From assembly GCA_015069495.1 (NCBI GenBank), contig SVIN01000006.1:10847-74846 (forward strand): DNA of 64,000 bases. The letters are read 5' to 3'. This document shows positions 1 through 64,000 of the stretch, piece by piece. The translations under genes and the position numbers were made by a program. The DNA comes from Clostridiales bacterium (lineage in GTDB: Bacteria > Bacillota > Clostridia > Christensenellales > Borkfalkiaceae). Within the stretch, counting starts at the first letter, position 1; each line of letters begins with the position of its first letter. Under the pieces are notes generated by a model. That model worked only from the letters and a program-made list of their open reading frames with translations, had not been told where the DNA came from and made no database searches.

Positions 1-504
1 TTGAACGGTGAAATTTTCGACCTCTTGGAAAACCGCGCGGACGATTGGAAAGGCCTTACGTTTTTGGAAAGCTTGATTACCGCTTGCGTGTCGCATAAGG
101 CGCGCGTGGTGGAAATGGACGAAAAGGAATCGGGCGAGCGCCGTTCGCTGAACGTTGGGCACACCACGGGACACGCGATTGAATTGACCAGCGGGCTGTC
201 GCATGGTGAAAGCGTGCTTTACGGCATGTTGTTGGAAACGCGTATGGTGATGCAGGCGGGCGTGTGTGAAAAGACGTACGGTCAGCGTTTGCTTGCTTTG
301 GTGGAAAGAGCGATTGCTCTAGAGCCTACGGCGGGGATGGATTTCACCGCGATAGAGGACAGCGCGGAAAAGGCGCGTGCGGATAAGAAGAATACGGATG
401 ACGATAAAATCCGCATGGCGGTGGCGAAAGCGAAAGGGCAATGGACGGATTTTTCCTTGCCGTTTGCGGAGTACGTAACAGCGTTAAAAAACGCTTGTAA
501 ATAA
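1..504 (+). CDS. aroB: 3-dehydroquinate synthase, C-terminal part (5' end lies outside the window)
   Basis: ORF is open to the window edge. ERRSLNVGHTTGHAIE...HGESVLYGM metal-binding His motifs. First gene of an aro run. Confidence 0.85.
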   Translation: MNGEIFDLLENRADDWKGLTFLESLITACVSHKARVVEMDEKESGERRSLNVGHTTGHAIELTSGLSHGESVLYGMLLETRMVMQAGVCEKTYGQRLLALVERAIALEPTAGMDFTAIEDSAEKARADKKNTDDDKIRMAVAKAKGQWTDFSLPFAEYVTALKNACK

Positions 505-512
505 AAAACAAA

Positions 513-532
513 GGGGGCAGGTATGCGACGAA
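513..532 (+). repeat. dispersed motif copy (aroB|aroA junction)
   Basis: GGGGGCAGGTATGCGACGAA. Its ATG (523) is the aroA ORF start. Confidence 0.7.
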
Positions 533-1806
533 TACAATCAAGAGAATATTTTTCGGGTGAATTTGACCTGCCTGGAGATAAATCGATTACCCACCGCGCA
601 ATTATGTTCAACGGCGGTGCTGACGGAGAGGCGGTGATTAGCAACGCCTTGACGGGTGAGGATTGTTTGTCCACCTGCCAATGCCTGCGTGCGTTGGGTG
701 CAACGGTGGAAAGGGATGGTACGGCTTTACGAATAAAAGGCACTCCGCGGTTTCGAAGCGGGCAACGGTTGGATTGCGGAAATTCGGGTACAACCATGCG
801 TCTCTTGACGGGGTTTGTGGCTGGAAAAGGGGTTGATGTGACGTTGTTTGGCGACGAGTCCTTGTCCTCACGGCCGATGAAACGTGTAGCCGAACCGCTT
901 ACATTGCTCGGTGCGGACGTGAAAACAACGGATGGACATGCGCCCATATATATTACACCGAAAACTTTACACGGCGGGTCGGTGCAGTTAAAGGTAGCTT
1001 CCGCGCAGGTAAAAAGCGCGGTGCTGTTGGCAGGGCTTTCCGCGGAAGGGGAAACTTTTGTCAGCGAACCCGTCAAATCCCGCGATCACACCGAACGTAT
1101 GCTTTCGGCTATGGGCGCGGATATTCGCGTAGAAGGCAATGACGTGCGGGTGAAGAAAAGTAATTTGTGCGCGGTGGACGTGTGCGTTCCGTCTGATATT
1201 TCTTCGGCTGCATATTTCATGGCGCTTGGCGCATTGAAAGGGGAAACGCTGTGTAAAAACGTAGGGGTGAATCCTACACGCACGGGAATTTTGACCGCGT
1301 TCGACCGTTTGGGGGTGGAGTACGCTTTGCTCAATAAACGAGTATCGGGCGGGGAAGATATTGCGGATATTTTGGTGAAAAAATCCCATTTGCGCAGTAT
1401 TGAATTAACATCGGAAGATATTCCCGCGATGATTGACGAGTTGCCCTTGGTTGCGCTTTTGTGTGCGTTTGCAGACGGGGAAAGCCGTATTACGGGCGCG
1501 CAGGAATTGCGGGTCAAGGAGAGTGACCGTATTCGCACCACGGCAGAACTTATCCGTAATTTAGGCGGGGAATGTGAAGAACTTCCCGACGGCTTTATCA
1601 TCCGCGGCAGGAAAAAATTGCGGGGCGGAAAGGTGGACAGTTGCCTTGACCACCGCATTGCGATGACGGGCGCGGTGGGGTTGCTTGCCAGCGAAAACGG
1701 CGGGGAGATTTACCGCTCGGAATGTTGCGCAATTTCCTTCCCCGACTTCTTTGAGAAACTTGGAGAAAAAGGAAATGGACGGGGGCATGTACGCGATGAA
1801 TGGTAA
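523..1806 (+). CDS. aroA: 3-phosphoshikimate 1-carboxyvinyltransferase (EPSP synthase)
   Basis: 427-aa ORF with LPGDKSITHRA, GNSGTTMRLL and RVKESDRI motifs. The start ATG lies inside a dispersed-motif copy. The last ~12 codons are also encoded by a motif copy. Confidence 0.93.
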   Translation: MRRIQSREYFSGEFDLPGDKSITHRAIMFNGGADGEAVISNALTGEDCLSTCQCLRALGATVERDGTALRIKGTPRFRSGQRLDCGNSGTTMRLLTGFVAGKGVDVTLFGDESLSSRPMKRVAEPLTLLGADVKTTDGHAPIYITPKTLHGGSVQLKVASAQVKSAVLLAGLSAEGETFVSEPVKSRDHTERMLSAMGADIRVEGNDVRVKKSNLCAVDVCVPSDISSAAYFMALGALKGETLCKNVGVNPTRTGILTAFDRLGVEYALLNKRVSGGEDIADILVKKSHLRSIELTSEDIPAMIDELPLVALLCAFADGESRITGAQELRVKESDRIRTTAELIRNLGGECEELPDGFIIRGRKKLRGGKVDSCLDHRIAMTGAVGLLASENGGEIYRSECCAISFPDFFEKLGEKGNGRGHVRDEW

Positions 1807-2605
1807 AATGATACGGCTTGCTTTGGTTGGAAAAGACGTGGAAAAATCGCACAGCGCACGTATTCATACCTTCTTATTAAACCATTTTGGGTATGGTTGT
1901 GAATACGAATCGGTGTCCGTGGCGAAAGAGGATTTTGACAGTGTAATCGCTTACTTATTGGGGGATTTCGATGGTTTCAACGTGACCATTCCTTACAAGC
2001 GCGACGTGATGGCGTATTTGGACGAAGTGTCGGGCGATGCCTTTGACTGCGGTTCAGTGAACACCGTCTTAACGAGCACTCGGCAAGGCTTTAACACGGA
2101 CGGGGCAGGTTTTTTGCTGATGCTGCGTTTGGCGGGTATTGAGGTAAATGGTAAAAAAGTTTTGGTGCTTGGCGGCGGCGGATCAGGAAGAAGTACGGCG
2201 GCGGCATTGAAAAGAGCGGGCGCATCGGTGTCTGTTTATCAACGCCGTAGGGAGAAGTTGAAAGAACTTTGCAACGAGCTTGGCGTGACGGCTGCAGACG
2301 ACCCTGAAGCTGGCGGGTATGATATTCTCGTCAACTGTACGGGGGTGGGCATGCATGACAGTGAGGGAATTTCCCCTGTTAGCGCGCGTGCGTTTATAGG
2401 TGCAAGCCATGCGATTGATTTGATTTACCGCCCTGCGGTGTCAGAATTTTTGCGTTTGGCAAGCGAAGCGGGACTTTCCACCTTAAACGGCAAGGCAATG
2501 TTGTTTTACCAAGCATATTACGCCGATTGTATCTATTTGGGGAGAGAAACCGACGATACGGAAGCGATGGGATTATACGAAATGTTTTTAGGAGAAACGT
2601 TATGA
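1775..2605 (+). CDS. aroE: shikimate dehydrogenase
   Basis: NVTIPYK motif and GGGGSGRS dinucleotide-binding loop. The start is uncertain (ATG at 1775, 1787, 1796 or 1808); a GGAG precedes 1775. Confidence 0.85.
   Translation: MDGGMYAMNGKMIRLALVGKDVEKSHSARIHTFLLNHFGYGCEYESVSVAKEDFDSVIAYLLGDFDGFNVTIPYKRDVMAYLDEVSGDAFDCGSVNTVLTSTRQGFNTDGAGFLLMLRLAGIEVNGKKVLVLGGGGSGRSTAAALKRAGASVSVYQRRREKLKELCNELGVTAADDPEAGGYDILVNCTGVGMHDSEGISPVSARAFIGASHAIDLIYRPAVSEFLRLASEAGLSTLNGKAMLFYQAYYADCIYLGRETDDTEAMGLYEMFLGETL
1781..1800 (+). repeat. dispersed motif copy (aroA|aroE junction)
   Basis: GGGGGCATGTACGCGATGAA. Encodes the aroA tail and candidate aroE starts. Confidence 0.7.
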
Positions 2606-3030
2606 AATTTTTGGTGATGAACGGTGTGAATCTCAATTTGACGGGCATGCGCGAAAAGAGTGTGTACGGAACGGAAACTTTGGAAGAAATCAACGCCAAA
2701 ATCACGGTGTTTGCGGAAAACAACGGCGACAGCGTGGACTTTTACCAAAGCAATATCGAGGGGGAATTGGTCAATAAGTTACACGAAGCGTTTTTGCAAG
2801 GCGGGTACGATGGTATCGTGTTGAATGCAGGGGCGTACACCCATTACAGCTACGCTATTCGCGATGCGATTGCGGCAATTGATGTTCCCGTGGCGGAGGT
2901 GCATATGTCGAACGTACACGCGCGCGAGGAATTCCGTCATCACAGCGTGTTGTCCGAAGTCTGCAAAGGTGTTGTTTGCGGATTTGGGTGGAAAAGCTAC
3001 GCGATGGCGTTGTTAGGGTTGAAGAAATGA
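2602..3030 (+). CDS. aroQ: type II 3-dehydroquinate dehydratase
   Basis: MKFLVMNGVNLNLTGMRE...YG N-terminus and HMSNVHAREEFRHHS motif. AGGAG lies 7 nt upstream of ATG 2602. Confidence 0.92.
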   Translation: MKFLVMNGVNLNLTGMREKSVYGTETLEEINAKITVFAENNGDSVDFYQSNIEGELVNKLHEAFLQGGYDGIVLNAGAYTHYSYAIRDAIAAIDVPVAEVHMSNVHAREEFRHHSVLSEVCKGVVCGFGWKSYAMALLGLKK

Positions 3031-3524
3031 ACTTGATTTTATGCGGTATGATGGGCGCGGGAAAAACGTCCGTCGGCAGGGCGATTGCGGATTTGACGGG
3101 TCGCGTTTGGTATGATACCGACGATATCATTGTCAAGCAATACGGTCCGATTTCGGAGATTTTCACAAGCCACGGAGAGGAATATTTTCGTGCATTGGAA
3201 ACGGAAACGCTGAGAGGCTTGACCGCGCAGGATGATTTGGTGATTTCCGTGGGCGGGGGCTTGGTGTTGCGCCAAGAAAACGTGGATATTTTACGGCAGA
3301 ATGGTAAGATGATTTTTTTAAAAGCGACGATGGAAACGCTTGTCCAACGTTTGCGTATGGACACGGAAAGACCTTTGTTGCATACGGAAGAGGATTTGAA
3401 AACAAGGTTGGAAAAATTATTTTCCGAACGCGAGCCTATTTATGAACGCGTGGCGGATTTTACAGTGAAGGTAGACGGTAAAACCCCTGAAGAAATCGGG
3501 GCGGAAATTATGTCGATTGTGTAA
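3027..3524 (+). CDS. aroK: shikimate kinase
   Basis: GMMGAGKTSVG Walker A motif. ATGA start/stop overlap with aroQ. Confidence 0.9.
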   Translation: MNLILCGMMGAGKTSVGRAIADLTGRVWYDTDDIIVKQYGPISEIFTSHGEEYFRALETETLRGLTAQDDLVISVGGGLVLRQENVDILRQNGKMIFLKATMETLVQRLRMDTERPLLHTEEDLKTRLEKLFSEREPIYERVADFTVKVDGKTPEEIGAEIMSIV

Positions 3525-3531
3525 AACGGGC

Positions 3532-3550
3532 GGGGCAGGTATGAGATGAA
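3532..3550 (+). repeat. dispersed motif copy (aroK|SDR junction)
   Basis: GGGGCAGGTATGAGATGAA. Its second ATG is the SDR start. Confidence 0.6.
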
Positions 3551-4244
3551 GACAGTTTTGGTGACGGGCGGTGTACGCGGAATCGGTAAAAGCATCGCTG
3601 TGAAATTTAAAGGGAAAGGGTACCGCGTGTGCGCAGTTTATTCCCGTGATGAAGAGGGGGCGAAAGCGGTTTCCGCGTTGGGGATTGAAACCTATCGCGC
3701 GGACGTTTCCAAGGAAGACGAAGTGGTTGCGCTCTTTCAAAAAATCGGCGGAGTGGATATCCTTGTCAACAATGCAGGCGTGGCGTTGGTGAAACAGATT
3801 CAGGACGTGACGTATGACGAATACAACGCGTTGATGTCCGTCAATATGGGCGGGGCGTTTTTGTGTTCGCGCGAGGCGGTGAAGTATATGATTTCCAACC
3901 AAAGCGGGCTGATTGTCAATATTTCTTCCGTGTGGGGAGAAGTCGGCGCAAGTTGTGAGAGTGTGTACTCGGCATCGAAGGCGGCGCTGATTGGTTTCAC
4001 CAAGGCATTGGCGAAAGAGTTGGGCTGGTCGGGGATTCGTGTAAACAGCGTTTCTCCTGGGGTGATTGACACCAAGATGAACGCACATTTTACCGCAGAA
4101 GATATGCAGGCGTTAAAGGAAGAAATCCCGATGGGGCGCATCGGGCAGGGGGAAGACGTAGCAAATGCCGTCTTGTATTTGGAAGAAAATACCTACGTGA
4201 CGGGGATTGATTTGCCCGTCAACGGTGGATTTTCCATTGTGTAA
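3546..4244 (+). CDS. SDR-family oxidoreductase (FabG-like)
   Basis: TGGVRGIGKS cofactor loop, NNAG motif and YSASKAA catalytic YxxxK. Confidence 0.85.
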   Translation: MKTVLVTGGVRGIGKSIAVKFKGKGYRVCAVYSRDEEGAKAVSALGIETYRADVSKEDEVVALFQKIGGVDILVNNAGVALVKQIQDVTYDEYNALMSVNMGGAFLCSREAVKYMISNQSGLIVNISSVWGEVGASCESVYSASKAALIGFTKALAKELGWSGIRVNSVSPGVIDTKMNAHFTAEDMQALKEEIPMGRIGQGEDVANAVLYLEENTYVTGIDLPVNGGFSIV

Positions 4245-4249
4245 ACAAT

Positions 4250-4424
4250 GGCTCTGTCACATCACTTGGTTGATTTTTGACGGTAAAATACTGTGAAATT
4301 CTGCGTGTTTTTTTCGGTTGCAGACCGCTGTGGGTATGCTCCCTCACAAAACACTTGTCGTTCTTGTATTTTTCTCGTCAATCGCTAAAAAAAGCTAAAA
4401 TAAACCATTCTCTGTGACATAGCC
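4250..4424 (+). repeat. MITE-like element, copy 1 (full length)
   Basis: Begins GGCTCTGTCACATCACTTGGTTGATTTTTGACGG and ends ...CGTCAATCGC...AAACCATTCTCTGTGACATAGCC, giving imperfect terminal inverted repeats. Homologous to 16024-16197 and 20224-20335. Confidence 0.8.
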
Positions 4425-4427
4425 AAA

Positions 4428-4718
4428 TCAATTCTTCTTTAAATAATTATCTAAAATATTTTGGATAAATTCATCCGCGATTCCCGAGGTGGGGGATTGC
4501 GGATTTTCTTTTTCATTTTTGGGTTTTTCTTCCGTGTCGCAATCCGTTTTCTTGGTTTGTTGAAAGGTGTTAAAGGTTTGCGTAAAGGTGGATAAATCCT
4601 TTAAAAAGCTGAGCATCTGTTCGGAATTTTTTAATTTCGCCATCAACGGCCGAACGCTTTCCGAAAAATCGGGGTTTTGTGAAAGATAATATAACAGTAC
4701 CAATATCAAAATTTCCAT
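4428..4718 (-). CDS. hypothetical small protein with a hydrophobic N-terminus
   Basis: ORF begins MEILILVLLYYLSQNPDF.... I recognise no family. The start was chosen at the internal Met. Confidence 0.4.
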   Translation of the reverse strand: MEILILVLLYYLSQNPDFSESVRPLMAKLKNSEQMLSFLKDLSTFTQTFNTFQQTKKTDCDTEEKPKNEKENPQSPTSGIADEFIQNILDNYLKKN

Positions 4719-4791
4719 GTTACAGTATATGCACTGTGTCGAAAAGTTGATGATGAGAATAGTATGTAGTATCAATTTTTCGGAGGTGGAT

Positions 4792-5061
4792 ATGAAGAGT
4801 TTTAAGGACTACGCGCCAAATGAAACGCCAGTGCAAACGGCAAGCGCGGAGGAGTTAACGCGGAAAATTATTTCACAATATAATGGAAAAAGTAACGCGG
4901 ATATGTTGAAAAATATTTTATCGGAAGCGGAAAAAAGTAAACGCGCGGGCACGCTTTCCAATGAGGAAATCGAGGTGTTTTACCAAAGCTTTGCTCCCAT
5001 GCTGGACAGTTCGCAAAGAAAACGCCTGCGCGCAGTTGTGGATAAATTGAAAGAAATTTGA
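4792..5061 (+). CDS. hypothetical 89-aa protein
   Basis: GGAGG SD 5 nt upstream of ATG 4792. Divergent from the 4428-4718 ORF. No family recognised. Confidence 0.45.
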   Translation: MKSFKDYAPNETPVQTASAEELTRKIISQYNGKSNADMLKNILSEAEKSKRAGTLSNEEIEVFYQSFAPMLDSSQRKRLRAVVDKLKEI

Positions 5062-5063
5062 TT

Positions 5064-6188
5064 TTACATAGCGGATAACGCGTTTAATAGGATATCAATT
5101 TCTTGGCGTGTATTATCGTGTGAAAGGGAAACGCGCACCAAACCGCCGTCTTGCGTGCCTAAGGCTTCATGTATCAAGGGCGCGCAATGCAACCCGCCCC
5201 GCGTAGCGATTGCGTATTCTTCCGACAGCCGTTCCGCAATGGTTTCCGAGGGAAAAATTCGATGTGCAAACGCTGTAATTCCACAAGGATTGGGTGCGGA
5301 ATACAGCGTGTATTGCGGTAATTTTTGCAATCCCTTGACAAGATATTCGCTTAAAACGAGGATTTTACTTGTGATTTCTTTTTGGTGTAAAGTAAGGTGG
5401 CGCGCGCCCTCTAACAGAGAAAGGACTGCGGGGAAGTTGAGTGTCCCCGCTTCCAATGCATCGGGATAGAAATCGGGCATTTCCAAGGAAATACTCATCG
5501 ACCCCGTACCGCCGAATAAAAGGGGGACGGGGTTGACTCTTTCAGAAAAAAGCAACGCGCCGCTGCCTTGTATGCCCAGCATGCCTTTATGCCCTGCAAT
5601 CGTCAGTAAATCGATACCTGCCCCCTGCATTTTGATATCAAAGTGTCCCGCGCCTTGCGCTCCGTCGCACAAAAGCAGGACGTGATCGGGTAGAATTTTT
5701 CGCACTGCTTTGACATCGGGCGCATAGCCCGTGACGTTGGAAGCGGCGGTTACGGCAACCAATCGTGTGTTGGGACGAAGCAGGGCACGGATATCTTCCG
5801 CGTGCAGATACGCGCCCGCTTTCTCACCGCGCAAAGGGCAGATATCATATTCAATGGTTCCTGCTTGCCGTAAGTATTCCAAGGGGCGCAAGACGGAGTT
5901 ATGTTCCATGCAAGTGGCAATGACGTGGTCGCCTTTTTTCAATACGCCCAGCAATGCAACGTTTAAGGCTTCCGTACAGTTTTTGGTGAAAATAACGCGG
6001 TCGAATCCATACCCGTCGAACAGTGCGTTTAAGGTGTAACGGCAATTTTGTATCTGCTTGGCGCAAGCCAGCGACAGTTTGTGACCGCTTCTGCCAGGGT
6101 TGGCGCAAACCTTGATGGAGGAAGCAACGGCGGTCAGGACGGTATCGGGTTTTCTGCCGCCCGTGGCGGCGTTGTCAAAATATATCAT
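5064..6188 (-). CDS. class V aminotransferase / cysteine desulfurase family protein
   Basis: MIYFDNAATG N-terminus, GHK PLP-lysine context (AGHKGMLG) and a GGLHCAP active-site Cys loop. Confidence 0.85.
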   Translation of the reverse strand: MIYFDNAATGGRKPDTVLTAVASSIKVCANPGRSGHKLSLACAKQIQNCRYTLNALFDGYGFDRVIFTKNCTEALNVALLGVLKKGDHVIATCMEHNSVLRPLEYLRQAGTIEYDICPLRGEKAGAYLHAEDIRALLRPNTRLVAVTAASNVTGYAPDVKAVRKILPDHVLLLCDGAQGAGHFDIKMQGAGIDLLTIAGHKGMLGIQGSGALLFSERVNPVPLLFGGTGSMSISLEMPDFYPDALEAGTLNFPAVLSLLEGARHLTLHQKEITSKILVLSEYLVKGLQKLPQYTLYSAPNPCGITAFAHRIFPSETIAERLSEEYAIATRGGLHCAPLIHEALGTQDGGLVRVSLSHDNTRQEIDILLNALSAM

Positions 6189-6240
6189 ATACGAACCTCG
6201 GTTGGAGAAAAATTCATACAATATATTATTCCCCAAAGGA

Positions 6241-6259
6241 GGCGGGTATGACATGACAA
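6241..6259 (+). repeat. degenerate dispersed motif copy (desulfurase|DUF3343 junction)
   Basis: GGCGGGTATGACATGACAA. Its second ATG is the DUF3343 start. Confidence 0.35.
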
Positions 6260-6519
6260 TATTGGCGGTTTTTCGTTCGCGGGCGCACAGCTTGGATTAT
6301 GCAGAACGGTTACAATCCTACGGAGTATCGGCACAGACCGTTCCCACCCCGAAAGAGGCGCGGATCGGTTGCGGATTATGTGTAAAGTTTGACGAGCGTT
6401 CGTTTATACGCGCGCAAGCAATTTTACGGACGGGGCGGTATGCTTCGTTTAAGGGTTTTTATAAAATGGATTTTATCGGTGGTAAATTGTCCCTGACGCC
6501 GTATGGCGGAAAGGTTTAA
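6253..6519 (+). CDS. DUF3343-like small protein (putative S/Se carrier-like)
   Basis: 88 aa, MTILAVFRSRAHSLDYAERLQSYGV...CGLCV pattern. AAGGAGG upstream. Divergent from the desulfurase. Confidence 0.6.
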   Translation: MTILAVFRSRAHSLDYAERLQSYGVSAQTVPTPKEARIGCGLCVKFDERSFIRAQAILRTGRYASFKGFYKMDFIGGKLSLTPYGGKV

Positions 6520-6524
6520 AACGC

Positions 6525-6553
6525 TTGCATTCTATGCGCAGATGTGCTATAAT
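6525..6553 (+). promoter_or_regulatory. sigma-70-type promoter of nth with extended -10; probably gives a leaderless mRNA
   Basis: TTGCAT (6525-6530), 17-nt spacer, TGcTATAAT (6545-6553). ATG of nth at 6560 with no SD in between. Confidence 0.6.
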
Positions 6554-6559
6554 GCAAGT

Positions 6560-7186
6560 ATGAAAAAAGCGGAAAAACAAGCGGCTTTGTCCGAACTTGC
6601 AACTTTATACCCAGACGCGAAACCTGCGTTGAATTTTACGACCCCGTACGAGTTGTTTGTGGCGGTGGTTTTGTCTGCGCAATGCACGGACGCGCGGGTG
6701 AATATTGTAACGGCAAAATTATTTGAAAAATATTCCACCCCCCAAGCGATGGTGACTTTATCGCAAAAGGAACTGGAAAAATATATTTTCTCTTGCGGAT
6801 TTTACCGCATGAAGGCGGAACATATTCTGTCCGCTTCACAAGATATCTTGGATAAATTTAACGGTGAAGTGCCTGGTACGGTGGAAGAACTGATGACCCT
6901 TGCAGGTGTTGGAAAGAAGACGGCAAACGTTGTGTATGCAGTGGCGTTTGGCGGGGATGCGATTGCGGTGGATACTCACGTCTTCCGCGTGAGCAACCGT
7001 TTGGGACTTGCCAAAGGCAAAACGCCAAGCGAGGTGGAGGAAGGTTTGTACAAGGTCGTGCCGAAAACGGATTGGTCTAAGGCGCACCATTGGTTGATTT
7101 ATCATGGTCGGCAGGTCTGCCATTCGCAAAAACCTGCGTGTGAAACTTGCACTTTATCACATTTGTGTGATTATGCGAAAAAATAA
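6560..7186 (+). CDS. nth: endonuclease III
   Basis: HhH-GPD pattern (LMTLAGVGKKTANVV) and C-terminal 4Fe-4S cluster CHSQKPACETCTLSHLC. Confidence 0.92.
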   Translation: MKKAEKQAALSELATLYPDAKPALNFTTPYELFVAVVLSAQCTDARVNIVTAKLFEKYSTPQAMVTLSQKELEKYIFSCGFYRMKAEHILSASQDILDKFNGEVPGTVEELMTLAGVGKKTANVVYAVAFGGDAIAVDTHVFRVSNRLGLAKGKTPSEVEEGLYKVVPKTDWSKAHHWLIYHGRQVCHSQKPACETCTLSHLCDYAKK

Positions 7187-7196
7187 GGTATACAAT

Positions 7197-7237
7197 CTCC
7201 CGCGTTTCCCATACTGTGGAAAACGGGAGGTTTTTTA
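7197..7237 (+). terminator. rho-independent terminator after nth
   Basis: CTCCCGCGTTTCC / GGAAAACGGGAG stem followed by GTTTTTTATT. Confidence 0.8.
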
Positions 7238-7239
7238 TT

Positions 7240-7482
7240 GTGGAACATTGTGAACAGGAATGTTTGACCGCGCTTGCGGATTGGGAAGATATTTTGGAGA
7301 AAAAGGCAAAAATTTATTCACGGCTATTGACGGATCCCGCCCTTGCAAAGATGATGGAAGATTGCAGTTTTCGTCATGAAAAACGCAAGGAGAAATTATT
7401 AGGTTTGGTGTGCGGTAAAACGGTAAAAAAGAAAAATGGGCAGGGCATGTCTGCGTTGAATGAGGGGGAAGGTGCGCAATGA
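7240..7482 (+). CDS. hypothetical small protein, translationally coupled to the next gene
   Basis: The ORF-track start (7216) lies inside the nth terminator. GTG 7240 follows GGGAGG. Its end overlaps the next start through ATGA. Confidence 0.4.
   Translation: MEHCEQECLTALADWEDILEKKAKIYSRLLTDPALAKMMEDCSFRHEKRKEKLLGLVCGKTVKKKNGQGMSALNEGEGAQ
7443..7460 (+). repeat. dispersed motif copy (end of the hypothetical ORF, before the CotF-like gene)
   Basis: GGGCATGTCTGCGTTGAA. Confidence 0.55.
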
Positions 7483-7685
7483 GGTTGGAGAAACGAGAAA
7501 TTACCTTAAACGAAAAGGATAGTTTAAAGGATTTGCTTTTACTGGAAAAAGCGTTGCTTGGTCAGTATACGGACGCGTTGACGCGGGTGACAAGGAAAGA
7601 ACTCCGCGAACGAATTTTAGAACTTGTAAAAGAAACGTCGGGAGAAATTTTTTGGATGAAAGATTTACTGGATAAAGAAAGTTAA
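7479..7685 (+). CDS. Coat F (CotF)-like domain protein
   Basis: LNEKDSLKDLLLLEKALLGQYTDALTRVT...LRE resembles the Coat F domain pattern (recognised from memory). Confidence 0.5.
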   Translation: MRLEKREITLNEKDSLKDLLLLEKALLGQYTDALTRVTRKELRERILELVKETSGEIFWMKDLLDKES

Positions 7686-7694
7686 AAAAGGGTA

Positions 7695-7723
7695 TTGACA
7701 AAGCCTGTCGAATATTGTATACT
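7695..7723 (+). promoter_or_regulatory. sigma-70-type promoter of mscL
   Basis: TTGACA (7695-7700), 17-nt spacer, TATACT (7718-7723). Confidence 0.6.
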
Positions 7724-7765
7724 ATTGTCAAAATAACGCGGGCAACCGCGGAAAGGGGTTTGACA

Positions 7766-8407
7766 ATGGAAAAGAAGATTGGCAAAGTTAAGAAGTTTTT
7801 TGGCGAATTTAAGACGTTTATCACCCGCGGAAACGTGCTGGATATGGCTGTCGGTGTTATCGTCGGCGGTGCGTTTACGGGGATTGTGAACGGGTTGAGT
7901 AATTTTATTTTGAAACCCGTCATCAACTGGTTGTTGGCGATGGCTTTGGGCGGCGGCGCGTTGGAAAAAGCGGTGACTATTTTGGGCGAACCCGCTTACT
8001 TGGAAGACGGTGTGACGATTGACCTTGCAAGCTCGATTTATATTGATTGGGGCTCGTTTATCAGCGCGATTATCAACTTCCTCATTGTGGCATTCGTATT
8101 GTTTTTGGTGGTTCGTACCATGAACAACCTTGCCAAAGCGCACGAACGTATGTTGGAAGGGTTGGATTTTGATGAAAAGAAAGAAATTTACCGTATCTGC
8201 AGAGAACAGAGAGTATCGAAGAAAGAAGCGGTAGCAATCTATGAAAACAATGTAAAAGCCATCAAGGAAGCAAAGGCAGCGGCTGAAGCTGAGGCGGCTG
8301 CAAAGGCGGCGGAAGAAGCGGCGATTGCAGCGGCAAAAGAAGAGGAAAAAGCGATGGCAAATACCCGTCTTTTGGAAGAAATCCGTGACTTGCTTAAAAA
8401 TAAATAA
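7766..8407 (+). CDS. mscL: large-conductance mechanosensitive channel with a long Ala/Glu/Lys-rich C-terminal extension
   Basis: FKTFITRGNVLDMAVGVIVGGAFTGIV is the MscL TM1 signature. 213 aa. Confidence 0.88.
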   Translation: MEKKIGKVKKFFGEFKTFITRGNVLDMAVGVIVGGAFTGIVNGLSNFILKPVINWLLAMALGGGALEKAVTILGEPAYLEDGVTIDLASSIYIDWGSFISAIINFLIVAFVLFLVVRTMNNLAKAHERMLEGLDFDEKKEIYRICREQRVSKKEAVAIYENNVKAIKEAKAAAEAEAAAKAAEEAAIAAAKEEEKAMANTRLLEEIRDLLKNK

Positions 8408-8441
8408 ATCTTGACATTTACGCTTCGCGGCGGAAAAACGT

Positions 8442-8470
8442 TTGACTTTTTCCCGCGGAGCGTATATAAT
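8442..8470 (+). promoter_or_regulatory. promoter of the pheS T-box leader
   Basis: TTGACT (8442-8447), 17-nt spacer, TATAAT (8465-8470). Confidence 0.6.
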
Positions 8471-8477
8471 ATAGTAG

Positions 8478-8742
8478 TAAATTGCATACAGGCGATGAAA
8501 AAGCAGGTGCGTTTGAGGTTCCTTTGACAGAGATTTTACCCATAGGCTGAAAGGTAGAAAAAGGATAAAACGTTGCCATTTCACTTTGGAGCCGTCCTTT
8601 TGAGACTTATATAAGAGGTAGGAAGGACCGTATACCGCGGCGTAACGGCGGGAATAAGGCGTAAGAAATGCTTACGCGAATGCAGGTGGTACAGCGGAAA
8701 TTTCGCCCTGCGTGTCCTTTTGACACGCAGGGCGTTCTTGTT
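8478..8742 (+). promoter_or_regulatory. T-box leader (tRNA-Phe responsive), including its terminator
   Basis: T-box core AGGTGGTACAGCGG at 8684-8697. Terminator stem CCCTGCGTGTC/GACACGCAGGG at 8706-8732 followed by a T-rich tail. AGAGA and GAAAGG stem I elements. Candidate specifier UUC followed by A at 8580-8583. Located directly upstream of pheS. Confidence 0.85.
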
Positions 8743-8825
8743 ATAAAGAAATCATGCAATTGTTGATGGATAATTATGACAATGAATCTGGTAACATTTA
8801 ACGAAACTATTTTCGGAGGAAAGAT

Positions 8826-9839
8826 ATGAAAGAAAAAATCGAAAGCTTGCGCGCGGACATTACCGCGGCGATTGGGCAGACGGAAACGGGCAGAGCACTT
8901 TACGAAGTAAAGGTAAAGTTCCAAACCGAGCTGAAAGGGATTATGAGCGGCATGAAAGATTTGCCTAAGGAAGAACGTCCCACGTTCGGTAAAGTGGTCA
9001 ACGAATTTAAACAATCGATGGAAACGTTGTTTGACGAACGCGCTGTCGTTGTGCGTAAAATGGAATTGGAAGCGCAGTACGCCAAGGAACGTATCGACAT
9101 TACGATGCCTGGGAAAACCTACAAGGCGGGTGCATTACATCCTATTACTCTTGTAAAAAATGAGCTGATTGATATTTTCGCAGGTATGGGTTTTAAGGTG
9201 TTTGAAGGTCCTGAAATCGAAACCGATTACTACAACTTCACCGCCCTCAATACCCCCAAGGATCATCCCGCGCGCGATATGCAGGATACTTTCTATCTTG
9301 CGGAAAATTTACTCCTTCGTACGCAAACTTCGGCAGGCCAAATCCGCGTTATGGAAAAGAATGCGCCCCCGATTAAAATCCTTTCCCCCGGCCGAGTTTT
9401 CCGTTCGGACGATGACGCGACCCATTCGCCCATGTTCCACCAGATGGAAGGGCTTGTCGTAGACAAGGGGATTACTCTTTGTGATTTGCAGGGTATGCTT
9501 GGTGAATTTGCGCGTAAAATGTTCACCGATTCTACCAAAGTACGCTTGCGTCCTTCCTATTTCCCGTTCACCGAACCCAGTGTAGAGGTTGACCTCAGCT
9601 GTTCAGAATGCGGTGGGAAAGGTTGCCGTTTGTGTAAGGGTACGGGCTGGATTGAAGTGCTCGGCGCGGGCATGGTCAACCGTCACGTATTGGAAAATTG
9701 TAACGTAGACCCCGATGAATATACGGGTTTTGCATTCGGTATGGGTGTTGAACGTATTGCTATGTTGAAATACGGCATTAACAACATCAAAACGCTGTTC
9801 GAAAACGATACCAGATTTTTGGAACAGTTCGAGGATTAA
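8826..9839 (+). CDS. pheS: phenylalanine--tRNA ligase alpha subunit
   Basis: 337 aa with class II motifs ([43 protein letters not shown]). Confidence 0.96.
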
Positions 9840-9853
9840 GGGAGGGAACGGAT

Positions 9854-12286
9854 ATGAAAGCACCTTTAAGTTGGTTGAAAGATTACGTAGATATTGATAT
9901 TTCCGCGCAGGAATTGGCAGACAAACTCTTTTCCTGCGGTTTTGAGGTCGAAGAACTCATTTACCTTGGTGAGAAAATCAGCCGTGTCGTGGTTGGTGAA
10001 ATCAAGGCGTTGACTCCTCACCCCGACAGCGACCACATGCAAATCTGCGTCGTGGATTGCGGTGAAGAATACGGCAGAGAATTACAAATCGTAACGGGCG
10101 CGTCCAATGTATACGTTGGCATGAAAACGCCTTGCGCGTTGGATGGTTCGACGGTGGTGGAAAGCAATCCCGCCATGTTGGAAAAGAACCCCGACGGTAT
10201 CAAGAAAATTAAGAAAGGCAAGCTTCGCGGTGTAGAATCCTTCGGTATGCTTTGTTCGGGTGAAGAACTCGGTATCAACGATGATTTCTACCCTGGGGCA
10301 GAATTTGACGGCTTGTTGGATTTGGCAAAGGATGCGCCTGTGGGCGAAGATATCAAGAAAATCGTTGGTTTGGACGATTGGATTTTTGATATTTCCGTTA
10401 CTGCAAATCGTCCCGATTGTCAATGCATTTTGGGTATCGCGCGTGAAGTGGCGGCGGTTATGAATAAGCCTTTCAAGGCACCCGACTTTACCTATACGGC
10501 AAAAAAGACGTCGGCATCTCCCATCTCGGTAGAAGTGCTTGCGCCCGACCTTTGCCCCCGCTACGTGGGACATTACGTGGAAAATGTCACGGAAACGGTT
10601 TCGCCTGCTTGGCTGAGAAAACGTTTGGCGATTTCGGGGATTCGTTCTCTTTCGCCCATCGTTGATATCACCAACTTTGTCTTGTTGGAAATGGGACAGC
10701 CCATGCACGCGTTTGACGCAGACGATATCGCGGATAGAAAAATCATCGTTCGACGTGCGGAAAAGGGTGAAAAAATTGTTACTTTGGACGAAAAGGAATT
10801 TACTTTGAACCCCGAAAATCTTGTGATTTGCGATGGTAATAAACCCGTTGCGTTGGCAGGGATTATGGGTGGTTTAAACAGTGAAATCAAATCCTCGACC
10901 AAAAACGTTTACTTCGAATCGGCAAAGTTTGCGCGTGACAACGTAAGAAAAACTTCGCGTGCGCTTGGTCAGTCTTCCGACTCGTCTTCTCGATTTGAAA
11001 AGGGTGTGGATGCATACACCAACGGCTTGGGCATGGCGAGAGCGTTGCACTTAATAGAAGAACTTGCTTGCGGTACAGTCACCGAACTTTGCACAGACGT
11101 TTGCGCGGTGGATTTGGCCCCTCGTACAATGACGGCAAGTATTGCGAAAATCAATGCATTGCTCGGTATCACAGTGCCTAACGAGGAAATCTTGTCCATT
11201 TTGACCCGTTTGAATTTCCAACCCGCGATTGAGGGTGATGCTTTGACGGTGGTAATCCCTGGCTATCGCGATGACGTGGACGGATATCCCGATTTGGCAG
11301 AAGAAATCATCCGTATGTACGGTTATGACCATATCATCCCCACCTTCTTACAAGCGGCGCAAGTAACGGGCGGCGGCTTGACGGATGAACAGAAGAAGGA
11401 ATTACACCTTAAAAACTTGTTGTGTGTGCAAGGTTTCTCGGAAGCGTATAACTATTCGTTCTACTCCCCGAAGGATTTTGACCTCATGAAATTGCCCGAA
11501 GATGCAGAGGAAAGAAATGCCGTACGTATTTTGAACCCCATCAGCGAAGAATTGTCCGTGATGCGTACTTTCCTTGCGCCTTCCATGTTAATGAACGCGG
11601 TGCGTAATATTCGCCGTGGCAACGATGAAGGTAGACAATTTGAAATCGCAAGCACTTACACCCCTCGCAACACAGCGGCGAGCGAACAGCCCGACGAAAG
11701 AAAACACGTAGTGCTTGGCGTTTGGGGCGGTAAAAATGATTTCTTCGATATGAAAGGCGGGGTGGAACGCATCGCCGAAGTCTTCCATTTGAATTTTACC
11801 TATGAAAGAGCTTCGAAGTCCTACTTGCACCCTGGTGTTTCCGCGAACGTGATTTTGAATGGTAAGACGGTGGGTTACATTGGTGAGTTGGACCCTGCGA
11901 TTTCCGCATCCCTTGGTTTGGATAAGAAAGTATATTTGGGTGAATTGGATTTGGGTGCGTTGGATTTGGATGACGGCGTGCGTTATAAAAACTTGCCGAA
12001 ATTCCCTGCGGTGAAACGCGACCTTGCGTTGATTGCGGATGAAAAACTCACCTGCGCGGAAATCGAAGACGTACTGATGCATTCTTGCAAGTACGTGACG
12101 GAAGTAAAACTTTTCGACGTATATCGCGGCGGTCAAGTGCCTGAAGGCAAAAAGAGTATGGCGTTCACTTTGACCTTTACGCCTGATGCAAACGTGGAAA
12201 AGGCGTTTACTCCTGAAACTTTGGACGGATACGTGAAGAAGATTTTGAGCAACCTTAAATTTAAACTCGGTATTGAACTTAGATAA
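9854..12286 (+). CDS. pheT: phenylalanine--tRNA ligase beta subunit
   Basis: 810 aa. N-terminal tRNA-binding OB, B3/4 and B5 regions and a C-terminal FDX-ACB-like tail. Follows pheS. Confidence 0.95.
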   Translation: MKAPLSWLKDYVDIDISAQELADKLFSCGFEVEELIYLGEKISRVVVGEIKALTPHPDSDHMQICVVDCGEEYGRELQIVTGASNVYVGMKTPCALDGSTVVESNPAMLEKNPDGIKKIKKGKLRGVESFGMLCSGEELGINDDFYPGAEFDGLLDLAKDAPVGEDIKKIVGLDDWIFDISVTANRPDCQCILGIAREVAAVMNKPFKAPDFTYTAKKTSASPISVEVLAPDLCPRYVGHYVENVTETVSPAWLRKRLAISGIRSLSPIVDITNFVLLEMGQPMHAFDADDIADRKIIVRRAEKGEKIVTLDEKEFTLNPENLVICDGNKPVALAGIMGGLNSEIKSSTKNVYFESAKFARDNVRKTSRALGQSSDSSSRFEKGVDAYTNGLGMARALHLIEELACGTVTELCTDVCAVDLAPRTMTASIAKINALLGITVPNEEILSILTRLNFQPAIEGDALTVVIPGYRDDVDGYPDLAEEIIRMYGYDHIIPTFLQAAQVTGGGLTDEQKKELHLKNLLCVQGFSEAYNYSFYSPKDFDLMKLPEDAEERNAVRILNPISEELSVMRTFLAPSMLMNAVRNIRRGNDEGRQFEIASTYTPRNTAASEQPDERKHVVLGVWGGKNDFFDMKGGVERIAEVFHLNFTYERASKSYLHPGVSANVILNGKTVGYIGELDPAISASLGLDKKVYLGELDLGALDLDDGVRYKNLPKFPAVKRDLALIADEKLTCAEIEDVLMHSCKYVTEVKLFDVYRGGQVPEGKKSMAFTLTFTPDANVEKAFTPETLDGYVKKILSNLKFKLGIELR

Positions 12287-13170
12287 TGAAAAGAGAACAA
12301 AAAATTTCACAATTTGGATTTTTTAACGTAGACAAACCGTCGGGGATTGTTTCCTCGACGGTTGTCAACAAGATAAAATGGCTGTCGGGCGCACATTGCG
12401 GACACATGGGGACGCTTGACCCTTTGGCAAGCGGTGTTTTACCCGTAGGGGTTGGCAATGCCGCGCGCCTTTTCGATTACTTCTTGGAAAAGGAAAAAGA
12501 GTATATTGCCGAGTTTACTTTTGGGGTGGATTCGGATACGCTTGATTCGACGGGAAATCTCGTACAAGGGGGGCATGTACCCGATGAAACGGAAATTTCG
12601 GACGTATTGCCCACTTTTTTCGGGGATATTATGCAGGTTCCGCCTAAGTACAGCGCAAAGAACATCAACGGCCGCAGAGGGTATGATTTGGCGCGCGCAG
12701 GGATTGAATTTGAACTCGCGCCGAAAAAAGTGCATATCTATGGTATGGAACTTCTTGGTAAAAAAGAGGACAGTGCGGATACCTTCTTGGTGAAAATCCG
12801 TTGCGGCGGCGGTACGTATATTCGTTCGTTGGGGCGGGATATCGCGGCGGCATTGGGGACGAAAGCGGTGATGAGTGCGCTTCGCCGTACTCAAAGCGGT
12901 GTTTTTACCTTGCAAAAAGCGGTACCGTTTGACTTTTTCATGCACGACCCCGCAATCGAGGATATGGAAAAATACCTCATCCCGACCGACAGTGTATTGC
13001 CCTTTGAACGGTTAAACTTGACGGAAAAGGGTACAATGCGGATTTTACAAGGCAATTTTGTATCCGTGGACGTAGCGGATGGGTTGTATAAAATTTACGA
13101 CGGTGAGTCGTTTTACGGCTTGGCGGAAGTAACGGAAGGAAAGGCGAAAGCAAAGACAAAATTATGTTAA
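12286..13170 (+). CDS. truB: tRNA pseudouridine(55) synthase
   Basis: GHMGTLDPLASGVLPV catalytic Asp motif. Start overlaps the pheT stop (TAATGA). Confidence 0.93.
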   Translation: MKREQKISQFGFFNVDKPSGIVSSTVVNKIKWLSGAHCGHMGTLDPLASGVLPVGVGNAARLFDYFLEKEKEYIAEFTFGVDSDTLDSTGNLVQGGHVPDETEISDVLPTFFGDIMQVPPKYSAKNINGRRGYDLARAGIEFELAPKKVHIYGMELLGKKEDSADTFLVKIRCGGGTYIRSLGRDIAAALGTKAVMSALRRTQSGVFTLQKAVPFDFFMHDPAIEDMEKYLIPTDSVLPFERLNLTEKGTMRILQGNFVSVDVADGLYKIYDGESFYGLAEVTEGKAKAKTKLC

Positions 13171-14030
13171 AAACGGTATGGCTGACGGAACAACCGAATA
13201 CGGAAAAGGGCGTTGCGATGTTATTGGGCGGCTTTGACGGCTTGCACGCGGGGCATCGTAAGCTTTTATCGCGCGCAAAAAACAGCGGATGTTCGGTGGG
13301 GATTATGACCATTGTCGGCGGAAAGGAAAAGGGCTTGTTTACCTTTGCGGAGCGCGAGGAAATTTTTAAGACTGCTGGCGTGGATTTTGTTTTTGAGTTG
13401 CCGTTTGAGGAAATCAAGGACTTGTCACCGCGTGCGTTTTTACAGGTATTGGAAACGCAATTTACCCCTAAGTTGTTCGTTTGCGGGACGGATTTTCGTT
13501 TTGGCGCAAAAGCGGCGGGAACGGCGGAAATGTTAAAACAAAGCACCCAGGTATGCGTTGAAGTATTGCCGCTTGTGGAAATGAGCGGTGAAAAAGTTAG
13601 TTCGTCCTATATCAAAACGTTGTTGCAAAACGGAAAAGTGGAGCAAGCGCAGGAATTGTTGACCCATGCGTTTTTTTTGGTTGGAGAAGTATATGCTGAT
13701 CGAAAAATTGGTCGGACAATCGGGTTTCCGACGGCAAATATTTCTTACCCCATAGGTAAATATCCCTTAAAAATTGGGGTTTACGAAACGCGGGTTTGTG
13801 TGGATGGTAAAACGTATAAAGGAATTACCAATTACGGCGCGCGCCCGACTTTTGCGGATGAAACGGTGGTGACGGAAACCTATTTGGACGGCTTTGACGG
13901 GGATTTGTACGGTAAGACGTTAAAGGTGGAATTTATCCGCTATCTTCGCGACGTGCGGAAATTCGACAGTATAGACGGCTTAAAAAAACAATTGGAAGAA
14001 GATTTGAGGAGAGTAAGAACAAATGATTAA
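13164..14030 (+). CDS. ribF: bifunctional riboflavin kinase / FMN adenylyltransferase
   Basis: GGFDGLHAGH, SSSYIKTLL and GFPTANI motifs. Confidence 0.93.
   Translation: MLKTVWLTEQPNTEKGVAMLLGGFDGLHAGHRKLLSRAKNSGCSVGIMTIVGGKEKGLFTFAEREEIFKTAGVDFVFELPFEEIKDLSPRAFLQVLETQFTPKLFVCGTDFRFGAKAAGTAEMLKQSTQVCVEVLPLVEMSGEKVSSSYIKTLLQNGKVEQAQELLTHAFFLVGEVYADRKIGRTIGFPTANISYPIGKYPLKIGVYETRVCVDGKTYKGITNYGARPTFADETVVTETYLDGFDGDLYGKTLKVEFIRYLRDVRKFDSIDGLKKQLEEDLRRVRTND
13546..13562 (+). repeat. dispersed motif copy inside ribF
   Basis: CCCAGGTATGCGTTGAA, read as TQVCVE. Confidence 0.6.
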
Positions 14031-14868
14031 ATTTGGACCGAGCGGGAATTGTGAAAGTTTCTACGCGGAAGGATATTCCCACACGGAAGAATCGGCAGCG
14101 TTTGTAAAAAAACGCGGGTTGGATTGTTTTGAATATTCCTTCGGACGCGGTGTACGCATGTCTGAGGATAAGGCGATCTCTATTGGTGAAGCTTTTACCA
14201 AAGAGGATGTGGAAATTTCCGCGCACGCGCCCTATTTTATCAACTTTGCAAACCCCGACGATGAAATGGCGGCAAAATCCTACGGCTACGTATTGGACAG
14301 CGCAAAGATGCTGAAACTGATGGGCGGAAAGCGAGTGGTCTTTCACCCCGCGGCGCAGGGCAAAGCAAAGCGTGAAGAGGCGGTGGCTTTGACGGAAGAC
14401 CGCTTGAAAATTTTACGTGATTATATCTATCTCAATAATATGCAGGATATGATGTTCTGCCCTGAAACGATGGGTAAAATTGCCCAAATCGGCACCGTGG
14501 AAGAGGTGACCCGTTTCTGTAAAGTCGACCCCATATACACGCCTTGCGTAGATTTTGGACATATCAACGCGCGTGAGCAGGGTTCGCTTGTGACGGTGGA
14601 AGATTACAAGAGCCGTTTGGAATATATGATTGCGGAACTTGGGTTTGAACGCATGAAACATTTCCACGTACATTTCTCCAAAATTATGTACTCGGCAAAA
14701 GGGGAAATCAAGCACTTGACCTTTGCAGATGAAGTGTATGGACCGAACTTTGAACCTTTGGCGGTGGCTTTGAAAGAATTGGGGTTAGAACCTTACTTGG
14801 TCAGCGAATCAGCGGGCATGCAGGCGGAAGAAGCCGAAATTATGAAAAAAATCTACCAATCTTTGTAA
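14023..14868 (+). CDS. xylose-isomerase-like TIM-barrel protein (AP endonuclease family 2-like)
   Basis: 281 aa. HAPYFINFANPD and VVFHP patterns resemble the Nfo/TIM-barrel family. Exact function not determinable. Confidence 0.55.
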   Translation: MIKFGPSGNCESFYAEGYSHTEESAAFVKKRGLDCFEYSFGRGVRMSEDKAISIGEAFTKEDVEISAHAPYFINFANPDDEMAAKSYGYVLDSAKMLKLMGGKRVVFHPAAQGKAKREEAVALTEDRLKILRDYIYLNNMQDMMFCPETMGKIAQIGTVEEVTRFCKVDPIYTPCVDFGHINAREQGSLVTVEDYKSRLEYMIAELGFERMKHFHVHFSKIMYSAKGEIKHLTFADEVYGPNFEPLAVALKELGLEPYLVSESAGMQAEEAEIMKKIYQSL

Positions 14869-14871
14869 AAA

Positions 14872-14896
14872 CTCGCCCTTTAGGGCGGTTTTTTTA
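14872..14896 (+). terminator. rho-independent terminator
   Basis: CGCCC-TTTA-GGGCG hairpin followed by a T run. Confidence 0.75.
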
Positions 14897-14916
14897 TGGA
14901 AAATATCGTTGTATAC

Positions 14917-14945
14917 TTGACGAAAAGATTTTTTTTTGTTAAAAT
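14917..14945 (+). promoter_or_regulatory. sigma-70-type promoter of the M24 peptidase gene
   Basis: TTGACG (14917-14922), 17-nt spacer, TAAAAT (14940-14945). Confidence 0.5.
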
Positions 14946-14963
14946 AGTGATAAGAGGTAGTCT

Positions 14964-16019
14964 ATGGTGTACTCAAACGGCAAAAAGATATTGCAGCTTT
15001 CGGGTTGTGAAGCGGTGTATACGTCCTGCGCATTTCAAATGACTTATATCACGGGGATGGGACCTGAAAACGGTTGCGTCATTGTGGATAAGGACGGAGT
15101 AACGCTTTACACGGATATGCGTTATATGGAAGCGACGGAAAAACTGTTCGCGGGCACGGATATCAAACCTGCAATGGTGAATAAAACGGAAATTATGAAC
15201 CGCCTTGCAGGGTATAACAGTGTGGGTATTTCCTTTGACCAAACGACGTATACCGAATATCTTGCCTTGGAAAAGGCGGGGGTGCAGATGCAAAACGTCG
15301 ACGAGGCGTATACGCAGGCGATGATTACCAAAAACGATTGGGAACTTGACAATATCGCAAAAGCTTGTGAAATTGCCGAGGACGCGTTTAATGAGCTTCT
15401 CCCCGAAATTCGTGAAGGTATGACGGAAACGGAAGTTGCGGCTTTGCTTGAATATAAAATGCGTAAGTTGGGCGCGCAGGGTTTGTCCTTTGACACGATT
15501 GTGGCGTTTGGCGCGCATGCGGCGGTTCCTCACCACGAAACAGGTTTGACCAAGCTTTCGTTTGGTGACCCGATTTTGATTGACTTTGGCTGTAAAGTCA
15601 ACGGCTACTGTTCGGATATCACCCGCACCTTCTTGTTTGGCGATGATGGAAAGCATGAAGAGTTTAAAAAAGCGTATGCTTCGGTTTTGAAAGCGCACAA
15701 CCTTGTCAAGGAAAAAGTCACGGCGGGTATGACGGGTAAAGAAGCGGACGCGATTGCGCGTGATTCACTGAAAGCGGACGGATACGGCAATCTGTTTACC
15801 CATTCGTTGGGACATGGCATTGGCTTAAACGTGCATGAAAAACCCTCGGTTAGCCCGAAAGGGGAACAGGTTTTGGAAAACGGTATGGTTTTCTCGGATG
15901 AACCGGGTGTGTACGCGGCGGGCGAATACGGTATCCGCATTGAAGATACGGTTACCTTGAAAAACGGTAAAGTGGTAAGCTTTATGTCGAAAACCGACAG
16001 AAATCTTATTATATTATAA
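14964..16019 (+). CDS. pepP: M24-family Xaa-Pro aminopeptidase
   Basis: DFGCKVNGYCSDITRT, HSLGHGIGLNVHE and EPGVY...GIRIED metal-ligand motifs. Confidence 0.88.
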   Translation: MVYSNGKKILQLSGCEAVYTSCAFQMTYITGMGPENGCVIVDKDGVTLYTDMRYMEATEKLFAGTDIKPAMVNKTEIMNRLAGYNSVGISFDQTTYTEYLALEKAGVQMQNVDEAYTQAMITKNDWELDNIAKACEIAEDAFNELLPEIREGMTETEVAALLEYKMRKLGAQGLSFDTIVAFGAHAAVPHHETGLTKLSFGDPILIDFGCKVNGYCSDITRTFLFGDDGKHEEFKKAYASVLKAHNLVKEKVTAGMTGKEADAIARDSLKADGYGNLFTHSLGHGIGLNVHEKPSVSPKGEQVLENGMVFSDEPGVYAAGEYGIRIEDTVTLKNGKVVSFMSKTDRNLIIL

Positions 16020-16023
16020 ACAA

Positions 16024-16197
16024 GGTTTTGTCTCATCACTCGGCTGATTTTTGACGGCAAAACACGGCGAAATTCTATGCTTTACGCTCGGTTACAGACC
16101 GCTGAGGGTATGCGCCCTTGCGCAAAGCTTGTCTTTCTTGTGTTTTCCTCGTCAAAATGTGAAAAATCACTTATCAACCGCTTGCTGTGACACAACC
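16024..16197 (+). repeat. MITE-like element, copy 2 (full length, diverged)
   Basis: GGTTTTGTCTCATCACTCGGCTGATTTTTGACGG...CTTGCTGTGACACAACC. Collinear with copy 1 over its whole length. Confidence 0.75.
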
Positions 16198-16240
16198 TAA
16201 AAATAGAAAAAATTTATATAGCATATAAAGGAGAAAAATT

Positions 16241-16804
16241 ATGGCACAGATTTTGGCAGGCGATATTCGTAAGGGCGTAACTTTCGAGTACAAGAGCGGT
16301 GTTTACACCGTAACAGATTTCCAACACGTAAAACCCGGTAAGGGCGCGGCGTTTGTAAGAACGACGTTGAAGAACGTTGTTACGGGTCAAGTTTTGTCCA
16401 ACGAAACTTTCAACCCCACCACCAAGCTTGAAACCGCACAGGTAGAAACGAAGAAAATGACCTATTCCTACTTCGATGGCGAATTCTACGTATTCGTAGA
16501 CGAAGAATGGAACCAAGAAAACCTTACGTTCGACCAAGTGGAAGACGCGCTTAAATATATCAAGGAAAACGATACCGTTACCGTGAAATTCCTTTACGGC
16601 AAGGCATTCTCCGTTGAACCTGAAAACTTTGTTGAACTTAAGGTTATCGAAGCAGAACCCGGTGTTAAGGGCAACACTGCTACCAACGTTATGAAGAACG
16701 CTAAGGTAGAAACGGGCGCAACCATTCAGGTTCCTATGTTCGTAGAAGAAGGCGAAACGATCCGTATCGATACCAGAACGGGCGAATACATGAGCCGCGT
16801 TTAA
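16241..16804 (+). CDS. efp: elongation factor P
   Basis: 187 aa. [17 protein letters not shown] motif with the modified Lys loop. Confidence 0.96.
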
Positions 16805-16828
16805 TCTACGTATACAAACGACAAATGG

Positions 16829-16856
16829 CAGCAGGACGCAACGTCCTGCTGTTTGC
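16829..16856 (+). terminator. hairpin after efp (weak T tail)
   Basis: CAGCAGGACG-CAA-CGTCCTGCTG followed by TTTGCG. Confidence 0.5.
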
Positions 16857-16873
16857 GTATAGCGAGGTAAAAT

Positions 16874-17311
16874 ATGAAAGCAGTTGTACAACGCGTGAAA
16901 AAAACAACCTTATCCGTGGATGGGGAATTGATTTCGGAAATTCCTTTTGGGCTGACGGTATTTTTAGGGGTGAAAGTTGGCGATACTGAAAAGGAAGCGG
17001 CATACCTTGCAAAAAAAATTGCAGGGTTACGTATCTTTGAAGATGAAAACGGTAAAATGAATTTGTCTGTAAAAGACGTCGGCGGTGAAGTTTTGCTTGT
17101 GTCGCAGTTCACTTTATACGGTGACGCATCCCATGGCAACCGTCCCAGCTTTACCCTTGCTGAACGCCCCGAGCGCGCTGAGCCTTTGTACGAGTACGCA
17201 GTAAAGGAAGTATCTTCCTACGGTATTACGGTCAAAAAAGGCGTATTTGGCGCGGATATGAAAATTGAGCAGTTGAATGATGGTCCCGTGACCATCTTGT
17301 TAGAGATTTAA
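16874..17311 (+). CDS. dtd: D-aminoacyl-tRNA deacylase
   Basis: MKAVVQRV N-terminus, SQFTLYGD and GPVTILLE motifs. Confidence 0.94.
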   Translation: MKAVVQRVKKTTLSVDGELISEIPFGLTVFLGVKVGDTEKEAAYLAKKIAGLRIFEDENGKMNLSVKDVGGEVLLVSQFTLYGDASHGNRPSFTLAERPERAEPLYEYAVKEVSSYGITVKKGVFGADMKIEQLNDGPVTILLEI

Positions 17312-17623
17312 CAAAAATAACCCCGCAATTTCTTTAAAATAAAGGACTCTACTGTGCGTAGAGTTGTGATTCTACTGTGGATAGAGCGGTTTGTCTCTTT
17401 CGGTAGAATGGCAAAGAGGAGGGGTAGAGAGGAAAAGCGGGTAAAACGGTTGTCTTTTTTTGGTAAATTGGGTAGGATAATAATACCCCTTGTGCATGAG
17501 GGGTAGCTGAAACAATTTTTTGAAATAATGGATAAGCCTTGACAAGAATGAATGCCTTACAGTGCATGGCATGGATTGTGTAGGGTGAAGTTTGTGAAAA
17601 CGACTGAAAAGGAGAAAACCAAA

Positions 17624-18688
17624 ATGACAATTGTAAATGAAATTTCGCGTCCGAAAAGAAGAGGTTGGAACGAAGCAGACCACCTCATTGATACGCCCTT
17701 GAAAGATGAGCGTGGCGCGTCTGTGAAGGGGCGTAATAAAACGGGGGAAAATAAAGGGGTAATTCCGTTGTTCTTTGCAACAGACGACAATTATCTGCCC
17801 TTTCTTTCCGTGACGTTGCAATCCCTTTTGGAAAATTCTTCGCATGATTATGATTATCGCGTGTACGTATTGCATTCGGGGGTACGTGCAGATTTTGAAG
17901 AGAAGATTTTGCGCTTTTCCAAACCAGGTTTTACGGTGGAATTTGTAGACGTAACCCAGCCGTTGAAGGAAATTTCCGAACATTTACACATGCGCGATTA
18001 TTATACTTGTACCACTTATTTCCGTGTGTTCATTGCACAGATGTTTCCGCAGTACGATAAGGCATTGTACTTGGATTGCGACACCGTGGTTTTGGGAGAT
18101 ATCAGCGCGTTGTATGATTATGATTTGGGTGATCATCTCATTGCGGGTGCGCCTTGCGAGGGTGTGAACAGTTTTGAAGTTTACCGTGATTACGTGCGTA
18201 TCGTAGATGGGTTAAATCCCGATTATTTCTTTAACGCGGGCGTAATTTTGATGAATTTGAAAGCATTCCGTAAGGAAAATTTCTACGAGCAATTTGCCGA
18301 CTTGTTGCAAAAGTATAAATTCACCTTAATCCAAGACGAGGATTATCTCAACGTGCTTTGTCAAGACCGCGTATTGCGTTTGCCCCGCGCTTGGAATAAA
18401 TCCCCCGTCGGCAAGGATATTTTGCCCCGCGAGGACTTGCGCATTGTGCATTATTTGATGTCGTGGAAGCCTTGGCGTTACGATGACGTGCCTTACGGTG
18501 AATATTTTTGGGAATATGCAAAACAGACGGATTTTTACGATTATCTGAAAGAAATTTTTGATAAATCCGTAAAGGGCTTGGAGGAACAAGACAAACGCCA
18601 GGAAGCCAATTTGCAGGCAATGGCACGCAGTGAAATCGAGCGTGAAGATGGGTATTTCAAACGCTACGGAAAAGTGTACGGAAATTAA
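17624..18688 (+). CDS. family 8 glycosyltransferase
   Basis: DDNY, YLDCDTVVLGDI (DxD) and NAGVILMNL motifs. AAAGGAG SD before ATG 17624. Confidence 0.8.
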   Translation: MTIVNEISRPKRRGWNEADHLIDTPLKDERGASVKGRNKTGENKGVIPLFFATDDNYLPFLSVTLQSLLENSSHDYDYRVYVLHSGVRADFEEKILRFSKPGFTVEFVDVTQPLKEISEHLHMRDYYTCTTYFRVFIAQMFPQYDKALYLDCDTVVLGDISALYDYDLGDHLIAGAPCEGVNSFEVYRDYVRIVDGLNPDYFFNAGVILMNLKAFRKENFYEQFADLLQKYKFTLIQDEDYLNVLCQDRVLRLPRAWNKSPVGKDILPREDLRIVHYLMSWKPWRYDDVPYGEYFWEYAKQTDFYDYLKEIFDKSVKGLEEQDKRQEANLQAMARSEIEREDGYFKRYGKVYGN

Positions 18689-18701
18689 AAAGGAGCATAC
18701 C

Positions 18702-19553
18702 ATGGATGAGATGAAGCTGTCTCCCGATCGGGTAGAGGTGTTGAAAAAGATTGCATTGTACGAGCGCGAGGGGCGCTTTGACGAGGATGTGGAAAACGAT
18801 CCTGAAGCCCCTGAACTCTTACCTGATAAGGTGGATTATCTTTGTGAAAAATTCTCCAGCAAAGTTTCGCGCCGTGTTGCCAATTTCGTCGCGGACCATT
18901 ACTTTTTAAATTTAATAAAAAAGGACAAGTTGGTGATTGATAAGGTGTATGGGGAAGAACATTTGCACGCTTTAAAAAACGGTGCGATTGTGACCTGCAA
19001 CCATTTCCACCCTTATGACAATTACGCAGTGTTTCATTGCATCCGTAAGGCTTTACCGCACAAGTATCTTTACAAGATAATCCGCGAGGGGAATTACACC
19101 AATTTCCCTGGTTTGTATGGTTTTTTCTTTCGGCATTGCAACACGTTGCCTTTATCAAGCAACCGCCGTACGATGATAAATTTCATGTCCGCGGTCAATA
19201 CCTTGTTGAAACGCGGGGAAACGATTTTGATTTATCCCGAGCAGGGGATGTGGTGGAATTACAAAAAACCTCGCCCTTTCAAGCTTGGCGGGTTCAAAAT
19301 GGCATACAAAGCGGGCGTACCCGTGTTGCCTACCTTTATCACTATGACGGATGATACGCGGTTGGATGAAAGCGGATATCCGATACAGAGGTACACTTAC
19401 CACATTATGCCTCCGATTTATCCCGATATGGCGTTGGGTGAAAAGGCGGGCGCGCAGAAAATGTGCGACGAAGCGTACGCGCTTTGCAAAGCAAAATATG
19501 AAGAAGTTTACGGCGTGCCGTTGATGTACGGAACGCAAGAGGATGAAAAATGA
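18702..19553 (+). CDS. PlsC-type (lysophospholipid) acyltransferase
   Basis: TCNHFHPYD (HX4D), IYPEQG and a PVLP block. Confidence 0.75.
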   Translation: MDEMKLSPDRVEVLKKIALYEREGRFDEDVENDPEAPELLPDKVDYLCEKFSSKVSRRVANFVADHYFLNLIKKDKLVIDKVYGEEHLHALKNGAIVTCNHFHPYDNYAVFHCIRKALPHKYLYKIIREGNYTNFPGLYGFFFRHCNTLPLSSNRRTMINFMSAVNTLLKRGETILIYPEQGMWWNYKKPRPFKLGGFKMAYKAGVPVLPTFITMTDDTRLDESGYPIQRYTYHIMPPIYPDMALGEKAGAQKMCDEAYALCKAKYEEVYGVPLMYGTQEDEK

Positions 19554-20173
19554 TATTGTATTTGTTGATAATTTTTGTATGCTCGCTAGGACTCTCTGGT
19601 GCGGTGGCAATTTGGTCAGGTGAAAATTTTTTCCTGCTGTTTGGATTGGTCGCTCTCGGTGTAGTTTTTGAAATTGCAGTGGACGGCTTGACCGCAACGA
19701 TTGCGCGGTTGTTGCCCGCGAAATGTGCCGACCACACGAAAAAAATATTTGTGGTTTCCGCGAAAGAAAAGAAGTTCTACGAAAAATTAAAAATCCGTTT
19801 ATGGAAAGACAAAATCCCCGAAATCGGGCATTTTACAGGTTTCCGTAAAAATAAATTGGCGGACCCGCAAAGTGTTGAATACGTTGACCGCTTTTTATTG
19901 GAGAGCTGTTACGGTGAAATCGGGCATTTCTTCAGTTTGTTTACAGGGTTTACCCTTTTGTTTCTTTACCCCTTATCGGATATTTGGTTTGTGTTGGCGA
20001 TTCCCGTGGCTATCATCAATTTATTCCTCAATTTACCCTCACTGTTGGTTTTGAGATATAACTCGTACAAGTTAGAGGTATTAAGAAAGAGTCTTTTAAA
20101 AAAACAACAACGCAAAGCTGTACAGGCGCAGGCGGTTGAAATCGCACCTGCAACCGCGGAAAAAACAGAATAA
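19550..20173 (+). CDS. polytopic membrane protein, CrtO-like (glycosyl-4,4'-diaponeurosporenoate acyltransferase family-like)
   Basis: WKDKIPE...F.K..L......Y...F..E.CYGEIGH pattern recalled for that family. ATGA overlap with the upstream gene. Confidence 0.45.
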   Translation: MILYLLIIFVCSLGLSGAVAIWSGENFFLLFGLVALGVVFEIAVDGLTATIARLLPAKCADHTKKIFVVSAKEKKFYEKLKIRLWKDKIPEIGHFTGFRKNKLADPQSVEYVDRFLLESCYGEIGHFFSLFTGFTLLFLYPLSDIWFVLAIPVAIINLFLNLPSLLVLRYNSYKLEVLRKSLLKKQQRKAVQAQAVEIAPATAEKTE

Positions 20174-20182
20174 ATCTTGTCT

Positions 20183-20216
20183 AAGTCCTCCCTTTTTCAA
20201 GCGGAGGGCTTATTTG
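20183..20216 (+). terminator. hairpin terminator after the membrane acyltransferase-like gene
   Basis: AAGTCCTCC / GGAGGGCTT stem (one G-U pair) followed by ATTTGAT. Confidence 0.5.
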
Positions 20217-20223
20217 ATGTGAC

Positions 20224-20335
20224 GGCTCTGTCACATCGCTTGGTTGATTTTTAACGGAAAAATACTGTGAAATACGGCGTATTTTTCTCGTCAATCGCTA
20301 AAAAACTAAAATCAACCATTCTCTGGTGCATAGCC
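20224..20335 (+). repeat. MITE-like element, copy 3 (internally deleted)
   Basis: GGCTCTGTCACATCGCTTGGTTGATTTTTAACGG...CTCGTCAATCGCTAAAAAACTAAAATCAACCATTCTCTGGTGCATAGCC. Lacks about 60 bp of the central region present in copies 1 and 2. Confidence 0.8.
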
Positions 20336-20470
20336 TATGTGAATTTGGGAAAAATTATAAAAATATTCAAAAATTATTACAAAAAAAGAGGAAATACAAA
20401 AGATATGTCGAATACATAAGTGTAGGGGAAAAATGCATACTTGCTTTTATAAAGCAAAGGAGGGGAAAAG

Positions 20471-21505
20471 ATGAGCAAAGAAGTGCCAAAATACGAAACG
20501 GTACGCGAGCGCATTTGCGCCAACGAAGATAGGTTACTTTCACCGTACGCAGTACGCTCTTCGCAAACCAAAGGGCGTTTGCGGGAAGAACCTGCTTGTG
20601 AGTTCCGCACGGAATTTCAACGGGATCGAGACCGTATTATTTACAGCAATTCGTTTAAACGCTTGAAAAATAAAACGCAGGTGTTTTGCGCGCCTGAGGG
20701 GGATCACTTTATTACCCGCATGACGCACACCTTGGACGTGGCACAAATCGCCCGCTCGATTGCGCGCACGCTCTCCTTGAACGAGGATCTCGCGGAAGCC
20801 ATCGCGCTCGGTCATGATTTGGGACATACCCCTTTCGGGCACGTTGGGGAAATGGTTTTGGATAAGGTTTCCTCGCATGGTTTCATGCACAACGAACAAT
20901 CTTTGCGCGTTGTGGACGTAATTGAAAAATCGGGCAGAGGGTTGAATTTGACCGAGGAAGTCCGCGACGGTATTTTACAGCATAAGAGTTCGGGGAAACC
21001 CATGACTTTGGAAGGGGAAGCGGTTTCCCTTGCTGACCGCATTGCGTATATCAATCATGACATTGAGGATGCGATTCGCGGTGGAATGCTGAAAGAAAGC
21101 GACCTGCCCAAACGCGCGGTAAAGGTGCTTGGGGATAAGACGAAGACCCGCATTCATACCGCGATTGCGGATATTTGGCGGAACTCGTTGGGACAACCCT
21201 TCGTGCGTATGTCGGACGAAGTGATGGATGCCACGAACGAGCTTCGCAAGTTTATGTTTAAAAACGTTTACGCGGTGACGAATAAGTCCATGCAAGACCG
21301 CGCAGAACGGATGTTGACGCAGTTGTTTGAATATTTCATGGTACACGTGGATAAACTGCCGAAAAATTATTTAGTCAATTTGGAAAGGGACGGGAAAGAA
21401 CGCGCGGTGTGCGATTATATCTCCGGCATGACGGACAGATACGCAATCACCGTGTTTGAAAATCTCTTCATTCCCGCGACCTTTGCCTTAGGAGGTATTA
21501 CGTGA
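20471..21505 (+). CDS. dgt: dGTP triphosphohydrolase-like HD-domain protein
   Basis: RMTHTLDVAQIAR and GHDLGHTPFGH HD motif. Precedes dnaG, as is common in Firmicutes. Confidence 0.88.
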   Translation: MSKEVPKYETVRERICANEDRLLSPYAVRSSQTKGRLREEPACEFRTEFQRDRDRIIYSNSFKRLKNKTQVFCAPEGDHFITRMTHTLDVAQIARSIARTLSLNEDLAEAIALGHDLGHTPFGHVGEMVLDKVSSHGFMHNEQSLRVVDVIEKSGRGLNLTEEVRDGILQHKSSGKPMTLEGEAVSLADRIAYINHDIEDAIRGGMLKESDLPKRAVKVLGDKTKTRIHTAIADIWRNSLGQPFVRMSDEVMDATNELRKFMFKNVYAVTNKSMQDRAERMLTQLFEYFMVHVDKLPKNYLVNLERDGKERAVCDYISGMTDRYAITVFENLFIPATFALGGIT

Positions 21506-23316
21506 TAGGCGGAAGATTTGATTCCGAATTCTCGTCCTTTCTTAGGACGCTAAAACAGAAAAACGATATTGTCGAAGTCGTCCGCAGTTACGTTGCCGTG
21601 GATAGAAAGGGTGGAAATTATTGGGCGTGCTGTCCATTCCACCATGAAAAAACACCATCGTTTGCCATCAATGAGGGGGAACAGTTTTACCACTGTTTCG
21701 GCTGTCAAGAATCAGGCGACGTTATCAAGTTTGTGCAAGAGATTGAATCTACCGATTTCATGGGTGCGGTTCGTATCTTGGCATCGAGGGTAAAAATGAC
21801 GGTGCCTGAGAGTAACTTTGACACCGAAGAAGCGGCGCGGAAAAAGAAAAAGCGCGATGCGATGGCAAAAATTTTGTTGGATTCCGCAAGGTTTTACCTT
21901 GGCAATCTATACAGCGGAGACGCAAAGGCTGACCCGTATTTGCAATACATTTCCAACCGCGGTTTGGCACCGACGACTGTGAAAAAATTTGGATTGGGTG
22001 CGTCACTCGACTTCTATTCTTTGCCCGATTATCTTGCGGGGAAAGGGTATTTCAAGGAAGATTTGATTGACAGCGGGGTGCTTGGCGCCAGCGAGAAAAA
22101 CGGTCGATTGTACGATGCGTTGGGCGAACGGTTGATTTTTCCGATTATCAACGCCTTTGACGAAGTGATTGGCTTTGGCGGGCGCAAGCTGGAAAAGGTA
22201 AAATTCGGCAAGTATAAAAACACCAAAGAAACCATGTTGTTCGACAAGAGTAAAACCTTGTACAACGTCAACCTTTTAAAGAAGTTAAAACGCGAGCAGT
22301 CCTTGCAGGAAGTGATTTTCGTCGAAGGGTATATGGATACGATTTCCTTGTATCAAGCGGGTTTTAAAAACGTTGTTGCGACGATGGGGACTTCACTGAC
22401 CAAGGAACAAGCACGGCTTGCCAAGCGATACACTGACAACGTATTGATTAGCTACGACGGGGATTTCGCAGGGCAAAACGCCGATTTGCGCGGGTTGGAA
22501 ATTTTGAAAGACGCAGGTTTGCACGTACGCGTTGTGCCTATGCCCGACGGATTAGATCCCGATGACGTAGCGAAACAAGGTGCGGACGCTTATCAACAAT
22601 GTTTGGATAATGCGATGCCTGTCATCGATTATCGTTTGCATACCTTAGAACGGAAATTCGACCTCGATAAAACGGAAGAAAAACGTCGGTTTATCGGGGA
22701 AGCCTTGAAGATTGTGCGGGATGCAGAAAGCGAAAGCGAGCGGGAAGTGTTGTTGAAAAAAATCCGTGATAAAACGGGCATCACTTATCAATCGTTGGAA
22801 CGAGATTTGCAAAACGTGAAGAAGGAAGTGACTTCGGCTGAACCGCAGGATTTTAAAGAACGCATGGCGGAGACGGCTTCGGGTACGGATAAACAACAAA
22901 AGGCGAAACGATTTATTTTGGCGGCACGCCTATTTTCTGCGCCTTACGCGATGGGGGTATCGGTGACGGACTTGCCCTTAAAAGATGAAACGCACATCAT
23001 CATTGCCCGCTATATCGCGGATAGGGAAGAACAAGGCGAACGTATCAGACCGAGCGAATTGTTTGAATTCTTGGATGAGAACTGCGCGGAGTTTAACGCA
23101 ATTTTGGATTTAAACTATGGAGATAAATTATCGGGTGGGGTGGCTGAACGGTTCTTTGCGGACAGTTTAAAAACTTTACAGCTTGAATCCATCGAGGAAG
23201 AAATTGCGGAGCTGAATCAGCAATATGCCCAAGCAACGGAAGAAGAAGCGCGTAAACAAATTGCGGTGAAACTCAGTCAATGCATACAAAAACGCAAAGC
23301 ATTGAAAAAAGCATAA
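21502..23316 (+). CDS. dnaG: DNA primase
   Basis: CCPFHHEKTPSF...CFGC zinc finger and TOPRIM EGYMD. GTG start overlaps the dgt stop. Confidence 0.95.
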   Translation: MIGGRFDSEFSSFLRTLKQKNDIVEVVRSYVAVDRKGGNYWACCPFHHEKTPSFAINEGEQFYHCFGCQESGDVIKFVQEIESTDFMGAVRILASRVKMTVPESNFDTEEAARKKKKRDAMAKILLDSARFYLGNLYSGDAKADPYLQYISNRGLAPTTVKKFGLGASLDFYSLPDYLAGKGYFKEDLIDSGVLGASEKNGRLYDALGERLIFPIINAFDEVIGFGGRKLEKVKFGKYKNTKETMLFDKSKTLYNVNLLKKLKREQSLQEVIFVEGYMDTISLYQAGFKNVVATMGTSLTKEQARLAKRYTDNVLISYDGDFAGQNADLRGLEILKDAGLHVRVVPMPDGLDPDDVAKQGADAYQQCLDNAMPVIDYRLHTLERKFDLDKTEEKRRFIGEALKIVRDAESESEREVLLKKIRDKTGITYQSLERDLQNVKKEVTSAEPQDFKERMAETASGTDKQQKAKRFILAARLFSAPYAMGVSVTDLPLKDETHIIIARYIADREEQGERIRPSELFEFLDENCAEFNAILDLNYGDKLSGGVAERFFADSLKTLQLESIEEEIAELNQQYAQATEEEARKQIAVKLSQCIQKRKALKKA

Positions 23317-23332
23317 TTTGCCAAAACGACGT

Positions 23333-23350
23333 GGGCAGGTATGCGACGAA
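23333..23350 (+). repeat. dispersed motif copy (dnaG|sigA spacer)
   Basis: GGGCAGGTATGCGACGAA. 18/18 identical to the aroA copy. Confidence 0.7.
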
Positions 23351-23418
23351 ATACAAAAAGAAAAAATAAAAAAAGGAAAAAAACAGAATACTGTTTTGAT
23401 ATAAACGGAGGATAAAAG

Positions 23419-24474
23419 ATGAATATATCCGAGCAAAAACTCAATGAAATTCTGACTGGTATCATCAATGGGTACGGGAAGAAAGGCAGCATCACAACCA
23501 ACCAACTTTGCGATATCATGGAAAAGTACGACACCGATCCCGCGCAGATGGATTACGTGTACAAATCCTTAAGCGAAAACGGCATTCAAATCGTGGACGA
23601 AGATCAACGCGACCGCGAATTGTTTGAACAAGCACTTTCCGATATCGGCTTAGACGATCCCGTGAAAATGTACCTCAAGGACATCGGGCGCGTGCCTTTG
23701 CTGTCGGCGGAAGAAGAAGTCGAATTGGCAAAGCGTATGCAGGAAAACGATATCGCCGCAAGAAAGCGTTTGTCGGAAGCCAACTTGCGTTTGGTGGTTT
23801 CGATTGCGAAACGTTACGTGGGACGCGGTATGCTTTTCTTGGATTTGATTCAGGAAGGCAACCTCGGCTTGATGAAGGCTGTGGAAAAATTTGATTATCA
23901 AAAGGGGTTCAAGTTCTCCACGTATGCAACGTGGTGGATTCGCCAATCGATTACCCGCGCAATTGCAGATCAAGCGCGTACCATTCGTATTCCTGTGCAC
24001 ATGGTCGAAACCATCAATAAATTGACCCGCGTACAGCGCGTGTTGTTGCAGGAGCTCGGCCGTGAACCTTCACCCGAAGAAATCGCGGAAAAGATGGGTG
24101 TTACGGTAGAACGCGTACGCGAAATTCAAAAAATCGCGCAAGACCCCGTTTCGCTTGAAACGCCGATTGGTGAAGAGGAAGACAGCCATTTGGGCGATTT
24201 CATCGAAGATGAAAAAACGATTACTCCCAGTGATTCGGTAGCTTTCTCTATGTTGAAAGAACAGCTTCTTGGTGTTCTTGATACCTTGACCCCTCGTGAA
24301 GAAAAGGTGCTTCGTTTGCGTTATGGTATCGACGATGGTAAGCCTAGAACTTTGGAAGAAGTGGGTAAAGAATTCAACGTTACCCGTGAACGTATCCGTC
24401 AGATTGAAGCGAAAGCTTTGAGGAAGCTTCGTCATCCTTCCCGCAGTAAGCGTTTGAAAGATTTTCTTGAATAA
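23419..24474 (+). CDS. sigA: primary RNA polymerase sigma factor
   Basis: [31 protein letters not shown] and region 4.2 [20 protein letters not shown]. Confidence 0.96.
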
Positions 24475-25166
24475 TGGGTTACGGGAAACGGATTGACACG
24501 CTGTGTTCGTTGCTCAAAAAGGCGGAAACCTTTGCCGACGTAGGGTGCGACCATGGCTATTGTTCAGAATATATGTTGAAAAACGGCTTGTGCGACCGCG
24601 CAATTTTGTCCGATATCAGCAAAGGAAGTCTTGCCAAGGCGGAAGCATTGCTTGCGCCGTACATTCGGCAAGGTAAGGCAATCTCGGTGCTTGGCGACGG
24701 TTTTTTAGGTGTGCCCAAGGATGTGGACGAGGTGTTGATTGCAGGGATGGGCGGCAGTGAAATCGTGTCCATTTTATCGGATGAAAAGTACGGCTTTATG
24801 CCCAAACGTTTCGTCTTTCAGCCCATGCACGACGCGGAAAAATTGCGTAGATATATCCTTGCAAACGGCGGATACATCGACCGTGATTTCACTTTTGAAG
24901 ATGGTAAATTTTACGACGTCATCTGCGGTGGAAGGTGTGAATGCAGGGGGCAGGTATGCGATGAAGGTTCTTATACCGATGCGGAGTACGAGTTTGGCAA
25001 AGAGAATTTGGAAACCTTTCCTGAGGCGTTTACCAAGCGCATGAACAAGCTGATTGGCAATATTGACAAATACTTGAAACAACCCCAATTGCAGGAAGCA
25101 AGTAAGGCGGATTTATTACAGAGAAAAAATCGTTTACAAGGAGTGTTGAACGGTGAAATTAAGTGA
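24474..25166 (+). CDS. trmK: tRNA (adenine22-N1)-methyltransferase
   Basis: ADVGCDHGY SAM motif and IAGMGG. Conserved sigA-trmK-nif3 order. Contains a dispersed-motif copy at 24946-24965. Confidence 0.85.
   Translation: MGYGKRIDTLCSLLKKAETFADVGCDHGYCSEYMLKNGLCDRAILSDISKGSLAKAEALLAPYIRQGKAISVLGDGFLGVPKDVDEVLIAGMGGSEIVSILSDEKYGFMPKRFVFQPMHDAEKLRRYILANGGYIDRDFTFEDGKFYDVICGGRCECRGQVCDEGSYTDAEYEFGKENLETFPEAFTKRMNKLIGNIDKYLKQPQLQEASKADLLQRKNRLQGVLNGEIK
24946..24965 (+). repeat. dispersed motif copy inside trmK
   Basis: GGGGGCAGGTATGCGATGAA, read as RGQVCDE. Confidence 0.7.
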
Positions 25167-25962
25167 AATTTATAAAATAGCAGACGCGTTTGCGCCCAAG
25201 CGTTTGAGCGATGAATATTGCAAAACGGCAGGCGCATACGATAACAGCGGTTTGTTGGTGGAAGCTTGCGAGGAAGTGACGGGCATCGTCTTTTCGTTGG
25301 ATTTGACCAACGCGGCGATTGACAAAGCGATTGCGCACGGCGCGAATCTTATCATTACCCACCACCCCGTTATCTATGGTAAAATCAGCAACGTATGCAT
25401 GAACGATCCGATGATTTTGGGCGAGAAATTGGTGCGTTGTATCCGCGAGGGGATCTCCGTTATTTCCATGCACTTGAATTTGGACGTGGTAAAAGGCGGT
25501 ATTGACGATTGCTTGATGCAGGGGATTATGCGTGCGGCGGGCGCACCTGTCGGGGCGTTGCTTGGTATACAACATCCTGTGGAAGATAGCGGTTACGGTA
25601 AAGTATACGACGTGCAGCCGATTGCTTTGGGTGCGCTTGCGGAAAATATGAAAACGGTATTCTCCACCGACCGCATTCTTGTTTACGGGGATAAAAACGA
25701 AGAAGTATCGCGCGTGGCAAGTTTTTGCGGTGCGGGTGCGGACGAAGGTGCAATCCTCTATGCAAAAAAAATGGGCGCGCAGGTGATGGTTTCGTCCGAT
25801 TTTAAACATCATCTTTTACAACTTTTATCCGAATCGGGCATTTCCGTGATAGTTTTGACGCATTATGCATCCGAACAGTACGGCTTTGAAAAATACAGTA
25901 AAAAAATCCGTGAGCAAGTGGATATTCCTTGTGTTTATCACACGGAAGACAACTTGTTTTAA
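25153..25962 (+). CDS. Nif3-like dinuclear metal centre protein
   Basis: ITHHPVIY and MHLNLD motifs and a C-terminal HY.SE pattern. GTG start overlaps trmK. Confidence 0.85.
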   Translation: MKLSEIYKIADAFAPKRLSDEYCKTAGAYDNSGLLVEACEEVTGIVFSLDLTNAAIDKAIAHGANLIITHHPVIYGKISNVCMNDPMILGEKLVRCIREGISVISMHLNLDVVKGGIDDCLMQGIMRAAGAPVGALLGIQHPVEDSGYGKVYDVQPIALGALAENMKTVFSTDRILVYGDKNEEVSRVASFCGAGADEGAILYAKKMGAQVMVSSDFKHHLLQLLSESGISVIVLTHYASEQYGFEKYSKKIREQVDIPCVYHTEDNLF

Positions 25963-25982
25963 CGGGAGGGAGATATAATATT

Positions 25983-26684
25983 ATGGCACAGTTACAAGCA
26001 ATTTTAAATTATCAGGAAACGGACAGCAAGCTTTATAAGCTTGAACGTGAGTTGGCAGGCAGCGAGGAAAGAAAAGAATACGTCAAGTATAAAAAATTTC
26101 TCGAATCTGCACCTGAAAAATTGGACTCGTTAGAGGTGAAAGCAACCGCACTGAAGGCGGAAGCGGCAGAGCTTGAACAAAAGTATGCGCGCGCGGAAGA
26201 AACGTTGGGTGATTTCGATCATTTGGATGAATTGGTGACCAACGGCGCGGACGTTACATTCTACAAGAAAAAAGCACAATCGTTTGCAGAACAGTTGAAG
26301 AAGTTAAAAGCTGACCTCAACACGTTGTTGGCAAACATCAAGGCAACGGATGAAGAATACCAAAAATTGAAAAAGCAGGTGCTTGCCGCGCAGAAACAGT
26401 ATGCCGAAGCATCGGAAAAATACAAAGCCTTGAAAACTTCGCGCGATGCGGAAAAGAAAGCATTGGAAACAGAACTTGCGAAGCTTGAAAAGGAAGTGGA
26501 CGCGAAGTTTATGGAAGTCTATAAAACGAAACGTAAGGAGAAGATTTTCCCCGTCGTGGGTGAATTGATTGGCACACGTTGTCCGTTCTGTAGTATGGAA
26601 CCGCCCCTTGCGGCAAGAAATAAGTTGACGGGCGGCGCTTCCATCGAATGCGATAACTGTCATCGTATTATTTTCAGCAAATAA
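25983..26684 (+). CDS. coiled-coil / C4 zinc-ribbon protein (DUF164-like)
   Basis: Long coiled-coil followed by CPFC...CDNC. Usual neighbour of nif3. Confidence 0.7.
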   Translation: MAQLQAILNYQETDSKLYKLERELAGSEERKEYVKYKKFLESAPEKLDSLEVKATALKAEAAELEQKYARAEETLGDFDHLDELVTNGADVTFYKKKAQSFAEQLKKLKADLNTLLANIKATDEEYQKLKKQVLAAQKQYAEASEKYKALKTSRDAEKKALETELAKLEKEVDAKFMEVYKTKRKEKIFPVVGELIGTRCPFCSMEPPLAARNKLTGGASIECDNCHRIIFSK

Positions 26685-26720
26685 GTCGCAATTTACCGCC
26701 GATTGTGCATACGATATAGC

Positions 26721-27812
26721 ATGCAGAAGGTTCGCGCGGAAATCAATTTACAACATATACGGCATAACGCGGAGGCGTTTTCAAGGTTGACGAAGACGAA
26801 GCTTTGCGCAGTGGTCAAAGCAAATGCCTACGGCCATGGCGCGGAAGCGGTCACCGCCGCGTTGTGCGGGACAGCCGATTTGTTTGCGGTGGCATTGATA
26901 GAGGAAGGTTTGGCGATTCGTGTGGCGGCGTGCGGAAAAGATATCTTGGTGTTGACTCCGCCGACCGCTGAGGACGAGGTGTATGCTTTGGCGGTGAATG
27001 GCTTTACCGCGATGGCGGATTCACTGAAAACCGCCCGCTTAATTGTACGTGTTTGTGAAAAATACAACCTACCCCTCAAGGTACGTTTGAAGGTCAATAC
27101 AGGGATGAACCGTTACGGCATGAATGTGCAGACTCTAGGGAAAACTTGTAAGTTTTTACAAGGCAATCCATGGGTGCACGTTGTGGGTATGGATTCGCAT
27201 TTATGTGAGTGTAATATTACCCGCGCAGAAAAACAGTGCGTGTGTTTCGAACGAATGTTGACGATAGGGAAAAGGTATTTTCCTGCGCTCAACGCATACC
27301 TGGGTGCCACTTATGGGGCATTATTGGGTGAAAAATATCGCTTTGACGGGGTGCGTGTGGGGCTTGGTTTGTATGGATATTTACCATGTAAAGCAAACGA
27401 AACGACGGGTGTGGCGTTGGAAACAGTCAAAAGGCTTGACCTGAAAAAAGCTATGGCTGTATATGCCAAAACGATTGCATGCCGAACATATCAATTTGGC
27501 GGAATAGGTTACGGTGAAGAGAAAGCGCCCGAACGGTCGAAAGATTTGACTGTGATTAGGGCGGGATATGCAGATGGTTTTTTACGACAACGGGAAAATG
27601 GTACGGACGGTTGGCAAACCCAAGCGGGTGTATCGTGTATGGACGCTTGCATTCGTCAGGGCAGGTTCTTACAAGGACAATATTTGCCGATTATGACGGA
27701 TGCGGACGAGGTGGCAACCGTGACGGGTACGGTTGCGTATGAAGTTTTGTGCGCGGCTACCCGACGCGCGGAGTTTATTTATGACAAGGAATCTTCGTTT
27801 TGCGGACGGTGA
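26721..27812 (+). CDS. alr: alanine racemase
   Basis: AVVKANAYGHG PLP-lysine motif. Confidence 0.9.
   Translation: MQKVRAEINLQHIRHNAEAFSRLTKTKLCAVVKANAYGHGAEAVTAALCGTADLFAVALIEEGLAIRVAACGKDILVLTPPTAEDEVYALAVNGFTAMADSLKTARLIVRVCEKYNLPLKVRLKVNTGMNRYGMNVQTLGKTCKFLQGNPWVHVVGMDSHLCECNITRAEKQCVCFERMLTIGKRYFPALNAYLGATYGALLGEKYRFDGVRVGLGLYGYLPCKANETTGVALETVKRLDLKKAMAVYAKTIACRTYQFGGIGYGEEKAPERSKDLTVIRAGYADGFLRQRENGTDGWQTQAGVSCMDACIRQGRFLQGQYLPIMTDADEVATVTGTVAYEVLCAATRRAEFIYDKESSFCGR
27288..27304 (-). repeat. dispersed motif copy inside alr (reverse orientation)
   Basis: Reverse complement is CCCAGGTATGCGTTGAG, near-identical to the ribF copy. Confidence 0.6.
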
Positions 27813-28377
27813 GCCGTCTACGTTATCACAGCGAAAGGCGGACTTACGCGCGTACATGAAAGGGAAACGCGCGGAAAACACCAACCGCGATATCAAAGAG
27901 CAACGGTTAATCGAGCATTTTTACGAGGCAATTTTTCCTAAAACGGAGGGGGCAGGTATTTGTTTAACCTTTTTTATCTACCTTTCGTTTTTTCGGGAAG
28001 CCCCGACCGATCGATTGATTGAACGCTTAATTGCGGACGGACATAAGGTGTATTGTCCTCGGGTGGAAAATGGTGAAATGTACGCTGTGGAATACGGAGA
28101 GGATTTTACTTTATCCGATTATGGAATCCGCGAACCCGTAGGGGAGCGTTTTACAGGTAAAATCGACGTGGCGGTGATTCCATTTTTGGCTGTGGACAAG
28201 CAGGGGAATCGCTTGGGTTACGGTAAAGGATATTACGATCGCTATTTGAAACAATCCCCAGCGAGGCGGGTGGCGTTTGGGTATCAGTTCCAAATTGTCA
28301 ACGAAGTGCCCTGCGAAGCGTGGGATGAGAAAATGGACGTCCTTGTGACGGATGAAGAAGTTTTGTTTATTACGTGA
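27781..28377 (+). CDS. 5-formyltetrahydrofolate cyclo-ligase
   Basis: LAVDKQGNRLGYGKGYYDRYL C-terminal signature. Overlaps the alr end. Confidence 0.85.
   Translation: MTRNLRFADGEPSTLSQRKADLRAYMKGKRAENTNRDIKEQRLIEHFYEAIFPKTEGAGICLTFFIYLSFFREAPTDRLIERLIADGHKVYCPRVENGEMYAVEYGEDFTLSDYGIREPVGERFTGKIDVAVIPFLAVDKQGNRLGYGKGYYDRYLKQSPARRVAFGYQFQIVNEVPCEAWDEKMDVLVTDEEVLFIT
27948..27959 (+). repeat. half motif inside the 5-FCL gene
   Basis: GGGGGCAGGTAT only; the right half is not conserved. Confidence 0.3.
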
Positions 28378-28400
28378 GAAAAAAATTCGGAGAAACGAAT

Positions 28401-29141
28401 ATGGATGCAAAAGTGATTAAAAAACAATTAAAAAAAATCGGCAGACAGATGTGGGAATTATTCAAGCTTTCCATACCCGCAACTTTTATGTATTGTTGCG
28501 CGGGTACGATTTTGATGATGTTAACCATGAAAGGGGAACAGCTTGAATGGACAAGCAAGGGTGTTATGTGGACGGTGGTGTGTATCATCGGCGGTTCGGC
28601 GTATTCGGCGTTGCTTGCTTGGGCGAACGGCGGGTCGCAATATGAAATGTTGGTGTCGGGCAATATGAAGCGTATGTCTGCGGATGCGTTGGATGGCGGT
28701 TTTAAGATGTCCAGCCACAAGGAAGCGAAAGAATACCGCATCTGGAAAGGGTTTGCTTTCGGTGCGTTTACGGCACTGATTACCCTTATCATTGGGATTT
28801 TGTTCGGTGCGTTTGAGGGGAGAATCGACAGCGATGCGCCTGGGAAAGGGGTTGCGATTTTGGTGCTTATAGGATTTTTGACCTCTGGTTGGTCGGTGAT
28901 TCCCTTTTACCTTATGCATAAAACGGGCGCGGCGGTAATCAGTTATTACGTGTCTTGCTTATTTGCCTTAATTCCTATCGTGGTTGCGGGCGGATTCTAT
29001 ATTGCGGGTGCTTATGCGCGCCGTGCAAAACGCCTTCGCGAGCAGTTGATTGCGGAGCAAGCAATGAAAGCTGAAGAGGCAAAGGTGAAGAAAATTAATT
29101 ACGGCGGGTTGCCCGGCACGAAGCCTAAAAAACGTAAATGA
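28401..29141 (+). CDS. hypothetical multi-pass membrane protein with a basic C-terminal tail
   Basis: Several hydrophobic segments. GGAG SD before ATG 28401. No family recognised. Confidence 0.5.
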   Translation: MDAKVIKKQLKKIGRQMWELFKLSIPATFMYCCAGTILMMLTMKGEQLEWTSKGVMWTVVCIIGGSAYSALLAWANGGSQYEMLVSGNMKRMSADALDGGFKMSSHKEAKEYRIWKGFAFGAFTALITLIIGILFGAFEGRIDSDAPGKGVAILVLIGFLTSGWSVIPFYLMHKTGAAVISYYVSCLFALIPIVVAGGFYIAGAYARRAKRLREQLIAEQAMKAEEAKVKKINYGGLPGTKPKKRK

Positions 29142-29144
29142 TAA

Positions 29145-29162
29145 GGGCATGTACGCGTTGAA
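29145..29162 (+). repeat. dispersed motif copy (membrane protein|rsmD spacer)
   Basis: GGGCATGTACGCGTTGAA. Confidence 0.7.
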
Positions 29163-29191
29163 ATGGATTTTTGAGTAAGAGAGATACGAGT

Positions 29192-29737
29192 ATGAGAGTA
29201 ATTGGCGGACAATTTAGAAGCCGTGTTTTGGCGGAGTTTGCGGGCGATAACGTACGCCCGACGTCCGACCGCGCAAGGGAAGCGTTGTTTAATATTCTTT
29301 CCTTAAAAATTTACGGCGCGCGGGTGTTGGATTTGTTTGCGGGCAGCGGTGCGCTTGGGATTGAGAGTTTGTCCCGCGGGGCGAAAGAGGTTGTATTTAA
29401 CGACATTTCCAAAGACAGTATTGCCATCGTGAAGAAAAATTTAACCGCTTTAAAAATTGCGGTCAACGGCGAACAAGCAAAGGTGATGCAAAGCGATTAT
29501 CTTTCCTGCTTGGATATCGCGCGCGGGCAGTTTGATTTAATTTTTATTGATCCGCCCTATCGATTTGACTATGGGGAAAAGGCGTTGCAAAAAATTGCGC
29601 AACGCGGTTTGCTTAGTGAAAACGGGATTGCCGTGTACGAACGCGACGTACCGTTTGACGGTGAAATCGAGGGATTGGAAAAGTACGATCAGAGAAAATA
29701 CGGAAAAGCGTATTTGACCTTTTTTAAAAGAGGTTGA
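29192..29737 (+). CDS. rsmD: 16S rRNA (guanine966-N2)-methyltransferase
   Basis: MRVIGGQFRSR N-terminus, LDLFAGSGALGIE and FIDPPY motifs. Confidence 0.9.
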   Translation: MRVIGGQFRSRVLAEFAGDNVRPTSDRAREALFNILSLKIYGARVLDLFAGSGALGIESLSRGAKEVVFNDISKDSIAIVKKNLTALKIAVNGEQAKVMQSDYLSCLDIARGQFDLIFIDPPYRFDYGEKALQKIAQRGLLSENGIAVYERDVPFDGEIEGLEKYDQRKYGKAYLTFFKRG

Positions 29738-29740
29738 GGC

Positions 29741-30241
29741 ATGGAAAAACAGATCAGAAAATGCGTGTTTGCGGGTACGTTTGACCCATTGACTTTGGGA
29801 CATCAAAACTTGATTGAGGAGTGTTTAAAACTCTTTGACGAAGTAGTGGTTGCCATTTTGGTAAATCCTGCGAAGCAACCCTATTTCACATTGCAACAAA
29901 GACAAGATATGCTTGCTTTGGCGTTTGGACACGAACCGCGCGTGCGTGTGATTACTTCGGGAAATACGGTGGCGGAAATTCTGAAAGCGGAAAACACCCC
30001 CTTTTACGTTCGTGGGATTCGCAATTCGATTGACCTTGATTATGAAAACGCAAACTTTTACGCAAGTAAAAAATTGGATGCAAATTTGACGGCGGTATAT
30101 TTACCCTGCCCGCAACACTTGTTGCACGTTAGCTCGTCCATGGTGCGTAACAGTTTGAAATTTCACACCCCGATTGACGAGTACGTATCCAAACCAATAA
30201 AAAATTTCATAGAGAATGTAATAAAAGAAGGAGAGAAGTGA
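29741..30241 (+). CDS. coaD: pantetheine-phosphate adenylyltransferase
   Basis: FAGTFDPLTLGH nucleotidyltransferase motif and ISSSMVR. Confidence 0.93.
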   Translation: MEKQIRKCVFAGTFDPLTLGHQNLIEECLKLFDEVVVAILVNPAKQPYFTLQQRQDMLALAFGHEPRVRVITSGNTVAEILKAENTPFYVRGIRNSIDLDYENANFYASKKLDANLTAVYLPCPQHLLHVSSSMVRNSLKFHTPIDEYVSKPIKNFIENVIKEGEK

Positions 30242-30242
30242 T

Positions 30243-31265
30243 ATGTTAGAAAAACAAAATTATATTCCTGAACCCGAGGAATTTGTTGCGGAAAAGCCCT
30301 TAACGCCTGCGCTGATGGAAATCAAGAAACAGCGCGATGTGGAAATCCGTGACGTTATCGCAGGTAGAAGTGATAAAATGTTGGTGATCGTGGGACCTTG
30401 CTCTGCGCATGAACCCGCGCCTACGTTGGAATATATTTCCCGCTTGGGTAAGCTGAACGAGAAAGTGAAAGATAAATTGGTCATCGTTCCACGTATTTAT
30501 ACCAACAAACCTCGTACCAAGGGTGTGGGGTATAAGGGGATGTTCTTGCAACCTGATCCTGAAGGCATGGCGGATATTGTGCGTGGTATCCGCAGTATCC
30601 GCGCGTTGCACCTTGCAGCGATGAACGAATCGGGTTTGACCTCGGCAGATGAAATGCTGTACCCTGAAAATACTTCGTACGTAGAAGACTTGCTTTCCTA
30701 TTATGCAATTGGCGCGCGTAGTGTTGAGGATCAACTTCACCGTCAAGTGGCAAGCGGCGTGGACGCGCCCGTAGGGTTGAAGAACCCGATGAGCGGGAAT
30801 ATTATAGCGTTATTAAATTCGATTTTTGCGGCGCAGAGTCCACAGATTTTTAAATACAGAAACTATCAGGTAAGTTCCAACGGTAATCCCTATGCGCATG
30901 CGATTTTGCGTGGCGGTGTGGATGGTTCGGGGGCTGACGTACCAAATTTCCACTACGAAACGGTTATGCAACTTGCAGAGCTTTACAAGGGTAGTAAATT
31001 GGAAAACCCTGCCATTATCATCGATTGCAATCATTCTAATTCTGGTAAGAAGTTTAAACAGCAAATCCGTATCGCGCATGAAGTGATGCAAAACCGTAAA
31101 TTTGACGAGGAATTTAAGAAAATTATCAAAGGGTTTATGATTGAAAGTTTCTTGGTGGAAGGGAATCAGGCGCATGACGAAGTGTTTGGTAAATCCATCA
31201 CGGACCCTTGTATCGGCTGGGAAGATACCGAACGGTTGCTGTGTAATATTGCAGAACAAGTATAA
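30243..31265 (+). CDS. aroF: 3-deoxy-7-phosphoheptulonate (DAHP) synthase, class I
   Basis: 340 aa with GPCSAHE, NKPRTKGVGYKG and IIDCNHSNS motifs. Confidence 0.88.
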   Translation: MLEKQNYIPEPEEFVAEKPLTPALMEIKKQRDVEIRDVIAGRSDKMLVIVGPCSAHEPAPTLEYISRLGKLNEKVKDKLVIVPRIYTNKPRTKGVGYKGMFLQPDPEGMADIVRGIRSIRALHLAAMNESGLTSADEMLYPENTSYVEDLLSYYAIGARSVEDQLHRQVASGVDAPVGLKNPMSGNIIALLNSIFAAQSPQIFKYRNYQVSSNGNPYAHAILRGGVDGSGADVPNFHYETVMQLAELYKGSKLENPAIIIDCNHSNSGKKFKQQIRIAHEVMQNRKFDEEFKKIIKGFMIESFLVEGNQAHDEVFGKSITDPCIGWEDTERLLCNIAEQV

Positions 31266-31289
31266 ATGCGGTAGAAAGAGGTAAAAAAT

Positions 31290-32144
31290 ATGAAGATAGC
31301 ATTTTTAGGGCCGGAAGGGAGTTATTCACATTTGGCTGCGAAAGCTTTCTTGGAGAGTGAAAAAAGAGCGCAAAACGAAGGGCGCGGTTGGGACGAGTGT
31401 ATCCCGTTCCGCAATTTTTCCGAGGTGCTTGCCGCGGTAGGAAGCGGTAAAGCGGATGCGGCGGTATTGCCCATTGAGAACAGTTTGCAAGGCGGCGTAT
31501 CGCAAAACTTAGATTTATTGCAATCGGCAGACAACGTATATGCGGTCAAGGAGTACGTACTTCCCATTGAACATCATTTGATTTACAAGGAAGGGGTAAA
31601 GTTGTCCGAAATCGGACGTGTGTATTCGCACCGTCAAGCTTTGGATCAATGTGTAGAATATTTGGATAGAGAGCTTCCATTCGCTTCCTTGCGTGAAACG
31701 GAGTCGACGGCGTTTGGTTTGACCAAAGCCATGGAAGACGAATCGGGTAAAAGCGCAGCGATTGCAGGCGCGCATACGTTACACCTTCGCAATGGGTTTG
31801 TGGTGGGGAAAGAATGTATCTCGGACGAGAAACGGAACTTTACCCATTTCTTGTTGGTGAAGAAAGGGGAAGAGGCTTTGCCTACGCACAGCGAAAGGGT
31901 CTTCTTTTCGGCTGCTTGTCCGCATAGAAAGAGAAGCTTGTTAGCGTTGTTGCAGATTATTGCGGATTACGATATCAACATGACGAAGATTGAAAGCCGT
32001 CCGGTAAAAGACCAGCCTGGGCATTTCCGTTTTTTTATCGAGGCCGAATGCGACATCGCTTCGCCCGAGGTTTTGGAGATGTTGGCGGCGATTAGAGCGA
32101 GTACGTTAGAATGTAAATTATTGGGCGCGTATAGTTGCAATTGA
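31290..32144 (+). CDS. pheA: prephenate dehydratase
   Basis: FLGPEGSYSH, ENSLQGGV and a TRF-like ACT region (TKIESRP). Confidence 0.9.
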   Translation: MKIAFLGPEGSYSHLAAKAFLESEKRAQNEGRGWDECIPFRNFSEVLAAVGSGKADAAVLPIENSLQGGVSQNLDLLQSADNVYAVKEYVLPIEHHLIYKEGVKLSEIGRVYSHRQALDQCVEYLDRELPFASLRETESTAFGLTKAMEDESGKSAAIAGAHTLHLRNGFVVGKECISDEKRNFTHFLLVKKGEEALPTHSERVFFSAACPHRKRSLLALLQIIADYDINMTKIESRPVKDQPGHFRFFIEAECDIASPEVLEMLAAIRASTLECKLLGAYSCN

Positions 32145-32146
32145 GC

Positions 32147-32169
32147 TTCAACGCATACATGGTATGCCC
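32147..32169 (-). repeat. long palindromic variant (pheA|patatin spacer, reverse orientation)
   Basis: Reverse complement is GGGCATACCATGTATGCGTTGAA. GCATAC-CAT-GTATGC inverted repeat. Confidence 0.7.
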
Positions 32170-32199
32170 ATTTTAAAAGATAAGGATGAGGAAAAGAGT

Positions 32200-32979
32200 A
32201 TGAAAACACTTGGTTTGGCGCTTGGCGCGGGCGGTAGCCGCGGCGTTGCGCATATTGGTTTTTTAAAAGCGTTAGAGGAAGCGGGGATGAAACCCGATTA
32301 TATTGTAGGTTGTTCCATGGGTTCGGTCGTAGGGGGAGCCTATGCGGCGGGTGTTAGCGTGGATTATATGCGCGAGGTAGTGTGCAAGCTTCGCCTTTTG
32401 GATTTGGCTACACCTTCCAAACAAAAGGGCGGATTGATTGGCAATACCAAAATCCGCGCATTGCTTTGCAAACATATCGGAGATATTACTTTTGAAGATT
32501 TGAAATTGCCTTTTCGCTGTGTGGCGGTGGATATGTTGAAACAAGAGGTGGTCGAGTTCTCTAAAGGAAGCGTTATTGATGCAATCGTAGCTTCGTCGGC
32601 TATACCTGCATTGTTTCCTCCTTTGCATTCGGATGAAAGGCGTTTGATTGACGGCGGGGTATTGGAACGTGTTCCCGCTATGCGTGTGAAGCATTTGGGC
32701 GCGGACGTTGTTGTTGCCGTAGACGTGCTTGGATGGAGAAAGGCGAGTGAAAAAGTTCCTGGCCCCATCGGGGTTTCTTTAGAGACATTTGATATTATGG
32801 ATAATTACCTCACGCGCGAATATCATAAGAAACATAAAAAACATATCGATTTTTGGTTGGAGGCAGACCTTGGCGACGTAAGCCAATATTCATTTAAACA
32901 GCTCAACGAGGTGTACGAAAAGGGTTACGCATTGGGGAAAGCCAACGCGGACGCCATTAAAAAGGCGTTGGAAGAGTAA
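32200..32979 (+). CDS. patatin-like phospholipase
   Basis: GAGGSRG oxyanion loop, GCSMGS nucleophile elbow and a DGG motif. Confidence 0.88.
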   Translation: MKTLGLALGAGGSRGVAHIGFLKALEEAGMKPDYIVGCSMGSVVGGAYAAGVSVDYMREVVCKLRLLDLATPSKQKGGLIGNTKIRALLCKHIGDITFEDLKLPFRCVAVDMLKQEVVEFSKGSVIDAIVASSAIPALFPPLHSDERRLIDGGVLERVPAMRVKHLGADVVVAVDVLGWRKASEKVPGPIGVSLETFDIMDNYLTREYHKKHKKHIDFWLEADLGDVSQYSFKQLNEVYEKGYALGKANADAIKKALEE

Positions 32980-32985
32980 GAATAT

Positions 32986-34296
32986 ATGATGGATTTATTT
33001 GATTTTAACAATCACGAAGAAACAGCGAAACCGCTTGCAGAACGCATGCGCGCAAATACGCTGGATGAATTTATCGGGCAGAGACATATCGTTTCGGAAG
33101 GCTCGTTGCTTCGGCGCGCAATTTCAATTGACCGTTTGGGCAGTTGTATTTTTTGGGGGCCTCCCGGATGCGGGAAGACAACGCTTGCCAATATTATCGC
33201 CATGCAAACGAATGGGGAATTTGTCAAGTTGAACGCTGTTAACGCAGGGGTTGCGGACGTGAAAAAAGCGGTGGATAAGGCGCGTGACGATTTGAAAATG
33301 TACGGCAAACGCACTTATTTGCTGTTGGATGAATGTCACCGTTTTAATAAAACGCAAAGCGATTCTTTGTTGCCTGCGATTGAACAGGGGACGATTATCT
33401 TTATCGGCTCAACCACTGAAAATCCCTATGCGTCCATGACGCCTGCTATCGTGTCTCGCTGCCGCGTGTTTGAATTTAAACATTTGACAGACGAAGATAT
33501 CATCGGCGCGTTACGTTCGGCGTTGAAAAATCGCCATAAGGGGCTTGGAAAACAAAATATTACCGCGGATGACGATGCGGTGGAACATATCGCCCGCACA
33601 GCGGGCGGGGATTTGCGCACGGCATACAATGCGTTGGAACTTGCCGCGCTGACCTCGAACCCCGATGGGGATGGCAAGGTACATATTACGTTAGCGGATG
33701 CGGAGCAATCCATTCAAAGGAAAGCGCTTTCCTATAATCAGGATTCTTACTATGATTTCCTTTCCGCATTCTGTAAATCCTTGCGCGGAAGCGACGCCAA
33801 CGCCGCACTGTATTACGCGATGCGATTGCTTGAGGGCGGTTGCGATCCCATGTTGGTGGCGCGCCGTTTGGTGGTGCATTCGGCGGAAGACGTGGGGATG
33901 GCTGACCCGCGTGCATTGCAAATTGCGACGTCTGCAATGTATGCCTTGGAAAAGATTGGGTATCCCGAAGCGCGCATTCCTTTGGCTGAAGCCATCATTT
34001 ACGTGTGTGAAGCGGATAAGAGTAACTCGGTGGTTGAGGCAATGTATGCGGCGGTGCATGATGCGCACGAAGTCCGCGACGACAATATTCCGCCCTATTT
34101 GAAGGATAATTCAAAGGGGAGTGCGGAGGATAAGGCGCAGAGTAAAAATTATAAATATCCCCATGATTACGGCGGGTATGTCGAACAGCAATATTTGCCC
34201 GATTCATTAAAGGACAAAATTTATTACAAGCCGACGGACAACGGCTATGAACAAACGGTGCAAGAAATTCGGAGAAAAAAGGGTAAGAAAAACTAA
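32986..34296 (+). CDS. rarA: replication-associated recombination protein A (AAA ATPase)
   Basis: GPPGCGKTT Walker A, LLLDECHRFNK Walker B and the MgsA C-terminal region. Confidence 0.93.
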   Translation: MMDLFDFNNHEETAKPLAERMRANTLDEFIGQRHIVSEGSLLRRAISIDRLGSCIFWGPPGCGKTTLANIIAMQTNGEFVKLNAVNAGVADVKKAVDKARDDLKMYGKRTYLLLDECHRFNKTQSDSLLPAIEQGTIIFIGSTTENPYASMTPAIVSRCRVFEFKHLTDEDIIGALRSALKNRHKGLGKQNITADDDAVEHIARTAGGDLRTAYNALELAALTSNPDGDGKVHITLADAEQSIQRKALSYNQDSYYDFLSAFCKSLRGSDANAALYYAMRLLEGGCDPMLVARRLVVHSAEDVGMADPRALQIATSAMYALEKIGYPEARIPLAEAIIYVCEADKSNSVVEAMYAAVHDAHEVRDDNIPPYLKDNSKGSAEDKAQSKNYKYPHDYGGYVEQQYLPDSLKDKIYYKPTDNGYEQTVQEIRRKKGKKN

Positions 34297-34299
34297 AAC

Positions 34300-34322
34300 G
34301 GCCATACCATGTATGCGTTGAA
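34300..34322 (+). repeat. long variant (rarA|lipoprotein spacer)
   Basis: GGCCATACCATGTATGCGTTGAA. Confidence 0.7.
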
Positions 34323-34359
34323 ATATAAATTGAATCATTCCAATAAGGAGGGGAAAACT

Positions 34360-35886
34360 ATGAAAAAATCAGTGATTGCAACTATGTTGGCGAGCGTGTT
34401 GACGTTCGGTGTGCTTGGTACGGGTTGTCAAATTCACAACAGTTTTGACAGCCTTGTGCCCGATGCCTACGGCGAGTGGGAAAACCATTATATTTACCGC
34501 GGAAACGTACGCAGTAAAACGACGGGGGAAGAGAGTACATATTTGGTGACCGAAGTATCCGCGGACAAGGAAACCTATACGGTGGAATCTTGTTTGGATT
34601 CGGATATTTTAGGGGATGATTTGTATCTGTGCTTATCCTTGTCAGAGCCCGAAAGCAACGGTTTGGAAACGAAATACGCCTTGGTGTGTTACAATATCAA
34701 GAATAAAACGCAGGAAACTTTGATGTTGGATTATACCTATCAAGACGAGGCGGGAGGTACTTACACCTTTCATCCCTACTCGATTGATGCCCTGCATGGG
34801 GATGGGCAGATTGTTTTATACGGTCAGCGCGAAGAGGTTACGGTAGATAATAACGGACAAGAAAAAACAGAGTATATGGCAACTTACTTCACGTTTAGCT
34901 GTGAAACGATGAGCGGATATGAAACGCCGTTTATGTGGGAAGGTTATATGCGAAACGGCGGGTATTACTTTACCAAAACTATAGCGGATGAGGAAGCGCA
35001 GACCGCATCCGTATATTATGGCATGTGGGGGATGCAGGAACCTGTATTTATGGCGAGTGTGGATGGTTCGGATGGGAAGCGCACGGAAACGGAATTTGTG
35101 GAAAAGAATGGTGCAAGAGGTTTTCTTTTGACGACGTATTCCTCTAAGAATAATATGTATGGCACGCAGGAAGATTGTTTGCAGAGGATATCTTTTTATA
35201 ACCTTACTACGGCGACCTTGACAACCTTGTTTGAAGGGGATGATTTTGTGGATTGGGTGAACGTTCCCGACAATGAATATTTCCTGACTTACGCCTACGA
35301 TACGGTGACTTATACCCAAAAGAATAGTTTATTTGAGTCCGCACAAACGTATACGACAAGCGTGAAACAGAATTGTATTTTACGTCAAATCGTTTATTCA
35401 GCCAATGGCGCGGAGTTGAAAACGGCTTATGAATTTGATAACGGTGTGAGTGTGAACAATATACAAGGGATTGAAAAGGACGGCTGTTTGTACGCATCTG
35501 TCGAATGGTATGAAAATGCGGGGATTTTGAATAAAGGCGGGTATAAATCCCAACGCTCTAAAATGGATTTGTCGGTCGGTAAAATGACGGAGGCGGACAG
35601 TGAAGAATGGGCTACGAGCTCTGCACGCTGTTACGGTTCGTATGCATTATACAACAAACCTACGTGCGAAGGTTACGCTTATTATGTGGAAAGTGTGGCT
35701 TTAACCACGGTCAATAACAGCACGTCGTATGCGTATCGTTTGAAGCGGTTTGATTCGAATACGAAAAAGACGGACGTTATGCAACTGTGGAAGGGGATTG
35801 GTACGCAAGAGGGTGAAAAATATTCGGCGATGATGTGGAGAGATAACGGCGGAGATTATTCGAAGTTTGTCGTTCGAAATTACTAA
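34360..35886 (+). CDS. hypothetical lipoprotein
   Basis: MKKSVIATMLASVLTFGVLGTGC signal peptide with lipobox. AGGAGGGG SD. No family recognised. Confidence 0.6.
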   Translation: MKKSVIATMLASVLTFGVLGTGCQIHNSFDSLVPDAYGEWENHYIYRGNVRSKTTGEESTYLVTEVSADKETYTVESCLDSDILGDDLYLCLSLSEPESNGLETKYALVCYNIKNKTQETLMLDYTYQDEAGGTYTFHPYSIDALHGDGQIVLYGQREEVTVDNNGQEKTEYMATYFTFSCETMSGYETPFMWEGYMRNGGYYFTKTIADEEAQTASVYYGMWGMQEPVFMASVDGSDGKRTETEFVEKNGARGFLLTTYSSKNNMYGTQEDCLQRISFYNLTTATLTTLFEGDDFVDWVNVPDNEYFLTYAYDTVTYTQKNSLFESAQTYTTSVKQNCILRQIVYSANGAELKTAYEFDNGVSVNNIQGIEKDGCLYASVEWYENAGILNKGGYKSQRSKMDLSVGKMTEADSEEWATSSARCYGSYALYNKPTCEGYAYYVESVALTTVNNSTSYAYRLKRFDSNTKKTDVMQLWKGIGTQEGEKYSAMMWRDNGGDYSKFVVRNY

Positions 35887-35899
35887 CAAAGTAAAAAAT

Positions 35900-35922
35900 G
35901 GGCGTACCATGTACGCGTTGGA
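35900..35922 (+). repeat. long palindromic variant (lipoprotein|nrdR spacer)
   Basis: GGGCGTACCATGTACGCGTTGGA. GCGTAC-CAT-GTACGC inverted repeat. Confidence 0.7.
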
Positions 35923-35930
35923 GATAAAAA

Positions 35931-36401
35931 ATGAAATGTCTTTATTGTAACTGTACGGACAGCAAAGTGGTCGATTCGCGCGCGGCGGACGACGATAAAG
36001 CTATCAGAAGGCGTCGCGAATGTACGGGGTGCGGGCGGAGGTTTACCACCTATGAAACCATTGAATTTGCACCTGTATTGGTGGTGAAAAACAACGGCAC
36101 TAGACAATCGTACAATGCGGAAAAGGTGCGTAACGGGATTATTAAATCGTGTGAAAAACGCCCCGTGCCCATGCACGTGATTGACGAGATGGTTTCGGAT
36201 ATTTCCAAGCAAGTTTACAACAGTATGGAAAGCGAAATCAGCAGTAAAGAAATTGGGGAAATGGTCATGGAACGATTGAAAAAGGTGGACGAGGTTTCCT
36301 ACGTGCGCTATGCTTCCGTGTACCGCTCGTTTAAGGATTTGTCCTCGTTTATGGCAGAATTGAAACAGATGATGAAAGCGGAAAAAAAGGAAAATAAATA
36401 G
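35931..36401 (+). CDS. nrdR: transcriptional repressor NrdR
   Basis: MKCLYCN...CTGCGRRFTTYE zinc ribbon plus ATP-cone. Confidence 0.95.
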   Translation: MKCLYCNCTDSKVVDSRAADDDKAIRRRRECTGCGRRFTTYETIEFAPVLVVKNNGTRQSYNAEKVRNGIIKSCEKRPVPMHVIDEMVSDISKQVYNSMESEISSKEIGEMVMERLKKVDEVSYVRYASVYRSFKDLSSFMAELKQMMKAEKKENK

Positions 36402-36409
36402 GGGTAATC

Positions 36410-37468
36410 ATGCACAATCAAACAACAAAACTCGTAAAGGTCGGCGGGGTTTCGCTCGGCGGCGGTTCGGGGGTAAAAATTCAATCGATGACTACGACGA
36501 AAACAGCGGATTTGGATGCGACCGTTTCACAGATTCACGCTTTGGAAAAGGCGGGTTGTGAAATCATCCGCGTGGCGGTTTCGGATGAGGCGGATGCTTT
36601 GGCGATTGCTTCGGTCAAGGAAAAAATACATATTCCGCTTGTGGCGGATATTCACTTTTCCCCCAAGCTTGCCGTGATGGCGATTGAAAGCGGGGCGGAT
36701 AAGGTGCGTATTAACCCTGGCAATATCGGCGGTGAAGCGGAAATCAAGTACGTTGCCGATTGCGTGAAAGCGCATAAAATCCCCGTGCGCGTCGGTTCGA
36801 ATACGGGCAGTATTGAAAAACATTTCCTTGCACAGTACGGTAAGAGTGCGAATGCCTTGGTGGAAAGCGCATTGTACAACGTTGGGATTTTGGAAAAATT
36901 CGGGGTCGACGATATCGTGATTTCGGTAAAGGCTTCGGATGTGAAATTGACGGTAGACGCGTACATGCTATTGGCAAAGCGTACTTCGTACCCCTTACAC
37001 CTTGGGGTGACGGAAGCGGGGACAACGGAAGCGGGGATTGTGAAAAGTGCGGTTGGCATCGGCAGTTTGTTGTTGAACGGTATCGGGGATACCATTCGTG
37101 TTTCTTTGACAGATAACCCCGTAAAGGAAGTCTATGCAGCGCAAAATATTTTACGTGCCTGCGGGTTAGATGAACAGTTTGTCGAGGTGGTTTCCTGCCC
37201 GACTTGCGGTCGGTGCGAATGGGAAAGCATGTCGCTTGCAGAAAAGGTAACGGACTTTGTGCGTCCCTATAAAAAATCAGCGAAAATTGCGGTGATGGGC
37301 TGTGTAGTCAATGGTCCGGGCGAGGCGAAAGACGCGGATTTGGGGATTGCGGGCGGTAAGGGTTCTTGCTTGATTTTTAAGAAAGGCGAGCCGTTTAAAA
37401 AGGTATCGGCGGATTGTGCCGAAGAAGAATTTTTTAAGGAAATAAGGTTGTTGTTGGATGGCGAGTAA
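36410..37468 (+). CDS. ispG: 4-hydroxy-3-methylbut-2-en-1-yl diphosphate synthase
   Basis: IQSMT, RINPGNIG and SCPTCGR motifs. Confidence 0.94.
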   Translation: MHNQTTKLVKVGGVSLGGGSGVKIQSMTTTKTADLDATVSQIHALEKAGCEIIRVAVSDEADALAIASVKEKIHIPLVADIHFSPKLAVMAIESGADKVRINPGNIGGEAEIKYVADCVKAHKIPVRVGSNTGSIEKHFLAQYGKSANALVESALYNVGILEKFGVDDIVISVKASDVKLTVDAYMLLAKRTSYPLHLGVTEAGTTEAGIVKSAVGIGSLLLNGIGDTIRVSLTDNPVKEVYAAQNILRACGLDEQFVEVVSCPTCGRCEWESMSLAEKVTDFVRPYKKSAKIAVMGCVVNGPGEAKDADLGIAGGKGSCLIFKKGEPFKKVSADCAEEEFFKEIRLLLDGE

Positions 37469-39035
37469 GTTAAATGAATATTTGGCGGAAATCCGTGCGT
37501 TGGATGGGTTGAAAAACGCAATTTTGCGCGGGATTCTCGTGTCAAAAAAAGAGAACGTGGCAGAGTTTTTTCTGGTGACAGACAAATCCTATACCACGCG
37601 TGAGGAAGCAGAGGCTCGGGCGATTTGTGAAAATTATCTTCCCGACGGTATTTCCGCGCGGATAAAAATCACCAAACGCGTGCCTGACCCTGAGGGGCTG
37701 AAAACCCGTATTTACGAGTATATCCAAAAGACATTCCCTGCGGCCTCCGCGTTCTTGGAAGAGGAGAATATCGAGGTGGAAATGCTGTCCAGCGGGGCGA
37801 ATTTTTACGTGGATATCGCCTCTGGCGAACAGAGCCTTTTTACGTCGGGGAAAATCTTGGACGAGGTAAGCAGGTATTTGACGAGTGTCTTCTGCGGTAG
37901 CTTTTACGGCAACGTTCGCATCGTGGAAAAAGCCGTGCCCGACGCGTCGATTTTGGAGGAAGTGCCCGAAACGGAAGAGGAAGAAATTCCGCACGTGGAA
38001 ATTCGTCGGTTTCCGATTTGCGATTATGAAAAAATCGACGGCTGTGACGAGCCGTTGAAATCGGCTGTTTACATGGCAGACTGCCAAGCGGTCGAGGGGA
38101 GTTATAACATTTGCGGTACAGTCACCTACATAGAGGAGATTGAGTATACCCGTCACAATGAAAAGACGGGCGAAGACGTGCAGAAAACGCGTTTTTCAGT
38201 GTCGTTGACGGACGGAACTTTGACCATGCGTACGACCTACTTTCCGAAAAAGGCGACAGTAGAAAAGATTCGTGATATTAAAATTGGCGATAGAATCGTG
38301 ATCAGCGGTGCGAATGAGGAATATAAAGGTTCGACCTCGTTCAAGGCATCAAAGATAAATTACGGCACGCCCCCCGATGGGTTTGAGCCTGTGGCAAGAA
38401 AGGGGAAACCCGTGCCCAAAGCCTACCACAACGTATTCCCCGAACCGTACGTGGATTATACGCAGGCGGGGTTATTTGACGATTTAAGCAAGCCTGCTGA
38501 TTTGAAAAACAACGTGTTCGTTGTATTTGACTTGGAAACAACGGGTTTGAACAACAACCCCGCGATGGGGCGTATGGATAGGATTATCGAGCTTGGCGCG
38601 GTGAAAATTATCAACGGTGAAATCGCGGAGAAGTTCTCCACCTTCGTTGCATGCAAGGAAAAGCTGTCCAATGAAATCATCAACTTGACAGGGATTCACG
38701 ATGAGGATTTGGTGGGCGCGCCCGAAGTGGAAAAGGTGCTTGCGGATTTTTACCGCTTTGCGGACGGAGCTTTTTTGGTCGGGCATAACGTGACGTTTGA
38801 CTACCGCTTCGTGCATTATTACGGGGAACAGAACGGCTACATGTTCGACCATAAAACGTATGATACGCTTGCGCTCGCGCAAGAAGTGTTGCGCGGTCAG
38901 CTTGCCAATTATAAGCTGAATACGGTGGCGGATTATTACGGATTGACGTTTAACCACCACCGCGCGTTCGATGATGCCAGCGTGACGGCGAAAGTGTTTA
39001 TCGAGTTGGTAAAAGCGAAAGGTCGGTTGGATTGA
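37458..39035 (+). CDS. PolC-like N-terminal/OB/DnaQ-type 3'-5' exonuclease protein with no PHP or polymerase domains
   Basis: Exo motifs VFDLETTGL, GHNVTFDYRF and HRAFDDA in the C-terminal third. An OB-like segment precedes them. Only 525 aa. Sits between ispG and rimP, where polC normally lies. Confidence 0.7.
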   Translation: MASKLNEYLAEIRALDGLKNAILRGILVSKKENVAEFFLVTDKSYTTREEAEARAICENYLPDGISARIKITKRVPDPEGLKTRIYEYIQKTFPAASAFLEEENIEVEMLSSGANFYVDIASGEQSLFTSGKILDEVSRYLTSVFCGSFYGNVRIVEKAVPDASILEEVPETEEEEIPHVEIRRFPICDYEKIDGCDEPLKSAVYMADCQAVEGSYNICGTVTYIEEIEYTRHNEKTGEDVQKTRFSVSLTDGTLTMRTTYFPKKATVEKIRDIKIGDRIVISGANEEYKGSTSFKASKINYGTPPDGFEPVARKGKPVPKAYHNVFPEPYVDYTQAGLFDDLSKPADLKNNVFVVFDLETTGLNNNPAMGRMDRIIELGAVKIINGEIAEKFSTFVACKEKLSNEIINLTGIHDEDLVGAPEVEKVLADFYRFADGAFLVGHNVTFDYRFVHYYGEQNGYMFDHKTYDTLALAQEVLRGQLANYKLNTVADYYGLTFNHHRAFDDASVTAKVFIELVKAKGRLD

Positions 39036-39148
39036 GTAATATGGCATTGTTCAAGCGAAGTGGCAACCCGACATTGTGTTGTGGTTAAATGATGGGCGTG
39101 GTTGATGAGATATTCCGCGACTTTTTTTAGAAAACCTATAAAAAATGC

Positions 39149-39177
39149 TTGCCTAATCGTTATAACTATGTTATAAT
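39149..39177 (+). promoter_or_regulatory. sigma-70-type promoter of the rimP-nusA-infB operon
   Basis: TTGCCT (39149-39154), 17-nt spacer, TATAAT (39172-39177). Confidence 0.55.
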
Positions 39178-39203
39178 AAGAACACTTAATAATGCTTTTT
39201 GTT

Positions 39204-39233
39204 ATTGAGAGTGGTCTGACGGCCACTCTCAAT
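39204..39233 (+). promoter_or_regulatory. leader hairpin upstream of rimP
   Basis: ATTGAGAGTGG-TCTGACGG-CCACTCTCAAT perfect 11-bp stem with no U tract, lying between the promoter and the rimP SD. Confidence 0.5.
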
Positions 39234-39256
39234 CTTCATGTATAGGGAGAAAAAAC

Positions 39257-39733
39257 ATGAAAATTAAACCCATCGAAGAAATTCAAGGCGCTCTGCAACC
39301 CATTGCGGACGAAATGTCTATCGAAATCGTGGAAATCGAATTTAAGCAGGGCAAGGAACCCGCTTTGACCGTCTATATCGACATTGACGGCGGGGTGGAT
39401 TTGGATACTTGTGAAAAATTCCACCGCGCAATCGACCCTGTTTTGGACGAGGTTGACCCCACGTTTGGCGCGCCTTACACCCTCAACGTGTCCAGCCCTG
39501 GTTTGGACAGACCTTTGAAGACCGACCGCGACTATGAAAAATGCATCGGTTTGAAGGTGGAAGTGAAGCTCTTCGCACCCATGCAGGGGAAAAAGTTTTT
39601 CGAAGCGACCTTGAAAGGCTATGATGAAAATTGCGTTTACCTCGAAGACAAAAACGGGGAAATGAAGCTTGAAAAAAGCAAAATTGCAAAGATTTGCCGT
39701 GCGATTGACTTCGCGGCTTTGGGACTTGCATAA
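39257..39733 (+). CDS. rimP: ribosome maturation factor RimP
   Basis: 158 aa. LNVSSPGLDRPLK signature. Precedes nusA. Confidence 0.92.
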   Translation: MKIKPIEEIQGALQPIADEMSIEIVEIEFKQGKEPALTVYIDIDGGVDLDTCEKFHRAIDPVLDEVDPTFGAPYTLNVSSPGLDRPLKTDRDYEKCIGLKVEVKLFAPMQGKKFFEATLKGYDENCVYLEDKNGEMKLEKSKIAKICRAIDFAALGLA

Positions 39734-39820
39734 GTCCGCTTTACAACCTATCGGCACGAATATCCAACCTCGGTTGGAAGACGAAATATTTTACGAAAAT
39801 TCAATAGGAGATTGAAAACA

Positions 39821-40912
39821 ATGGAAAACAAAGAGTTTTTTGCGGCGCTTACCGACTTGGTAAAAGAAAAAGGCATCAGCGAAGAAGCGTTCATCGCAAC
39901 GCTTGAAAACGCACTTGCGTCCGCGTACAAAAAACAATTCGACGGCGGTGCGGAAGTATCTGTTTCGTTGAATGCGGAAAAGGGTACCATCGAATTTAAG
40001 GCAACCCGCTACGTCGTAGAAGAAGTAGAGGATAAGGACAAGGAAATTTCCTTGGAAGACGCGCAGGAGTTGGACCCCGCTTACCAAGTGGGCGACACCA
40101 TCGTCAAGACCTTTATCCCTAAAAATTTCGGCCGCATCGCGGCGCAGACTGCAAAGCAGGTTATCTTGCAGAAATTGCACGAAGCGGAACGCGACAACAC
40201 TTTCTCCGAATTTTCGGATAAAGAAGGCGAGTTGATGGAAGGTATCATCCGTAAAATCGACGAAAAAAATATCTACGTGGAACTCGGCGATAAGAAAATC
40301 GAAGGCGTTATGCCTCCTCAAGATCGCATTCCTACCGAAAAATATGCAATCGGCGATAAATTGAAGGTGTTTGTAAAACGCGTTAAGAACAACGGTAAAA
40401 ATTCTCAAATCGTCGTATCTCGTACCGCGCAGGGCTTAGTGAAGAAACTCTTCGAAGAACAAGTTCCCGAAATCGGTCAAGGTATCGTAGAAATCAAAGA
40501 AATCGCGCGTGAACCTGGTCACAGAACGAAGATGGCGATTCTTTCCACGGATGCACGTGTGGACGCGGTTGGTGCTTGCGTTGGTAACCGCGGGGCAAGA
40601 GTAAACGCCGTTGTGGAAGAACTCGGCGGTGAAAAGATTGACATTATCTTGTGGAATGAAGATCCTTTGGCGTTCATTTACAAAGCGCTTTCCCCTGCAA
40701 CCGTTTTGTCGGTTACCGCAAAGGGTGAAAAGAGCGCAATGGCAATCGTACCCGATGATAAACTTTCCTTGGCAATCGGCAGAGACGGTCAAAACGCACG
40801 TTTGGCGGCTCGTTTGACGGGTTGGAAGATTGACGTAAAGAGTGCTTCTTCCCCCGAAGCTGCGGAAATTCTTGCGCAAATCGACAGCGAAGAAGAAACG
40901 GTTGAGGAATAA
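39821..40912 (+). CDS. nusA: transcription termination/antitermination factor NusA
   Basis: S1 and KH regions (GHRTKMAI, GACVGNRGARV, AIGRDGQNARLAARLTGWKIDV). Confidence 0.96.
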   Translation: MENKEFFAALTDLVKEKGISEEAFIATLENALASAYKKQFDGGAEVSVSLNAEKGTIEFKATRYVVEEVEDKDKEISLEDAQELDPAYQVGDTIVKTFIPKNFGRIAAQTAKQVILQKLHEAERDNTFSEFSDKEGELMEGIIRKIDEKNIYVELGDKKIEGVMPPQDRIPTEKYAIGDKLKVFVKRVKNNGKNSQIVVSRTAQGLVKKLFEEQVPEIGQGIVEIKEIAREPGHRTKMAILSTDARVDAVGACVGNRGARVNAVVEELGGEKIDIILWNEDPLAFIYKALSPATVLSVTAKGEKSAMAIVPDDKLSLAIGRDGQNARLAARLTGWKIDVKSASSPEAAEILAQIDSEEETVEE

Positions 40913-40930
40913 TCGCGCGGGAGGTGCGTT

Positions 40931-41203
40931 ATGCCTAAAAAGAAAAATATCCCTATGCGCATGTGTATTGCCTGCCGTGAAATGAAACCCAAGGCGGAAA
41001 TGACGCGCGTGGTGAAAAACGCGGAGGGTGAAATTTCTCCCGACCCGACGGGCAAAGCGCCTGGTCGCGGCGCGTATATTTGCTCCAATGAAGAATGTCT
41101 GAAAAAACTGACGGGAAAAAGGTTGCTCAACAAAGCCTTTTCCGCCAACGTTTCCCTTGAGGTGTACCGCGGGGTTGAGGAGGATGCTCTTGGAGAAAAG
41201 TAA
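40931..41203 (+). CDS. ylxR: YlxR/RnpM family protein (DUF448)
   Basis: PMRMCIACRE...GRGAYIC signature. Confidence 0.9.
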   Translation: MPKKKNIPMRMCIACREMKPKAEMTRVVKNAEGEISPDPTGKAPGRGAYICSNEECLKKLTGKRLLNKAFSANVSLEVYRGVEEDALGEK

Positions 41204-41522
41204 AATCGAAACCTATCTCGGCTTTTGCATTCGTTCTCGTCAAATCATCTTTGGCGCGGAAACGATTGAAAAGCAAAAGAAAGGGGTTTTCCTGCTCGTC
41301 ATTGACGGTGCGATTGGGAAAAACTCGTTAAAACCTATCTTGCGTGCGCAGGAAAAACTCGGCTGTCCATTATATATAACGGACGCGGGCGCGCTTGCGG
41401 AATGGGTACACCGCCCTGCGGTAAGAGCAGCGGCAATCACGGACAACAACCTTGCTTCGGCGATGATAAAATCCGCCGATAGCGAGCCGAAATTCAAATT
41501 ATATTCAGGAGGGAACAACTGA
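41184..41522 (+). CDS. ylxQ: L7Ae-family RNA-binding protein YlxQ
   Basis: Its position between ylxR and infB. LGFCIRSRQIIFG pattern. Start chosen at the internal Met. Confidence 0.75.
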   Translation: MLLEKSKIETYLGFCIRSRQIIFGAETIEKQKKGVFLLVIDGAIGKNSLKPILRAQEKLGCPLYITDAGALAEWVHRPAVRAAAITDNNLASAMIKSADSEPKFKLYSGGNN

Positions 41523-41526
41523 ACCT

Positions 41527-44220
41527 ATGGCAAAAAAATATGAAAACGTGGAGAAAATCACCTCACTTTTGGATGATAAACAGCTTGGCGGTTTGCAAAA
41601 GCGTCTTTTATCCACGGAAAAAAGCCTTTCCGGCATCCTGAAAAAATTGGCGGATTTAGAGCTTGAAAAACAAGAACGCGAGGCGGCGGAAGCGGCTCGT
41701 ATCGCAGCGGAAGAAGCGGCACGCATCGCGGCTGAAGAAAAGGCAAAAGCGGAAGCGGCGGCAAAGGCAGCTGCAGAAGCGGAAAAGCCCAAGAAGAAAA
41801 CAACGAAAAAGAAAGAAGAAGCGGTAGAAACGCCCGCGGAAGCACCCGCGGCGGCAGAATCTGCCCCCGCAGAGGAAACGCCTGCAGTGGAATCGCCCGC
41901 ACCTCAGCCTGAAGCAAAACCTGAGGTGAAAGCGGAGGTAAAACCTGAGGCGAAACCCGTACAAGAAAAGAAAGCGGAAACAAAGCCCGAAGCACGTACG
42001 TTCGTACCTAAAACCGAAACTCGTACGGCGCCTGCTGCACCTCGCGCGCCTAGATATTTCCGCAACGGTCAAGAACAAGGCGTATACGTGGCAAAGCCCG
42101 GCGTAGAAAATAATACGTCCGCGCCTTCGACATTCCGTCCTCGTCCCGCAGGAGACAGACCGCAAAGACCTGCAGGCGACAGACCTTTCAACGGTCCTCG
42201 TCCCGCAGGAGACAGACCGCAAAGACCCGCGCCCAGCGCACCCGTTGCTGCGCCGATTGCGGCTCCTTCGAGAGATAGCAAAAACTTCTCCGCACCCGCG
42301 AAGAAGAAGACTTTTGAAAAGACTTACAGCGAAAAGAAACCCATGTCCAAGCGTTCGCTGATTAAACAGCAAGGTATGACGGTGGAAGATTTCGACGAAG
42401 ATAAGTCGGGATACAGAAAAGTTCGCTCGCCTAAAAAGCAAAAGCAACAAGAAATCCCCACCATCAAGATTGAACACGCAGTGGTTACTACGCAGGACAT
42501 TCCTTTGAAGGTCCTTTCCGAAAAGCTTGGCGTATCCGCAGTAGAAATCACCAAACGCCTTTTCAAAGAAGGTATCATGAAAGGTATCAACGATTCCATC
42601 GATTATGAAAACGCGTTGATGATTGCGATGGATTTGGGTATTGACCTTGAATACAAACCCGAAAAGACAGCAGAAGAAGTATTGATGGACAACGTAGCGG
42701 TAGAAGACGAAAGCAAGTTGATTACCCGCGCGCCCGTCGTTACCGTTATGGGTCACGTTGACCACGGTAAAACTTCCTTGCTTGACAAAATCCGTTCCAC
42801 CGCCGTTACGGCAGGGGAAGCGGGAGGTATTACGCAGAGCATCGGTGCTTATACGGTTACGGCGAAGGGTAAACAAATCACCTTCATTGATACCCCTGGT
42901 CACGCGGCGTTCACGGCAATGCGTGCGCGCGGTGCGTCCATTACGGACATCGTAATCCTTGTGGTTGCGGCGGACGACGGTATCATGCCTCAGACGGTAG
43001 AAGCCATCAACCACGCAAAAGCGGCAGACGTTCCTATCATCGTTGCGATGAATAAGATGGATAAATACGAAGTCAACCCCGACAGAGTAAAACAAGAATT
43101 GATGAAATACGAACTCGTTCCCGAAGAATGGGGCGGGGACACGATGTTGATTCCTATTTCCGCGAAGACGGGTATGGGTATTGACGAGTTGTTGGAATCG
43201 ATTAACTTGGTTGCAGAAATGCAAGAACTCAAGGCGAACCCCGACCGTCAAGCGAAAGGTACAATCATCGAAGCGAAACTTGACAAGGGTAAAGGTCCTG
43301 TGGCAAGCATTATCGTTCAAACGGGTACTTTGAAGACGGGCGATAACATTTTGTCGGGTACGACGATGGGTCGTGTTCGTGCAATGTTCGACGACAAGGG
43401 CAGACCTGTAAAATCCGCAGGTCCTTCCATGGCAGTATCCATTTTGGGCTTGGAAGACGTTCCCAACGCAGGCGACAGCATCATGGCGGTAGATCAAGCG
43501 CTCATGAAGCAGGTTCAGGAAGAAAGAAAGAACCGTCAGCGTGAAGAAATGATTAAACAGCAAAGCCGCGTTACCCTCGACGACGTATTCGCACAAGTGG
43601 AAGAAGGTAAAATCAAGAACCTCAACCTCATTGTTAAGGGCGACGTACAAGGCAGCGTAGAAGCAGTGAAACAATCGTTGGAAAAGATTTCCAACGAAGA
43701 AGTACGCGTAAAAGTTATCCACGCGGCGGCGGGTGCAATCAACGAAGGCGACGTTATGTTGGCGGACAGTGCAAACGCAATCATCATCGGCTTCAACGTT
43801 CGTCCCGATACCAAGGCGAAGAAACTTGCCGAACAGTCCAAGGTAGACGTACGCAGTTACCGTATCATTTACGAATTGCTTGACGATATGGAAGCGGCTC
43901 TTAAGGGTATGCTTGCACCCAAGCTTAAAGAAGTTCTTACGGGTAAATGCGAAGTTCGTCAGACGTTCAATATTACGGGCGTTGGTACAATTGCAGGTTG
44001 CTACGTTACGGATGGTAAAATTGTTCGCGGCGGTAAGTTGCGTATTTACCGTGAAGATATCATGATTTGCGAAGGCGGCGTGAAGCAGTTGAAACGTTTC
44101 AAGGATGACGTGAAAGAAGTTAACTACGGATACGAATGCGGTTGTGCTATTGAAGGCTTTAATGAAATCCGCGTAGGCGATATCATCGAATGTTATATCA
44201 CGGAGGAATTGAAGGCGTAA
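41527..44220 (+). CDS. infB: translation initiation factor IF-2
   Basis: 897 aa. GHVDHGKTSLLD, DTPGH and NKMD GTPase motifs. Low-complexity Ala/Glu/Pro-rich N-terminus. Confidence 0.97.
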   Translation: MAKKYENVEKITSLLDDKQLGGLQKRLLSTEKSLSGILKKLADLELEKQEREAAEAARIAAEEAARIAAEEKAKAEAAAKAAAEAEKPKKKTTKKKEEAVETPAEAPAAAESAPAEETPAVESPAPQPEAKPEVKAEVKPEAKPVQEKKAETKPEARTFVPKTETRTAPAAPRAPRYFRNGQEQGVYVAKPGVENNTSAPSTFRPRPAGDRPQRPAGDRPFNGPRPAGDRPQRPAPSAPVAAPIAAPSRDSKNFSAPAKKKTFEKTYSEKKPMSKRSLIKQQGMTVEDFDEDKSGYRKVRSPKKQKQQEIPTIKIEHAVVTTQDIPLKVLSEKLGVSAVEITKRLFKEGIMKGINDSIDYENALMIAMDLGIDLEYKPEKTAEEVLMDNVAVEDESKLITRAPVVTVMGHVDHGKTSLLDKIRSTAVTAGEAGGITQSIGAYTVTAKGKQITFIDTPGHAAFTAMRARGASITDIVILVVAADDGIMPQTVEAINHAKAADVPIIVAMNKMDKYEVNPDRVKQELMKYELVPEEWGGDTMLIPISAKTGMGIDELLESINLVAEMQELKANPDRQAKGTIIEAKLDKGKGPVASIIVQTGTLKTGDNILSGTTMGRVRAMFDDKGRPVKSAGPSMAVSILGLEDVPNAGDSIMAVDQALMKQVQEERKNRQREEMIKQQSRVTLDDVFAQVEEGKIKNLNLIVKGDVQGSVEAVKQSLEKISNEEVRVKVIHAAAGAINEGDVMLADSANAIIIGFNVRPDTKAKKLAEQSKVDVRSYRIIYELLDDMEAALKGMLAPKLKEVLTGKCEVRQTFNITGVGTIAGCYVTDGKIVRGGKLRIYREDIMICEGGVKQLKRFKDDVKEVNYGYECGCAIEGFNEIRVGDIIECYITEELKA
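42137..42227 (+). repeat. perfect 34-nt direct repeat (two copies, 57-nt period) inside infB
   Basis: GTCCTCGTCCCGCAGGAGACAGACCGCAAAGACC at 42137-42170 and 42194-42227, with a degenerate AGDRP unit between them. Encodes RPRPAGDRPQRP twice. Confidence 0.9.
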
Positions 44221-44597
44221 TGAAAGTGTCGAGAACTTCCCGTTTGAACGGTGAATATCAAAAAGAAATCAGCGAAATCATTCGTCTGCAAAAGGACAGA
44301 ATGCCCGATTTGAAAGGCTTGGTATCCATCACGGAAGTGGACGTCGCGCCCGATTTAAAGACGGCAATCGTTTACGTCAGCATTTACGGATCGGGTGAAG
44401 AGGAAAGCAAGCGTTCGTTGTCGGTTTTGCAATCGAACGCAGGGTTTATCCGTCACCAATTGTCGCAGGTAATGCGTATGCGAACGGTACCTTCCTTGAC
44501 CTTCCGTTTGGATGGCAGTATGGTATACGGTGCAAAGATGGACGAATTGTTTAAGAAAATTACCTATTCCACCCCTGAAACAACGGACGAGGAATAA
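44220..44597 (+). CDS. rbfA: ribosome-binding factor A
   Basis: MKVSRTSRLNGEYQKEISEII N-terminus and MRTVPSLTF motif. Start overlaps the infB stop. Confidence 0.92.
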   Translation: MKVSRTSRLNGEYQKEISEIIRLQKDRMPDLKGLVSITEVDVAPDLKTAIVYVSIYGSGEEESKRSLSVLQSNAGFIRHQLSQVMRMRTVPSLTFRLDGSMVYGAKMDELFKKITYSTPETTDEE

Positions 44598-44617
44598 GTA
44601 CATTTTAACGGTAAAAA

Positions 44618-44650
44618 TCTCTCCCTCGTTTGAGGGAGGGATGGTTTTTT
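44618..44650 (+). terminator. rho-independent terminator after rbfA
   Basis: CTCCCTC-GTTTG-AGGGAGG hairpin followed by GATGGTTTTTT. Confidence 0.7.
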
Positions 44651-44661
44651 AAGGGGAAACT

Positions 44662-45630
44662 ATGCAACATACTTTACAACAAATTGCAGATAGAATCAAG
44701 CAGGCAAACAGTGTGTTAATTGTGACGCATATGCGTCCTGACGGGGATGCCATTGGCGGTGCGTTGGCGCTTTCGCGCGCGCTGGATTTTCTCAAAATAC
44801 TCAACCAGGTATGCGTTGAATCGGATATTCCGTCCAATTTGACGTTTTTGGAAGGCGTCGAAAAAGTACAAAAGAAACCGCAAGACGAATTTGATTTATT
44901 GGTGACGGTGGATTGCAGTGATGAACAGCGTTTGGGCGGGTTATCCGAAACGTTTTTTATCGCAAAACGCAAGAAAATTGATACGATAAATATAGATCAT
45001 CACGTGTCGAATAAGCTGTTTGCAAAGTATAATTACATGCATCCTTGCTCGGCAAATTGTATGCATATTTGTGGACTCATCGAATACATGGGTGCCCCGA
45101 TTGATAAAAAAACAGCGGAGTATCTTTTGGTTGGGCTGTTGACCGATTCGGGAAATTTCAGTCACGATGACGTGACGGAAGAAACGATGGTTTTGGCGGG
45201 TAAGCTGATCAAAGCGGGTGCGGATATCTGCTACTGTAACGAAATGCTGTTCAAACGCCAAACCAAGGCGCGTGCGATGCTGTATGCACGTACGATGACG
45301 GGGATGCGTTTTTACCACGATAACCGTTTTGCGGTGATTGTTGTGACGAAGAAGAATATGGACGATTGCGGGGCGGATGCAAGTATGACGGAAGGGTTCG
45401 TTGATTTTCCTTTGAACGTGGATACGGTGGAAATTGCCGCGTCCGTGTTGGAAGTGAAAAGGGGGCAATATAAAATTTCCCTGCGTTCGAAACATTACGC
45501 GGATATGAACCGCTTGGCGGGCGTTTATGGCGGCGGCGGGCACGTGCGCGCGGCGGGCTGTATGCTGTTTGGTGAGATGGAGGAAGTGCTGGATAAGATC
45601 TCCTTTACCGCATCGCAATATTTAGATTAA
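44662..45630 (+). CDS. nrnA: DHH/DHHA1 phosphoesterase (NrnA-like)
   Basis: HMRPDGDAIG, NIDHH and GGGGHVRAAG motifs. Confidence 0.85.
   Translation: MQHTLQQIADRIKQANSVLIVTHMRPDGDAIGGALALSRALDFLKILNQVCVESDIPSNLTFLEGVEKVQKKPQDEFDLLVTVDCSDEQRLGGLSETFFIAKRKKIDTINIDHHVSNKLFAKYNYMHPCSANCMHICGLIEYMGAPIDKKTAEYLLVGLLTDSGNFSHDDVTEETMVLAGKLIKAGADICYCNEMLFKRQTKARAMLYARTMTGMRFYHDNRFAVIVVTKKNMDDCGADASMTEGFVDFPLNVDTVEIAASVLEVKRGQYKISLRSKHYADMNRLAGVYGGGGHVRAAGCMLFGEMEEVLDKISFTASQYLD
44805..44820 (+). repeat. dispersed motif copy inside nrnA
   Basis: CCAGGTATGCGTTGAA, read as QVCVE. Confidence 0.6.
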
Positions 45631-45666
45631 AAAAAATCGCATGAGCTGCTCATGCGATTTTTTTTG
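45630..45666 (+). terminator. strong rho-independent terminator after nrnA
   Basis: AATCGCATGAG / CTCATGCGATT stem flanked by an A run and a T run. Confidence 0.9.
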
Positions 45667-45710
45667 TGTAAAAAACTTCATTTTTCCAACAAGAAAATTT
45701 CAGATAAGGG

Positions 45711-45739
45711 TTGATTTTTTCACAAATAGCGTGTATAAT
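45711..45739 (+). promoter_or_regulatory. sigma-70-type promoter of the giant helicase gene
   Basis: TTGATT (45711-45716), 17-nt spacer, TATAAT (45734-45739). Confidence 0.55.
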
Positions 45740-45757
45740 AGAAAAGAATAAAATAGG

Positions 45758-45778
45758 GATACCATTTATAATGGTATC
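45758..45778 (+). promoter_or_regulatory. 21-nt palindrome between the promoter and the SD of the giant helicase gene
   Basis: GATACCATT-TAT-AATGGTATC with 9-bp perfect arms. Ends 4 nt before GGGAG, 13 nt before ATG 45791. Confidence 0.6.
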
Positions 45779-45790
45779 TGGGAGAAAATT

Positions 45791-48700
45791 ATGGCGCAGA
45801 AAATTAGAAAATTGGAAGAAATTTTATCGATTACGGGAGAAGTTGCAAAGGTTATATCCTATGCTGATTATTTTGCCCGCCGTCCATTGTTTTCCACTTT
45901 ACAAATTCAAAACCAAGGCGACGAAACTATGGAAGGGTTGCGGTTGAGCGTACAAAACGCCAATGGTATGCTGTTGCCTTGCGAGAAGGAAGTGGACGTA
46001 CCGTTTGAAAGTACGGTCGAGGTGGATTTGGGCAGTATTTTATCCCCCTTGTATTTTTCCAATATTGAACAAGCGGCGGAAGAACGAATTGTCGTTACTT
46101 TACGCAAGGATAAAAAAATTATCGTCGAGCAACAGTATACCTTGACCGCTTTGCCTTTTGATTATTGGCAGGGTACGGACGGGGATGCGGAATTGCTCGC
46201 TTCGTTTGTCAGACCGAAATTGGGGGATTGCGCGCGCGTTCGTGCGGAGATTGCCGACCAATTGAAAAAGTGGAATACCCCCTGTGAATTGGGCGGGTAC
46301 GTTGGCAATGACAAAAACGCCGTACGCCGTATCATTGCGGCGTTGTACGCGGTGTTACGCCGTCATTCTATCTTGAAGAAGCCCTGCGTTTTGACCGAAC
46401 CCGTTTCCGCGGGTGCGGGTACGAAAATCTTGTCCGAACGCAAAGCAAGCGTTTTGGAAATTGCATTGTTCGCCTGCAGTTGCTTGGAAAATATGGGTTT
46501 GCATTCGGTATTGGTATTCGGGGAAAAAGAGGTATCCGTGGGTGTGTGGCTCTATGACAGCTGTTTCCTTGACACCGTGTCGGATGATATGCAACGCTTG
46601 GACGCGTACATTGCCGAAGGTATCAACAACGTAAGCTGTTTTGACGTGGAAGATTTGTTCTCGGATAAAAACGCAGCGTACTCCACCTCGGAAAATCATT
46701 TCCGTCAGAAATTGCAATCAGGGTATTACGAACGGTACGTAGACGTGCGCCGTTGCCGTATCGCATCGATTGCGCCCCTGCCTTTACGCGCGAAGAGCGT
46801 AAAAGGGTTTGAGGTGTTGTCGGAAGAGGATATGTCCCCCGATGCGGCACCGAGAGAATTGCGCGAAACGCAGAAACTCTCCTTAGATACGGAAGAAACG
46901 CGTGATAAGCAATGGGAACGCAGATTGTTGGATTTATCCATGAAAAACACTCTGCTGAACTTTAACCCTGCAAAGATGGCGGTGAAAATTCTTTCCGCCT
47001 CGTCGGATAAGACCTTGGATGCGTTGACCGAGCAGGATGAATTGGTGTTTGCGCCCGTCAGCGACGAAGTGAAGAAGATTTCGGATAAAAAGCAGGATTT
47101 CGGCATTGGCAATACAGCGAAACAAATGCGGGAATTGATTGATTTGGAAAATCAATCGGGGTTGGTACGCACCTACATGGATTCGACTGCTATGTTAGAA
47201 TCGTTGGGTCGTTTACAGCGTAAAAATAAAGAATCATACGAGGAATCGGGCGCGAAAATTTTGTACCTTTCGATGGGGTTTTTGAAGTGGTATTCGAAGA
47301 TGGATGGCGCAGAACATTACGCGCCGTTGGTGCTTTTACCCGTACAAATCAAACGTAGCAAAGGTGCAAGCGGTTATGCTTTGTCTGTGACGGACGAGGA
47401 CGTTTCCGTCAATACCACTTTGCTTGAATTTTTGAAGCAGGATTTCAACATCGATATCCGCGGTTTGGCGGATGCGATTCACGGGTTGAAGATTTCCGAA
47501 ATTCTCGCCATGGTGCGTGTGGAAATCGTCAAAATGCGTAATTGGGAAGTCATTGACGACGTATACCTTGCGGCGTTCTCCTTCGCGCGCTATCAAATGT
47601 GGAACGATCTTCGCCAAAACATCAATGAATTTTCGAAAAATAAAATCATCGAAGCGTTGTTGGATAATTCGATTTTGGCAGGCGGTTTAGAGGAAACGGC
47701 GAAAGAAGACGATGTTTCGCCTGAAACTACCCTTACTCCGTTGCCGGCGGACGCTTCGCAGTGGAGCGCGATCAACTTGTCGCAAAAGGGCAGAAGCTTC
47801 GTGTTGCACGGCCCCCCTGGTACGGGGAAATCGCAGACGATTACCAACATCATCGCAAACGCGTTAAACGATAACCGCAGCGTATTGTTCGTTGCGGAAA
47901 AACAAGCGGCTTTGTCTGTGGTTAAAAAACGTTTGGATAGTTTGGGGTTGGGAGATTTCTGTTTAGAATTACACTCGAATAAGACCAATAAAACCGAAGT
48001 GCTTCAAAAATTGCAAAACACCCTCGCGCTTGCGGGCGCGCAGGAGCAGGTGCGTTTGGATGAAACAGCGGTTTCTATCGCGCGTTTGAAAAATGAAATC
48101 GCCGAGCCGATGGAAGCGTTACACAAAAAACGCCGTTTGGGTGTGTCTGTGTATGAAGCGTTATTGATTTGCTTGCAAAACAAAAACGCCCCGACCATCA
48201 TGAATATCGAAAGCACTTTCTACGACGGTTTGACCAAGGAAAAAATGGACGAATACGAACGTATGATGGTGCAAGCGGCAGTTGCCGCGAAAGAATGCGG
48301 CGGCGTGCATAACACACCTTTTACCAACGTAAACGTGTCTGAATATAGCTTGGAATTGCGTGATTTAATCTATTGCTCGTCCGAGGTTATGATTGCGGAA
48401 ATTAAGCATTTGAAGAACTATATTGCGCTGTTCTTGGATTTGTACGGTCAAAATATCAGCACGCTGACTCGTAAGAAGTTGGAGAATCTCTACGAGATTG
48501 CCAAGCGTTTGCAAAGCGGTTCGCTGAATAAATATTTTAAGGAAAACGAAGAGGCGTTTTTCGCGTTCTTTAACGCCAACAGACGGTTGGATATCTGCCT
48601 TGAAAAGTATTTCGCATCCTGCAAAAAATTGGTGGATTTGGGCAAGGAATACAAGGAACTTGGCGAATGGCTTGATGCGGGTAAAACCGATTATGACAAG

Positions 48701-51439
48701 AATAAAACCATCAAAGGTATCGTGAAAAAGCTGAATAAGGTTTTGAAAGAGGATTTGGATGAAGCGACCTTGTTGCAACTGTTGAAAACAATCTACGATA
48801 TCTACGAATCAATGGATGCGATTCGTTCAAACACTTCGTTGGTACAATATTTCACCTTCGCGTTTGGCAGAGTGGACTTCTTCGATGCCCGCAGAAATTT
48901 CATGAAAGAGTTATACGATTTGCATCAGTTGTGCGCGTCCGTATTTATGGATTACAATGCGGACAGCTTCAACAGTATGTGTATGCGCGCGACGTGCGGG
49001 TATACTATGCCCGTCTTAAAAGGTTTGATGCGCTCGATGGGAAGTTTTAAGGAAGCAGAGAATAGTTTCCTTGAAATAACGCAAGCGGACAGAGAACGCT
49101 TGCCTGAGGAAGAAGTGTTGGAAATTTACACCTCGAAAGCGGGCGCGTTGATTGAAAACATTGACATGCTTGCCAACTGGTGTATGTATAAAAAGACAGC
49201 GCGCGCGTTGAACGATGCGGGTTTAACCTTCATCACCGATGCATTGGAAAACGGTTCGGTGACGGGTGAAAATATCGTGGAAAGCTTCGAAAAGAACGTT
49301 TATAAAAACTTCTTGCAGACGAATATTCCGCTCGACCCCGTATTGGCTCGTTTCTCGGCGGCAGTCTCCGAAGAAAAGGCGGAGAACTTGCGCGCGTTAA
49401 TGGATGAGTTTGCGAAACTTACCAAAGAACATATCCGTGCAAAATTGATTTCCCGCTTGCCTGTAGATACGGCGGACAGTACGCTTGCCTTGGAATTGGC
49501 AAATTTCCAACGTTTGACAAAGACCAATTTGCGCGGGGTGGGCTTACGCCGTCTGTTTGAAGATGCGCCCGAGCTGATGAAAACGCTTGCACCTTGTATG
49601 CTCATGAGTCCGATTACCGTATCGCAATATTTGCGCGCGGAAAACGGTTTGTTCGATTTGGTTATCTTTGACGAAGCCTCTCAAATTCCTACCGCGGAAG
49701 CGATTTGTTCGATTGCGCGCGGTAAGAGTTCGATTATCGTCGGCGATCCCAAACAGTTGCCTCCCACCGTATTCTTCAACAGCACTTACGTAGATGAAGA
49801 CAATTTGGAAAACGAGGATATGGAAAGTATTCTTGACGACTGCTTGACCATCAATATGGCGCAAAGGCATTTGACGTGGCATTATAGAAGTAAGCACGAA
49901 AGTTTGATTGCATTCTCTAATACTATGTACTATGAAAACAGATTGTGTACCTTCCCTTCGCCTGATACATTGGCAAGTAAAGTGCACTTCCAATACGTGG
50001 AAGATGGTATTTACGATCGCGGTGGTACGAAGCGTAATAAAGAGGAAGGGGATAAGTTGGTCAAAGAAGTATTGCGCCGTTTGACCGATCCCAAGGCGAG
50101 CAAGCAGAGTATGGGCGTCGTGACGTTTAGTACGGCGCAGAAGGAATATATCGAACGCAAACTCTCTGCGGCGATAGCCGAAAGAAAGTTGGAAAAAGTT
50201 GCATACGAACGCGAAGAGCCGCTGTTTGTCAAGAACCTTGAAAACGTGCAGGGGGACGAACGCGACGTGATTTTGTTCTCCGTTTGCTACGGCCCCGACC
50301 GTTTGGGCAGAATATCTTTGAATTTCGGGCCTTTGAATCAGTTTGGCGGTTGGCGCCGTTTGAACGTTGCCGTATCTCGTGCGCGTGAAGAAATGTTGGT
50401 CTTCTCGTCTATGACGGGTGCGATGATTGACGTTTCCAAGACGAAATCCCGCGGGGTAATGGGTTTGAAAGCCTTCCTTGAATTTGCACAGAAAGGCCGT
50501 ACTAACCTTGCAATTTCCTCGGCAAACGTTATGCGTAAAAAGGATGGTATCGGGAAGTATATCGCGGATGAGTTGGCTTCCTACGGGTATGATTGCCGTT
50601 ATGATGTGGGTGCGTCCGGGTTTAAGGTGGACGTTGCCGTGATTGACCCGAAGGATAGAAAACGCTTTATTTTGGCGATTATGTGCGATACGCCCAATCG
50701 TTTCTCGATTAAGGACAGAAACGTGTTGCAGTTGCAAACGCTTAAGCGCAACAACTGGAACGTAATGCGTATTTACTCGGTAAACTATTACAACAACCCT
50801 AAACGTGAAATTAAGAAAATCAAGGATTTGCTTGATAAGTTGACGGGCGCGGATAAAAAGGGCGGTGCGGAGCTTAACCGTTATAAAAAGACCTATAAGC
50901 AGGCAACGCTGACCAACATTGAAACAGACAGCGCATACGTCACCTCGGGTGAAAACGATAAGGATATCATCAATCGTTTGAAACTGATTGTGGCGGCGGA
51001 GGAACCCATTTCGACCGAATTCCTCATCCGCAGATGCTTAAACAGTTTGGGGATTACCAAATATGGTTCGAAGGTGGAAACACGCATGCAGGCGTTGATT
51101 GGCCTTTGCGGGTTTAAGTACGAGAAAGTGCTGGGTATGTCCTTCTATCATAAGACGGATAAATGTATCAGCTATGACCGCTACCGTGTGGAAGTAGGGG
51201 AAACGGTACGTAAAAATGAAGAGGATTATACTCCTTATGAAATTATCTCCATCGTGCGCGGTGCGTTAGAAGATAAGGTGGCGTTGTACATGGAAGAAAT
51301 TCAAACCATAGTTGCCTCTGTGTTCCGTGTGGTGAAACCGACGGACGGCTTTGCTTCCTACGTCAACGATTGCGTGACGTTGGGTGAAGAAAAGGGTTGG
51401 TTTGTGCGTTCCGTTTCGGATAGAATTTCTTTGGCGTAA
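45791..51439 (+). CDS. giant SF1 (Upf1-like) helicase with DUF4011-like region, PD-(D/E)xK (MTES_1575/DUF559-like) domain and DUF3320-like C-terminus; Hhe-like architecture
   Basis: 1882 aa. RLLDLSMKNTLLNF (DUF4011-type). Walker A GPPGTGKSQ at nt 47810-47836. Motif II FDEASQ, then GDPKQLPPT, QGDERDVILFS and NVAVSRAREEM. Next VDVAVIDP...LAIMCDT...NWNVMRIYS, a REase-like fold. Then a tail containing AAEEPIS..FLIRRC. Confidence 0.85.
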   Translation: MAQKIRKLEEILSITGEVAKVISYADYFARRPLFSTLQIQNQGDETMEGLRLSVQNANGMLLPCEKEVDVPFESTVEVDLGSILSPLYFSNIEQAAEERIVVTLRKDKKIIVEQQYTLTALPFDYWQGTDGDAELLASFVRPKLGDCARVRAEIADQLKKWNTPCELGGYVGNDKNAVRRIIAALYAVLRRHSILKKPCVLTEPVSAGAGTKILSERKASVLEIALFACSCLENMGLHSVLVFGEKEVSVGVWLYDSCFLDTVSDDMQRLDAYIAEGINNVSCFDVEDLFSDKNAAYSTSENHFRQKLQSGYYERYVDVRRCRIASIAPLPLRAKSVKGFEVLSEEDMSPDAAPRELRETQKLSLDTEETRDKQWERRLLDLSMKNTLLNFNPAKMAVKILSASSDKTLDALTEQDELVFAPVSDEVKKISDKKQDFGIGNTAKQMRELIDLENQSGLVRTYMDSTAMLESLGRLQRKNKESYEESGAKILYLSMGFLKWYSKMDGAEHYAPLVLLPVQIKRSKGASGYALSVTDEDVSVNTTLLEFLKQDFNIDIRGLADAIHGLKISEILAMVRVEIVKMRNWEVIDDVYLAAFSFARYQMWNDLRQNINEFSKNKIIEALLDNSILAGGLEETAKEDDVSPETTLTPLPADASQWSAINLSQKGRSFVLHGPPGTGKSQTITNIIANALNDNRSVLFVAEKQAALSVVKKRLDSLGLGDFCLELHSNKTNKTEVLQKLQNTLALAGAQEQVRLDETAVSIARLKNEIAEPMEALHKKRRLGVSVYEALLICLQNKNAPTIMNIESTFYDGLTKEKMDEYERMMVQAAVAAKECGGVHNTPFTNVNVSEYSLELRDLIYCSSEVMIAEIKHLKNYIALFLDLYGQNISTLTRKKLENLYEIAKRLQSGSLNKYFKENEEAFFAFFNANRRLDICLEKYFASCKKLVDLGKEYKELGEWLDAGKTDYDKNKTIKGIVKKLNKVLKEDLDEATLLQLLKTIYDIYESMDAIRSNTSLVQYFTFAFGRVDFFDARRNFMKELYDLHQLCASVFMDYNADSFNSMCMRATCGYTMPVLKGLMRSMGSFKEAENSFLEITQADRERLPEEEVLEIYTSKAGALIENIDMLANWCMYKKTARALNDAGLTFITDALENGSVTGENIVESFEKNVYKNFLQTNIPLDPVLARFSAAVSEEKAENLRALMDEFAKLTKEHIRAKLISRLPVDTADSTLALELANFQRLTKTNLRGVGLRRLFEDAPELMKTLAPCMLMSPITVSQYLRAENGLFDLVIFDEASQIPTAEAICSIARGKSSIIVGDPKQLPPTVFFNSTYVDEDNLENEDMESILDDCLTINMAQRHLTWHYRSKHESLIAFSNTMYYENRLCTFPSPDTLASKVHFQYVEDGIYDRGGTKRNKEEGDKLVKEVLRRLTDPKASKQSMGVVTFSTAQKEYIERKLSAAIAERKLEKVAYEREEPLFVKNLENVQGDERDVILFSVCYGPDRLGRISLNFGPLNQFGGWRRLNVAVSRAREEMLVFSSMTGAMIDVSKTKSRGVMGLKAFLEFAQKGRTNLAISSANVMRKKDGIGKYIADELASYGYDCRYDVGASGFKVDVAVIDPKDRKRFILAIMCDTPNRFSIKDRNVLQLQTLKRNNWNVMRIYSVNYYNNPKREIKKIKDLLDKLTGADKKGGAELNRYKKTYKQATLTNIETDSAYVTSGENDKDIINRLKLIVAAEEPISTEFLIRRCLNSLGITKYGSKVETRMQALIGLCGFKYEKVLGMSFYHKTDKCISYDRYRVEVGETVRKNEEDYTPYEIISIVRGALEDKVALYMEEIQTIVASVFRVVKPTDGFASYVNDCVTLGEEKGWFVRSVSDRISLA

Positions 51440-51466
51440 GATTTTTAAGGATAAAATTTATACAGT

Positions 51467-53134
51467 ATGAGTAGCAAGATTGCATTGAAAAGAGAAAGGG
51501 TGGATAAACTGTTTAATTTCCGTCCCTTCCTTTTCGGTGCAATCTTTTTTGCTTTTGGCATCGTCTTCTCTCTGGCGCATTATTTACATGAGGTGCATGC
51601 CGTGTGGATGTTGTGCGTGTTGCCTTGCGCCCTGATTCCCTTTTTCTTCTGTTCCGAAAAACGGCAATGGCTTCGGGTTGGATATGCCATGCTTGGTTTG
51701 TGTGTATGCTTCTTGGTCGGCTTTTTCGGGTTTGCCTTACAGATGGAACGTTATCAACGTGTGGAAAGTACGTATGATTGCTATTTCACAGGCAAAGTGG
51801 TGGAAATGCGGGAAGGTTATGGTGAAGTCGGTTTGGTGTTGGATGATTTATCCGTGAACGGAGAAGTATATCAATGTAAACTCATCGCGTACATGCCTAT
51901 GTCCTTTTGTGGAAATATCGGGTTATCCGACGTGTTGACTTTACATGGCGATATTGAAAAAATCGGTTTGGACGAGGATGGATTTGGACGTTATGCGAAG
52001 GATTTTGGTAAACGCATTTTTCTATCGTCCAATCGCCCCGAGGGTAGAAAAACGGGGCATGCGTTTGATTTATTTTTAATGTTGAACGCTCGCGCTCGTC
52101 AGGTGATTGAGGCAGGAATGGACAAAACACCCGCCGCAGTCACGAAAGGGGTATTGCTTGGCGATACCACGGGGATAGAGTCGGGATTGTATGAAAATAT
52201 CCGTTACGGCGGGGTGGCTCATATCTTTGCCGTCTCGGGGTTGCACGTGGGGGCACTGTTTGCCTTTTGTCTGTTATTGATGAAGAAGACGGGATTGAAA
52301 CGAGCGCCTGCACTTTTACAATTCATCTTAACGGCAAGCGTGCTGTTTCTTTATGCAGGGATGTGCGCGTTTACGCCGTCCGTTGTCCGCGCAAGTGTTA
52401 TGTGCTTGGTTGGATATATGTGCAAGTTGGTATTGGTTAAATTCGACTTCTTACAATCGTTGGGTTTATCTGCGATTGCGGTTTTGTTTTTTACACCTTC
52501 ATCATTGTTTACGGCAGGGTTTCAACTCTCCTTTTCGGCGTGCTTTGGGATTGCGTTTTTGGCGAAACCCATAGGGCAGGTATTTGATGAAGTTGCAAAA
52601 GGCTTTCGATATTTCTTCCCGCAAAAGCCTACCTCCGCAGAAATCGAAGCAATGAAAAACGATGATACCATGCCCCCTCGTTTGAGCACCCGCGCTTATC
52701 GTGCTGTGTCTTCGTTCTTGGCGGTCAGTATGAGTGCGCAAATTTTTACCGCACCGTTTTTGCTGTACTATTTCGGATATGTGTCGGGTTGGGCGTTGTT
52801 GCTCAATTGCATCTTCGTGCCTTTTATCAGTTTGATTTTCTCGCTGTTGTTGGCAGCGGTGGTGTTGGCGTGTCTATTGCCGACGGCTTGGGCAAGCGTT
52901 TTGTTGTTCCTGCCAAACACTTTGTGGTCGGCTGTACTGCTGTTATTTGAGGCGGTTGATTTTACTTCGTTTGCCTTGGAAATAGAAAACGTTTCGATAT
53001 CCATGGCGGCGGTCTATATCTTGGGATTCTTGTTCTGTACGGACAAATGGAACGTAAGCAAGTGGACGCGCTTTGTGCTTGCGATGGCATGTTTTTGTGT
53101 GTTTGGCGTGGGCATGTATGCGTTGAACGTATAA
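51467..53134 (+). CDS. comEC: ComEC/Rec2-family membrane protein with no metallo-beta-lactamase domain
   Basis: GVAHIFAVSGLHVG competence-domain signature. Many TM segments. No HxHxDH motif. 555 aa. Confidence 0.8.
   Translation: MSSKIALKRERVDKLFNFRPFLFGAIFFAFGIVFSLAHYLHEVHAVWMLCVLPCALIPFFFCSEKRQWLRVGYAMLGLCVCFLVGFFGFALQMERYQRVESTYDCYFTGKVVEMREGYGEVGLVLDDLSVNGEVYQCKLIAYMPMSFCGNIGLSDVLTLHGDIEKIGLDEDGFGRYAKDFGKRIFLSSNRPEGRKTGHAFDLFLMLNARARQVIEAGMDKTPAAVTKGVLLGDTTGIESGLYENIRYGGVAHIFAVSGLHVGALFAFCLLLMKKTGLKRAPALLQFILTASVLFLYAGMCAFTPSVVRASVMCLVGYMCKLVLVKFDFLQSLGLSAIAVLFFTPSSLFTAGFQLSFSACFGIAFLAKPIGQVFDEVAKGFRYFFPQKPTSAEIEAMKNDDTMPPRLSTRAYRAVSSFLAVSMSAQIFTAPFLLYYFGYVSGWALLLNCIFVPFISLIFSLLLAAVVLACLLPTAWASVLLFLPNTLWSAVLLLFEAVDFTSFALEIENVSISMAAVYILGFLFCTDKWNVSKWTRFVLAMACFCVFGVGMYALNV
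53110..53127 (+). repeat. dispersed motif copy at the comEC 3' end
   Basis: GGGCATGTATGCGTTGAA. Encodes the terminal GMYALN of the ComEC ORF. Confidence 0.7.
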
Positions 53135-53165
53135 TTTCTGCCAAAAAGAAAATGTAAAAAAAGTC

Positions 53166-53194
53166 TTGCTTTTTTGCATAAGTTATGCTATAAT
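53166..53194 (+). promoter_or_regulatory. extended -10 promoter of holA
   Basis: TTGCTT (53166-53171), 17-nt spacer including TGc, TATAAT (53189-53194). Confidence 0.55.
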
Positions 53195-53225
53195 ATAGCA
53201 TATAGAATATTGGGAGGCGTATTTC

Positions 53226-54224
53226 GTGAAATATATCGACTTTAAAAAATTCACAGATGAACACGGCGCGCAACCCATTTATCTGTTTGAGGGAGAAGAA
53301 GTATACTTCCGTGAAAAAGGGGAGGCGTTGCTTAAATCCCGATTTCTACAAGAACCCACGCTTGATTATGCATCCTTTGACGGCGCTTCGTTAAAAGGGG
53401 ATAAAATCAAGGGGTTGATTGACGCGGTCAATTGTTTTCCATTTGTCAGTGAAAAGCGTGTGGTTTGCGTGCGGGAATTTTACCCCACGGAAAAGGATTT
53501 TGATTTTTATTTAAAAGACTTGTTCGACAATCCCCCGTTGACGTCCATTTTGTTGATTTCCAACGGCGGGAAGGGGAAAACTGGCATCGCACCCTTGGCG
53601 AAAAAATCCAACGTCACCTACGTGGATTGCGCGCGTTCGGATGAAGAAACCATCAAGAAATGGATTTACGTGACTTGTAAACGCGCGGGTTTGTACGCAG
53701 ATGGCGTTACCTGTGGGAAGTTGGCGTCCTATTGTGTGTATGACATGTCACGTGTGGCGCAGGAAACGGAGAAATTGCTTGGTTATTGCGCGGCTGTGGG
53801 GGCAACTCGTTTGACGGATGAAGTGGTCGAAGAGTTGGTTTATCCCGATGCGGAGTATAAAATTTACGAACTCGCCAATGCGTTGGCGCGGAAAAATTAT
53901 TCGGTATATATGCGGGTAATCAAGGACTTATCCACCCGCGGATTCAACGAAACGGCATTGCTTTCCTCGTTGGTTTCCTACTTCAAAGGCTTGTATGAAA
54001 CCTCGCTTTGTAAGGGGAGTGACCAAGAGGTAGCAACGGCACTGGGGATTAAGGAGTACGCCGCAAGAAAGAACCGCGAACAGGCGGCAAAGTTCGGGAA
54101 AGAACGCTTGTTGCAATTATACAACGACGTGTACGGGGCAATCAGCGACGTGAAATGCGGTGTCATCACCCCTGCTTCCGCTTTAAAGACGGTGACGGCG
54201 CGCTTGTTTTTTGAAAAAATATAA
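53226..54224 (+). CDS. holA: DNA polymerase III delta subunit
   Basis: 332 aa. IYLFEGEE N-terminal pattern. Conserved comEC-holA adjacency. GTG start after GGGAGG. Confidence 0.8.
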   Translation: MKYIDFKKFTDEHGAQPIYLFEGEEVYFREKGEALLKSRFLQEPTLDYASFDGASLKGDKIKGLIDAVNCFPFVSEKRVVCVREFYPTEKDFDFYLKDLFDNPPLTSILLISNGGKGKTGIAPLAKKSNVTYVDCARSDEETIKKWIYVTCKRAGLYADGVTCGKLASYCVYDMSRVAQETEKLLGYCAAVGATRLTDEVVEELVYPDAEYKIYELANALARKNYSVYMRVIKDLSTRGFNETALLSSLVSYFKGLYETSLCKGSDQEVATALGIKEYAARKNREQAAKFGKERLLQLYNDVYGAISDVKCGVITPASALKTVTARLFFEKI

Positions 54225-54334
54225 AATTCTAAAAGAAAAAGCTTTAAATCACTTTCTTTTTCTTGGGGAATTATATATAATATAATGGTAAGTTATTTAC
54301 TCAGCGCATAGCTCAGTGCGCGATAGGAGGAAAT

Positions 54335-55210
54335 ATGTTGACAACTCTTTTGGCAAACAGCGTTGATTTTGCAAAATTGATGGAAAACGTTACGGCGTTT
54401 TTTGTTAATTTCAGCGTTTTACACGCGATTGAAATTTTGTTCTTCTTTGGCATTATTTTCTTCGCATCAAAGGTATTACGCGATAACGGTGCTACTAAGC
54501 TGATGATTGTGTATTGGATCATGTTGCTTGCGGGCGGTGCGATGCACGTATTTGACGGGGAAGTCATGGATAAACAGTTTTTCATGTTTTACGTTGTGAT
54601 TTTATCCTCGGTGATGTTCATTTTGTTTAATGTGGAAGCAAAGAAATATTTCTGGGACGTGCATAAATCAAAAAGCAGCGGTACGGAAGTTTTTTCCAGA
54701 CATACGGAAACGTATACACAAGCGGACAGCGAACGTTGTATTACCAATATTGTCAAAGCGTTGCAGAATATGTCCAAGAACAACATTGGTGCGTTGATTG
54801 TGCTTTCGCGCGGCAGTTTGCCGAAACAAGTGGTACAAAGCGGCGTGGCAATTGATGCGGAAATTTCCACCCAAATGATTGAAGGGGTATTCTTCCCCAA
54901 AGCGCCTTTGCACGACGGCGCGATGATTATTCACGGGCATAAAATTCAAGCGGCGGGGTGTTTCCTGCCTTTGACGCAGAAAACCAGCTATCCCAAGGAA
55001 TACGGTACCCGCCATCGCGCAGGGATTGGTATTACCGAGGTGGCAAACGTAATCTCGTTGATTGTTTCTGAAGAAACGGGGATTATCTCGGTGGTGAAGC
55101 AGGGCAACGTGACCCGCTATGCCGATTATGATATGTTGGTGGAAACCTTGAAGGATTATTATTGGCAAGATATTGCTTTGATGAAAAAGAGCGGAGGTAA
55201 CAAATCGTGA
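54335..55210 (+). CDS. cdaA: diadenylate cyclase CdaA
   Basis: Three N-terminal TM segments, then the DAC domain (GALIVL, LHDGAMII, GTRHRAGIGITE). Confidence 0.93.
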   Translation: MLTTLLANSVDFAKLMENVTAFFVNFSVLHAIEILFFFGIIFFASKVLRDNGATKLMIVYWIMLLAGGAMHVFDGEVMDKQFFMFYVVILSSVMFILFNVEAKKYFWDVHKSKSSGTEVFSRHTETYTQADSERCITNIVKALQNMSKNNIGALIVLSRGSLPKQVVQSGVAIDAEISTQMIEGVFFPKAPLHDGAMIIHGHKIQAAGCFLPLTQKTSYPKEYGTRHRAGIGITEVANVISLIVSEETGIISVVKQGNVTRYADYDMLVETLKDYYWQDIALMKKSGGNKS

Positions 55211-55311
55211 AATTTGGTCAATTTTTAAAAAATGTATTTATTTCTAATTTTTGGGTGAAGTTGATTTCCTTGTTGCTTGCGCTGTTTGTGGTGTTGGTAA
55301 TCAACATATAA
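55207..55311 (+). pseudogene. 34-codon ORF matching only the N-terminal TM anchor of CdaR (YbbR); a remnant or a minimal peptide
   Basis: GTGA overlap with the cdaA stop. Encodes VKFGQFLKNVFISNFWVKLISLLLALFVVLVINI, resembling the CdaR N-terminus. No YbbR domains follow. Confidence 0.4.
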
Positions 55312-55322
55312 TAGAGGTGTAT

Positions 55323-56645
55323 ATGGGTTTAAAAGTTTGTAAATTTGGCGGAACGTCCATGGCGGACGGCAGTACCATTCAACGGGGCGCGGCGATTGTA
55401 AAATCGGACGCGGAACGCCGTTACGTGGTGGTGTCTGCGCCTGGGAAACGTTTCAGCGGTGATATTAAGGTGACGGACCTTCTGTACCAATGCGCGGACG
55501 CGTTGGAAGCGGGGGAGCAAGCTGCTTTTAAGACGACTTTTGATAAAATTCGTGTGCGCTTCCTCAATATTGAAACGGAACTTGGCAAGGATATCGGTAT
55601 GCAAGCAGGGCTTGATCGGGTAGAGGCGGAAATGCTTGCGGGGGCGGGCAGAGATTATTGTGCATCCCGCGGTGAATATTTCGCAGGCTTGATCATGGCG
55701 GCGGTTTTGGATATACCCTTTGTGGACGCGACGGAATTTATCCGTTTTGATAAAGACGGTGTATTGGACAGTGTAACCTTTGAATTGGGGGCGCAAGTGC
55801 TTTCACAGTATAAAAGCGCGGTTATTCCTGGGTTCTATGGATTGGGCGCAGATGGCAAAGTGAAAACTTTCTCACGCGGCGGCGGAGATATTTCCGGGTC
55901 GATTGTGGCGCGCGCTGTTTCAGCGACGTTGTATGAAAATTGGACGGACGTAAGCGGTTTCTATGCCTGCGATCCCCGCATTGTGACTTCTCCTCGCTGG
56001 ATTTCCGAATTGACGTATCAGGAATTGCGCGAACTTTCCTATATGGGCGCGAACGTTTTACACAGTGAATCAATTTTCCCTGTAAGAAGCGCGGGGATTC
56101 CCATTCGTATTTGTAATACATTCCGTCCTGAAGACGCGGGTACATACATCGTAAAACGCTCGACGCGCGACGTTGGCGAAACGGTTGTTACGGGTGTTGC
56201 GGGGAAGAAGGGCTTCACCTCGATTACCCTTGAAAAATCGATGATGAACTTGGAAGTTGGCTTCGTTGGTAAAGTGCTTTCCGTGATTGGTAAGTATGGG
56301 ATTTCGTTTGAACATTTGCCTTCGGGGATTGATACCATGTCTTTGGTTATTGACAACGAATTTTTAAAAGACGGTATCTTGGAAGTGTTGATGGCGGAAA
56401 TGCAGGAAGCGGTGCATCCTGACCGTATTTATGCACATGAAGATATCGCATTGGTGGCAACGGTAGGGCACGGTATGGCAAAAAACGTGGGTACTTCCGC
56501 TCGTTTGTTTAAGGCGTTGTCTGATGCGCATATCAACGTGAATATGATTGACCAAGGCTCTAGCGAGTTAAACATTATCGTAGGGGTAGAAAGCGCGGAC
56601 TGCGCGGCTTGTATTCAAGCAATTTATAACGAGTTTTTTAATTAA
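55323..56645 (+). CDS. lysC: aspartate kinase
   Basis: VCKFGGTSMADG N-terminus, VVVSAPG and C-terminal ACT-type repeats. Confidence 0.9.
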   Translation: MGLKVCKFGGTSMADGSTIQRGAAIVKSDAERRYVVVSAPGKRFSGDIKVTDLLYQCADALEAGEQAAFKTTFDKIRVRFLNIETELGKDIGMQAGLDRVEAEMLAGAGRDYCASRGEYFAGLIMAAVLDIPFVDATEFIRFDKDGVLDSVTFELGAQVLSQYKSAVIPGFYGLGADGKVKTFSRGGGDISGSIVARAVSATLYENWTDVSGFYACDPRIVTSPRWISELTYQELRELSYMGANVLHSESIFPVRSAGIPIRICNTFRPEDAGTYIVKRSTRDVGETVVTGVAGKKGFTSITLEKSMMNLEVGFVGKVLSVIGKYGISFEHLPSGIDTMSLVIDNEFLKDGILEVLMAEMQEAVHPDRIYAHEDIALVATVGHGMAKNVGTSARLFKALSDAHINVNMIDQGSSELNIIVGVESADCAACIQAIYNEFFN

Positions 56646-56687
56646 GGAGAAGCCTACCGTTTCAATGGCGGTATTCTAAGTAAAAAT

Positions 56688-57518
56688 ATGAAAGCGTATA
56701 CGATTGATTTAACGAAAGAATATTCTTTCTTGCAAGGCGGTAATTTGCAATGCATTTTAGGGGATTGCCCTTGGGACGGTGAAAGACCTGATTGGAACCG
56801 TCCTGCGGTAATCGTGGTACCTGGCGGTGGATACGGTATGGTGAGTAAGCGCGAGGGGGAACCCATTGCGCACGCCTTTTTAGCGAAGGGTTTCCAAACT
56901 TTTATCCTTTGGTATTCGGTTGCGCCCGATGCAGTGTACCCTGAACAGTTGTTGCAACTTTCTGTGGCGGTGGATTACGTGAAAAAGAATGCGAAAGAAA
57001 TGAACGTAAATCCCGATGAAGTGTTCGTTGTGGGCTTCTCCGCAGGCGGGCATTTGACAGGTAACTTGGCGGTAGAACATCAAAACGTTTCCGCGAAAGT
57101 GGGGGTGGAATTGGATTGCAAACCTACGGCGGTCGGGCTTGCGTACCCCGTAATTTCCAATATCAATGGACATCAAGGTTCGTATGAGAATCTTTTGCTT
57201 GGTTATACGGAAGAAGCGCAAGAAGAACTCATGAAGACGCTCAGCCTTAATGAAGCGGTATCTGAAAATACGCCGCCTGCCTTTATTTGGGCAACGGCAC
57301 AGGATAACGTTGTGCCTGCGGATAATTCGTTGCGTTATGCAATGGCACTCGCAAAATATGGTATTCAATACGAATTACATATCTATCCTTTCGGGATTCA
57401 CGGTGCATCAACGGGTAGTGACGAAATCAACGTGGACGTTCCCGAAGACCAAAAGATTAAAGGTTGGATTAACGATTGCGCGAAATTCTTCCGCATTTAT
57501 ACAGTGGAAAAAGCTTAA
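56688..57518 (+). CDS. alpha/beta hydrolase (acetyl-esterase/lipase type)
   Basis: VVPGGGY oxyanion motif and GFSAGGH nucleophile elbow. Confidence 0.8.
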   Translation: MKAYTIDLTKEYSFLQGGNLQCILGDCPWDGERPDWNRPAVIVVPGGGYGMVSKREGEPIAHAFLAKGFQTFILWYSVAPDAVYPEQLLQLSVAVDYVKKNAKEMNVNPDEVFVVGFSAGGHLTGNLAVEHQNVSAKVGVELDCKPTAVGLAYPVISNINGHQGSYENLLLGYTEEAQEELMKTLSLNEAVSENTPPAFIWATAQDNVVPADNSLRYAMALAKYGIQYELHIYPFGIHGASTGSDEINVDVPEDQKIKGWINDCAKFFRIYTVEKA

Positions 57519-57530
57519 TCAGAATAAATC

Positions 57531-57561
57531 AAAAAGAAGGGGTTTTGCCCCTTCTTTTTAT
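57531..57561 (+). terminator. rho-independent terminator
   Basis: AAGAAGGGG-TTTTG-CCCCTTCTT followed by TTTTA. Confidence 0.85.
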
Positions 57562-57562
57562 A

Positions 57563-57584
57563 TTCAACGCGTACATGGTATAGG
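57563..57584 (-). repeat. long variant in the convergent spacer (esterase / deacetylase)
   Basis: Reverse complement is CCTATACCATGTACGCGTTGAA. Confidence 0.65.
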
Positions 57585-57585
57585 T

Positions 57586-58428
57586 CTATCGTTTTCTAAG
57601 GCGAACGTATTCTCCGCCATTTTTCAAGGTGCATCCATGCGCTTTGGCAAGGGCGGATACACTGACAATTTGATATCCCGCGTTTTTCAAATCGGGTAAC
57701 AGCCGTTTCAAAGCTTCTACCGTATTGGGGTATCCGTCGTGCATCAAAACAATGGCCCCCGACGATACGCGGTCGTATACGCTGTGGTAAATTTCTTCCG
57801 CTGACACTTTACTCCAATCCATGGTATCCACGTTCCAATTGATGATAGGGGCGGAGGTTTGCGCTTTTACCGCATCATTGATAAAACCGAAAGGCGGGCG
57901 TAATAGATGTTGCTTTTTACCGTCTATCTTGGATAAAATTGCATCGGTGGTATCAATTTCTGCGTGTAATTCCTCATTGGGGAGCGTGGTCAAATCCAAA
58001 TGGGATTGAGTATGATTGCCCAGTTCAAAACCCAGTGCGTTTGCAGCGTGTAGGGTTTGGATGGAATCTTCCGTAACCAAGCCGCCGTTGACAAATAAGG
58101 TTGCCGTTGCCTTGCAATCAGGGTTATTTTCGTTGTATTCGGCAAAGACTGCGAAGATGTTTTCTAAGGTTTTTGCAGGGGAATCATCGAAGGTGAATGC
58201 AATTAATTTTCGGTTTTGTTGGATATAGGAAATGTCAATATCTGAAACGTCCCAAATGGGATTTTGTGAATTCGGCGTACCCTCTAAAGGGATGATTTCT
58301 TCGAAAAAATCATCAAATGATGGGGGCATGTACACGTTGAATTGTAAATTGTTGGCCTTTTTACCCGAACAACAGGGCAAAAAGAAAAGGCAAGCGGATA
58401 ATAAAATCGCACAAAAATATCTATACAT
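57586..58428 (-). CDS. polysaccharide deacetylase (NodB domain) lipoprotein
   Basis: FTFDD, HTQSH and LMHD motifs. N-terminal MYRYFCAILLSACLFFLPCCSG signal/lipobox. Start chosen at the internal Met. Confidence 0.85.
   Translation of the reverse strand: MYRYFCAILLSACLFFLPCCSGKKANNLQFNVYMPPSFDDFFEEIIPLEGTPNSQNPIWDVSDIDISYIQQNRKLIAFTFDDSPAKTLENIFAVFAEYNENNPDCKATATLFVNGGLVTEDSIQTLHAANALGFELGNHTQSHLDLTTLPNEELHAEIDTTDAILSKIDGKKQHLLRPPFGFINDAVKAQTSAPIINWNVDTMDWSKVSAEEIYHSVYDRVSSGAIVLMHDGYPNTVEALKRLLPDLKNAGYQIVSVSALAKAHGCTLKNGGEYVRLRKR
58322..58341 (+). repeat. dispersed motif copy inside the deacetylase gene (antisense to the gene)
   Basis: GGGGGCATGTACACGTTGAA. Confidence 0.6.
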
Positions 58429-58485
58429 ACAACAAGCATTTGCATTTTGTAAAATATTATACATAATGAAAAAACAAAAAACCAC

Positions 58486-58514
58486 TTGACAAGTTGCCTT
58501 TTATGTGGTATAAT
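58486..58514 (+). promoter_or_regulatory. consensus extended -10 promoter of the kinase gene
   Basis: TTGACA (58486-58491), 17-nt spacer, TGgTATAAT (58506-58514). Confidence 0.7.
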
Positions 58515-58633
58515 CCTTTGGTAAGTATTGAGATAATTGATGATATTATCCGTATAGTGGCACAATGAGGGGACGGATGCATAGGAATAAAGTATCCGCT
58601 GAGGCGGAATAATAATCAGGTATAGGTGTAGTT

Positions 58634-59740
58634 TTGGATACAGAAAAACAGATAAGGGCAGTGTGTGAAAAATTTCAATTGCGGGGTGAGTATCAATCGT
58701 ATCGCGTACTCACGAGCGGGCATATCAATAATTCCTATCAGGTCATTATGCTCCGCGATGGCAAATTGAAGGATTACATTTTACAAAAAATTAATACATA
58801 CGTATTCCACGATCCGATTGCTATGATGGATAATATCTCCTCTGTAACCGAGTACGTGCGTGCGAAAATCAAACAAAAGCAAACGTCGGCGAAACGTAAC
58901 GTGTTGCATTATGCGACGACGGAAGGCGGGGAATATTATACCACGATGGAAGACGGCAGTTTTTGGCGTTGTTGCCGATTTATCGACGATTCGGTGTGTT
59001 TCGAATATACGGACGATTTAAAGGTGGTGGAAGGCGCAGGGAAAGCATTTGGCGAGTTTCAGGTGTACCTTTCCGATTATCCCGTGCAGGATTTGCATAT
59101 TGTTATCCCGCATTTCCACAACACGGTGATGCGTTTTGACGATTTCCGCAAAGCGATTGAAAAGGATTTTGCGGGCAGAAAGTCTGCCGTGCAGGATTGG
59201 ATTGATGGTTTCATGGCGTTAGAAGAGGTTGCGACTCGATTGTACCGCATGCAAAAAGCGGGGTTGTTGCAACTTCGCGTTACGCACAACGATACCAAAC
59301 CGAGCAATGTTTTATTTGATAAAAACACCTTAGAACACCTTTCCGTCATTGATTTGGATACGGTTATGCCTGGGTTGTTGGCGTGCGATTTCGGGGATGC
59401 AATCCGTGTGATTGGCTCTACGGGCGCGGAAGACGAGCAAGATTTGTCGAAGGTTGCGTTGGATATGGGGAAATACGAAGCGTTTACACGTGGTTTTGTC
59501 GGTACGCTTTGCGACAGCATGACGCAGGTGGAAAAGGATACCTTGGCGCTTGGCGCGTTGGCGATGACGGTTGAATGCGGTATTCGGTTCTTGGGTGATT
59601 ACTTGGACGGTGATAAGTATTTCCGTATTCATTACCCTGATCAGAATTTGGCGCGCGCGAAAGCTCATTTAATTTTGGCACAAGATATGCTCAAAAAATT
59701 AGATGAAATGCAACAAATTGTTTATAAATACTGTAAATAA
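58634..59740 (+). CDS. APH/ChoK-fold phosphotransferase (N-acetylhexosamine kinase-like)
   Basis: HNDTKPSNVLFD catalytic loop and IDLDTV metal-binding motif. TTG start. Confidence 0.6.
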   Translation: MDTEKQIRAVCEKFQLRGEYQSYRVLTSGHINNSYQVIMLRDGKLKDYILQKINTYVFHDPIAMMDNISSVTEYVRAKIKQKQTSAKRNVLHYATTEGGEYYTTMEDGSFWRCCRFIDDSVCFEYTDDLKVVEGAGKAFGEFQVYLSDYPVQDLHIVIPHFHNTVMRFDDFRKAIEKDFAGRKSAVQDWIDGFMALEEVATRLYRMQKAGLLQLRVTHNDTKPSNVLFDKNTLEHLSVIDLDTVMPGLLACDFGDAIRVIGSTGAEDEQDLSKVALDMGKYEAFTRGFVGTLCDSMTQVEKDTLALGALAMTVECGIRFLGDYLDGDKYFRIHYPDQNLARAKAHLILAQDMLKKLDEMQQIVYKYCK

Positions 59741-59780
59741 AATTAAGGTCGGCAGAAAATTCTGCCGACCTTAATTTTTA
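59739..59780. terminator. bidirectional terminator
   Basis: AAATTAAGGTCGGCAGA-AAAT-TCTGCCGACCTTAATTT with an A run and a T run on either side. Confidence 0.85.
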
Positions 59781-59860
59781 TGCGCGCTTACCAAAGCCAT
59801 GACGATGACGCCTACGTTACCGCCTAACACTACCCCAACCAAAAATCCAATCCAAAACAT
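59771..59860 (-). CDS. 29-aa hydrophobic peptide
   Basis: MFWIGFLVGVVLGGNVGVIVMALVSAHKN. GGAGG lies 5 nt upstream of the ATG. Its stop lies in the bidirectional terminator. Confidence 0.5.
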   Translation of the reverse strand: MFWIGFLVGVVLGGNVGVIVMALVSAHKN

Positions 59861-59990
59861 TAAGGCCTCCCGTTTGATTATTCCCCGCAGGGGTGCATTT
59901 ATACAAGATATGCAAAAAAAAAGAAGGCGGTGTAACCATTTTTTGCGGAAATGGATATAATGAATGGAAGATAAAAAAGGGGGACGGTAT

Positions 59991-60650
59991 ATGACGGTTC
60001 GATTGGTAGGGCGCGGGCGGTTGGGGGATTTGCATGATGGGTGTACAATCACGGAAGAAATTACGCTCTGTTCATTTGACTGTATGGGGACGGTCAGCTA
60101 TGAGCAGGAGTTAAAAGGAGAGAGTGATTTCTTCGAGAAAGCTACACGGCTTTCAAAACAAACGAAAGGAGTGGTGGTGTGCGGTTGTGTGACCGATACG
60201 CGGGGGATGAAACGAAAATCAGCATTGGTTGCGGAAAACGGACGGTTGATTGGGATTTCGGATATGACGCATTCGGTGGATGGTGAAGTTGGTTGCGGAG
60301 CAGGTTTACACGTTTACGATACGAAAATCGGACGAATAGGGGTCGCGGTTGCGGACGATATCGCGTTTGCGCAGGTGGTGGATTGTTTGGCAAATTGTGG
60401 CAGTGATGTGATTCTTTGTCCATATACGCAGGTAACGGACATGACCCCGCAACTTCTTATGCGGGCGTATGCCTATTTGTATGGTGTGCCAATTGTGTTG
60501 TGCGGTGTGGGGTATAGCATGATTGCTGAAGCGGATGGCGGTTTGGCATTTGCGACACCGCAAAATACCGCTGTCTTTTCGTTGGATAGACGAAAGGAAT
60601 ATCATTTGGTGGAAACACGGAAACGAGGTTTGCTGCATTTTCACGGTTAA
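59991..60650 (+). CDS. carbon-nitrogen hydrolase-fold-like protein apparently lacking the catalytic Cys
   Basis: IGRIGVAVADDIAF aligns by eye to the G.x.IC.D nitrilase-superfamily block, with Ala in place of Cys. Weak overall call. Confidence 0.35.
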   Translation: MTVRLVGRGRLGDLHDGCTITEEITLCSFDCMGTVSYEQELKGESDFFEKATRLSKQTKGVVVCGCVTDTRGMKRKSALVAENGRLIGISDMTHSVDGEVGCGAGLHVYDTKIGRIGVAVADDIAFAQVVDCLANCGSDVILCPYTQVTDMTPQLLMRAYAYLYGVPIVLCGVGYSMIAEADGGLAFATPQNTAVFSLDRRKEYHLVETRKRGLLHFHG

Positions 60651-60682
60651 AAAAAGCTCCGCGATTGCGGAGCTAAATTTTT
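60650..60682. terminator. bidirectional terminator
   Basis: AGCTCCGC-GATT-GCGGAGCT flanked by an A run and a T run. Confidence 0.85.
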
Positions 60683-61133
60683 AAAAACCAGCGTTTTTGA
60701 TATCGCGGTCAGTCGAACGTTTCAAATCGCGTTCGGCAATCGATTGTTTTTTGTCGTAGGTGTGTTTACCTCGGCAGAGAGCAATTTCCATCTTAACCAA
60801 CGAGCCCTTAAAATACATTTTCAAAGGCACTAAAGTATAACCCTGACGATTGATTTTGCCTGCAATTTTGGCAATTTCACCTTTATGAAGTAATAATTTT
60901 CGGTCTCTGCGAGTGTCCTTGGTGCTAAAAGCGTCGGACTTGTCGTATAAAGCAATATGCATATTTTTCACCGAAACGTCACTGCCTCGCACAAAACAGA
61001 AACTGTCGTTCATATTGACGTTGCCTGCGCGTAAGGATTTGATTTCGTTGCCTTCCAATACGATGCCTGCCTCATATTTTTCTTCGATAAAGTATTCAAA
61101 AGAAGCGCTTTTATTGTTTGTGATAATTTTCAT
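60681..61133 (-). CDS. smpB: SsrA-binding protein
   Basis: 150 aa. NKSASFEYFIEEKYEAGIVL, GYTLVPLKMYF and KHTYDKK motifs. Confidence 0.96.
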   Translation of the reverse strand: MKIITNNKSASFEYFIEEKYEAGIVLEGNEIKSLRAGNVNMNDSFCFVRGSDVSVKNMHIALYDKSDAFSTKDTRRDRKLLLHKGEIAKIAGKINRQGYTLVPLKMYFKGSLVKMEIALCRGKHTYDKKQSIAERDLKRSTDRDIKNAGF

Positions 61134-61153
61134 AATAGACTCCGTTTTTTGCG

Positions 61154-61176
61154 TTCAACGCGTACATGGGTGGGGG
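61154..61176 (-). repeat. dispersed motif copy (rnr|smpB spacer)
   Basis: Reverse complement is CCCCCACCCATGTACGCGTTGAA. Confidence 0.65.
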
Positions 61177-61177
61177 A

Positions 61178-63283
61178 TTACAGCTTTTTCAACAATTTAA
61201 ACTCGGTTCTGCGACGGTAAAAATCTACGTCGTCAACCTTTACCTTTAACCGTTCGCCGATGGTGTAGGTTTCCGTGTGACCGACCAAACGGAAACGATC
61301 AGCGTCATAGGAAAATTCACCGTAAAGAGATTCAATAGGGATAAACCCTTCAATGGTATTGGGCAATTCTGCAAACAATCCAAATGAGGTGACGCCTGAA
61401 ATGATGGCTTCGTATACTTGCCCGATTCGTTCGCTCATATACATGGCCATATACAAATCATCCACGTCGCGTTCGGCATCGGTTGCGCGCCGTTCGCGGT
61501 CGGAAGATTGTTTCGCTGCTGTGGAAACAAATTCGCTGAAACGCTCTACCGCTTCGGGATATCCACCATTTAACACCAACTTGATGATGCGGTGAATGCA
61601 AAGGTCGGGGTAACGGCGAATGGGGGAAGTAAAGTGGCAGTAACAAGCACTTGCCAAACCAAAATGTCCCAAATTTTCCGTGTCATAACGCGCCTTTTGC
61701 ATGGAACGAAGCATCACGCGATTGAGCACCGAATAGCTGGGCAAATTCTCCGCCGATTTCAGGATGTTTTGATAATCGTAGGGTTTTACGTCCTGCGCAG
61801 AGAAGCGCGCAGTCAATCCCAAGGTTTGAGCAAAAGCGCGGAATACGGTGGCTTTTTCTTCCGTTGGCTTTTCGTGCACGCGATATACGAAAGGCGCTTC
61901 AATCGAATGCATGTATTCTGCAACCGTTTCATTGGCCAATACCATAAAGGCTTCAATGATTTGATAGGAGAATTCCCGTTGATAATCGGGGATTTTGATT
62001 TCATCGTTTTCCAAGATAATTTTGGCTTCTTTGACATCCAACGAAATGTTGCCTTTTTTCTCGCGCATCGTCTGTAAAATATGGGTTAATTCACCGAAGA
62101 GGCATACCATGTCTTTGACGAGTGCATATTTTTGGCAAGTTTCATGGTCATTATCAAGGATTTTTCCGACTTCGGTATAGGTCATTTTATACTTCGAACG
62201 GATAATTCCTTCTACGATTTCACTGCTTTTCACGTTGCCTTTTTTGTCGATGGTCATAAGGCAAGATAAAGTCAAACGGTCTTCTCCCTCGTTTAAGGAA
62301 CAGATGCCGTTGGAGAGGGCACGGGGGAGCATGGGGAATACGCGGTCGGGAAAATAGACGCTGGTACCGCGTTCCAATGCTTCCAAATCCAATGGAGAAC
62401 GATATTCCACGTAATGGGTGACGTCGGCAATATGCACGCCAAGTAAATACTCTTCACCCACTTTTTCCAAAGATACCGCATCGTCAATATCGCGGGTATC
62501 CGCACCGTCGATGGTGACGATGAGTTTGTCTCGGAAATCTCTGCGCGCGAGGATGTCTTCTTGTGTAATCGGGCGGGACGCTTGTTTATCCGCTTCTTTA
62601 AGAACACGCGGGGGAAATTCCTCTTTGAGGTCGTACGAACGGATGATGGACAATTCTTCTGCAAAGAAGTCGTCCTCTTCACCAAGCACCTCAATGATTT
62701 CACCGCCAGGGCATTTGCCTTGCGGGTAAGAAGTGATTTTTGCGACCGCTTTGACTCCGCTTTTGATATGGGAGCAATCGGAAAGGGGGATATAGATTTC
62801 TGTAGAGAAACGTTTTTCATCGGGGAAGAGATAACCTGCGCGGCGATCTCTGCGGAAGGTGCCGACGATTTTGGTGTAACCGCGTTCGAGGATAGCAATT
62901 ACGTTGCCTTCATCATCGCTTCTGCCCCATGATTTTTCCATTAAAACGGTGTCGCCGTGTAAGGCGCCGTGTAAATTTTTATGGGGGATGAAATAATCGT
63001 TTTCGTTGCGTTCTTGACCCTCAGGGGTGAGAAATGCAAACCCGCGTTCGTTGCCGCAAATCGTGCCTTTGATAAGCCCCAATTGTGCAATCGTTCCATA
63101 CCTGCCCCCGTCATTTCGATAAATTTTACCTTCATCGCATAAAGCTTGTAATAGGTCGAAGAGTCTGTTTTTCTCCCGATAGGGGATTTGTAAAATTTTC
63201 AAAATTTCCGTCATTGTTTTACCGGCAAGCGTACCGTCTTCAAACGATGAGAAAAGGGATTCTTTCGCGTTCACAAAAATCAC
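61178..63283 (-). CDS. rnr: ribonuclease R
   Basis: 701 aa. RNB motifs (TIDGADTRDIDDAVS, HFGLAS..YCHFTSPIRRYPD) and a C-terminal S1 domain. Confidence 0.95.
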   Translation of the reverse strand: MIFVNAKESLFSSFEDGTLAGKTMTEILKILQIPYREKNRLFDLLQALCDEGKIYRNDGGRYGTIAQLGLIKGTICGNERGFAFLTPEGQERNENDYFIPHKNLHGALHGDTVLMEKSWGRSDDEGNVIAILERGYTKIVGTFRRDRRAGYLFPDEKRFSTEIYIPLSDCSHIKSGVKAVAKITSYPQGKCPGGEIIEVLGEEDDFFAEELSIIRSYDLKEEFPPRVLKEADKQASRPITQEDILARRDFRDKLIVTIDGADTRDIDDAVSLEKVGEEYLLGVHIADVTHYVEYRSPLDLEALERGTSVYFPDRVFPMLPRALSNGICSLNEGEDRLTLSCLMTIDKKGNVKSSEIVEGIIRSKYKMTYTEVGKILDNDHETCQKYALVKDMVCLFGELTHILQTMREKKGNISLDVKEAKIILENDEIKIPDYQREFSYQIIEAFMVLANETVAEYMHSIEAPFVYRVHEKPTEEKATVFRAFAQTLGLTARFSAQDVKPYDYQNILKSAENLPSYSVLNRVMLRSMQKARYDTENLGHFGLASACYCHFTSPIRRYPDLCIHRIIKLVLNGGYPEAVERFSEFVSTAAKQSSDRERRATDAERDVDDLYMAMYMSERIGQVYEAIISGVTSFGLFAELPNTIEGFIPIESLYGEFSYDADRFRLVGHTETYTIGERLKVKVDDVDFYRRRTEFKLLKKL
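62101..62118 (+). repeat. partial long variant inside rnr (antisense to the gene)
   Basis: GGCATACCATGTCTTTGA. Shares the 12-nt GGCATACCATGT with the 32147 copy. Confidence 0.4.
63097..63109 (-). repeat. half motif inside rnr
   Basis: Reverse complement is GGGGGCAGGTATGG. Confidence 0.3.
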
Positions 63284-63292
63284 CTCCTTATG

Positions 63293-63333
63293 TAAAAATA
63301 AACAAAAACGACGGCTAAAAGCAAGCCGCCGTT
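63293..63333 (-). terminator. hairpin terminator after secG, directly abutting the rnr SD
   Basis: On the minus strand: AACGGCGGC-TTGCTTTTA-GCCGTCGTT, then TTTTGTTTATTTTT. AGGAGGTG and the rnr ATG follow immediately. Confidence 0.6.
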
Positions 63334-63348
63334 ATATTTGATAGGTTC

Positions 63349-63669
63349 TTAAGCAGTCAACAAGGTGTACAAGATGCAGAAAACAACAGAAAGAACAAGA
63401 AGGATTGCAAGGCAAATCCAAGTCCATTTCTTCATTTTTGCTTCAATCGACTTACCTTTATTTTTGCCGAAGAAAGTTTCACTGGAACCGCCCAAAGCAT
63501 CGATACCAGTCGAGTTGCTGGGTTGAAGCAAAACCAATATAATTGCAGCTAAGGATACGACGGTCATCAAAACTACTAAGATAATACAAAGGATTTGATA
63601 TAAGCTGAAGTTATCTGTCAGCCCATCCGTACCCGTACTTAATAAATTCATAAAATTGAACATGTTCAT
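63349..63669 (-). CDS. secG: preprotein translocase subunit SecG
   Basis: LVLLQPSNSTGIDALGGSSETFFGK signature between two TM segments. Confidence 0.85.
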   Translation of the reverse strand: MNMFNFMNLLSTGTDGLTDNFSLYQILCIILVVLMTVVSLAAIILVLLQPSNSTGIDALGGSSETFFGKNKGKSIEAKMKKWTWICLAILLVLSVVFCILYTLLTA

Positions 63670-63727
63670 TTCCTCTTTATTTCTTTTGTCGAGCCTGAAA
63701 AGAGCCCGTTTCTAAAATTACCTATTG

Positions 63728-63756
63728 ATTATAGCACACTTAAAAGAATATCGCAA
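63728..63756 (-). promoter_or_regulatory. extended -10 promoter of secG
   Basis: On the minus strand: TTGCGA, 17-nt spacer, TGcTATAAT. Confidence 0.5.
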
Positions 63757-63806
63757 GTGTTTTTGCGGGTTTTTAAGAAAAAATTTAATATTTTACCAAA
63801 GTATGC

Positions 63807-64000
63807 TTATTTAATCAAGCTCTTACCCGTCATTTCAGCAGGTTGCGCCAAGTTCATCACGTCGAGAAGAGTGGGGGCAAGGTCGGCCAAAACGCCGTCT
63901 TCGCGCAAGGAAACGTTTTTGTAGGTTTCAGAAACGAGGATTACGGGCACGGGGAAAGTGGTGTGCTGTGTGAATGCGCCCACGCCGTCGTCGGCGATCA
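63807..64000 (-). CDS. gpmI: 2,3-bisphosphoglycerate-independent phosphoglycerate mutase, C-terminal end (rest lies outside the window)
   Basis: Minus-strand translation ...[13 protein letters not shown]...[27 protein letters not shown] matches the iPGM C-terminus. Absent from the ORF track because it has no start in the window. Confidence 0.8.

Follow-up and report, generated by a model that had tools for sequence, protein, structure and literature searches.

The gene located between ispG and rimP in the window (the whole 64-kb stretch of DNA analysed here) encodes a 525-residue protein that originated from the N-terminal portion of PolC. Like PolC, it contains an N-terminal domain (NTD) made of two KH-like subdomains, an OB-fold domain and a DEDDh 3'-5' exonuclease, which are homologous to their PolC counterparts, follow each other in the same order and occupy the same place in the chromosome, with ispG in front and rimP-nusA-infB behind. 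Nothing is left of the PHP domain or of the polymerase: compared with PolC (1343-1642 residues), the protein lacks both PHP halves, palm, thumb, fingers, HhH and the C-terminal clamp motif, and a disordered linker with a QxxLF peptide joins the OB domain straight to the exonuclease. We propose, with a probability of roughly 0.55, that this PolC derivative proofreads in trans within the replisome, as a 3'-5' exonuclease tethered to the clamp.

A protein descended from the N-terminal part of PolC

The protein comprises the NTD, OB domain, linker and exonuclease (Table 1), and stops right after the last of these (...LVKAKGRLD). The initial annotation had described a 525-residue open reading frame with exonuclease and OB motifs, and all of them are found at the expected places: ICGTVTYIEE at residues 218-227, IVISGANEEYKG at 280-291, DLETTGL at 358-364, HNVTFDYRF at 443-451 and HHRAFDDA at 500-507. 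A Pfam scan of the protein identified RNase_T (PF00929) at residues 355-514 (E 2e-34; 119.9 bits for a cut-off of 24) and a sub-threshold OB match at 218-300, and found neither a PHP nor a polymerase domain (DNA_pol3_alpha). With the profile comparisons below, each element of the proposed PolC-like N-terminus, OB and exonuclease arrangement devoid of PHP and polymerase was tested and holds.

Table 1 Features of the gene and of its immediate surroundings (window coordinates; residue numbers refer to the 525-residue protein).
Feature	Position	Strand	Remarks
ispG (GcpE)	36410..37468	+	Pfam GcpE, E 3.5e-140; upstream neighbour
Whole gene	37458..39035	+	start ATG overlaps the ispG stop, 11 nt
NTD subdomain 1 (aa 1-76)	37458..37685	+	alpha-beta-beta-alpha-beta, KH-type-II-like
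NTD subdomain 2 (aa 77-158)	37686..37931	+	second alpha-beta-beta-alpha-beta module; AF2 model
Acidic disordered connector (aa 159-183)	37932..38006	+	9 D/E vs 1 K/R; pLDDT <50 at 159-179
OB-fold domain (aa 184-304)	38007..38369	+	homologous to PolC OB
New linker (aa 305-352)	38370..38513	+	~45 residues, in place of the PolC PHP N-half
Linker motif VPKAYHNVFPEPY (aa 319-331)	38412..38450	+	family consensus VPxxYxxVFPxxY
QAGLF (aa 336-340)	38463..38477	+	candidate beta-clamp-binding pentapeptide
DEDDh (DnaQ-type) 3'-5' exonuclease (aa 353-525)	38514..39032	+	catalytic D358, E360, D448, H501, D506
Promoter-like site TTGCCT-17-TATAAT, TG upstream	39149-39177	+	in the 221-bp spacer 39036-39256
11-bp stable hairpin	39206-39231	+	z = -4.6; rimP leader
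rimP	39257..39733	+	Pfam RimP_N and RimP C-terminal domain; starts rimP-nusA-ylxR-infB

The exonuclease is readily recognised. It passes the TIGR00573 cut-off (97.2 bits vs 71.5) and stays below those of the dnaQ equivalogs (83 vs 222.7 for TIGR01406, 83.7 vs 196 for NF004316), and its best NCBIfam matches are PolC equivalogs. On TIGR01405 (polC) the protein scores 146.5 bits for a cut-off of 1043, and on NF001688 148.6 bits for a cut-off of 873, the exonuclease part alone aligning in both cases. The PolC exonuclease 2p1j is matched with E 1e-30 by the single sequence and 2e-65 by the family profile; the latter retrieves PolC, DnaQ and DinG exonucleases with E values of 1e-31 to 1e-65, and RNase T at about 1e-12. 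In a neighbour-joining tree of exonucleases the family forms one clade inside those of PolC, with a weak bootstrap of 10/40 and a single outgroup. The DEDDh catalytic residues are invariant in 70 members that are 25-52% identical to the window protein; judged by them, the exonuclease has an intact active site that does not vary within the family.

The N-terminal 345 residues were compared by hhalign with a profile of 51 PolCs. Residues 18-312 align collinearly with the PolC NTD and OB (99.3% probability, E 3.7e-20), which contradicts the possibility, raised in the initial annotation, that the N-terminal 330 residues have no similarity to PolC. Taken separately, the domains also align: the whole NTD aligns with PolC profile columns 25-172 (E 6.9e-7), its first subdomain with columns 25-82 (E 1.5e-4), its second with columns 95-172 (E 3e-4), and the OB domain matches with E 1.7e-15. 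Moreover, the top Foldseek match of the whole model is PolC 9qpc, over 405 aligned columns.

The OB domain is modelled as a five-strand barrel (pLDDT 82-91). The Pfam OB model PF01336 gives 20.2 bits with the window protein alone, under the cut-off of 27, and matches 66 of the 70 family members (best E 1e-10); the family profile also matches the OB of Geobacillus kaustophilus PolC (3f2b, E 6e-4). The acidic connector that precedes this domain is the least conserved of all segments. As regards the NTD, the homology to PolC rests on profile-profile comparison, because the PolC-specific Pfam NTD models match one of the 70 members each. An AF2 model of the NTD reaches a pLDDT of 90, and its Foldseek matches are weak and generic tandem-module ones, namely the archaeal NusA2 KH pair, dual-BON proteins and ring-building motifs of type III secretion systems. 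The PolC NTD is unresolved in structures 9QPC and 9QRN; to our knowledge, it has no known function and is unseen in all solved structures.

The protein might have been an ordinary DnaQ-family fusion unrelated to PolC, placed at this locus by chance, a view that would fit the above-threshold recognition of the exonuclease alone by Pfam and NCBIfam and the scarce matches to the PolC NTD models. This is very improbable in view of the collinear alignment with PolC NTD and OB, of the match between the family OB and that of 3f2b, and of a locus conserved in most family members, including distant ones (see below).

The polC locus and the extent of the family

The gene is preceded by those of NrdR and IspG/GcpE, and followed by those of RimP, NusA, YlxR, an L7Ae-like frame and InfB. 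Among the matches listed in a genome scan, we retained 20 loci of the family, each from a different MAG, and 60 PolC loci. In the comparison genomes ispG lies directly upstream of polC in 48 of the 60 PolC-type loci, which bears out the syntenic polC position proposed at first, and the order ispG-polC-rimP-nusA-ylxR-infB is complete in Clostridium (L058) and Peptoniphilus (L074). The family gene directly follows ispG in 15 of its 20 loci and directly precedes rimP in 16, at least one of these flanks being kept in 18; the locus is also kept by members merely 27-33% identical to the window protein. In the window, ispG and the gene are probably translationally coupled. The spacer of about 220 bp reported before rimP, with a promoter and a leader hairpin, measures 221 bp and does contain both elements, which belong to the downstream rimP operon and not to the gene under study; an Rfam search of the rimP leader matched no family.

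No remnant of a polymerase had been expected nearby, and neither PHP nor polymerase remnants were found, whether in the spacer, elsewhere in the window or in the 10 kb on each side of the 20 family loci. Searched with four full-length PolCs by tblastn, the 64-kb window gave matches solely inside the exonuclease part of the protein, and the 10 kb flanking each of the 20 loci gave no PolC homology outside the family gene. No C-family polymerase was found among the reading frames of the window; the large ones near the gene encode EAL/GGDEF, PurL, GH43, tRNA synthetases, RNase J and a phage portal. A polymerase was likewise not found in the roughly 1.7 kb to the left of the window (where a DHQ synthase gene lies with a truncated frame that bears no annotation) or in the roughly 8 kb to its right (secG, gpmI, tpiA, pgk, thyA, folA and typA).

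The protein belongs to a large and old family that has so far gone uncharacterised and whose carriers are uncultured Clostridia of the gut and rumen, forming a deep, species-rich group. Carrier MAGs with long contigs include DBFWLO01 (Ca. Scatosoma sp. MAG7883), CAJFHH01 (Ca. Neoclostridium roslinense) and CAYZOF01, along with those that hold the 0.6-0.94 Mb contigs of clusters P0122, P0132 and P0190. At least 120 clusters contain proteins of 522-526 residues with 72-100% identity. A search with the N-terminal 345 residues alone retrieved 225 clusters at the 50% level, with full-length members of 500-528 residues, and none of the best 150 of these 225 matches exceeds 528 residues. Homologues of 500-528 residues number in the hundreds, with identities down to about 21-25%. 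Databases name them "hypothetical protein" or "3'-5' exonuclease", and a description of the family was not found in a literature search.

A collapsed assembly or a polC truncated in one contig would account for a short gene at the polC locus, its shortness being the sole point in favour. This explanation is hardly credible, as an identical protein is encoded on three independent metagenome contigs, hundreds of homologues have the same length, the catalytic residues are invariant and the gene order is conserved. Furthermore, truly broken polC genes from the same data set (L035, L032) look different, PolC homology being still present downstream. An assembly collapse or deletion, which the initial annotation had left as a possible refutation, and a pseudogene are ruled out on these grounds.

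The linker and the proposed role of the protein

The linker is predicted to be disordered (pLDDT <50 at 315-350), and hhalign of residues 305-352 against the PolC region between OB and exonuclease returned no match and no PHP homology. In the close clade its mean pairwise identity is 79%, versus 68% for the OB domain and 63-75% for the NTD subdomains. Two motifs are found in it. In the first, VPKAYHNVFPEPY, P328 is invariant and Y323 nearly invariant among 70 diverse members. The second, of the form Q-x-x-[LMIF]-[FLYM], occurs in the linker of 74 of 87 family members at a fixed position, 12-32 residues before exonuclease motif I (shuffled linkers: mean 4.3, maximum 11), and N, D, G and S predominate at its third position, in keeping with the canonical QL[SD]LF.

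In PolC, a QLSLF-type motif is found in the last 12 residues of 43 of the 51 proteins, and a published table likewise puts the clamp motif of PolC at the very C-terminus; it also gives motifs of the same type for clostridial PolC and DnaE1 (QITFF, QLDLF, QVSLF, QMSLL). The C-terminus of the window protein has no such PolC-like motif, a similar one being located in the internal linker. On the basis of its sequence, the QxxLF peptide of the linker resembles the beta-clamp-binding motif lost with the PolC C-terminus.

In the mechanism proposed here, the QxxLF peptide would dock into the beta sliding clamp and so substitute for the lost C-terminal motif, and docking would keep the exonuclease beside a polymerase working on the same clamp. 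The protein would act in trans as a 3'-5' proofreader, a role analogous to that of Escherichia coli epsilon, with DnaE1 as its most plausible polymerase partner. The OB domain may hold single-stranded or frayed DNA, and the retained NTD could preserve the contact, of whatever kind, that it has with the replisome in PolC. According to published surveys (PMC3919608), Clostridia encode DnaE1, some have DnaE1 only, and the putative epsilon-binding surface is conserved in clostridial DnaE1. Against this proposal, 13 of the 87 members have no motif Q, though they keep the [LMVI]F core, and the protein has no epsilon-like C-terminal tail of the kind that binds the alpha PHP domain, which leaves any contact with a polymerase unexplained.

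A further step, which we hold as tentative and at somewhat less than even odds, is that the carrier clade dropped the PolC polymerase, replicates with DnaE1 alone and keeps the NTD-OB-exonuclease protein as a clamp-tethered proofreading subunit. A complete PolC in the genomes that bear the gene, if present, would make the protein redundant as a replicative proofreader. Polymerase calls for Christensenella or its relatives were not found in the accessible portions of the supplementary tables of PMC12926913 and PMC3919608.

Such a PolC, complete or without its exonuclease, is precisely what a second explanation assumes: an old polC duplication would have left the polymerase copy elsewhere, and the copy at the ancestral locus would have decayed to NTD, OB and exonuclease, giving a paralogue that serves as an accessory exonuclease in repair or 3'-end processing and not as the main proofreader. 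Genomes with two PolCs and PolCs without the exonuclease insertion are known in Clostridia and Negativicutes (PMC3919608), and proteomes commonly contain stand-alone DnaQ homologues, more than three each (PMC12926913). Gene co-orientation in the window is also very strong, a trait classically linked to PolC genomes (published figures are 78% vs 58%); strand bias or AT skew was judged too indirect a proxy for PolC. We nonetheless consider the paralogue unlikely. Among the best 150 phmmer matches in 1.84 billion representatives, no PolC-sized protein shares the N-terminal region, so any paralogue would be ancient at this level of detection. The PolCs without exonuclease have their own NTD and OB, which rules out the protein as their missing half. 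A second gene of this type is found in none of the 60 PolC loci and, as a weaker point, the family and PolC sets share no assembly among the matches listed. Finally, where DnaE1 suffices for replication, reduction in place is a more parsimonious course than the relocation of an essential polymerase.

An RNA-directed 3'-5' exoribonuclease of the RNase T or oligoribonuclease type, involved in RNA or ribosome maturation, is a third and improbable function. It would be in line with the weak likeness of the NTD to the KH region of ribosomal protein uS3 (E about 1.5e-3 with the family profile) and to the archaeal NusA2 KH pair, with the presence of RNase T and Orn among DEDDh enzymes, and with the RNA and ribosome genes next door (rimP-nusA-infB-rbfA-nrnA). 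This neighbourhood, however, was inherited from polC and thus holds no functional information; the nearest exonuclease relatives are the DNA proofreaders PolC, DnaQ and DinG, RNase T being far weaker; and a motif resembling a clamp-binding one is sensible on DNA only.

Comparison with known systems and significance

The clamp-tethered proofreader that we favour can be compared with E. coli epsilon (DnaQ), which is also a separate polypeptide with a DEDDh exonuclease. In epsilon a clamp-binding-type peptide, QTSMAF, follows the exonuclease domain, and the C-terminal tail binds the PHP domain of alpha. The window protein likewise has a short peptide of this type, as a candidate, adjoining its catalytic domain, but before the exonuclease and not after it. 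It differs further by 350 additional N-terminal residues (NTD and OB), by the lack of a tail for the alpha PHP domain, and by its origin from PolC and not from the proteobacterial dnaQ lineage.

The PolC variants without exonuclease of Clostridia and Negativicutes, e.g. Acidaminococcus (Timinskas et al. 2013), are another case in which exonuclease and polymerase modules were uncoupled in evolution. They keep NTD, OB, PHP, Pol3 and HhH and lose the exonuclease, whereas the protein described here is the reverse product. DEDDh domains of the same subfamily also occur in other fusions, such as DinG-type exonuclease-helicases, PRK07883 DEDD exonuclease proteins, the Bacteroidetes DnaE1 with an N-terminal exonuclease, or Cas2-DEDDh; the family profile matches this domain with E 1e-31 to 1e-41. 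Unlike the window protein, none of these DnaQ-domain fusions carries the PolC NTD and OB ahead of the exonuclease, and none lies at the polC locus.

The family keeps NTD, OB and exonuclease under long-term selection without a polymerase, which indicates that these modules constitute an independent functional unit. It also provides a small, tractable protein for the study of the PolC NTD and OB. Homology-based pipelines may count it as evidence of polC, or label it merely "hypothetical". PolC, the replicase that is the hallmark of Firmicutes, is also a clinical target of antibiotics (ibezapolstat), and the family bears on which commensals would be spared by PolC inhibitors. If the carriers lack the PolC polymerase, they would make up a large group of gut Firmicutes whose replisome uses DnaE1 only and whose proofreader is of a new kind, which would bear on how work is split in the clostridial PolC and DnaE1 system. 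Such a loss of PolC, if true, would mean that the division of labour between alpha and epsilon was re-invented independently, from a PolC ancestor, and would bring the first evidence of a polymerase-independent function for the PolC NTD-OB module.

Relationship of X to PolC

The initial annotation placed at the polC locus a 525-aa ORF (X) with a PolC-like N-terminus, OB and exonuclease; it is present exactly so, with the quoted exonuclease motifs at residues 358-364, 443-451 and 500-507 and the quoted OB motifs at residues 218-227 and 280-291. Its layout (Table) was taken from an AlphaFold model and a model of the N-terminal domain (NTD) only (pLDDT 90). Pfam detects RNase_T (355-514, E 2e-34), a sub-threshold OB and nothing else.

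Using hhalign, a profile built from 70 diverse X homologues (the family) was compared with one covering residues 1-700 of 51 PolCs. Residues 18-312 of X are collinear with PolC columns 25-348 (99.3% probability, E 3.7e-20; NTD E 6.9e-7, OB E 1.7e-15), each NTD subdomain aligning to its own PolC counterpart, which bears out the PolC-like N-terminus. The linker has no match in the PolC profile, thus the N-terminal half of PHP is truly absent; Pfam and PolC queries likewise show neither PHP nor polymerase domains, as had been claimed. The family profile also matches the Geobacillus kaustophilus PolC OB (3f2b, E 6e-4) and, weakly, the uS3 KH region, and the top Foldseek match of the whole model is Enterococcus faecium PolC (405 aligned columns). 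No PolC structure resolves the NTD (PMC12592400), so this domain has no direct structural comparison; for it, Foldseek returned generic tandem-module matches only.

X is not a PolC, as it has no PHP, no polymerase and a score far below the cut-off of the PolC equivalogs that are its best NCBIfam matches, and it belongs to the generic DnaQ/DEDDh superfamily. In a neighbour-joining tree of exonuclease domains, the family forms one clade, weakly supported, inside the PolC exonucleases. Five short PolCs (L039, L051, L063, L064 and L077; 1343-1356 aa), whose exonuclease starts at about residue 323 rather than 430, miss about 110 N-terminal residues, probably part of the NTD; one, labelled Christensenella sp. 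UBA7703, lies after ispG.

Features of the window, of comparison loci and of protein X
Feature	Position	Strand	Description
X	37458-39035	+	525-aa ORF
rimP leader	39149-39231	+	promoter-like site TTGCCT-17-TATAAT with TG extension, then hairpin
Second 525-aa ORF	34309-35886	+	between mgsA and nrdR; lipoprotein-type signal peptide (…LGTGC)
1882-aa ORF	45791-51439	+	between DHH/DHHA1 gene and comEC
688-aa ORF	41656-43722	-	antisense, opposite infB
L035 polC (Anaerotignum MAG)	8813-13141		in-frame stop after exonuclease
L032 polC (Lachnospiraceae MAG)	8696-13184		frameshift near residue 1010
L004 (Ca. Scatosoma sp. MAG7883)	11628-14957	-	1110-aa EAL+GGDEF gene between X and rimP, opposite strand
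L016	2505-4517	+	phage-portal gene upstream, rimP absent downstream
First alpha-beta-beta-alpha-beta module	X residues 1-76		predicted structure
Second alpha-beta-beta-alpha-beta module	X residues 77-158		predicted structure
Acidic disordered connector	X residues 159-183		predicted structure
OB barrel	X residues 184-304		predicted structure
Disordered linker	X residues 305-352		predicted structure
DEDDh exonuclease	X residues 353-525		predicted structure; chain ends here

The polC locus and its surroundings

The window carries, in order, nrdR, ispG, X, rimP, nusA, ylxR, an L7Ae-like ORF, infB, rbfA and a DHH/DHHA1 gene, the X ATG and the ispG stop codon overlapping by 11 nt. That this is the syntenic polC locus holds, as ispG lies directly upstream of polC in 48 of 60 PolC-set loci, and the order in Clostridium and Peptoniphilus is ispG-polC-rimP-nusA-ylxR-infB. 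Among 20 family loci, ispG directly precedes X in 15 and rimP directly follows in 16, and at least one flank is kept in 18, including members 27-33% identical to X. The L004 insertion is the sole break of the X-rimP junction seen. Neither gene flanks X at L018 and L019 and, with L016, these missing or partly missing flanks imply, for some lineages, relocation of X or rearrangement of the locus.

PolC queries matched nothing except X in the window, and X was the only PolC homology within 10 kb on either side in all 20 family loci, the relatives proposed for a search for full-length polC or frameshifted remnants; nor was a polymerase found in the contig stretches flanking the window. The 221-bp X-rimP spacer holds a promoter-like site and the leader hairpin, as described initially, and has no room for a polymerase. 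X could be a wrecked polC; however, at the damaged polC genes L035 and L032 (true pseudogenes or errors of assembly) PolC homology continues for kilobases downstream, whereas X loci have none. We therefore reject this reading and regard X as a clean, stable gene.

The rimP leader combines a good extended -10 match with a perfect 11-bp hairpin (z = -4.6), has no T-tract at the hairpin and no Rfam match, and may regulate the rimP-nusA-infB operon. The second 525-aa ORF, an insertion between mgsA and nrdR, has no Pfam match and encodes a surface protein that evolves fast; its counterpart in L003, the closest other genome, is only ~30% identical, and none is detected in the remaining family loci. 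The 1882-aa product, with counterparts on sister contigs L001 and L002, is a giant helicase-nuclease (DUF4011, two SF1 helicase halves (AAA_11/AAA_12) and a C-terminal MTES_1575 restriction-endonuclease-like domain). The 688-aa ORF is not a gene but an artefact of composition in the infB N-terminal region, which is repeat-rich and purine-skewed.

Extent of the family and PolC in its carriers

An assembly collapse or deletion is contradicted by three metagenome contigs, out of two JGI samples, that encode the identical protein, and by many same-length homologues. A protein search gave more than 120 clusters (72-100% identity, all 522-526 aa, whole query covered), and the N-terminal 345 residues alone retrieved 225 clusters (50% level) among 1.84 billion representatives, with full-length members of 500-528 aa, identity down to ~21% and no protein longer than 528 aa among the best 150 matches. 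A genome-collection scan, one genome per species, gave at least 20 family loci in MAGs (ORFs of 504-529 aa, apart from the L011 call, over-extended to 596 aa), labelled Clostridia, Ca. Scatosoma, Ca. Neoclostridium, 'Christensenella sp.' and Christensenellaceae, and at least ~58 genuine PolC genes (1343-1642 aa) in other Firmicutes. IspG identity between family-bearing genomes falls from 80% to 48%, matching the depth of the distance to Lachnospiraceae, and the family is therefore old.

That the X-bearing clade has lost the PolC polymerase completely is a tentative reading, at somewhat under even odds (about 0.4); among the scan matches listed, no assembly has both X and PolC, which carries little weight. 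DnaE1-only Clostridia and exo-less PolCs both exist in the published surveys (PMC3919608). X could be the missing half of the latter, but these PolCs retain an NTD and OB of their own (PMC3919608), and we thus reject this possibility.

The linker and a proposed function

No family member departs from the five DEDDh catalytic residues, so X is predicted to be active as an exonuclease. Of the new features, the linker tells most: it is predicted disordered yet 79% conserved in the close clade, versus 68% for the OB and 63-75% for the NTD subdomains. Within its consensus, VPxxYxxVFPxxYxxxxQxx[LMF][FL], 74 of 87 members have a Q-x-x-[LMIF]-[FLYM] core 12-32 residues before exonuclease motif I, against a mean of 4.3 and at most 11 when the linkers are shuffled. 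This core has the pattern of bacterial beta-clamp-binding motifs, which makes it a candidate motif. In PolC the clamp motif is a C-terminal pentapeptide, at the extreme C-terminus in a table of Timinskas et al. (PMC3919608) and within the last 12 residues in 43 of the 51 PolCs compared, whereas X has lost the PolC C-terminal region and carries a similar motif in its linker.

Database labels of family members are 'hypothetical protein' or '3'-5' exonuclease', and we found no description of a stand-alone PolC-derived NTD-OB-exonuclease in the literature searched; the two large surveys of polymerases either left out fragments without a polymerase or took in canonical DnaQ alone (PMC12926913, PMC3919608). 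X is classified as a putative proofreading exonuclease, new in architecture and origin. The best explanation is that X would bind the clamp through its linker and act in trans as a tethered proofreader, with DnaE1 as its likely partner, much as E. coli epsilon proofreads for DnaE-type polymerases.

What the first reader, a model, noticed from the sequence alone, without database searches (positions are those of the whole stretch)
45791..51439. Stand-alone 1882-aa DUF4011-like / Upf1-type helicase / REase-like / DUF3320-like gene: candidate single-gene defence (Hhe-like) module in a housekeeping context
The ORF has several parts. An N-terminal region of about 380 aa has no motif I can name; a segment around ASVLEIALFACSCLENMGLHSVLVFG is faintly transglutaminase-fold-like. 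Next comes the DUF4011-type LLDLSMKNTLLNF block. Then come SF1B helicase motifs: GPPGTGKSQ, a helical insertion of roughly 500 aa, FDEASQ, GDPKQLPPT, QGDERD and VAVSRAREEM. After those comes a Vsr/DUF559-like PD-(D/E)xK fold, then a DUF3320-like tail. From memory, helicase plus Vsr-like nuclease in one polypeptide is the architecture reported for the Hhe anti-phage system (Gao et al. 2020). The extra N-terminal domain and the DUF3320 tail are not explained by that comparison. The gene has its own promoter, follows a strong terminator, and is the only obviously non-housekeeping gene for tens of kb.
Basis: partly seen in the sequence, partly recalled or inferred. Interest (0 to 1): 0.7.

Follow-up and report, generated by a model that had tools for sequence, protein, structure and literature searches.

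The report
Core-genome ProA-type helicase–nuclease gene
The 1882-codon gene is real and belongs to the ProA family of anti-phage helicase–nucleases rather than Hhe, but in this group of gut Clostridia it behaves like a fixed housekeeping gene, having lost two hallmark residues, sitting in front of holA and being under strong constraint, so it may be a defence gene that became part of the core genome.

Summary
HMMs confirm DUF4011, a split Upf1-type SF1B helicase, an MTES_1575 (Vsr/DUF559-like) nuclease domain and a weak DUF3320 tail.

It is not Hhe: it scores 737 bits against a cut-off of 2000. It just passes NCBIfam 'anti-phage protein ProA' (1514 against 1500) and matches PADLOC candidate PDC-S37 end to end. 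The "unexplained" N-terminal domain is a ProA hallmark: a beta-sandwich followed by a transglutaminase-like core.

Three new points emerged:
- **Subfamily.** The window protein belongs to a monophyletic, apparently Clostridia-only subfamily that has lost the transglutaminase-type Cys and His kept by almost all other ProA proteins. Helicase motifs and the family-invariant nuclease residues are kept.
- **Position.** The gene is not in a mobile island. In 12 of 13 loci sampled through neighbouring genes it sits at the same place, immediately upstream of (comEC)-holA-cdaA-aspartate kinase. This linkage persists down to about 44% identity.
- **Constraint.** dN/dS is 0.05-0.06, like its housekeeping neighbours.

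Verdict: the architecture is confirmed, "Hhe-like" should be corrected to a ProA-family variant, and "accessory defence module" is doubtful. The gene is either core-fixed immunity or an exapted genome-maintenance enzyme.

The parts
45629..45666 (+). Intrinsic terminator ending the nusA-infB-rbfA-nrnA unit. It is an A-tract, a 9-bp stem TCGCATGAG/CTCATGCGA, a CTG loop and a T8 run.
   Evidence: Read directly from the sequence. RNA fold -21.8 kcal/mol, z = -6.7, with 0 of 200 shuffles as stable.
45711..45739 (+). Promoter-like site TTGATT-17-TATAAT, with GTG directly before the -10 hexamer.
   Evidence: The consensus scan gives 10 of 12 matches. The block GGGGTTGmTTTTTT ... GTGTATAATAGAA recurs upstream of the orthologue in L003-L006 and in weaker form in L017-L019. 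Function as a promoter is inferred.
45757..45779 (+). 5' leader hairpin (10-bp stem, 3-nt loop) just before the RBS GGGAG (45780-45784).
   Evidence: -10.9 kcal/mol, z = -3.3. A hairpin sits at the same place with different stem sequences in L003/L005, L004 and L006. It is absent in L017-L019.
45791..51439 (+). ProA-family helicase-nuclease gene, 1882 aa.
45824..46150 (+). N-terminal beta-sandwich (aa 12-120).
   Evidence: AlphaFold model with pLDDT 90.9. Fold hits to Ig-like/CARDB domains and to transglutaminase beta-sandwich or beta-barrel domains.
46187..46819 (+). Transglutaminase-like alpha/beta core (aa 133-343) lacking the family's Cys/His. It has V221 at the Cys position and E247 at the His position. 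D265/D266 are kept.
   Evidence: Alignments and residue census. Transglut_core is the top Pfam hit in 10 of 10 Cys/His-bearing relatives, all sub-threshold. Position 221 is the first residue of helix 221-234 and position 247 abuts strand 248-253 in the model.
46922..47434 (+). DUF4011 domain (aa 378-548).
   Evidence: Pfam PF13195, E 2e-37, full profile 1-158.
47741..48130 (+). SF1B helicase RecA1, first part, with Walker A GPPGTGKSQT (K680).
   Evidence: Pfam AAA_11/AAA_19/AAA_30. PDB sequence match to IGHMBP2. K680 is invariant in 77 of 77 family representatives and 121 of 121 clade members.
48131..49600 (+). Insertion of about 490 aa between the Walker A and Walker B parts (aa 781-1270). 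It is family-specific and has no Pfam match.
   Evidence: Gap between the two AAA_11 stretches. Mean 73% identity within the clade. Its structure was not modelled here.
49601..50425 (+). RecA1 second part (Walker B FDEASQ, GDPKQLPPT) and RecA2 (QGDERD, RRLNVAVSRAR).
   Evidence: Pfam AAA_11/AAA_12. PDB sequence matches to Sen1, Upf1 and other Upf1-like 5'-3' helicases. The motifs are invariant.
50561..50827 (+). Vsr/DUF559-like PD-(D/E)xK domain (MTES_1575, aa 1591-1679). D1614, D1633, D1642 and R1643 are kept.
   Evidence: PF18741, 60.5 bits against a gathering cut-off of 38.2. Fold hits 3hrl (TM 0.68 on the target) and 3r3p (0.61). Residue census. This is the most conserved segment in the clade, at 85% identity.
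50888..51436 (+). C-terminal tail (about aa 1700-1882), DUF3320-like, predicted to be tandem winged-helix domains.
   Evidence: DUF3320 sub-threshold, E 1.2e-3. Model blocks have pLDDT above 93. Fold hits to cullin WH-B, SelB WH2-4, RPC62, histone H1 globular domain and Roquin ROQ. The tail is collinear with that of reference ProA proteins.
51467..53134 (+). comEC (555 aa, OB/DUF4131 plus Competence domain). It starts 27 nt after the stop of the big gene, with no terminator between them.
   Evidence: Co-transcription is inferred.
53226..54224 (+). holA (DNA polymerase III delta), the conserved downstream partner.
   Evidence: Linkage shown.
54335..56645 (+). cdaA (diadenylate cyclase) and aspartate kinase, the rest of the conserved downstream block.

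Best explanation
**Identity.** The gene encodes a divergent member of the ProA / PDC-S37 family of giant single-polypeptide helicase-nucleases. Its parts, in order, are a beta-sandwich, a transglutaminase-like core, DUF4011, an Upf1-like SF1B helicase with a large insertion, a Vsr-like PD-(D/E)xK domain, and a winged-helix tail.

**Subfamily.** It belongs to a monophyletic subfamily, so far seen only in Clostridia metagenome-assembled genomes. In this subfamily the transglutaminase-type Cys-His pair has been replaced, so the N-terminal domain is a pseudo-enzyme, probably a binding or regulatory module.

**Genomic behaviour.** The gene is vertically inherited as the first gene of a conserved (comEC)-holA-cdaA block and is under strong purifying selection.

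**Inferred mechanism.** The intact motor translocates 5'-3' on single-stranded nucleic acid (DNA, or the RNA strand of R-loops) using ATP. The tail and N-terminal modules select the substrate. The C-terminal nuclease domain cuts DNA.

**Committed reading.** It is a constitutive, lineage-fixed nucleic-acid surveillance enzyme that still acts mainly against foreign DNA (phage, plasmid or incoming transforming DNA). It is not an accessory island gene. Identity and architecture are shown here. Enzymatic activities, substrate and biological role are inferred.
For: - **Family assignment.** NF058533 ProA scores 1514.4 against a cut-off of 1500 over aa 24-1688. PDC-S37 scores 1029.5 bits over aa 373-1863.
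- **Collinearity.** The protein aligns end to end with three proteins that score about 2200 bits on the ProA model, from Bacteroides, an Enterobacter IncF plasmid and a Rhizobium plasmid.
- **N-terminal domain.** It is found in 1157 representative clusters, and nearly all full-length ones are 1750-2400 aa ProA-like proteins.
- **Motor and nuclease residues.** K680, D1294 and E1295 are invariant in 77 of 77 family proteins. D1614, D1633, D1642 and R1643 are present in 71-73 of 77. All of these residues are invariant or nearly so (118-121 of 121) in the window clade.
- **Helicase type.** PDB sequence matches are to IGHMBP2, Sen1 and Upf1.
- **Nuclease fold.** Fold hits are to DUF559-like 3hrl and to Vsr-like 3r3p.
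- **Cys/His loss.** The pair is absent in 121 of 121 clade proteins and in all 21 closest representatives, which form one clade in an NJ tree.
- **Fixation.** The locus is the same in 12 of 13 neighbour-sampled loci. The gene-(comEC)-holA-cdaA-AK order holds down to about 44% identity.
- **Constraint.** dN/dS is 0.046-0.062, against 0.057-0.092 for nrnA, holA and rbfA.
- **Mobility of the wider family.** It occurs on plasmids and islands (PMC12629846).
Against: - No phenotype or biochemistry exists for any member of this subfamily.
- The ProA score is only 14 bits above the cut-off, and close orthologues fall just below it (1498.9 and 1493.7).
- Deep synteny, housekeeping-like dN/dS, loss of a family-hallmark catalytic pair and the absence of neighbouring defence or mobile genes are all atypical of immune genes. 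They fit an exapted housekeeping role at least as well.
- The canonical acidic residue of the 'ExDG' motif is hydrophobic here, as in most of the family, so nuclease competence is unproven.
- The primary paper behind the ProA / 'Prometheus' name could not be read.
Confidence: 0.5

Rival explanations
1. Exapted housekeeping enzyme. An ancestral ProA-type defence protein was domesticated in this Clostridia lineage into a genome-maintenance helicase(-nuclease), for example a senataxin-like remover of R-loops or of transcription-replication conflicts. It is co-expressed with the clamp-loader subunit gene holA and is no longer an immune gene.
For: - Linkage to holA-cdaA is conserved from 100% down to about 44% identity, including a lineage where the gene directly precedes holA with no comEC and follows rnhB-yraN.
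- Gaps to the next gene are very short, or the genes overlap.
- dN/dS equals or is below that of housekeeping neighbours.
- The Cys/His pair was lost once, in the ancestor of the subfamily.
- Gene length is uniform among the homologues listed, with 116 of the 120 at 1878-1893 aa.
- No close relative was found in viral contigs.
- The closest solved helicases include Sen1.
- A citing paper describes Prometheus as acting through R-loops (PMC13078230).
Against: - Three subfamily lineages (P0123, P0139, P0287) are not next to holA.
- comEC-holA adjacency is itself an old Firmicutes arrangement, so the linkage could be inherited rather than functional.
- One related lineage lacks the gene at holA (L025).
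- There are no functional data.
Confidence: 0.33
2. Ordinary accessory single-gene defence module of the Hhe type that landed in a housekeeping region.
For: The gene has DUF4011, a helicase and a Vsr-like nuclease in one polypeptide, with its own promoter after a terminator. The Hhe HMMs do hit the C-terminal half.
Against: - The Hhe equivalog scores 737 against 2000, and only model positions 945-1730 align.
- The N-terminal half belongs to ProA, not Hhe.
- The gene is not an insertion. It has the same position in 12 of 13 independently sampled loci, its composition equals the surroundings, and there are no mobile-element genes nearby.
Confidence: 0.04
3. Competence-coupled enzyme. The protein works with ComEC on DNA taken up during natural transformation, either as the motor and nuclease that processes incoming strands or as a gatekeeper that destroys them.
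For: The gene is immediately upstream of comEC with a gap of 0-54 nt or an overlap in the lineages checked at gene-call level (window, L003, L012, L014). tblastn places it directly upstream of comEC in the HolA-sampled loci too. ComEC here is short (555 aa) and has no room for the C-terminal nuclease domain of Bacillus-type ComEC.
Against: - In L031 the gene precedes holA with no comEC.
- No metallo-beta-lactamase domain was detectable in ComEC of a distant relative that lacks the big gene either, so there is no correlation.
- Nothing is known about competence in these uncultured organisms.
Confidence: 0.1

Closest known systems
ProA, 'anti-phage protein ProA' (NCBIfam NF058533). It is very probably the protein of the DefenseFinder 'Prometheus' system of van den Berg et al. 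2024 (Cell Host Microbe 32:1427). That link is my inference from the name and from citing papers; the primary paper was not readable.
   Same: The domain order is the same from end to end: beta-sandwich plus transglutaminase-like core, DUF4011, split SF1B helicase with a large insertion, MTES_1575 nuclease domain and winged-helix/DUF3320 tail. It is about 30% identical over about 90% of its length to proteins scoring about 2200 bits. Helicase motifs and the nuclease-domain invariant residues are shared.
   Different: - The score is at the cut-off (1514 against 1500), and orthologues fall just below it.
- The Cys/His pair of the transglutaminase-like core is lost.
- The protein is about 80-110 aa shorter, lacking the low-complexity linker before the tail.
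- G1634 is replaced by T, with a 3-aa deletion after the CD(G) motif.
- It is chromosomal, syntenic and vertically inherited rather than carried on plasmids or islands.
- It is linked to (comEC)-holA-cdaA.
PADLOC PDC-S37 (single-gene 'phage defence candidate').
   Same: The HMM aligns over model positions 11-1531 of 1550 to aa 373-1863, at 1029.5 bits.
   Different: The model does not include the N-terminal 370 aa. As far as I could find, it is a candidate without published validation (no paper mentions it).
Hhe (Gao et al. 2020; NCBIfam NF042953).
   Same: A DUF4011-bearing giant protein with an Upf1-like helicase and a Vsr-like nuclease. It is homologous over the C-terminal half.
   Different: It scores 737 against a cut-off of 2000. 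The N-terminal half is not alignable, and Hhe is not reported (from memory) to carry the transglutaminase-like module.
Eukaryotic Upf1-like SF1B helicases (Sen1/senataxin, IGHMBP2, Upf1).
   Same: The same motor motifs, and these are the best solved-structure sequence matches. Like Sen1, a role on R-loops is conceivable.
   Different: Only the RecA core is related (E 1e-9 to 1e-5). They have no transglutaminase-like, DUF4011 or nuclease module.
The core DUF4011 gene flanking defence hotspot cDHS1 in Pseudomonas aeruginosa (PA14_RS11765; PMC10250203).
   Same: It is a precedent for a large DUF4011 protein present in every isolate of a species rather than being accessory.
   Different: It was not compared at sequence level here, and it is in a different phylum and context.
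Erythrocyte protein 4.2, a catalytically dead animal transglutaminase.
   Same: A beta-sandwich followed by a transglutaminase core that has lost the nucleophile and serves as a binding module. It appears among the fold hits (8cs9, 8csw).
   Different: This is an analogy only. The fold-search TM scores are low (about 0.2).

Membership tests
ProA (NCBIfam NF058533, equivalog) | Whole-protein HMM score at or above the curated cut-off of 1500 bits. | tested here: met
   1514.4 bits over aa 24-1688. This is borderline: orthologues P0033 and P0120 score 1498.9 and 1493.7, whereas reference proteins score 2190-2224.
ProA (NCBIfam NF058533, equivalog) | Collinear full-length architecture, including the N-terminal domain and the C-terminal tail. 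| tested here: met
   Alignment A1 with three reference proteins. The N-terminal domain was recovered almost only in 1750-2400 aa proteins.
ProA (NCBIfam NF058533, equivalog) | Transglutaminase-type Cys and His in the N-terminal core. These are present in 56 and 58 of 77 family representatives, that is, in nearly all outside the subfamily. | tested here: not met
   V221 and E247 in the window. No Cys or His at these columns in 121 of 121 clade proteins or in the 21 nearest representatives.
ProA (NCBIfam NF058533, equivalog) | Intact SF1B ATPase and helicase motifs. | tested here: met
   Walker A, Walker B and motifs III, V and VI are invariant.
ProA (NCBIfam NF058533, equivalog) | Protection against phage. 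| not testable with these tools
   This needs expression and phage challenge. The primary paper is not held.
ProA (NCBIfam NF058533, equivalog) | Accessory, mobile distribution (plasmids, genomic-island hotspots). | tested here: not met
   The wider family is on plasmids and in Pseudomonas island hotspots. This subfamily is syntenic in 12 of 13 loci and absent from viral contigs.
Hhe (NCBIfam NF042953; Gao et al. 2020) | Whole-protein HMM score at or above 2000 bits. | tested here: not met
   736.8 bits; only model positions 945-1730 align. The PADLOC Hhe HMM covers aa 1110-1703 only.
Hhe (NCBIfam NF042953; Gao et al. 2020) | DUF4011, helicase and Vsr-like nuclease in one polypeptide. | tested here: met
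   The feature is shared with ProA and so is not discriminating.
PADLOC PDC-S37 | Near-full-length match to the single-gene HMM. | tested here: met
   1029.5 bits, model positions 11-1531 of 1550. PADLOC's own thresholds were not available.
Upf1-like SF1B helicases | AAA_11/AAA_12 domains with the SF1B motif set. | tested here: met
   Pfam scores are above the gathering cut-offs (68.3 and 60.0 bits against 27). PDB matches are IGHMBP2, Sen1 and Upf1.
Transglutaminase-like / papain-like cysteine peptidase fold | Fold: nucleophile at a helix N-terminus, with His on the following strand. | tested here: inconclusive
   Transglut_core is the top hit in 10 of 10 Cys/His-bearing relatives, but all are below the gathering cut-off (E 2e-4 to 0.16). 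Fold hits to TG2, factor XIII and protein 4.2 have low TM. The model places residue 221 at the start of a helix and 247 next to a strand. The window sequence itself gives no Pfam hit.
Transglutaminase-like / papain-like cysteine peptidase fold | Cys-His-Asp catalytic triad. | tested here: not met
   Cys is replaced by Val and His by Glu. Only the Asp pair D265/D266 is kept.
Vsr / DUF559-like PD-(D/E)xK nucleases (Pfam MTES_1575) | Domain HMM above the gathering cut-off, and the fold. | tested here: met
   60.5 bits against 38.2. Fold hits 3hrl at TM 0.68 and 3r3p at 0.61 on the target.
Vsr / DUF559-like PD-(D/E)xK nucleases (Pfam MTES_1575) | A complete catalytic centre. | tested here: inconclusive
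   D1614, D1633, D1642 and R1643 are kept. The 'E' of ExDG is Met here, but it is hydrophobic in most ProA proteins and is E in only 6 of 77. The His seen after the motif in proteobacterial members is absent.

The most novel reading that the evidence does not exclude
A defence-type helicase-nuclease (ProA family) was captured by the host once, early in a lineage of gut Clostridia. It was stripped of its transglutaminase-type catalytic pair and wired into the holA (clamp-loader) operon. It now works as a bacterial senataxin-like genome-maintenance enzyme, resolving R-loops or replication-transcription conflicts, or processing incoming DNA. This would be a documented case of an immune gene becoming a core housekeeping gene. 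Alternatively, it could be the housekeeping ancestor from which mobile ProA defence genes arose.
Probability: 0.3. Interest if true: 0.7.

Novelty: new variant of a known kind. Interest (0 to 1): 0.45.

Why it matters
Annotation pipelines will call this gene a defence system: it passes the ProA cut-off by 14 bits and hits PDC-S37. Such calls inflate 'defensome' counts for gut Clostridia. Yet its evolutionary behaviour is that of a core gene.

If it is still immune, it is an example of constitutive, non-mobile immunity that works without the family's putative transglutaminase/peptidase centre. That would say the centre is dispensable for the core mechanism.

If it is exapted, it links a bacterial defence family to replication or R-loop biology, and it offers a natural separation-of-function variant for dissecting how ProA proteins work.

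Tried and rejected
1. **Nuclease inactivation.** I first thought the nuclease was inactivated because 'IMCDT' replaces the 'ECDG(ATY)H' of proteobacterial ProA. The 77-protein census showed that position is hydrophobic in most of the family (E in 6 of 77) and that the truly invariant residues are kept, so I withdrew the idea.
2. **Compensation for a ComEC nuclease domain.** I tested whether the gene compensates for a missing metallo-beta-lactamase domain in ComEC. No such domain was detectable in ComEC of relatives with or without the big gene, so no correlation exists and I dropped it.
3. **Literature.** Ten searches did not find the primary description of ProA. 'PDC-S37' appears in no held paper, and van den Berg et al. 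2024 is not held. The ProA = Prometheus link and the 'R-loop' mechanism therefore rest on citing papers.
4. **Genome-collection scan.** The scan with NrnA returned only 3 loci, so the presence/absence sample is small. The metagenome scan with HolA added 10 informative loci.
5. **Fold searches.** The two multi-domain models gave low global TM scores, so only domain-level hits are usable.
6. **Phage and viral collections.** There is no close relative in IMG/VR. One unannotated human-gut 'Bacteriophage sp.' contig carries a 33%-identical ProA-like gene (H31), which I did not pursue.
7. **5' leader hairpin.** It is conserved only in part of the clade, so I do not claim it as a regulatory element.
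Full report
**1. Observation.**
- The + strand carries one uninterrupted ORF from ATG 45791 to TAA 51439, 1882 aa.
- Pfam finds DUF4011 (aa 378-548, E 2e-37); a split AAA_11 (a Walker A part near 657-715, then 1285-1328); AAA_12 (1351-1540); and the MTES_1575 restriction-endonuclease-like domain (1591-1679, 60.5 bits against a gathering cut-off of 38.2). DUF3320 (1721-1763) is sub-threshold, at 19.2 bits against 25.
- The best solved-structure sequence matches are the Upf1-like SF1B helicases IGHMBP2, Sen1 and Upf1.
- Upstream, nrnA ends in a strong hairpin terminator (45629-45666, -21.8 kcal/mol, z = -6.7). A TTGATT-17-TATAAT site follows at 45711-45739.
- Downstream, comEC starts 27 nt after the stop with no terminator-like site between.
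- Surrounding genes are housekeeping, and G+C content is indistinguishable from the rest of the window.

**2. Which family.**
- NCBIfam gives 'anti-phage protein ProA' (NF058533, equivalog) at 1514.4 bits against a cut-off of 1500, covering aa 24-1688. The Hhe equivalog scores 736.8 against 2000 and aligns only to the C-terminal half.
- PADLOC gives the candidate system PDC-S37 at 1029.5 bits over almost the whole model (aa 373-1863). Its Hhe model covers only aa 1110-1703.
- Three annotated proteins score about 2200 bits on the ProA model: one from a Bacteroides finegoldii record, one from an Enterobacter IncF plasmid and one from a Rhizobium plasmid. All three align collinearly with the window protein from about residue 12 to the C-terminus, at 28-32% identity.
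- A search of 1.84 billion representative proteins with aa 1-377 alone finds 1157 clusters. Nearly all full-length ones are 1750-2400 aa.
- So the N-terminal domain and the tail that the Hhe comparison could not explain are ordinary features of the ProA family. The gene is a relative of Hhe, not a member.
- The name ProA most probably refers to the 'Prometheus' system of van den Berg et al. 2024, which a citing paper describes as R-loop dependent. I could not read the primary paper, so this link is an inference.

**3. Anatomy from structure prediction.**
- The N-terminal 377 aa fold with high confidence (pLDDT 90.9, pTM 0.86) into a beta-sandwich (aa 12-120) and an alpha/beta domain (aa 133-343).
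- Fold search gives weak but recurrent hits to animal transglutaminases, which share the order of sandwich then core.
- The core region of 10 out of 10 Cys/His-bearing family members has Transglut_core as its top Pfam hit in the same register. All are below threshold (E 2e-4 to 0.16).
- The C-terminal 337 aa (pLDDT 88) contain a domain that superposes on the DUF559-like protein 3hrl and the Vsr-like homing endonuclease 3r3p. This is followed by tandem winged-helix domains.

**4. What is special about this copy: catalytic residues.**
- In the family alignment, a Cys sits at the N-terminus of a helix (motif TCLD) and a His on the next strand (motif GHAxAGxWL). They are present in 56 and 58 of 77 representatives. 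These are the positions expected for a papain/transglutaminase nucleophile and base.
- The window protein has V221 and E247 there. None of 121 clade proteins has Cys or His at these columns.
- All 21 representatives closest to the window (36-58% identity) also lack the pair. In a neighbour-joining tree they form a single clade, sister to the Cys/His-bearing proteins, which points to one ancient loss.
- By contrast, the helicase residues K680, D1294 and E1295 are invariant across the family (77 of 77), and the nuclease-domain residues D1614, D1633, D1642 and R1643 are present in 71-73 of 77. All are kept in the window.
- The nuclease domain is the most conserved part of the protein within the clade, at 85% identity.
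- My initial idea that the nuclease had lost its catalytic Glu was wrong. That position is hydrophobic in most ProA proteins.

**5. What is special about this copy: evolutionary behaviour.**
- More than 120 full-length homologues of 70-91% identity exist in Clostridia metagenome-assembled genomes; 116 of the 120 listed are 1878-1893 aa.
- Loci fetched through the neighbour NrnA (3 species representatives, including Candidatus Scatosoma) all carry the gene at the nrnA|comEC junction.
- Loci fetched through HolA give 10 with enough upstream sequence and HolA at 43-72% identity. Nine of these carry the gene directly upstream of comEC-holA-cdaA-aspartate kinase. The exception has holA in another context.
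- Contexts of more distant subfamily members show the same downstream block with different upstream genes: a uvrD-like gene at 49% identity, and pheST at about 44%.
- In one lineage the gene directly precedes holA-cdaA with no comEC, and follows rnhB-yraN.
- Three lineages (58%, 41% and 39% identity) lie elsewhere, none among recognisable defence genes.
- The protein is as conserved as HolA, NrnA and CdaA, or more so, and far more conserved than ComEC.
- Nei-Gojobori dN/dS is 0.062 (window against L004) and 0.046 (L003 against L005). The corresponding values for nrnA, holA and rbfA are 0.057-0.092.
- No close relative was found in viral contigs. The wider Cys/His-bearing family does occur on conjugative plasmids and in island hotspots.

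**6. Mechanism.**
- Shown here: an intact Upf1-type motor, a conserved Vsr-like domain, a winged-helix tail, a pseudo-transglutaminase N-terminal domain, and a fixed chromosomal position ahead of (comEC)-holA.
- Inferred: ATP-driven 5'-3' translocation on single-stranded DNA or on the RNA of R-loops. The winged-helix and pseudo-enzyme modules would provide substrate or partner recognition, and the nuclease domain would cleave.
- Role: I put about 0.5 on a constitutive, lineage-fixed surveillance enzyme that still acts mainly on foreign DNA. I put about 0.33 on an exapted genome-maintenance role tied to replication. I put about 0.1 on a competence-coupled role. I put under 0.05 on the original 'accessory Hhe-like module'.

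**7. Verdict.**
- The family assignment should be ProA / PDC-S37 rather than Hhe.
- The gene is a new variant of a known kind. It is moderately interesting, mainly as a likely case of a defence-type enzyme living as a core gene with one catalytic centre disabled.

Noticed in passing
window 45757-45779; L003 about 9970-9988; L004 about 2545-2565; L006 about 11125-11141: A hairpin lies in the 5' leader just before the RBS of the big gene. It keeps its place but has entirely different stem sequences in four lineages: GATACCAT/ATGGTATC, CACGCTTT/AAAGCGTG, AATATCATT/AATGATATT and TTGCTTGC/GCAAGCAA. It is missing in L017-L019. It could be an mRNA-stabilising 5' stem-loop or a regulatory site.
   Followed up: partly
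window 51467-53134 (comEC); L003 15710-17356: ComEC here is only 548-555 aa (OB/DUF4131 plus the Competence domain). It ends about 30 aa after the channel domain, so it has no room for the C-terminal metallo-beta-lactamase nuclease domain of Bacillus-type ComEC. Longer ComEC proteins in L012, L014 and L027 also show no recognisable such domain.
   Followed up: partly
L031 5013-12501: In a distant subfamily member (44% identity) the big gene sits between rnhB (RNase HII)-yraN and holA, with no comEC. The conserved partner is therefore holA-cdaA rather than comEC. The RNase HII neighbour is suggestive for RNA:DNA hybrid biology but may be coincidence.
   Followed up: no
L007 (NZ_OY725931.1, Bacteroides finegoldii 'plasmid 29'): This 45.8-kb record is typed as a plasmid but carries rpsA and bglX next to the ProA gene, so it looks like a chromosomal fragment. 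The ProA gene there is followed by a convergent reverse-transcriptase family gene.
   Followed up: no
L003 18489-22973: Three consecutive Exo_endo_phos (endonuclease/exonuclease/phosphatase) genes (252, 344 and 859 aa) are inserted between holA and cdaA in this relative. They are absent from the window.
   Followed up: no
L009 113-3601 (Rhizobium plasmid): The Rhizobium ProA gene is preceded by an SbcD-like 'DNA repair exonuclease' and a 1162-aa YhaN-family (SbcC-like) gene. This may be a separate defence or repair module next to ProA.
   Followed up: no
H31, MT836269.1 6021-11078 ('Bacteriophage sp.', human faeces, 11.4 kb, unannotated): A ProA-like gene, 33% identical over 88% of the query, lies on a contig deposited as a phage. 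Nearly half of the contig is this gene, so the phage label is doubtful.
   Followed up: no
Literature: PMC10250203: In Pseudomonas aeruginosa, a large DUF4011 gene (PA14_RS11765) is a core gene present in every isolate and marks the right flank of defence hotspot cDHS1. This is another case of a DUF4011 giant protein behaving as core. It was not compared at sequence level here.
   Followed up: no
window 37458-39035: A 525-aa ORF whose only recorded Pfam domain is RNase_T (DEDD exonuclease) sits between ispG and rimP. It is conserved at that place in L001-L003.
   Followed up: no
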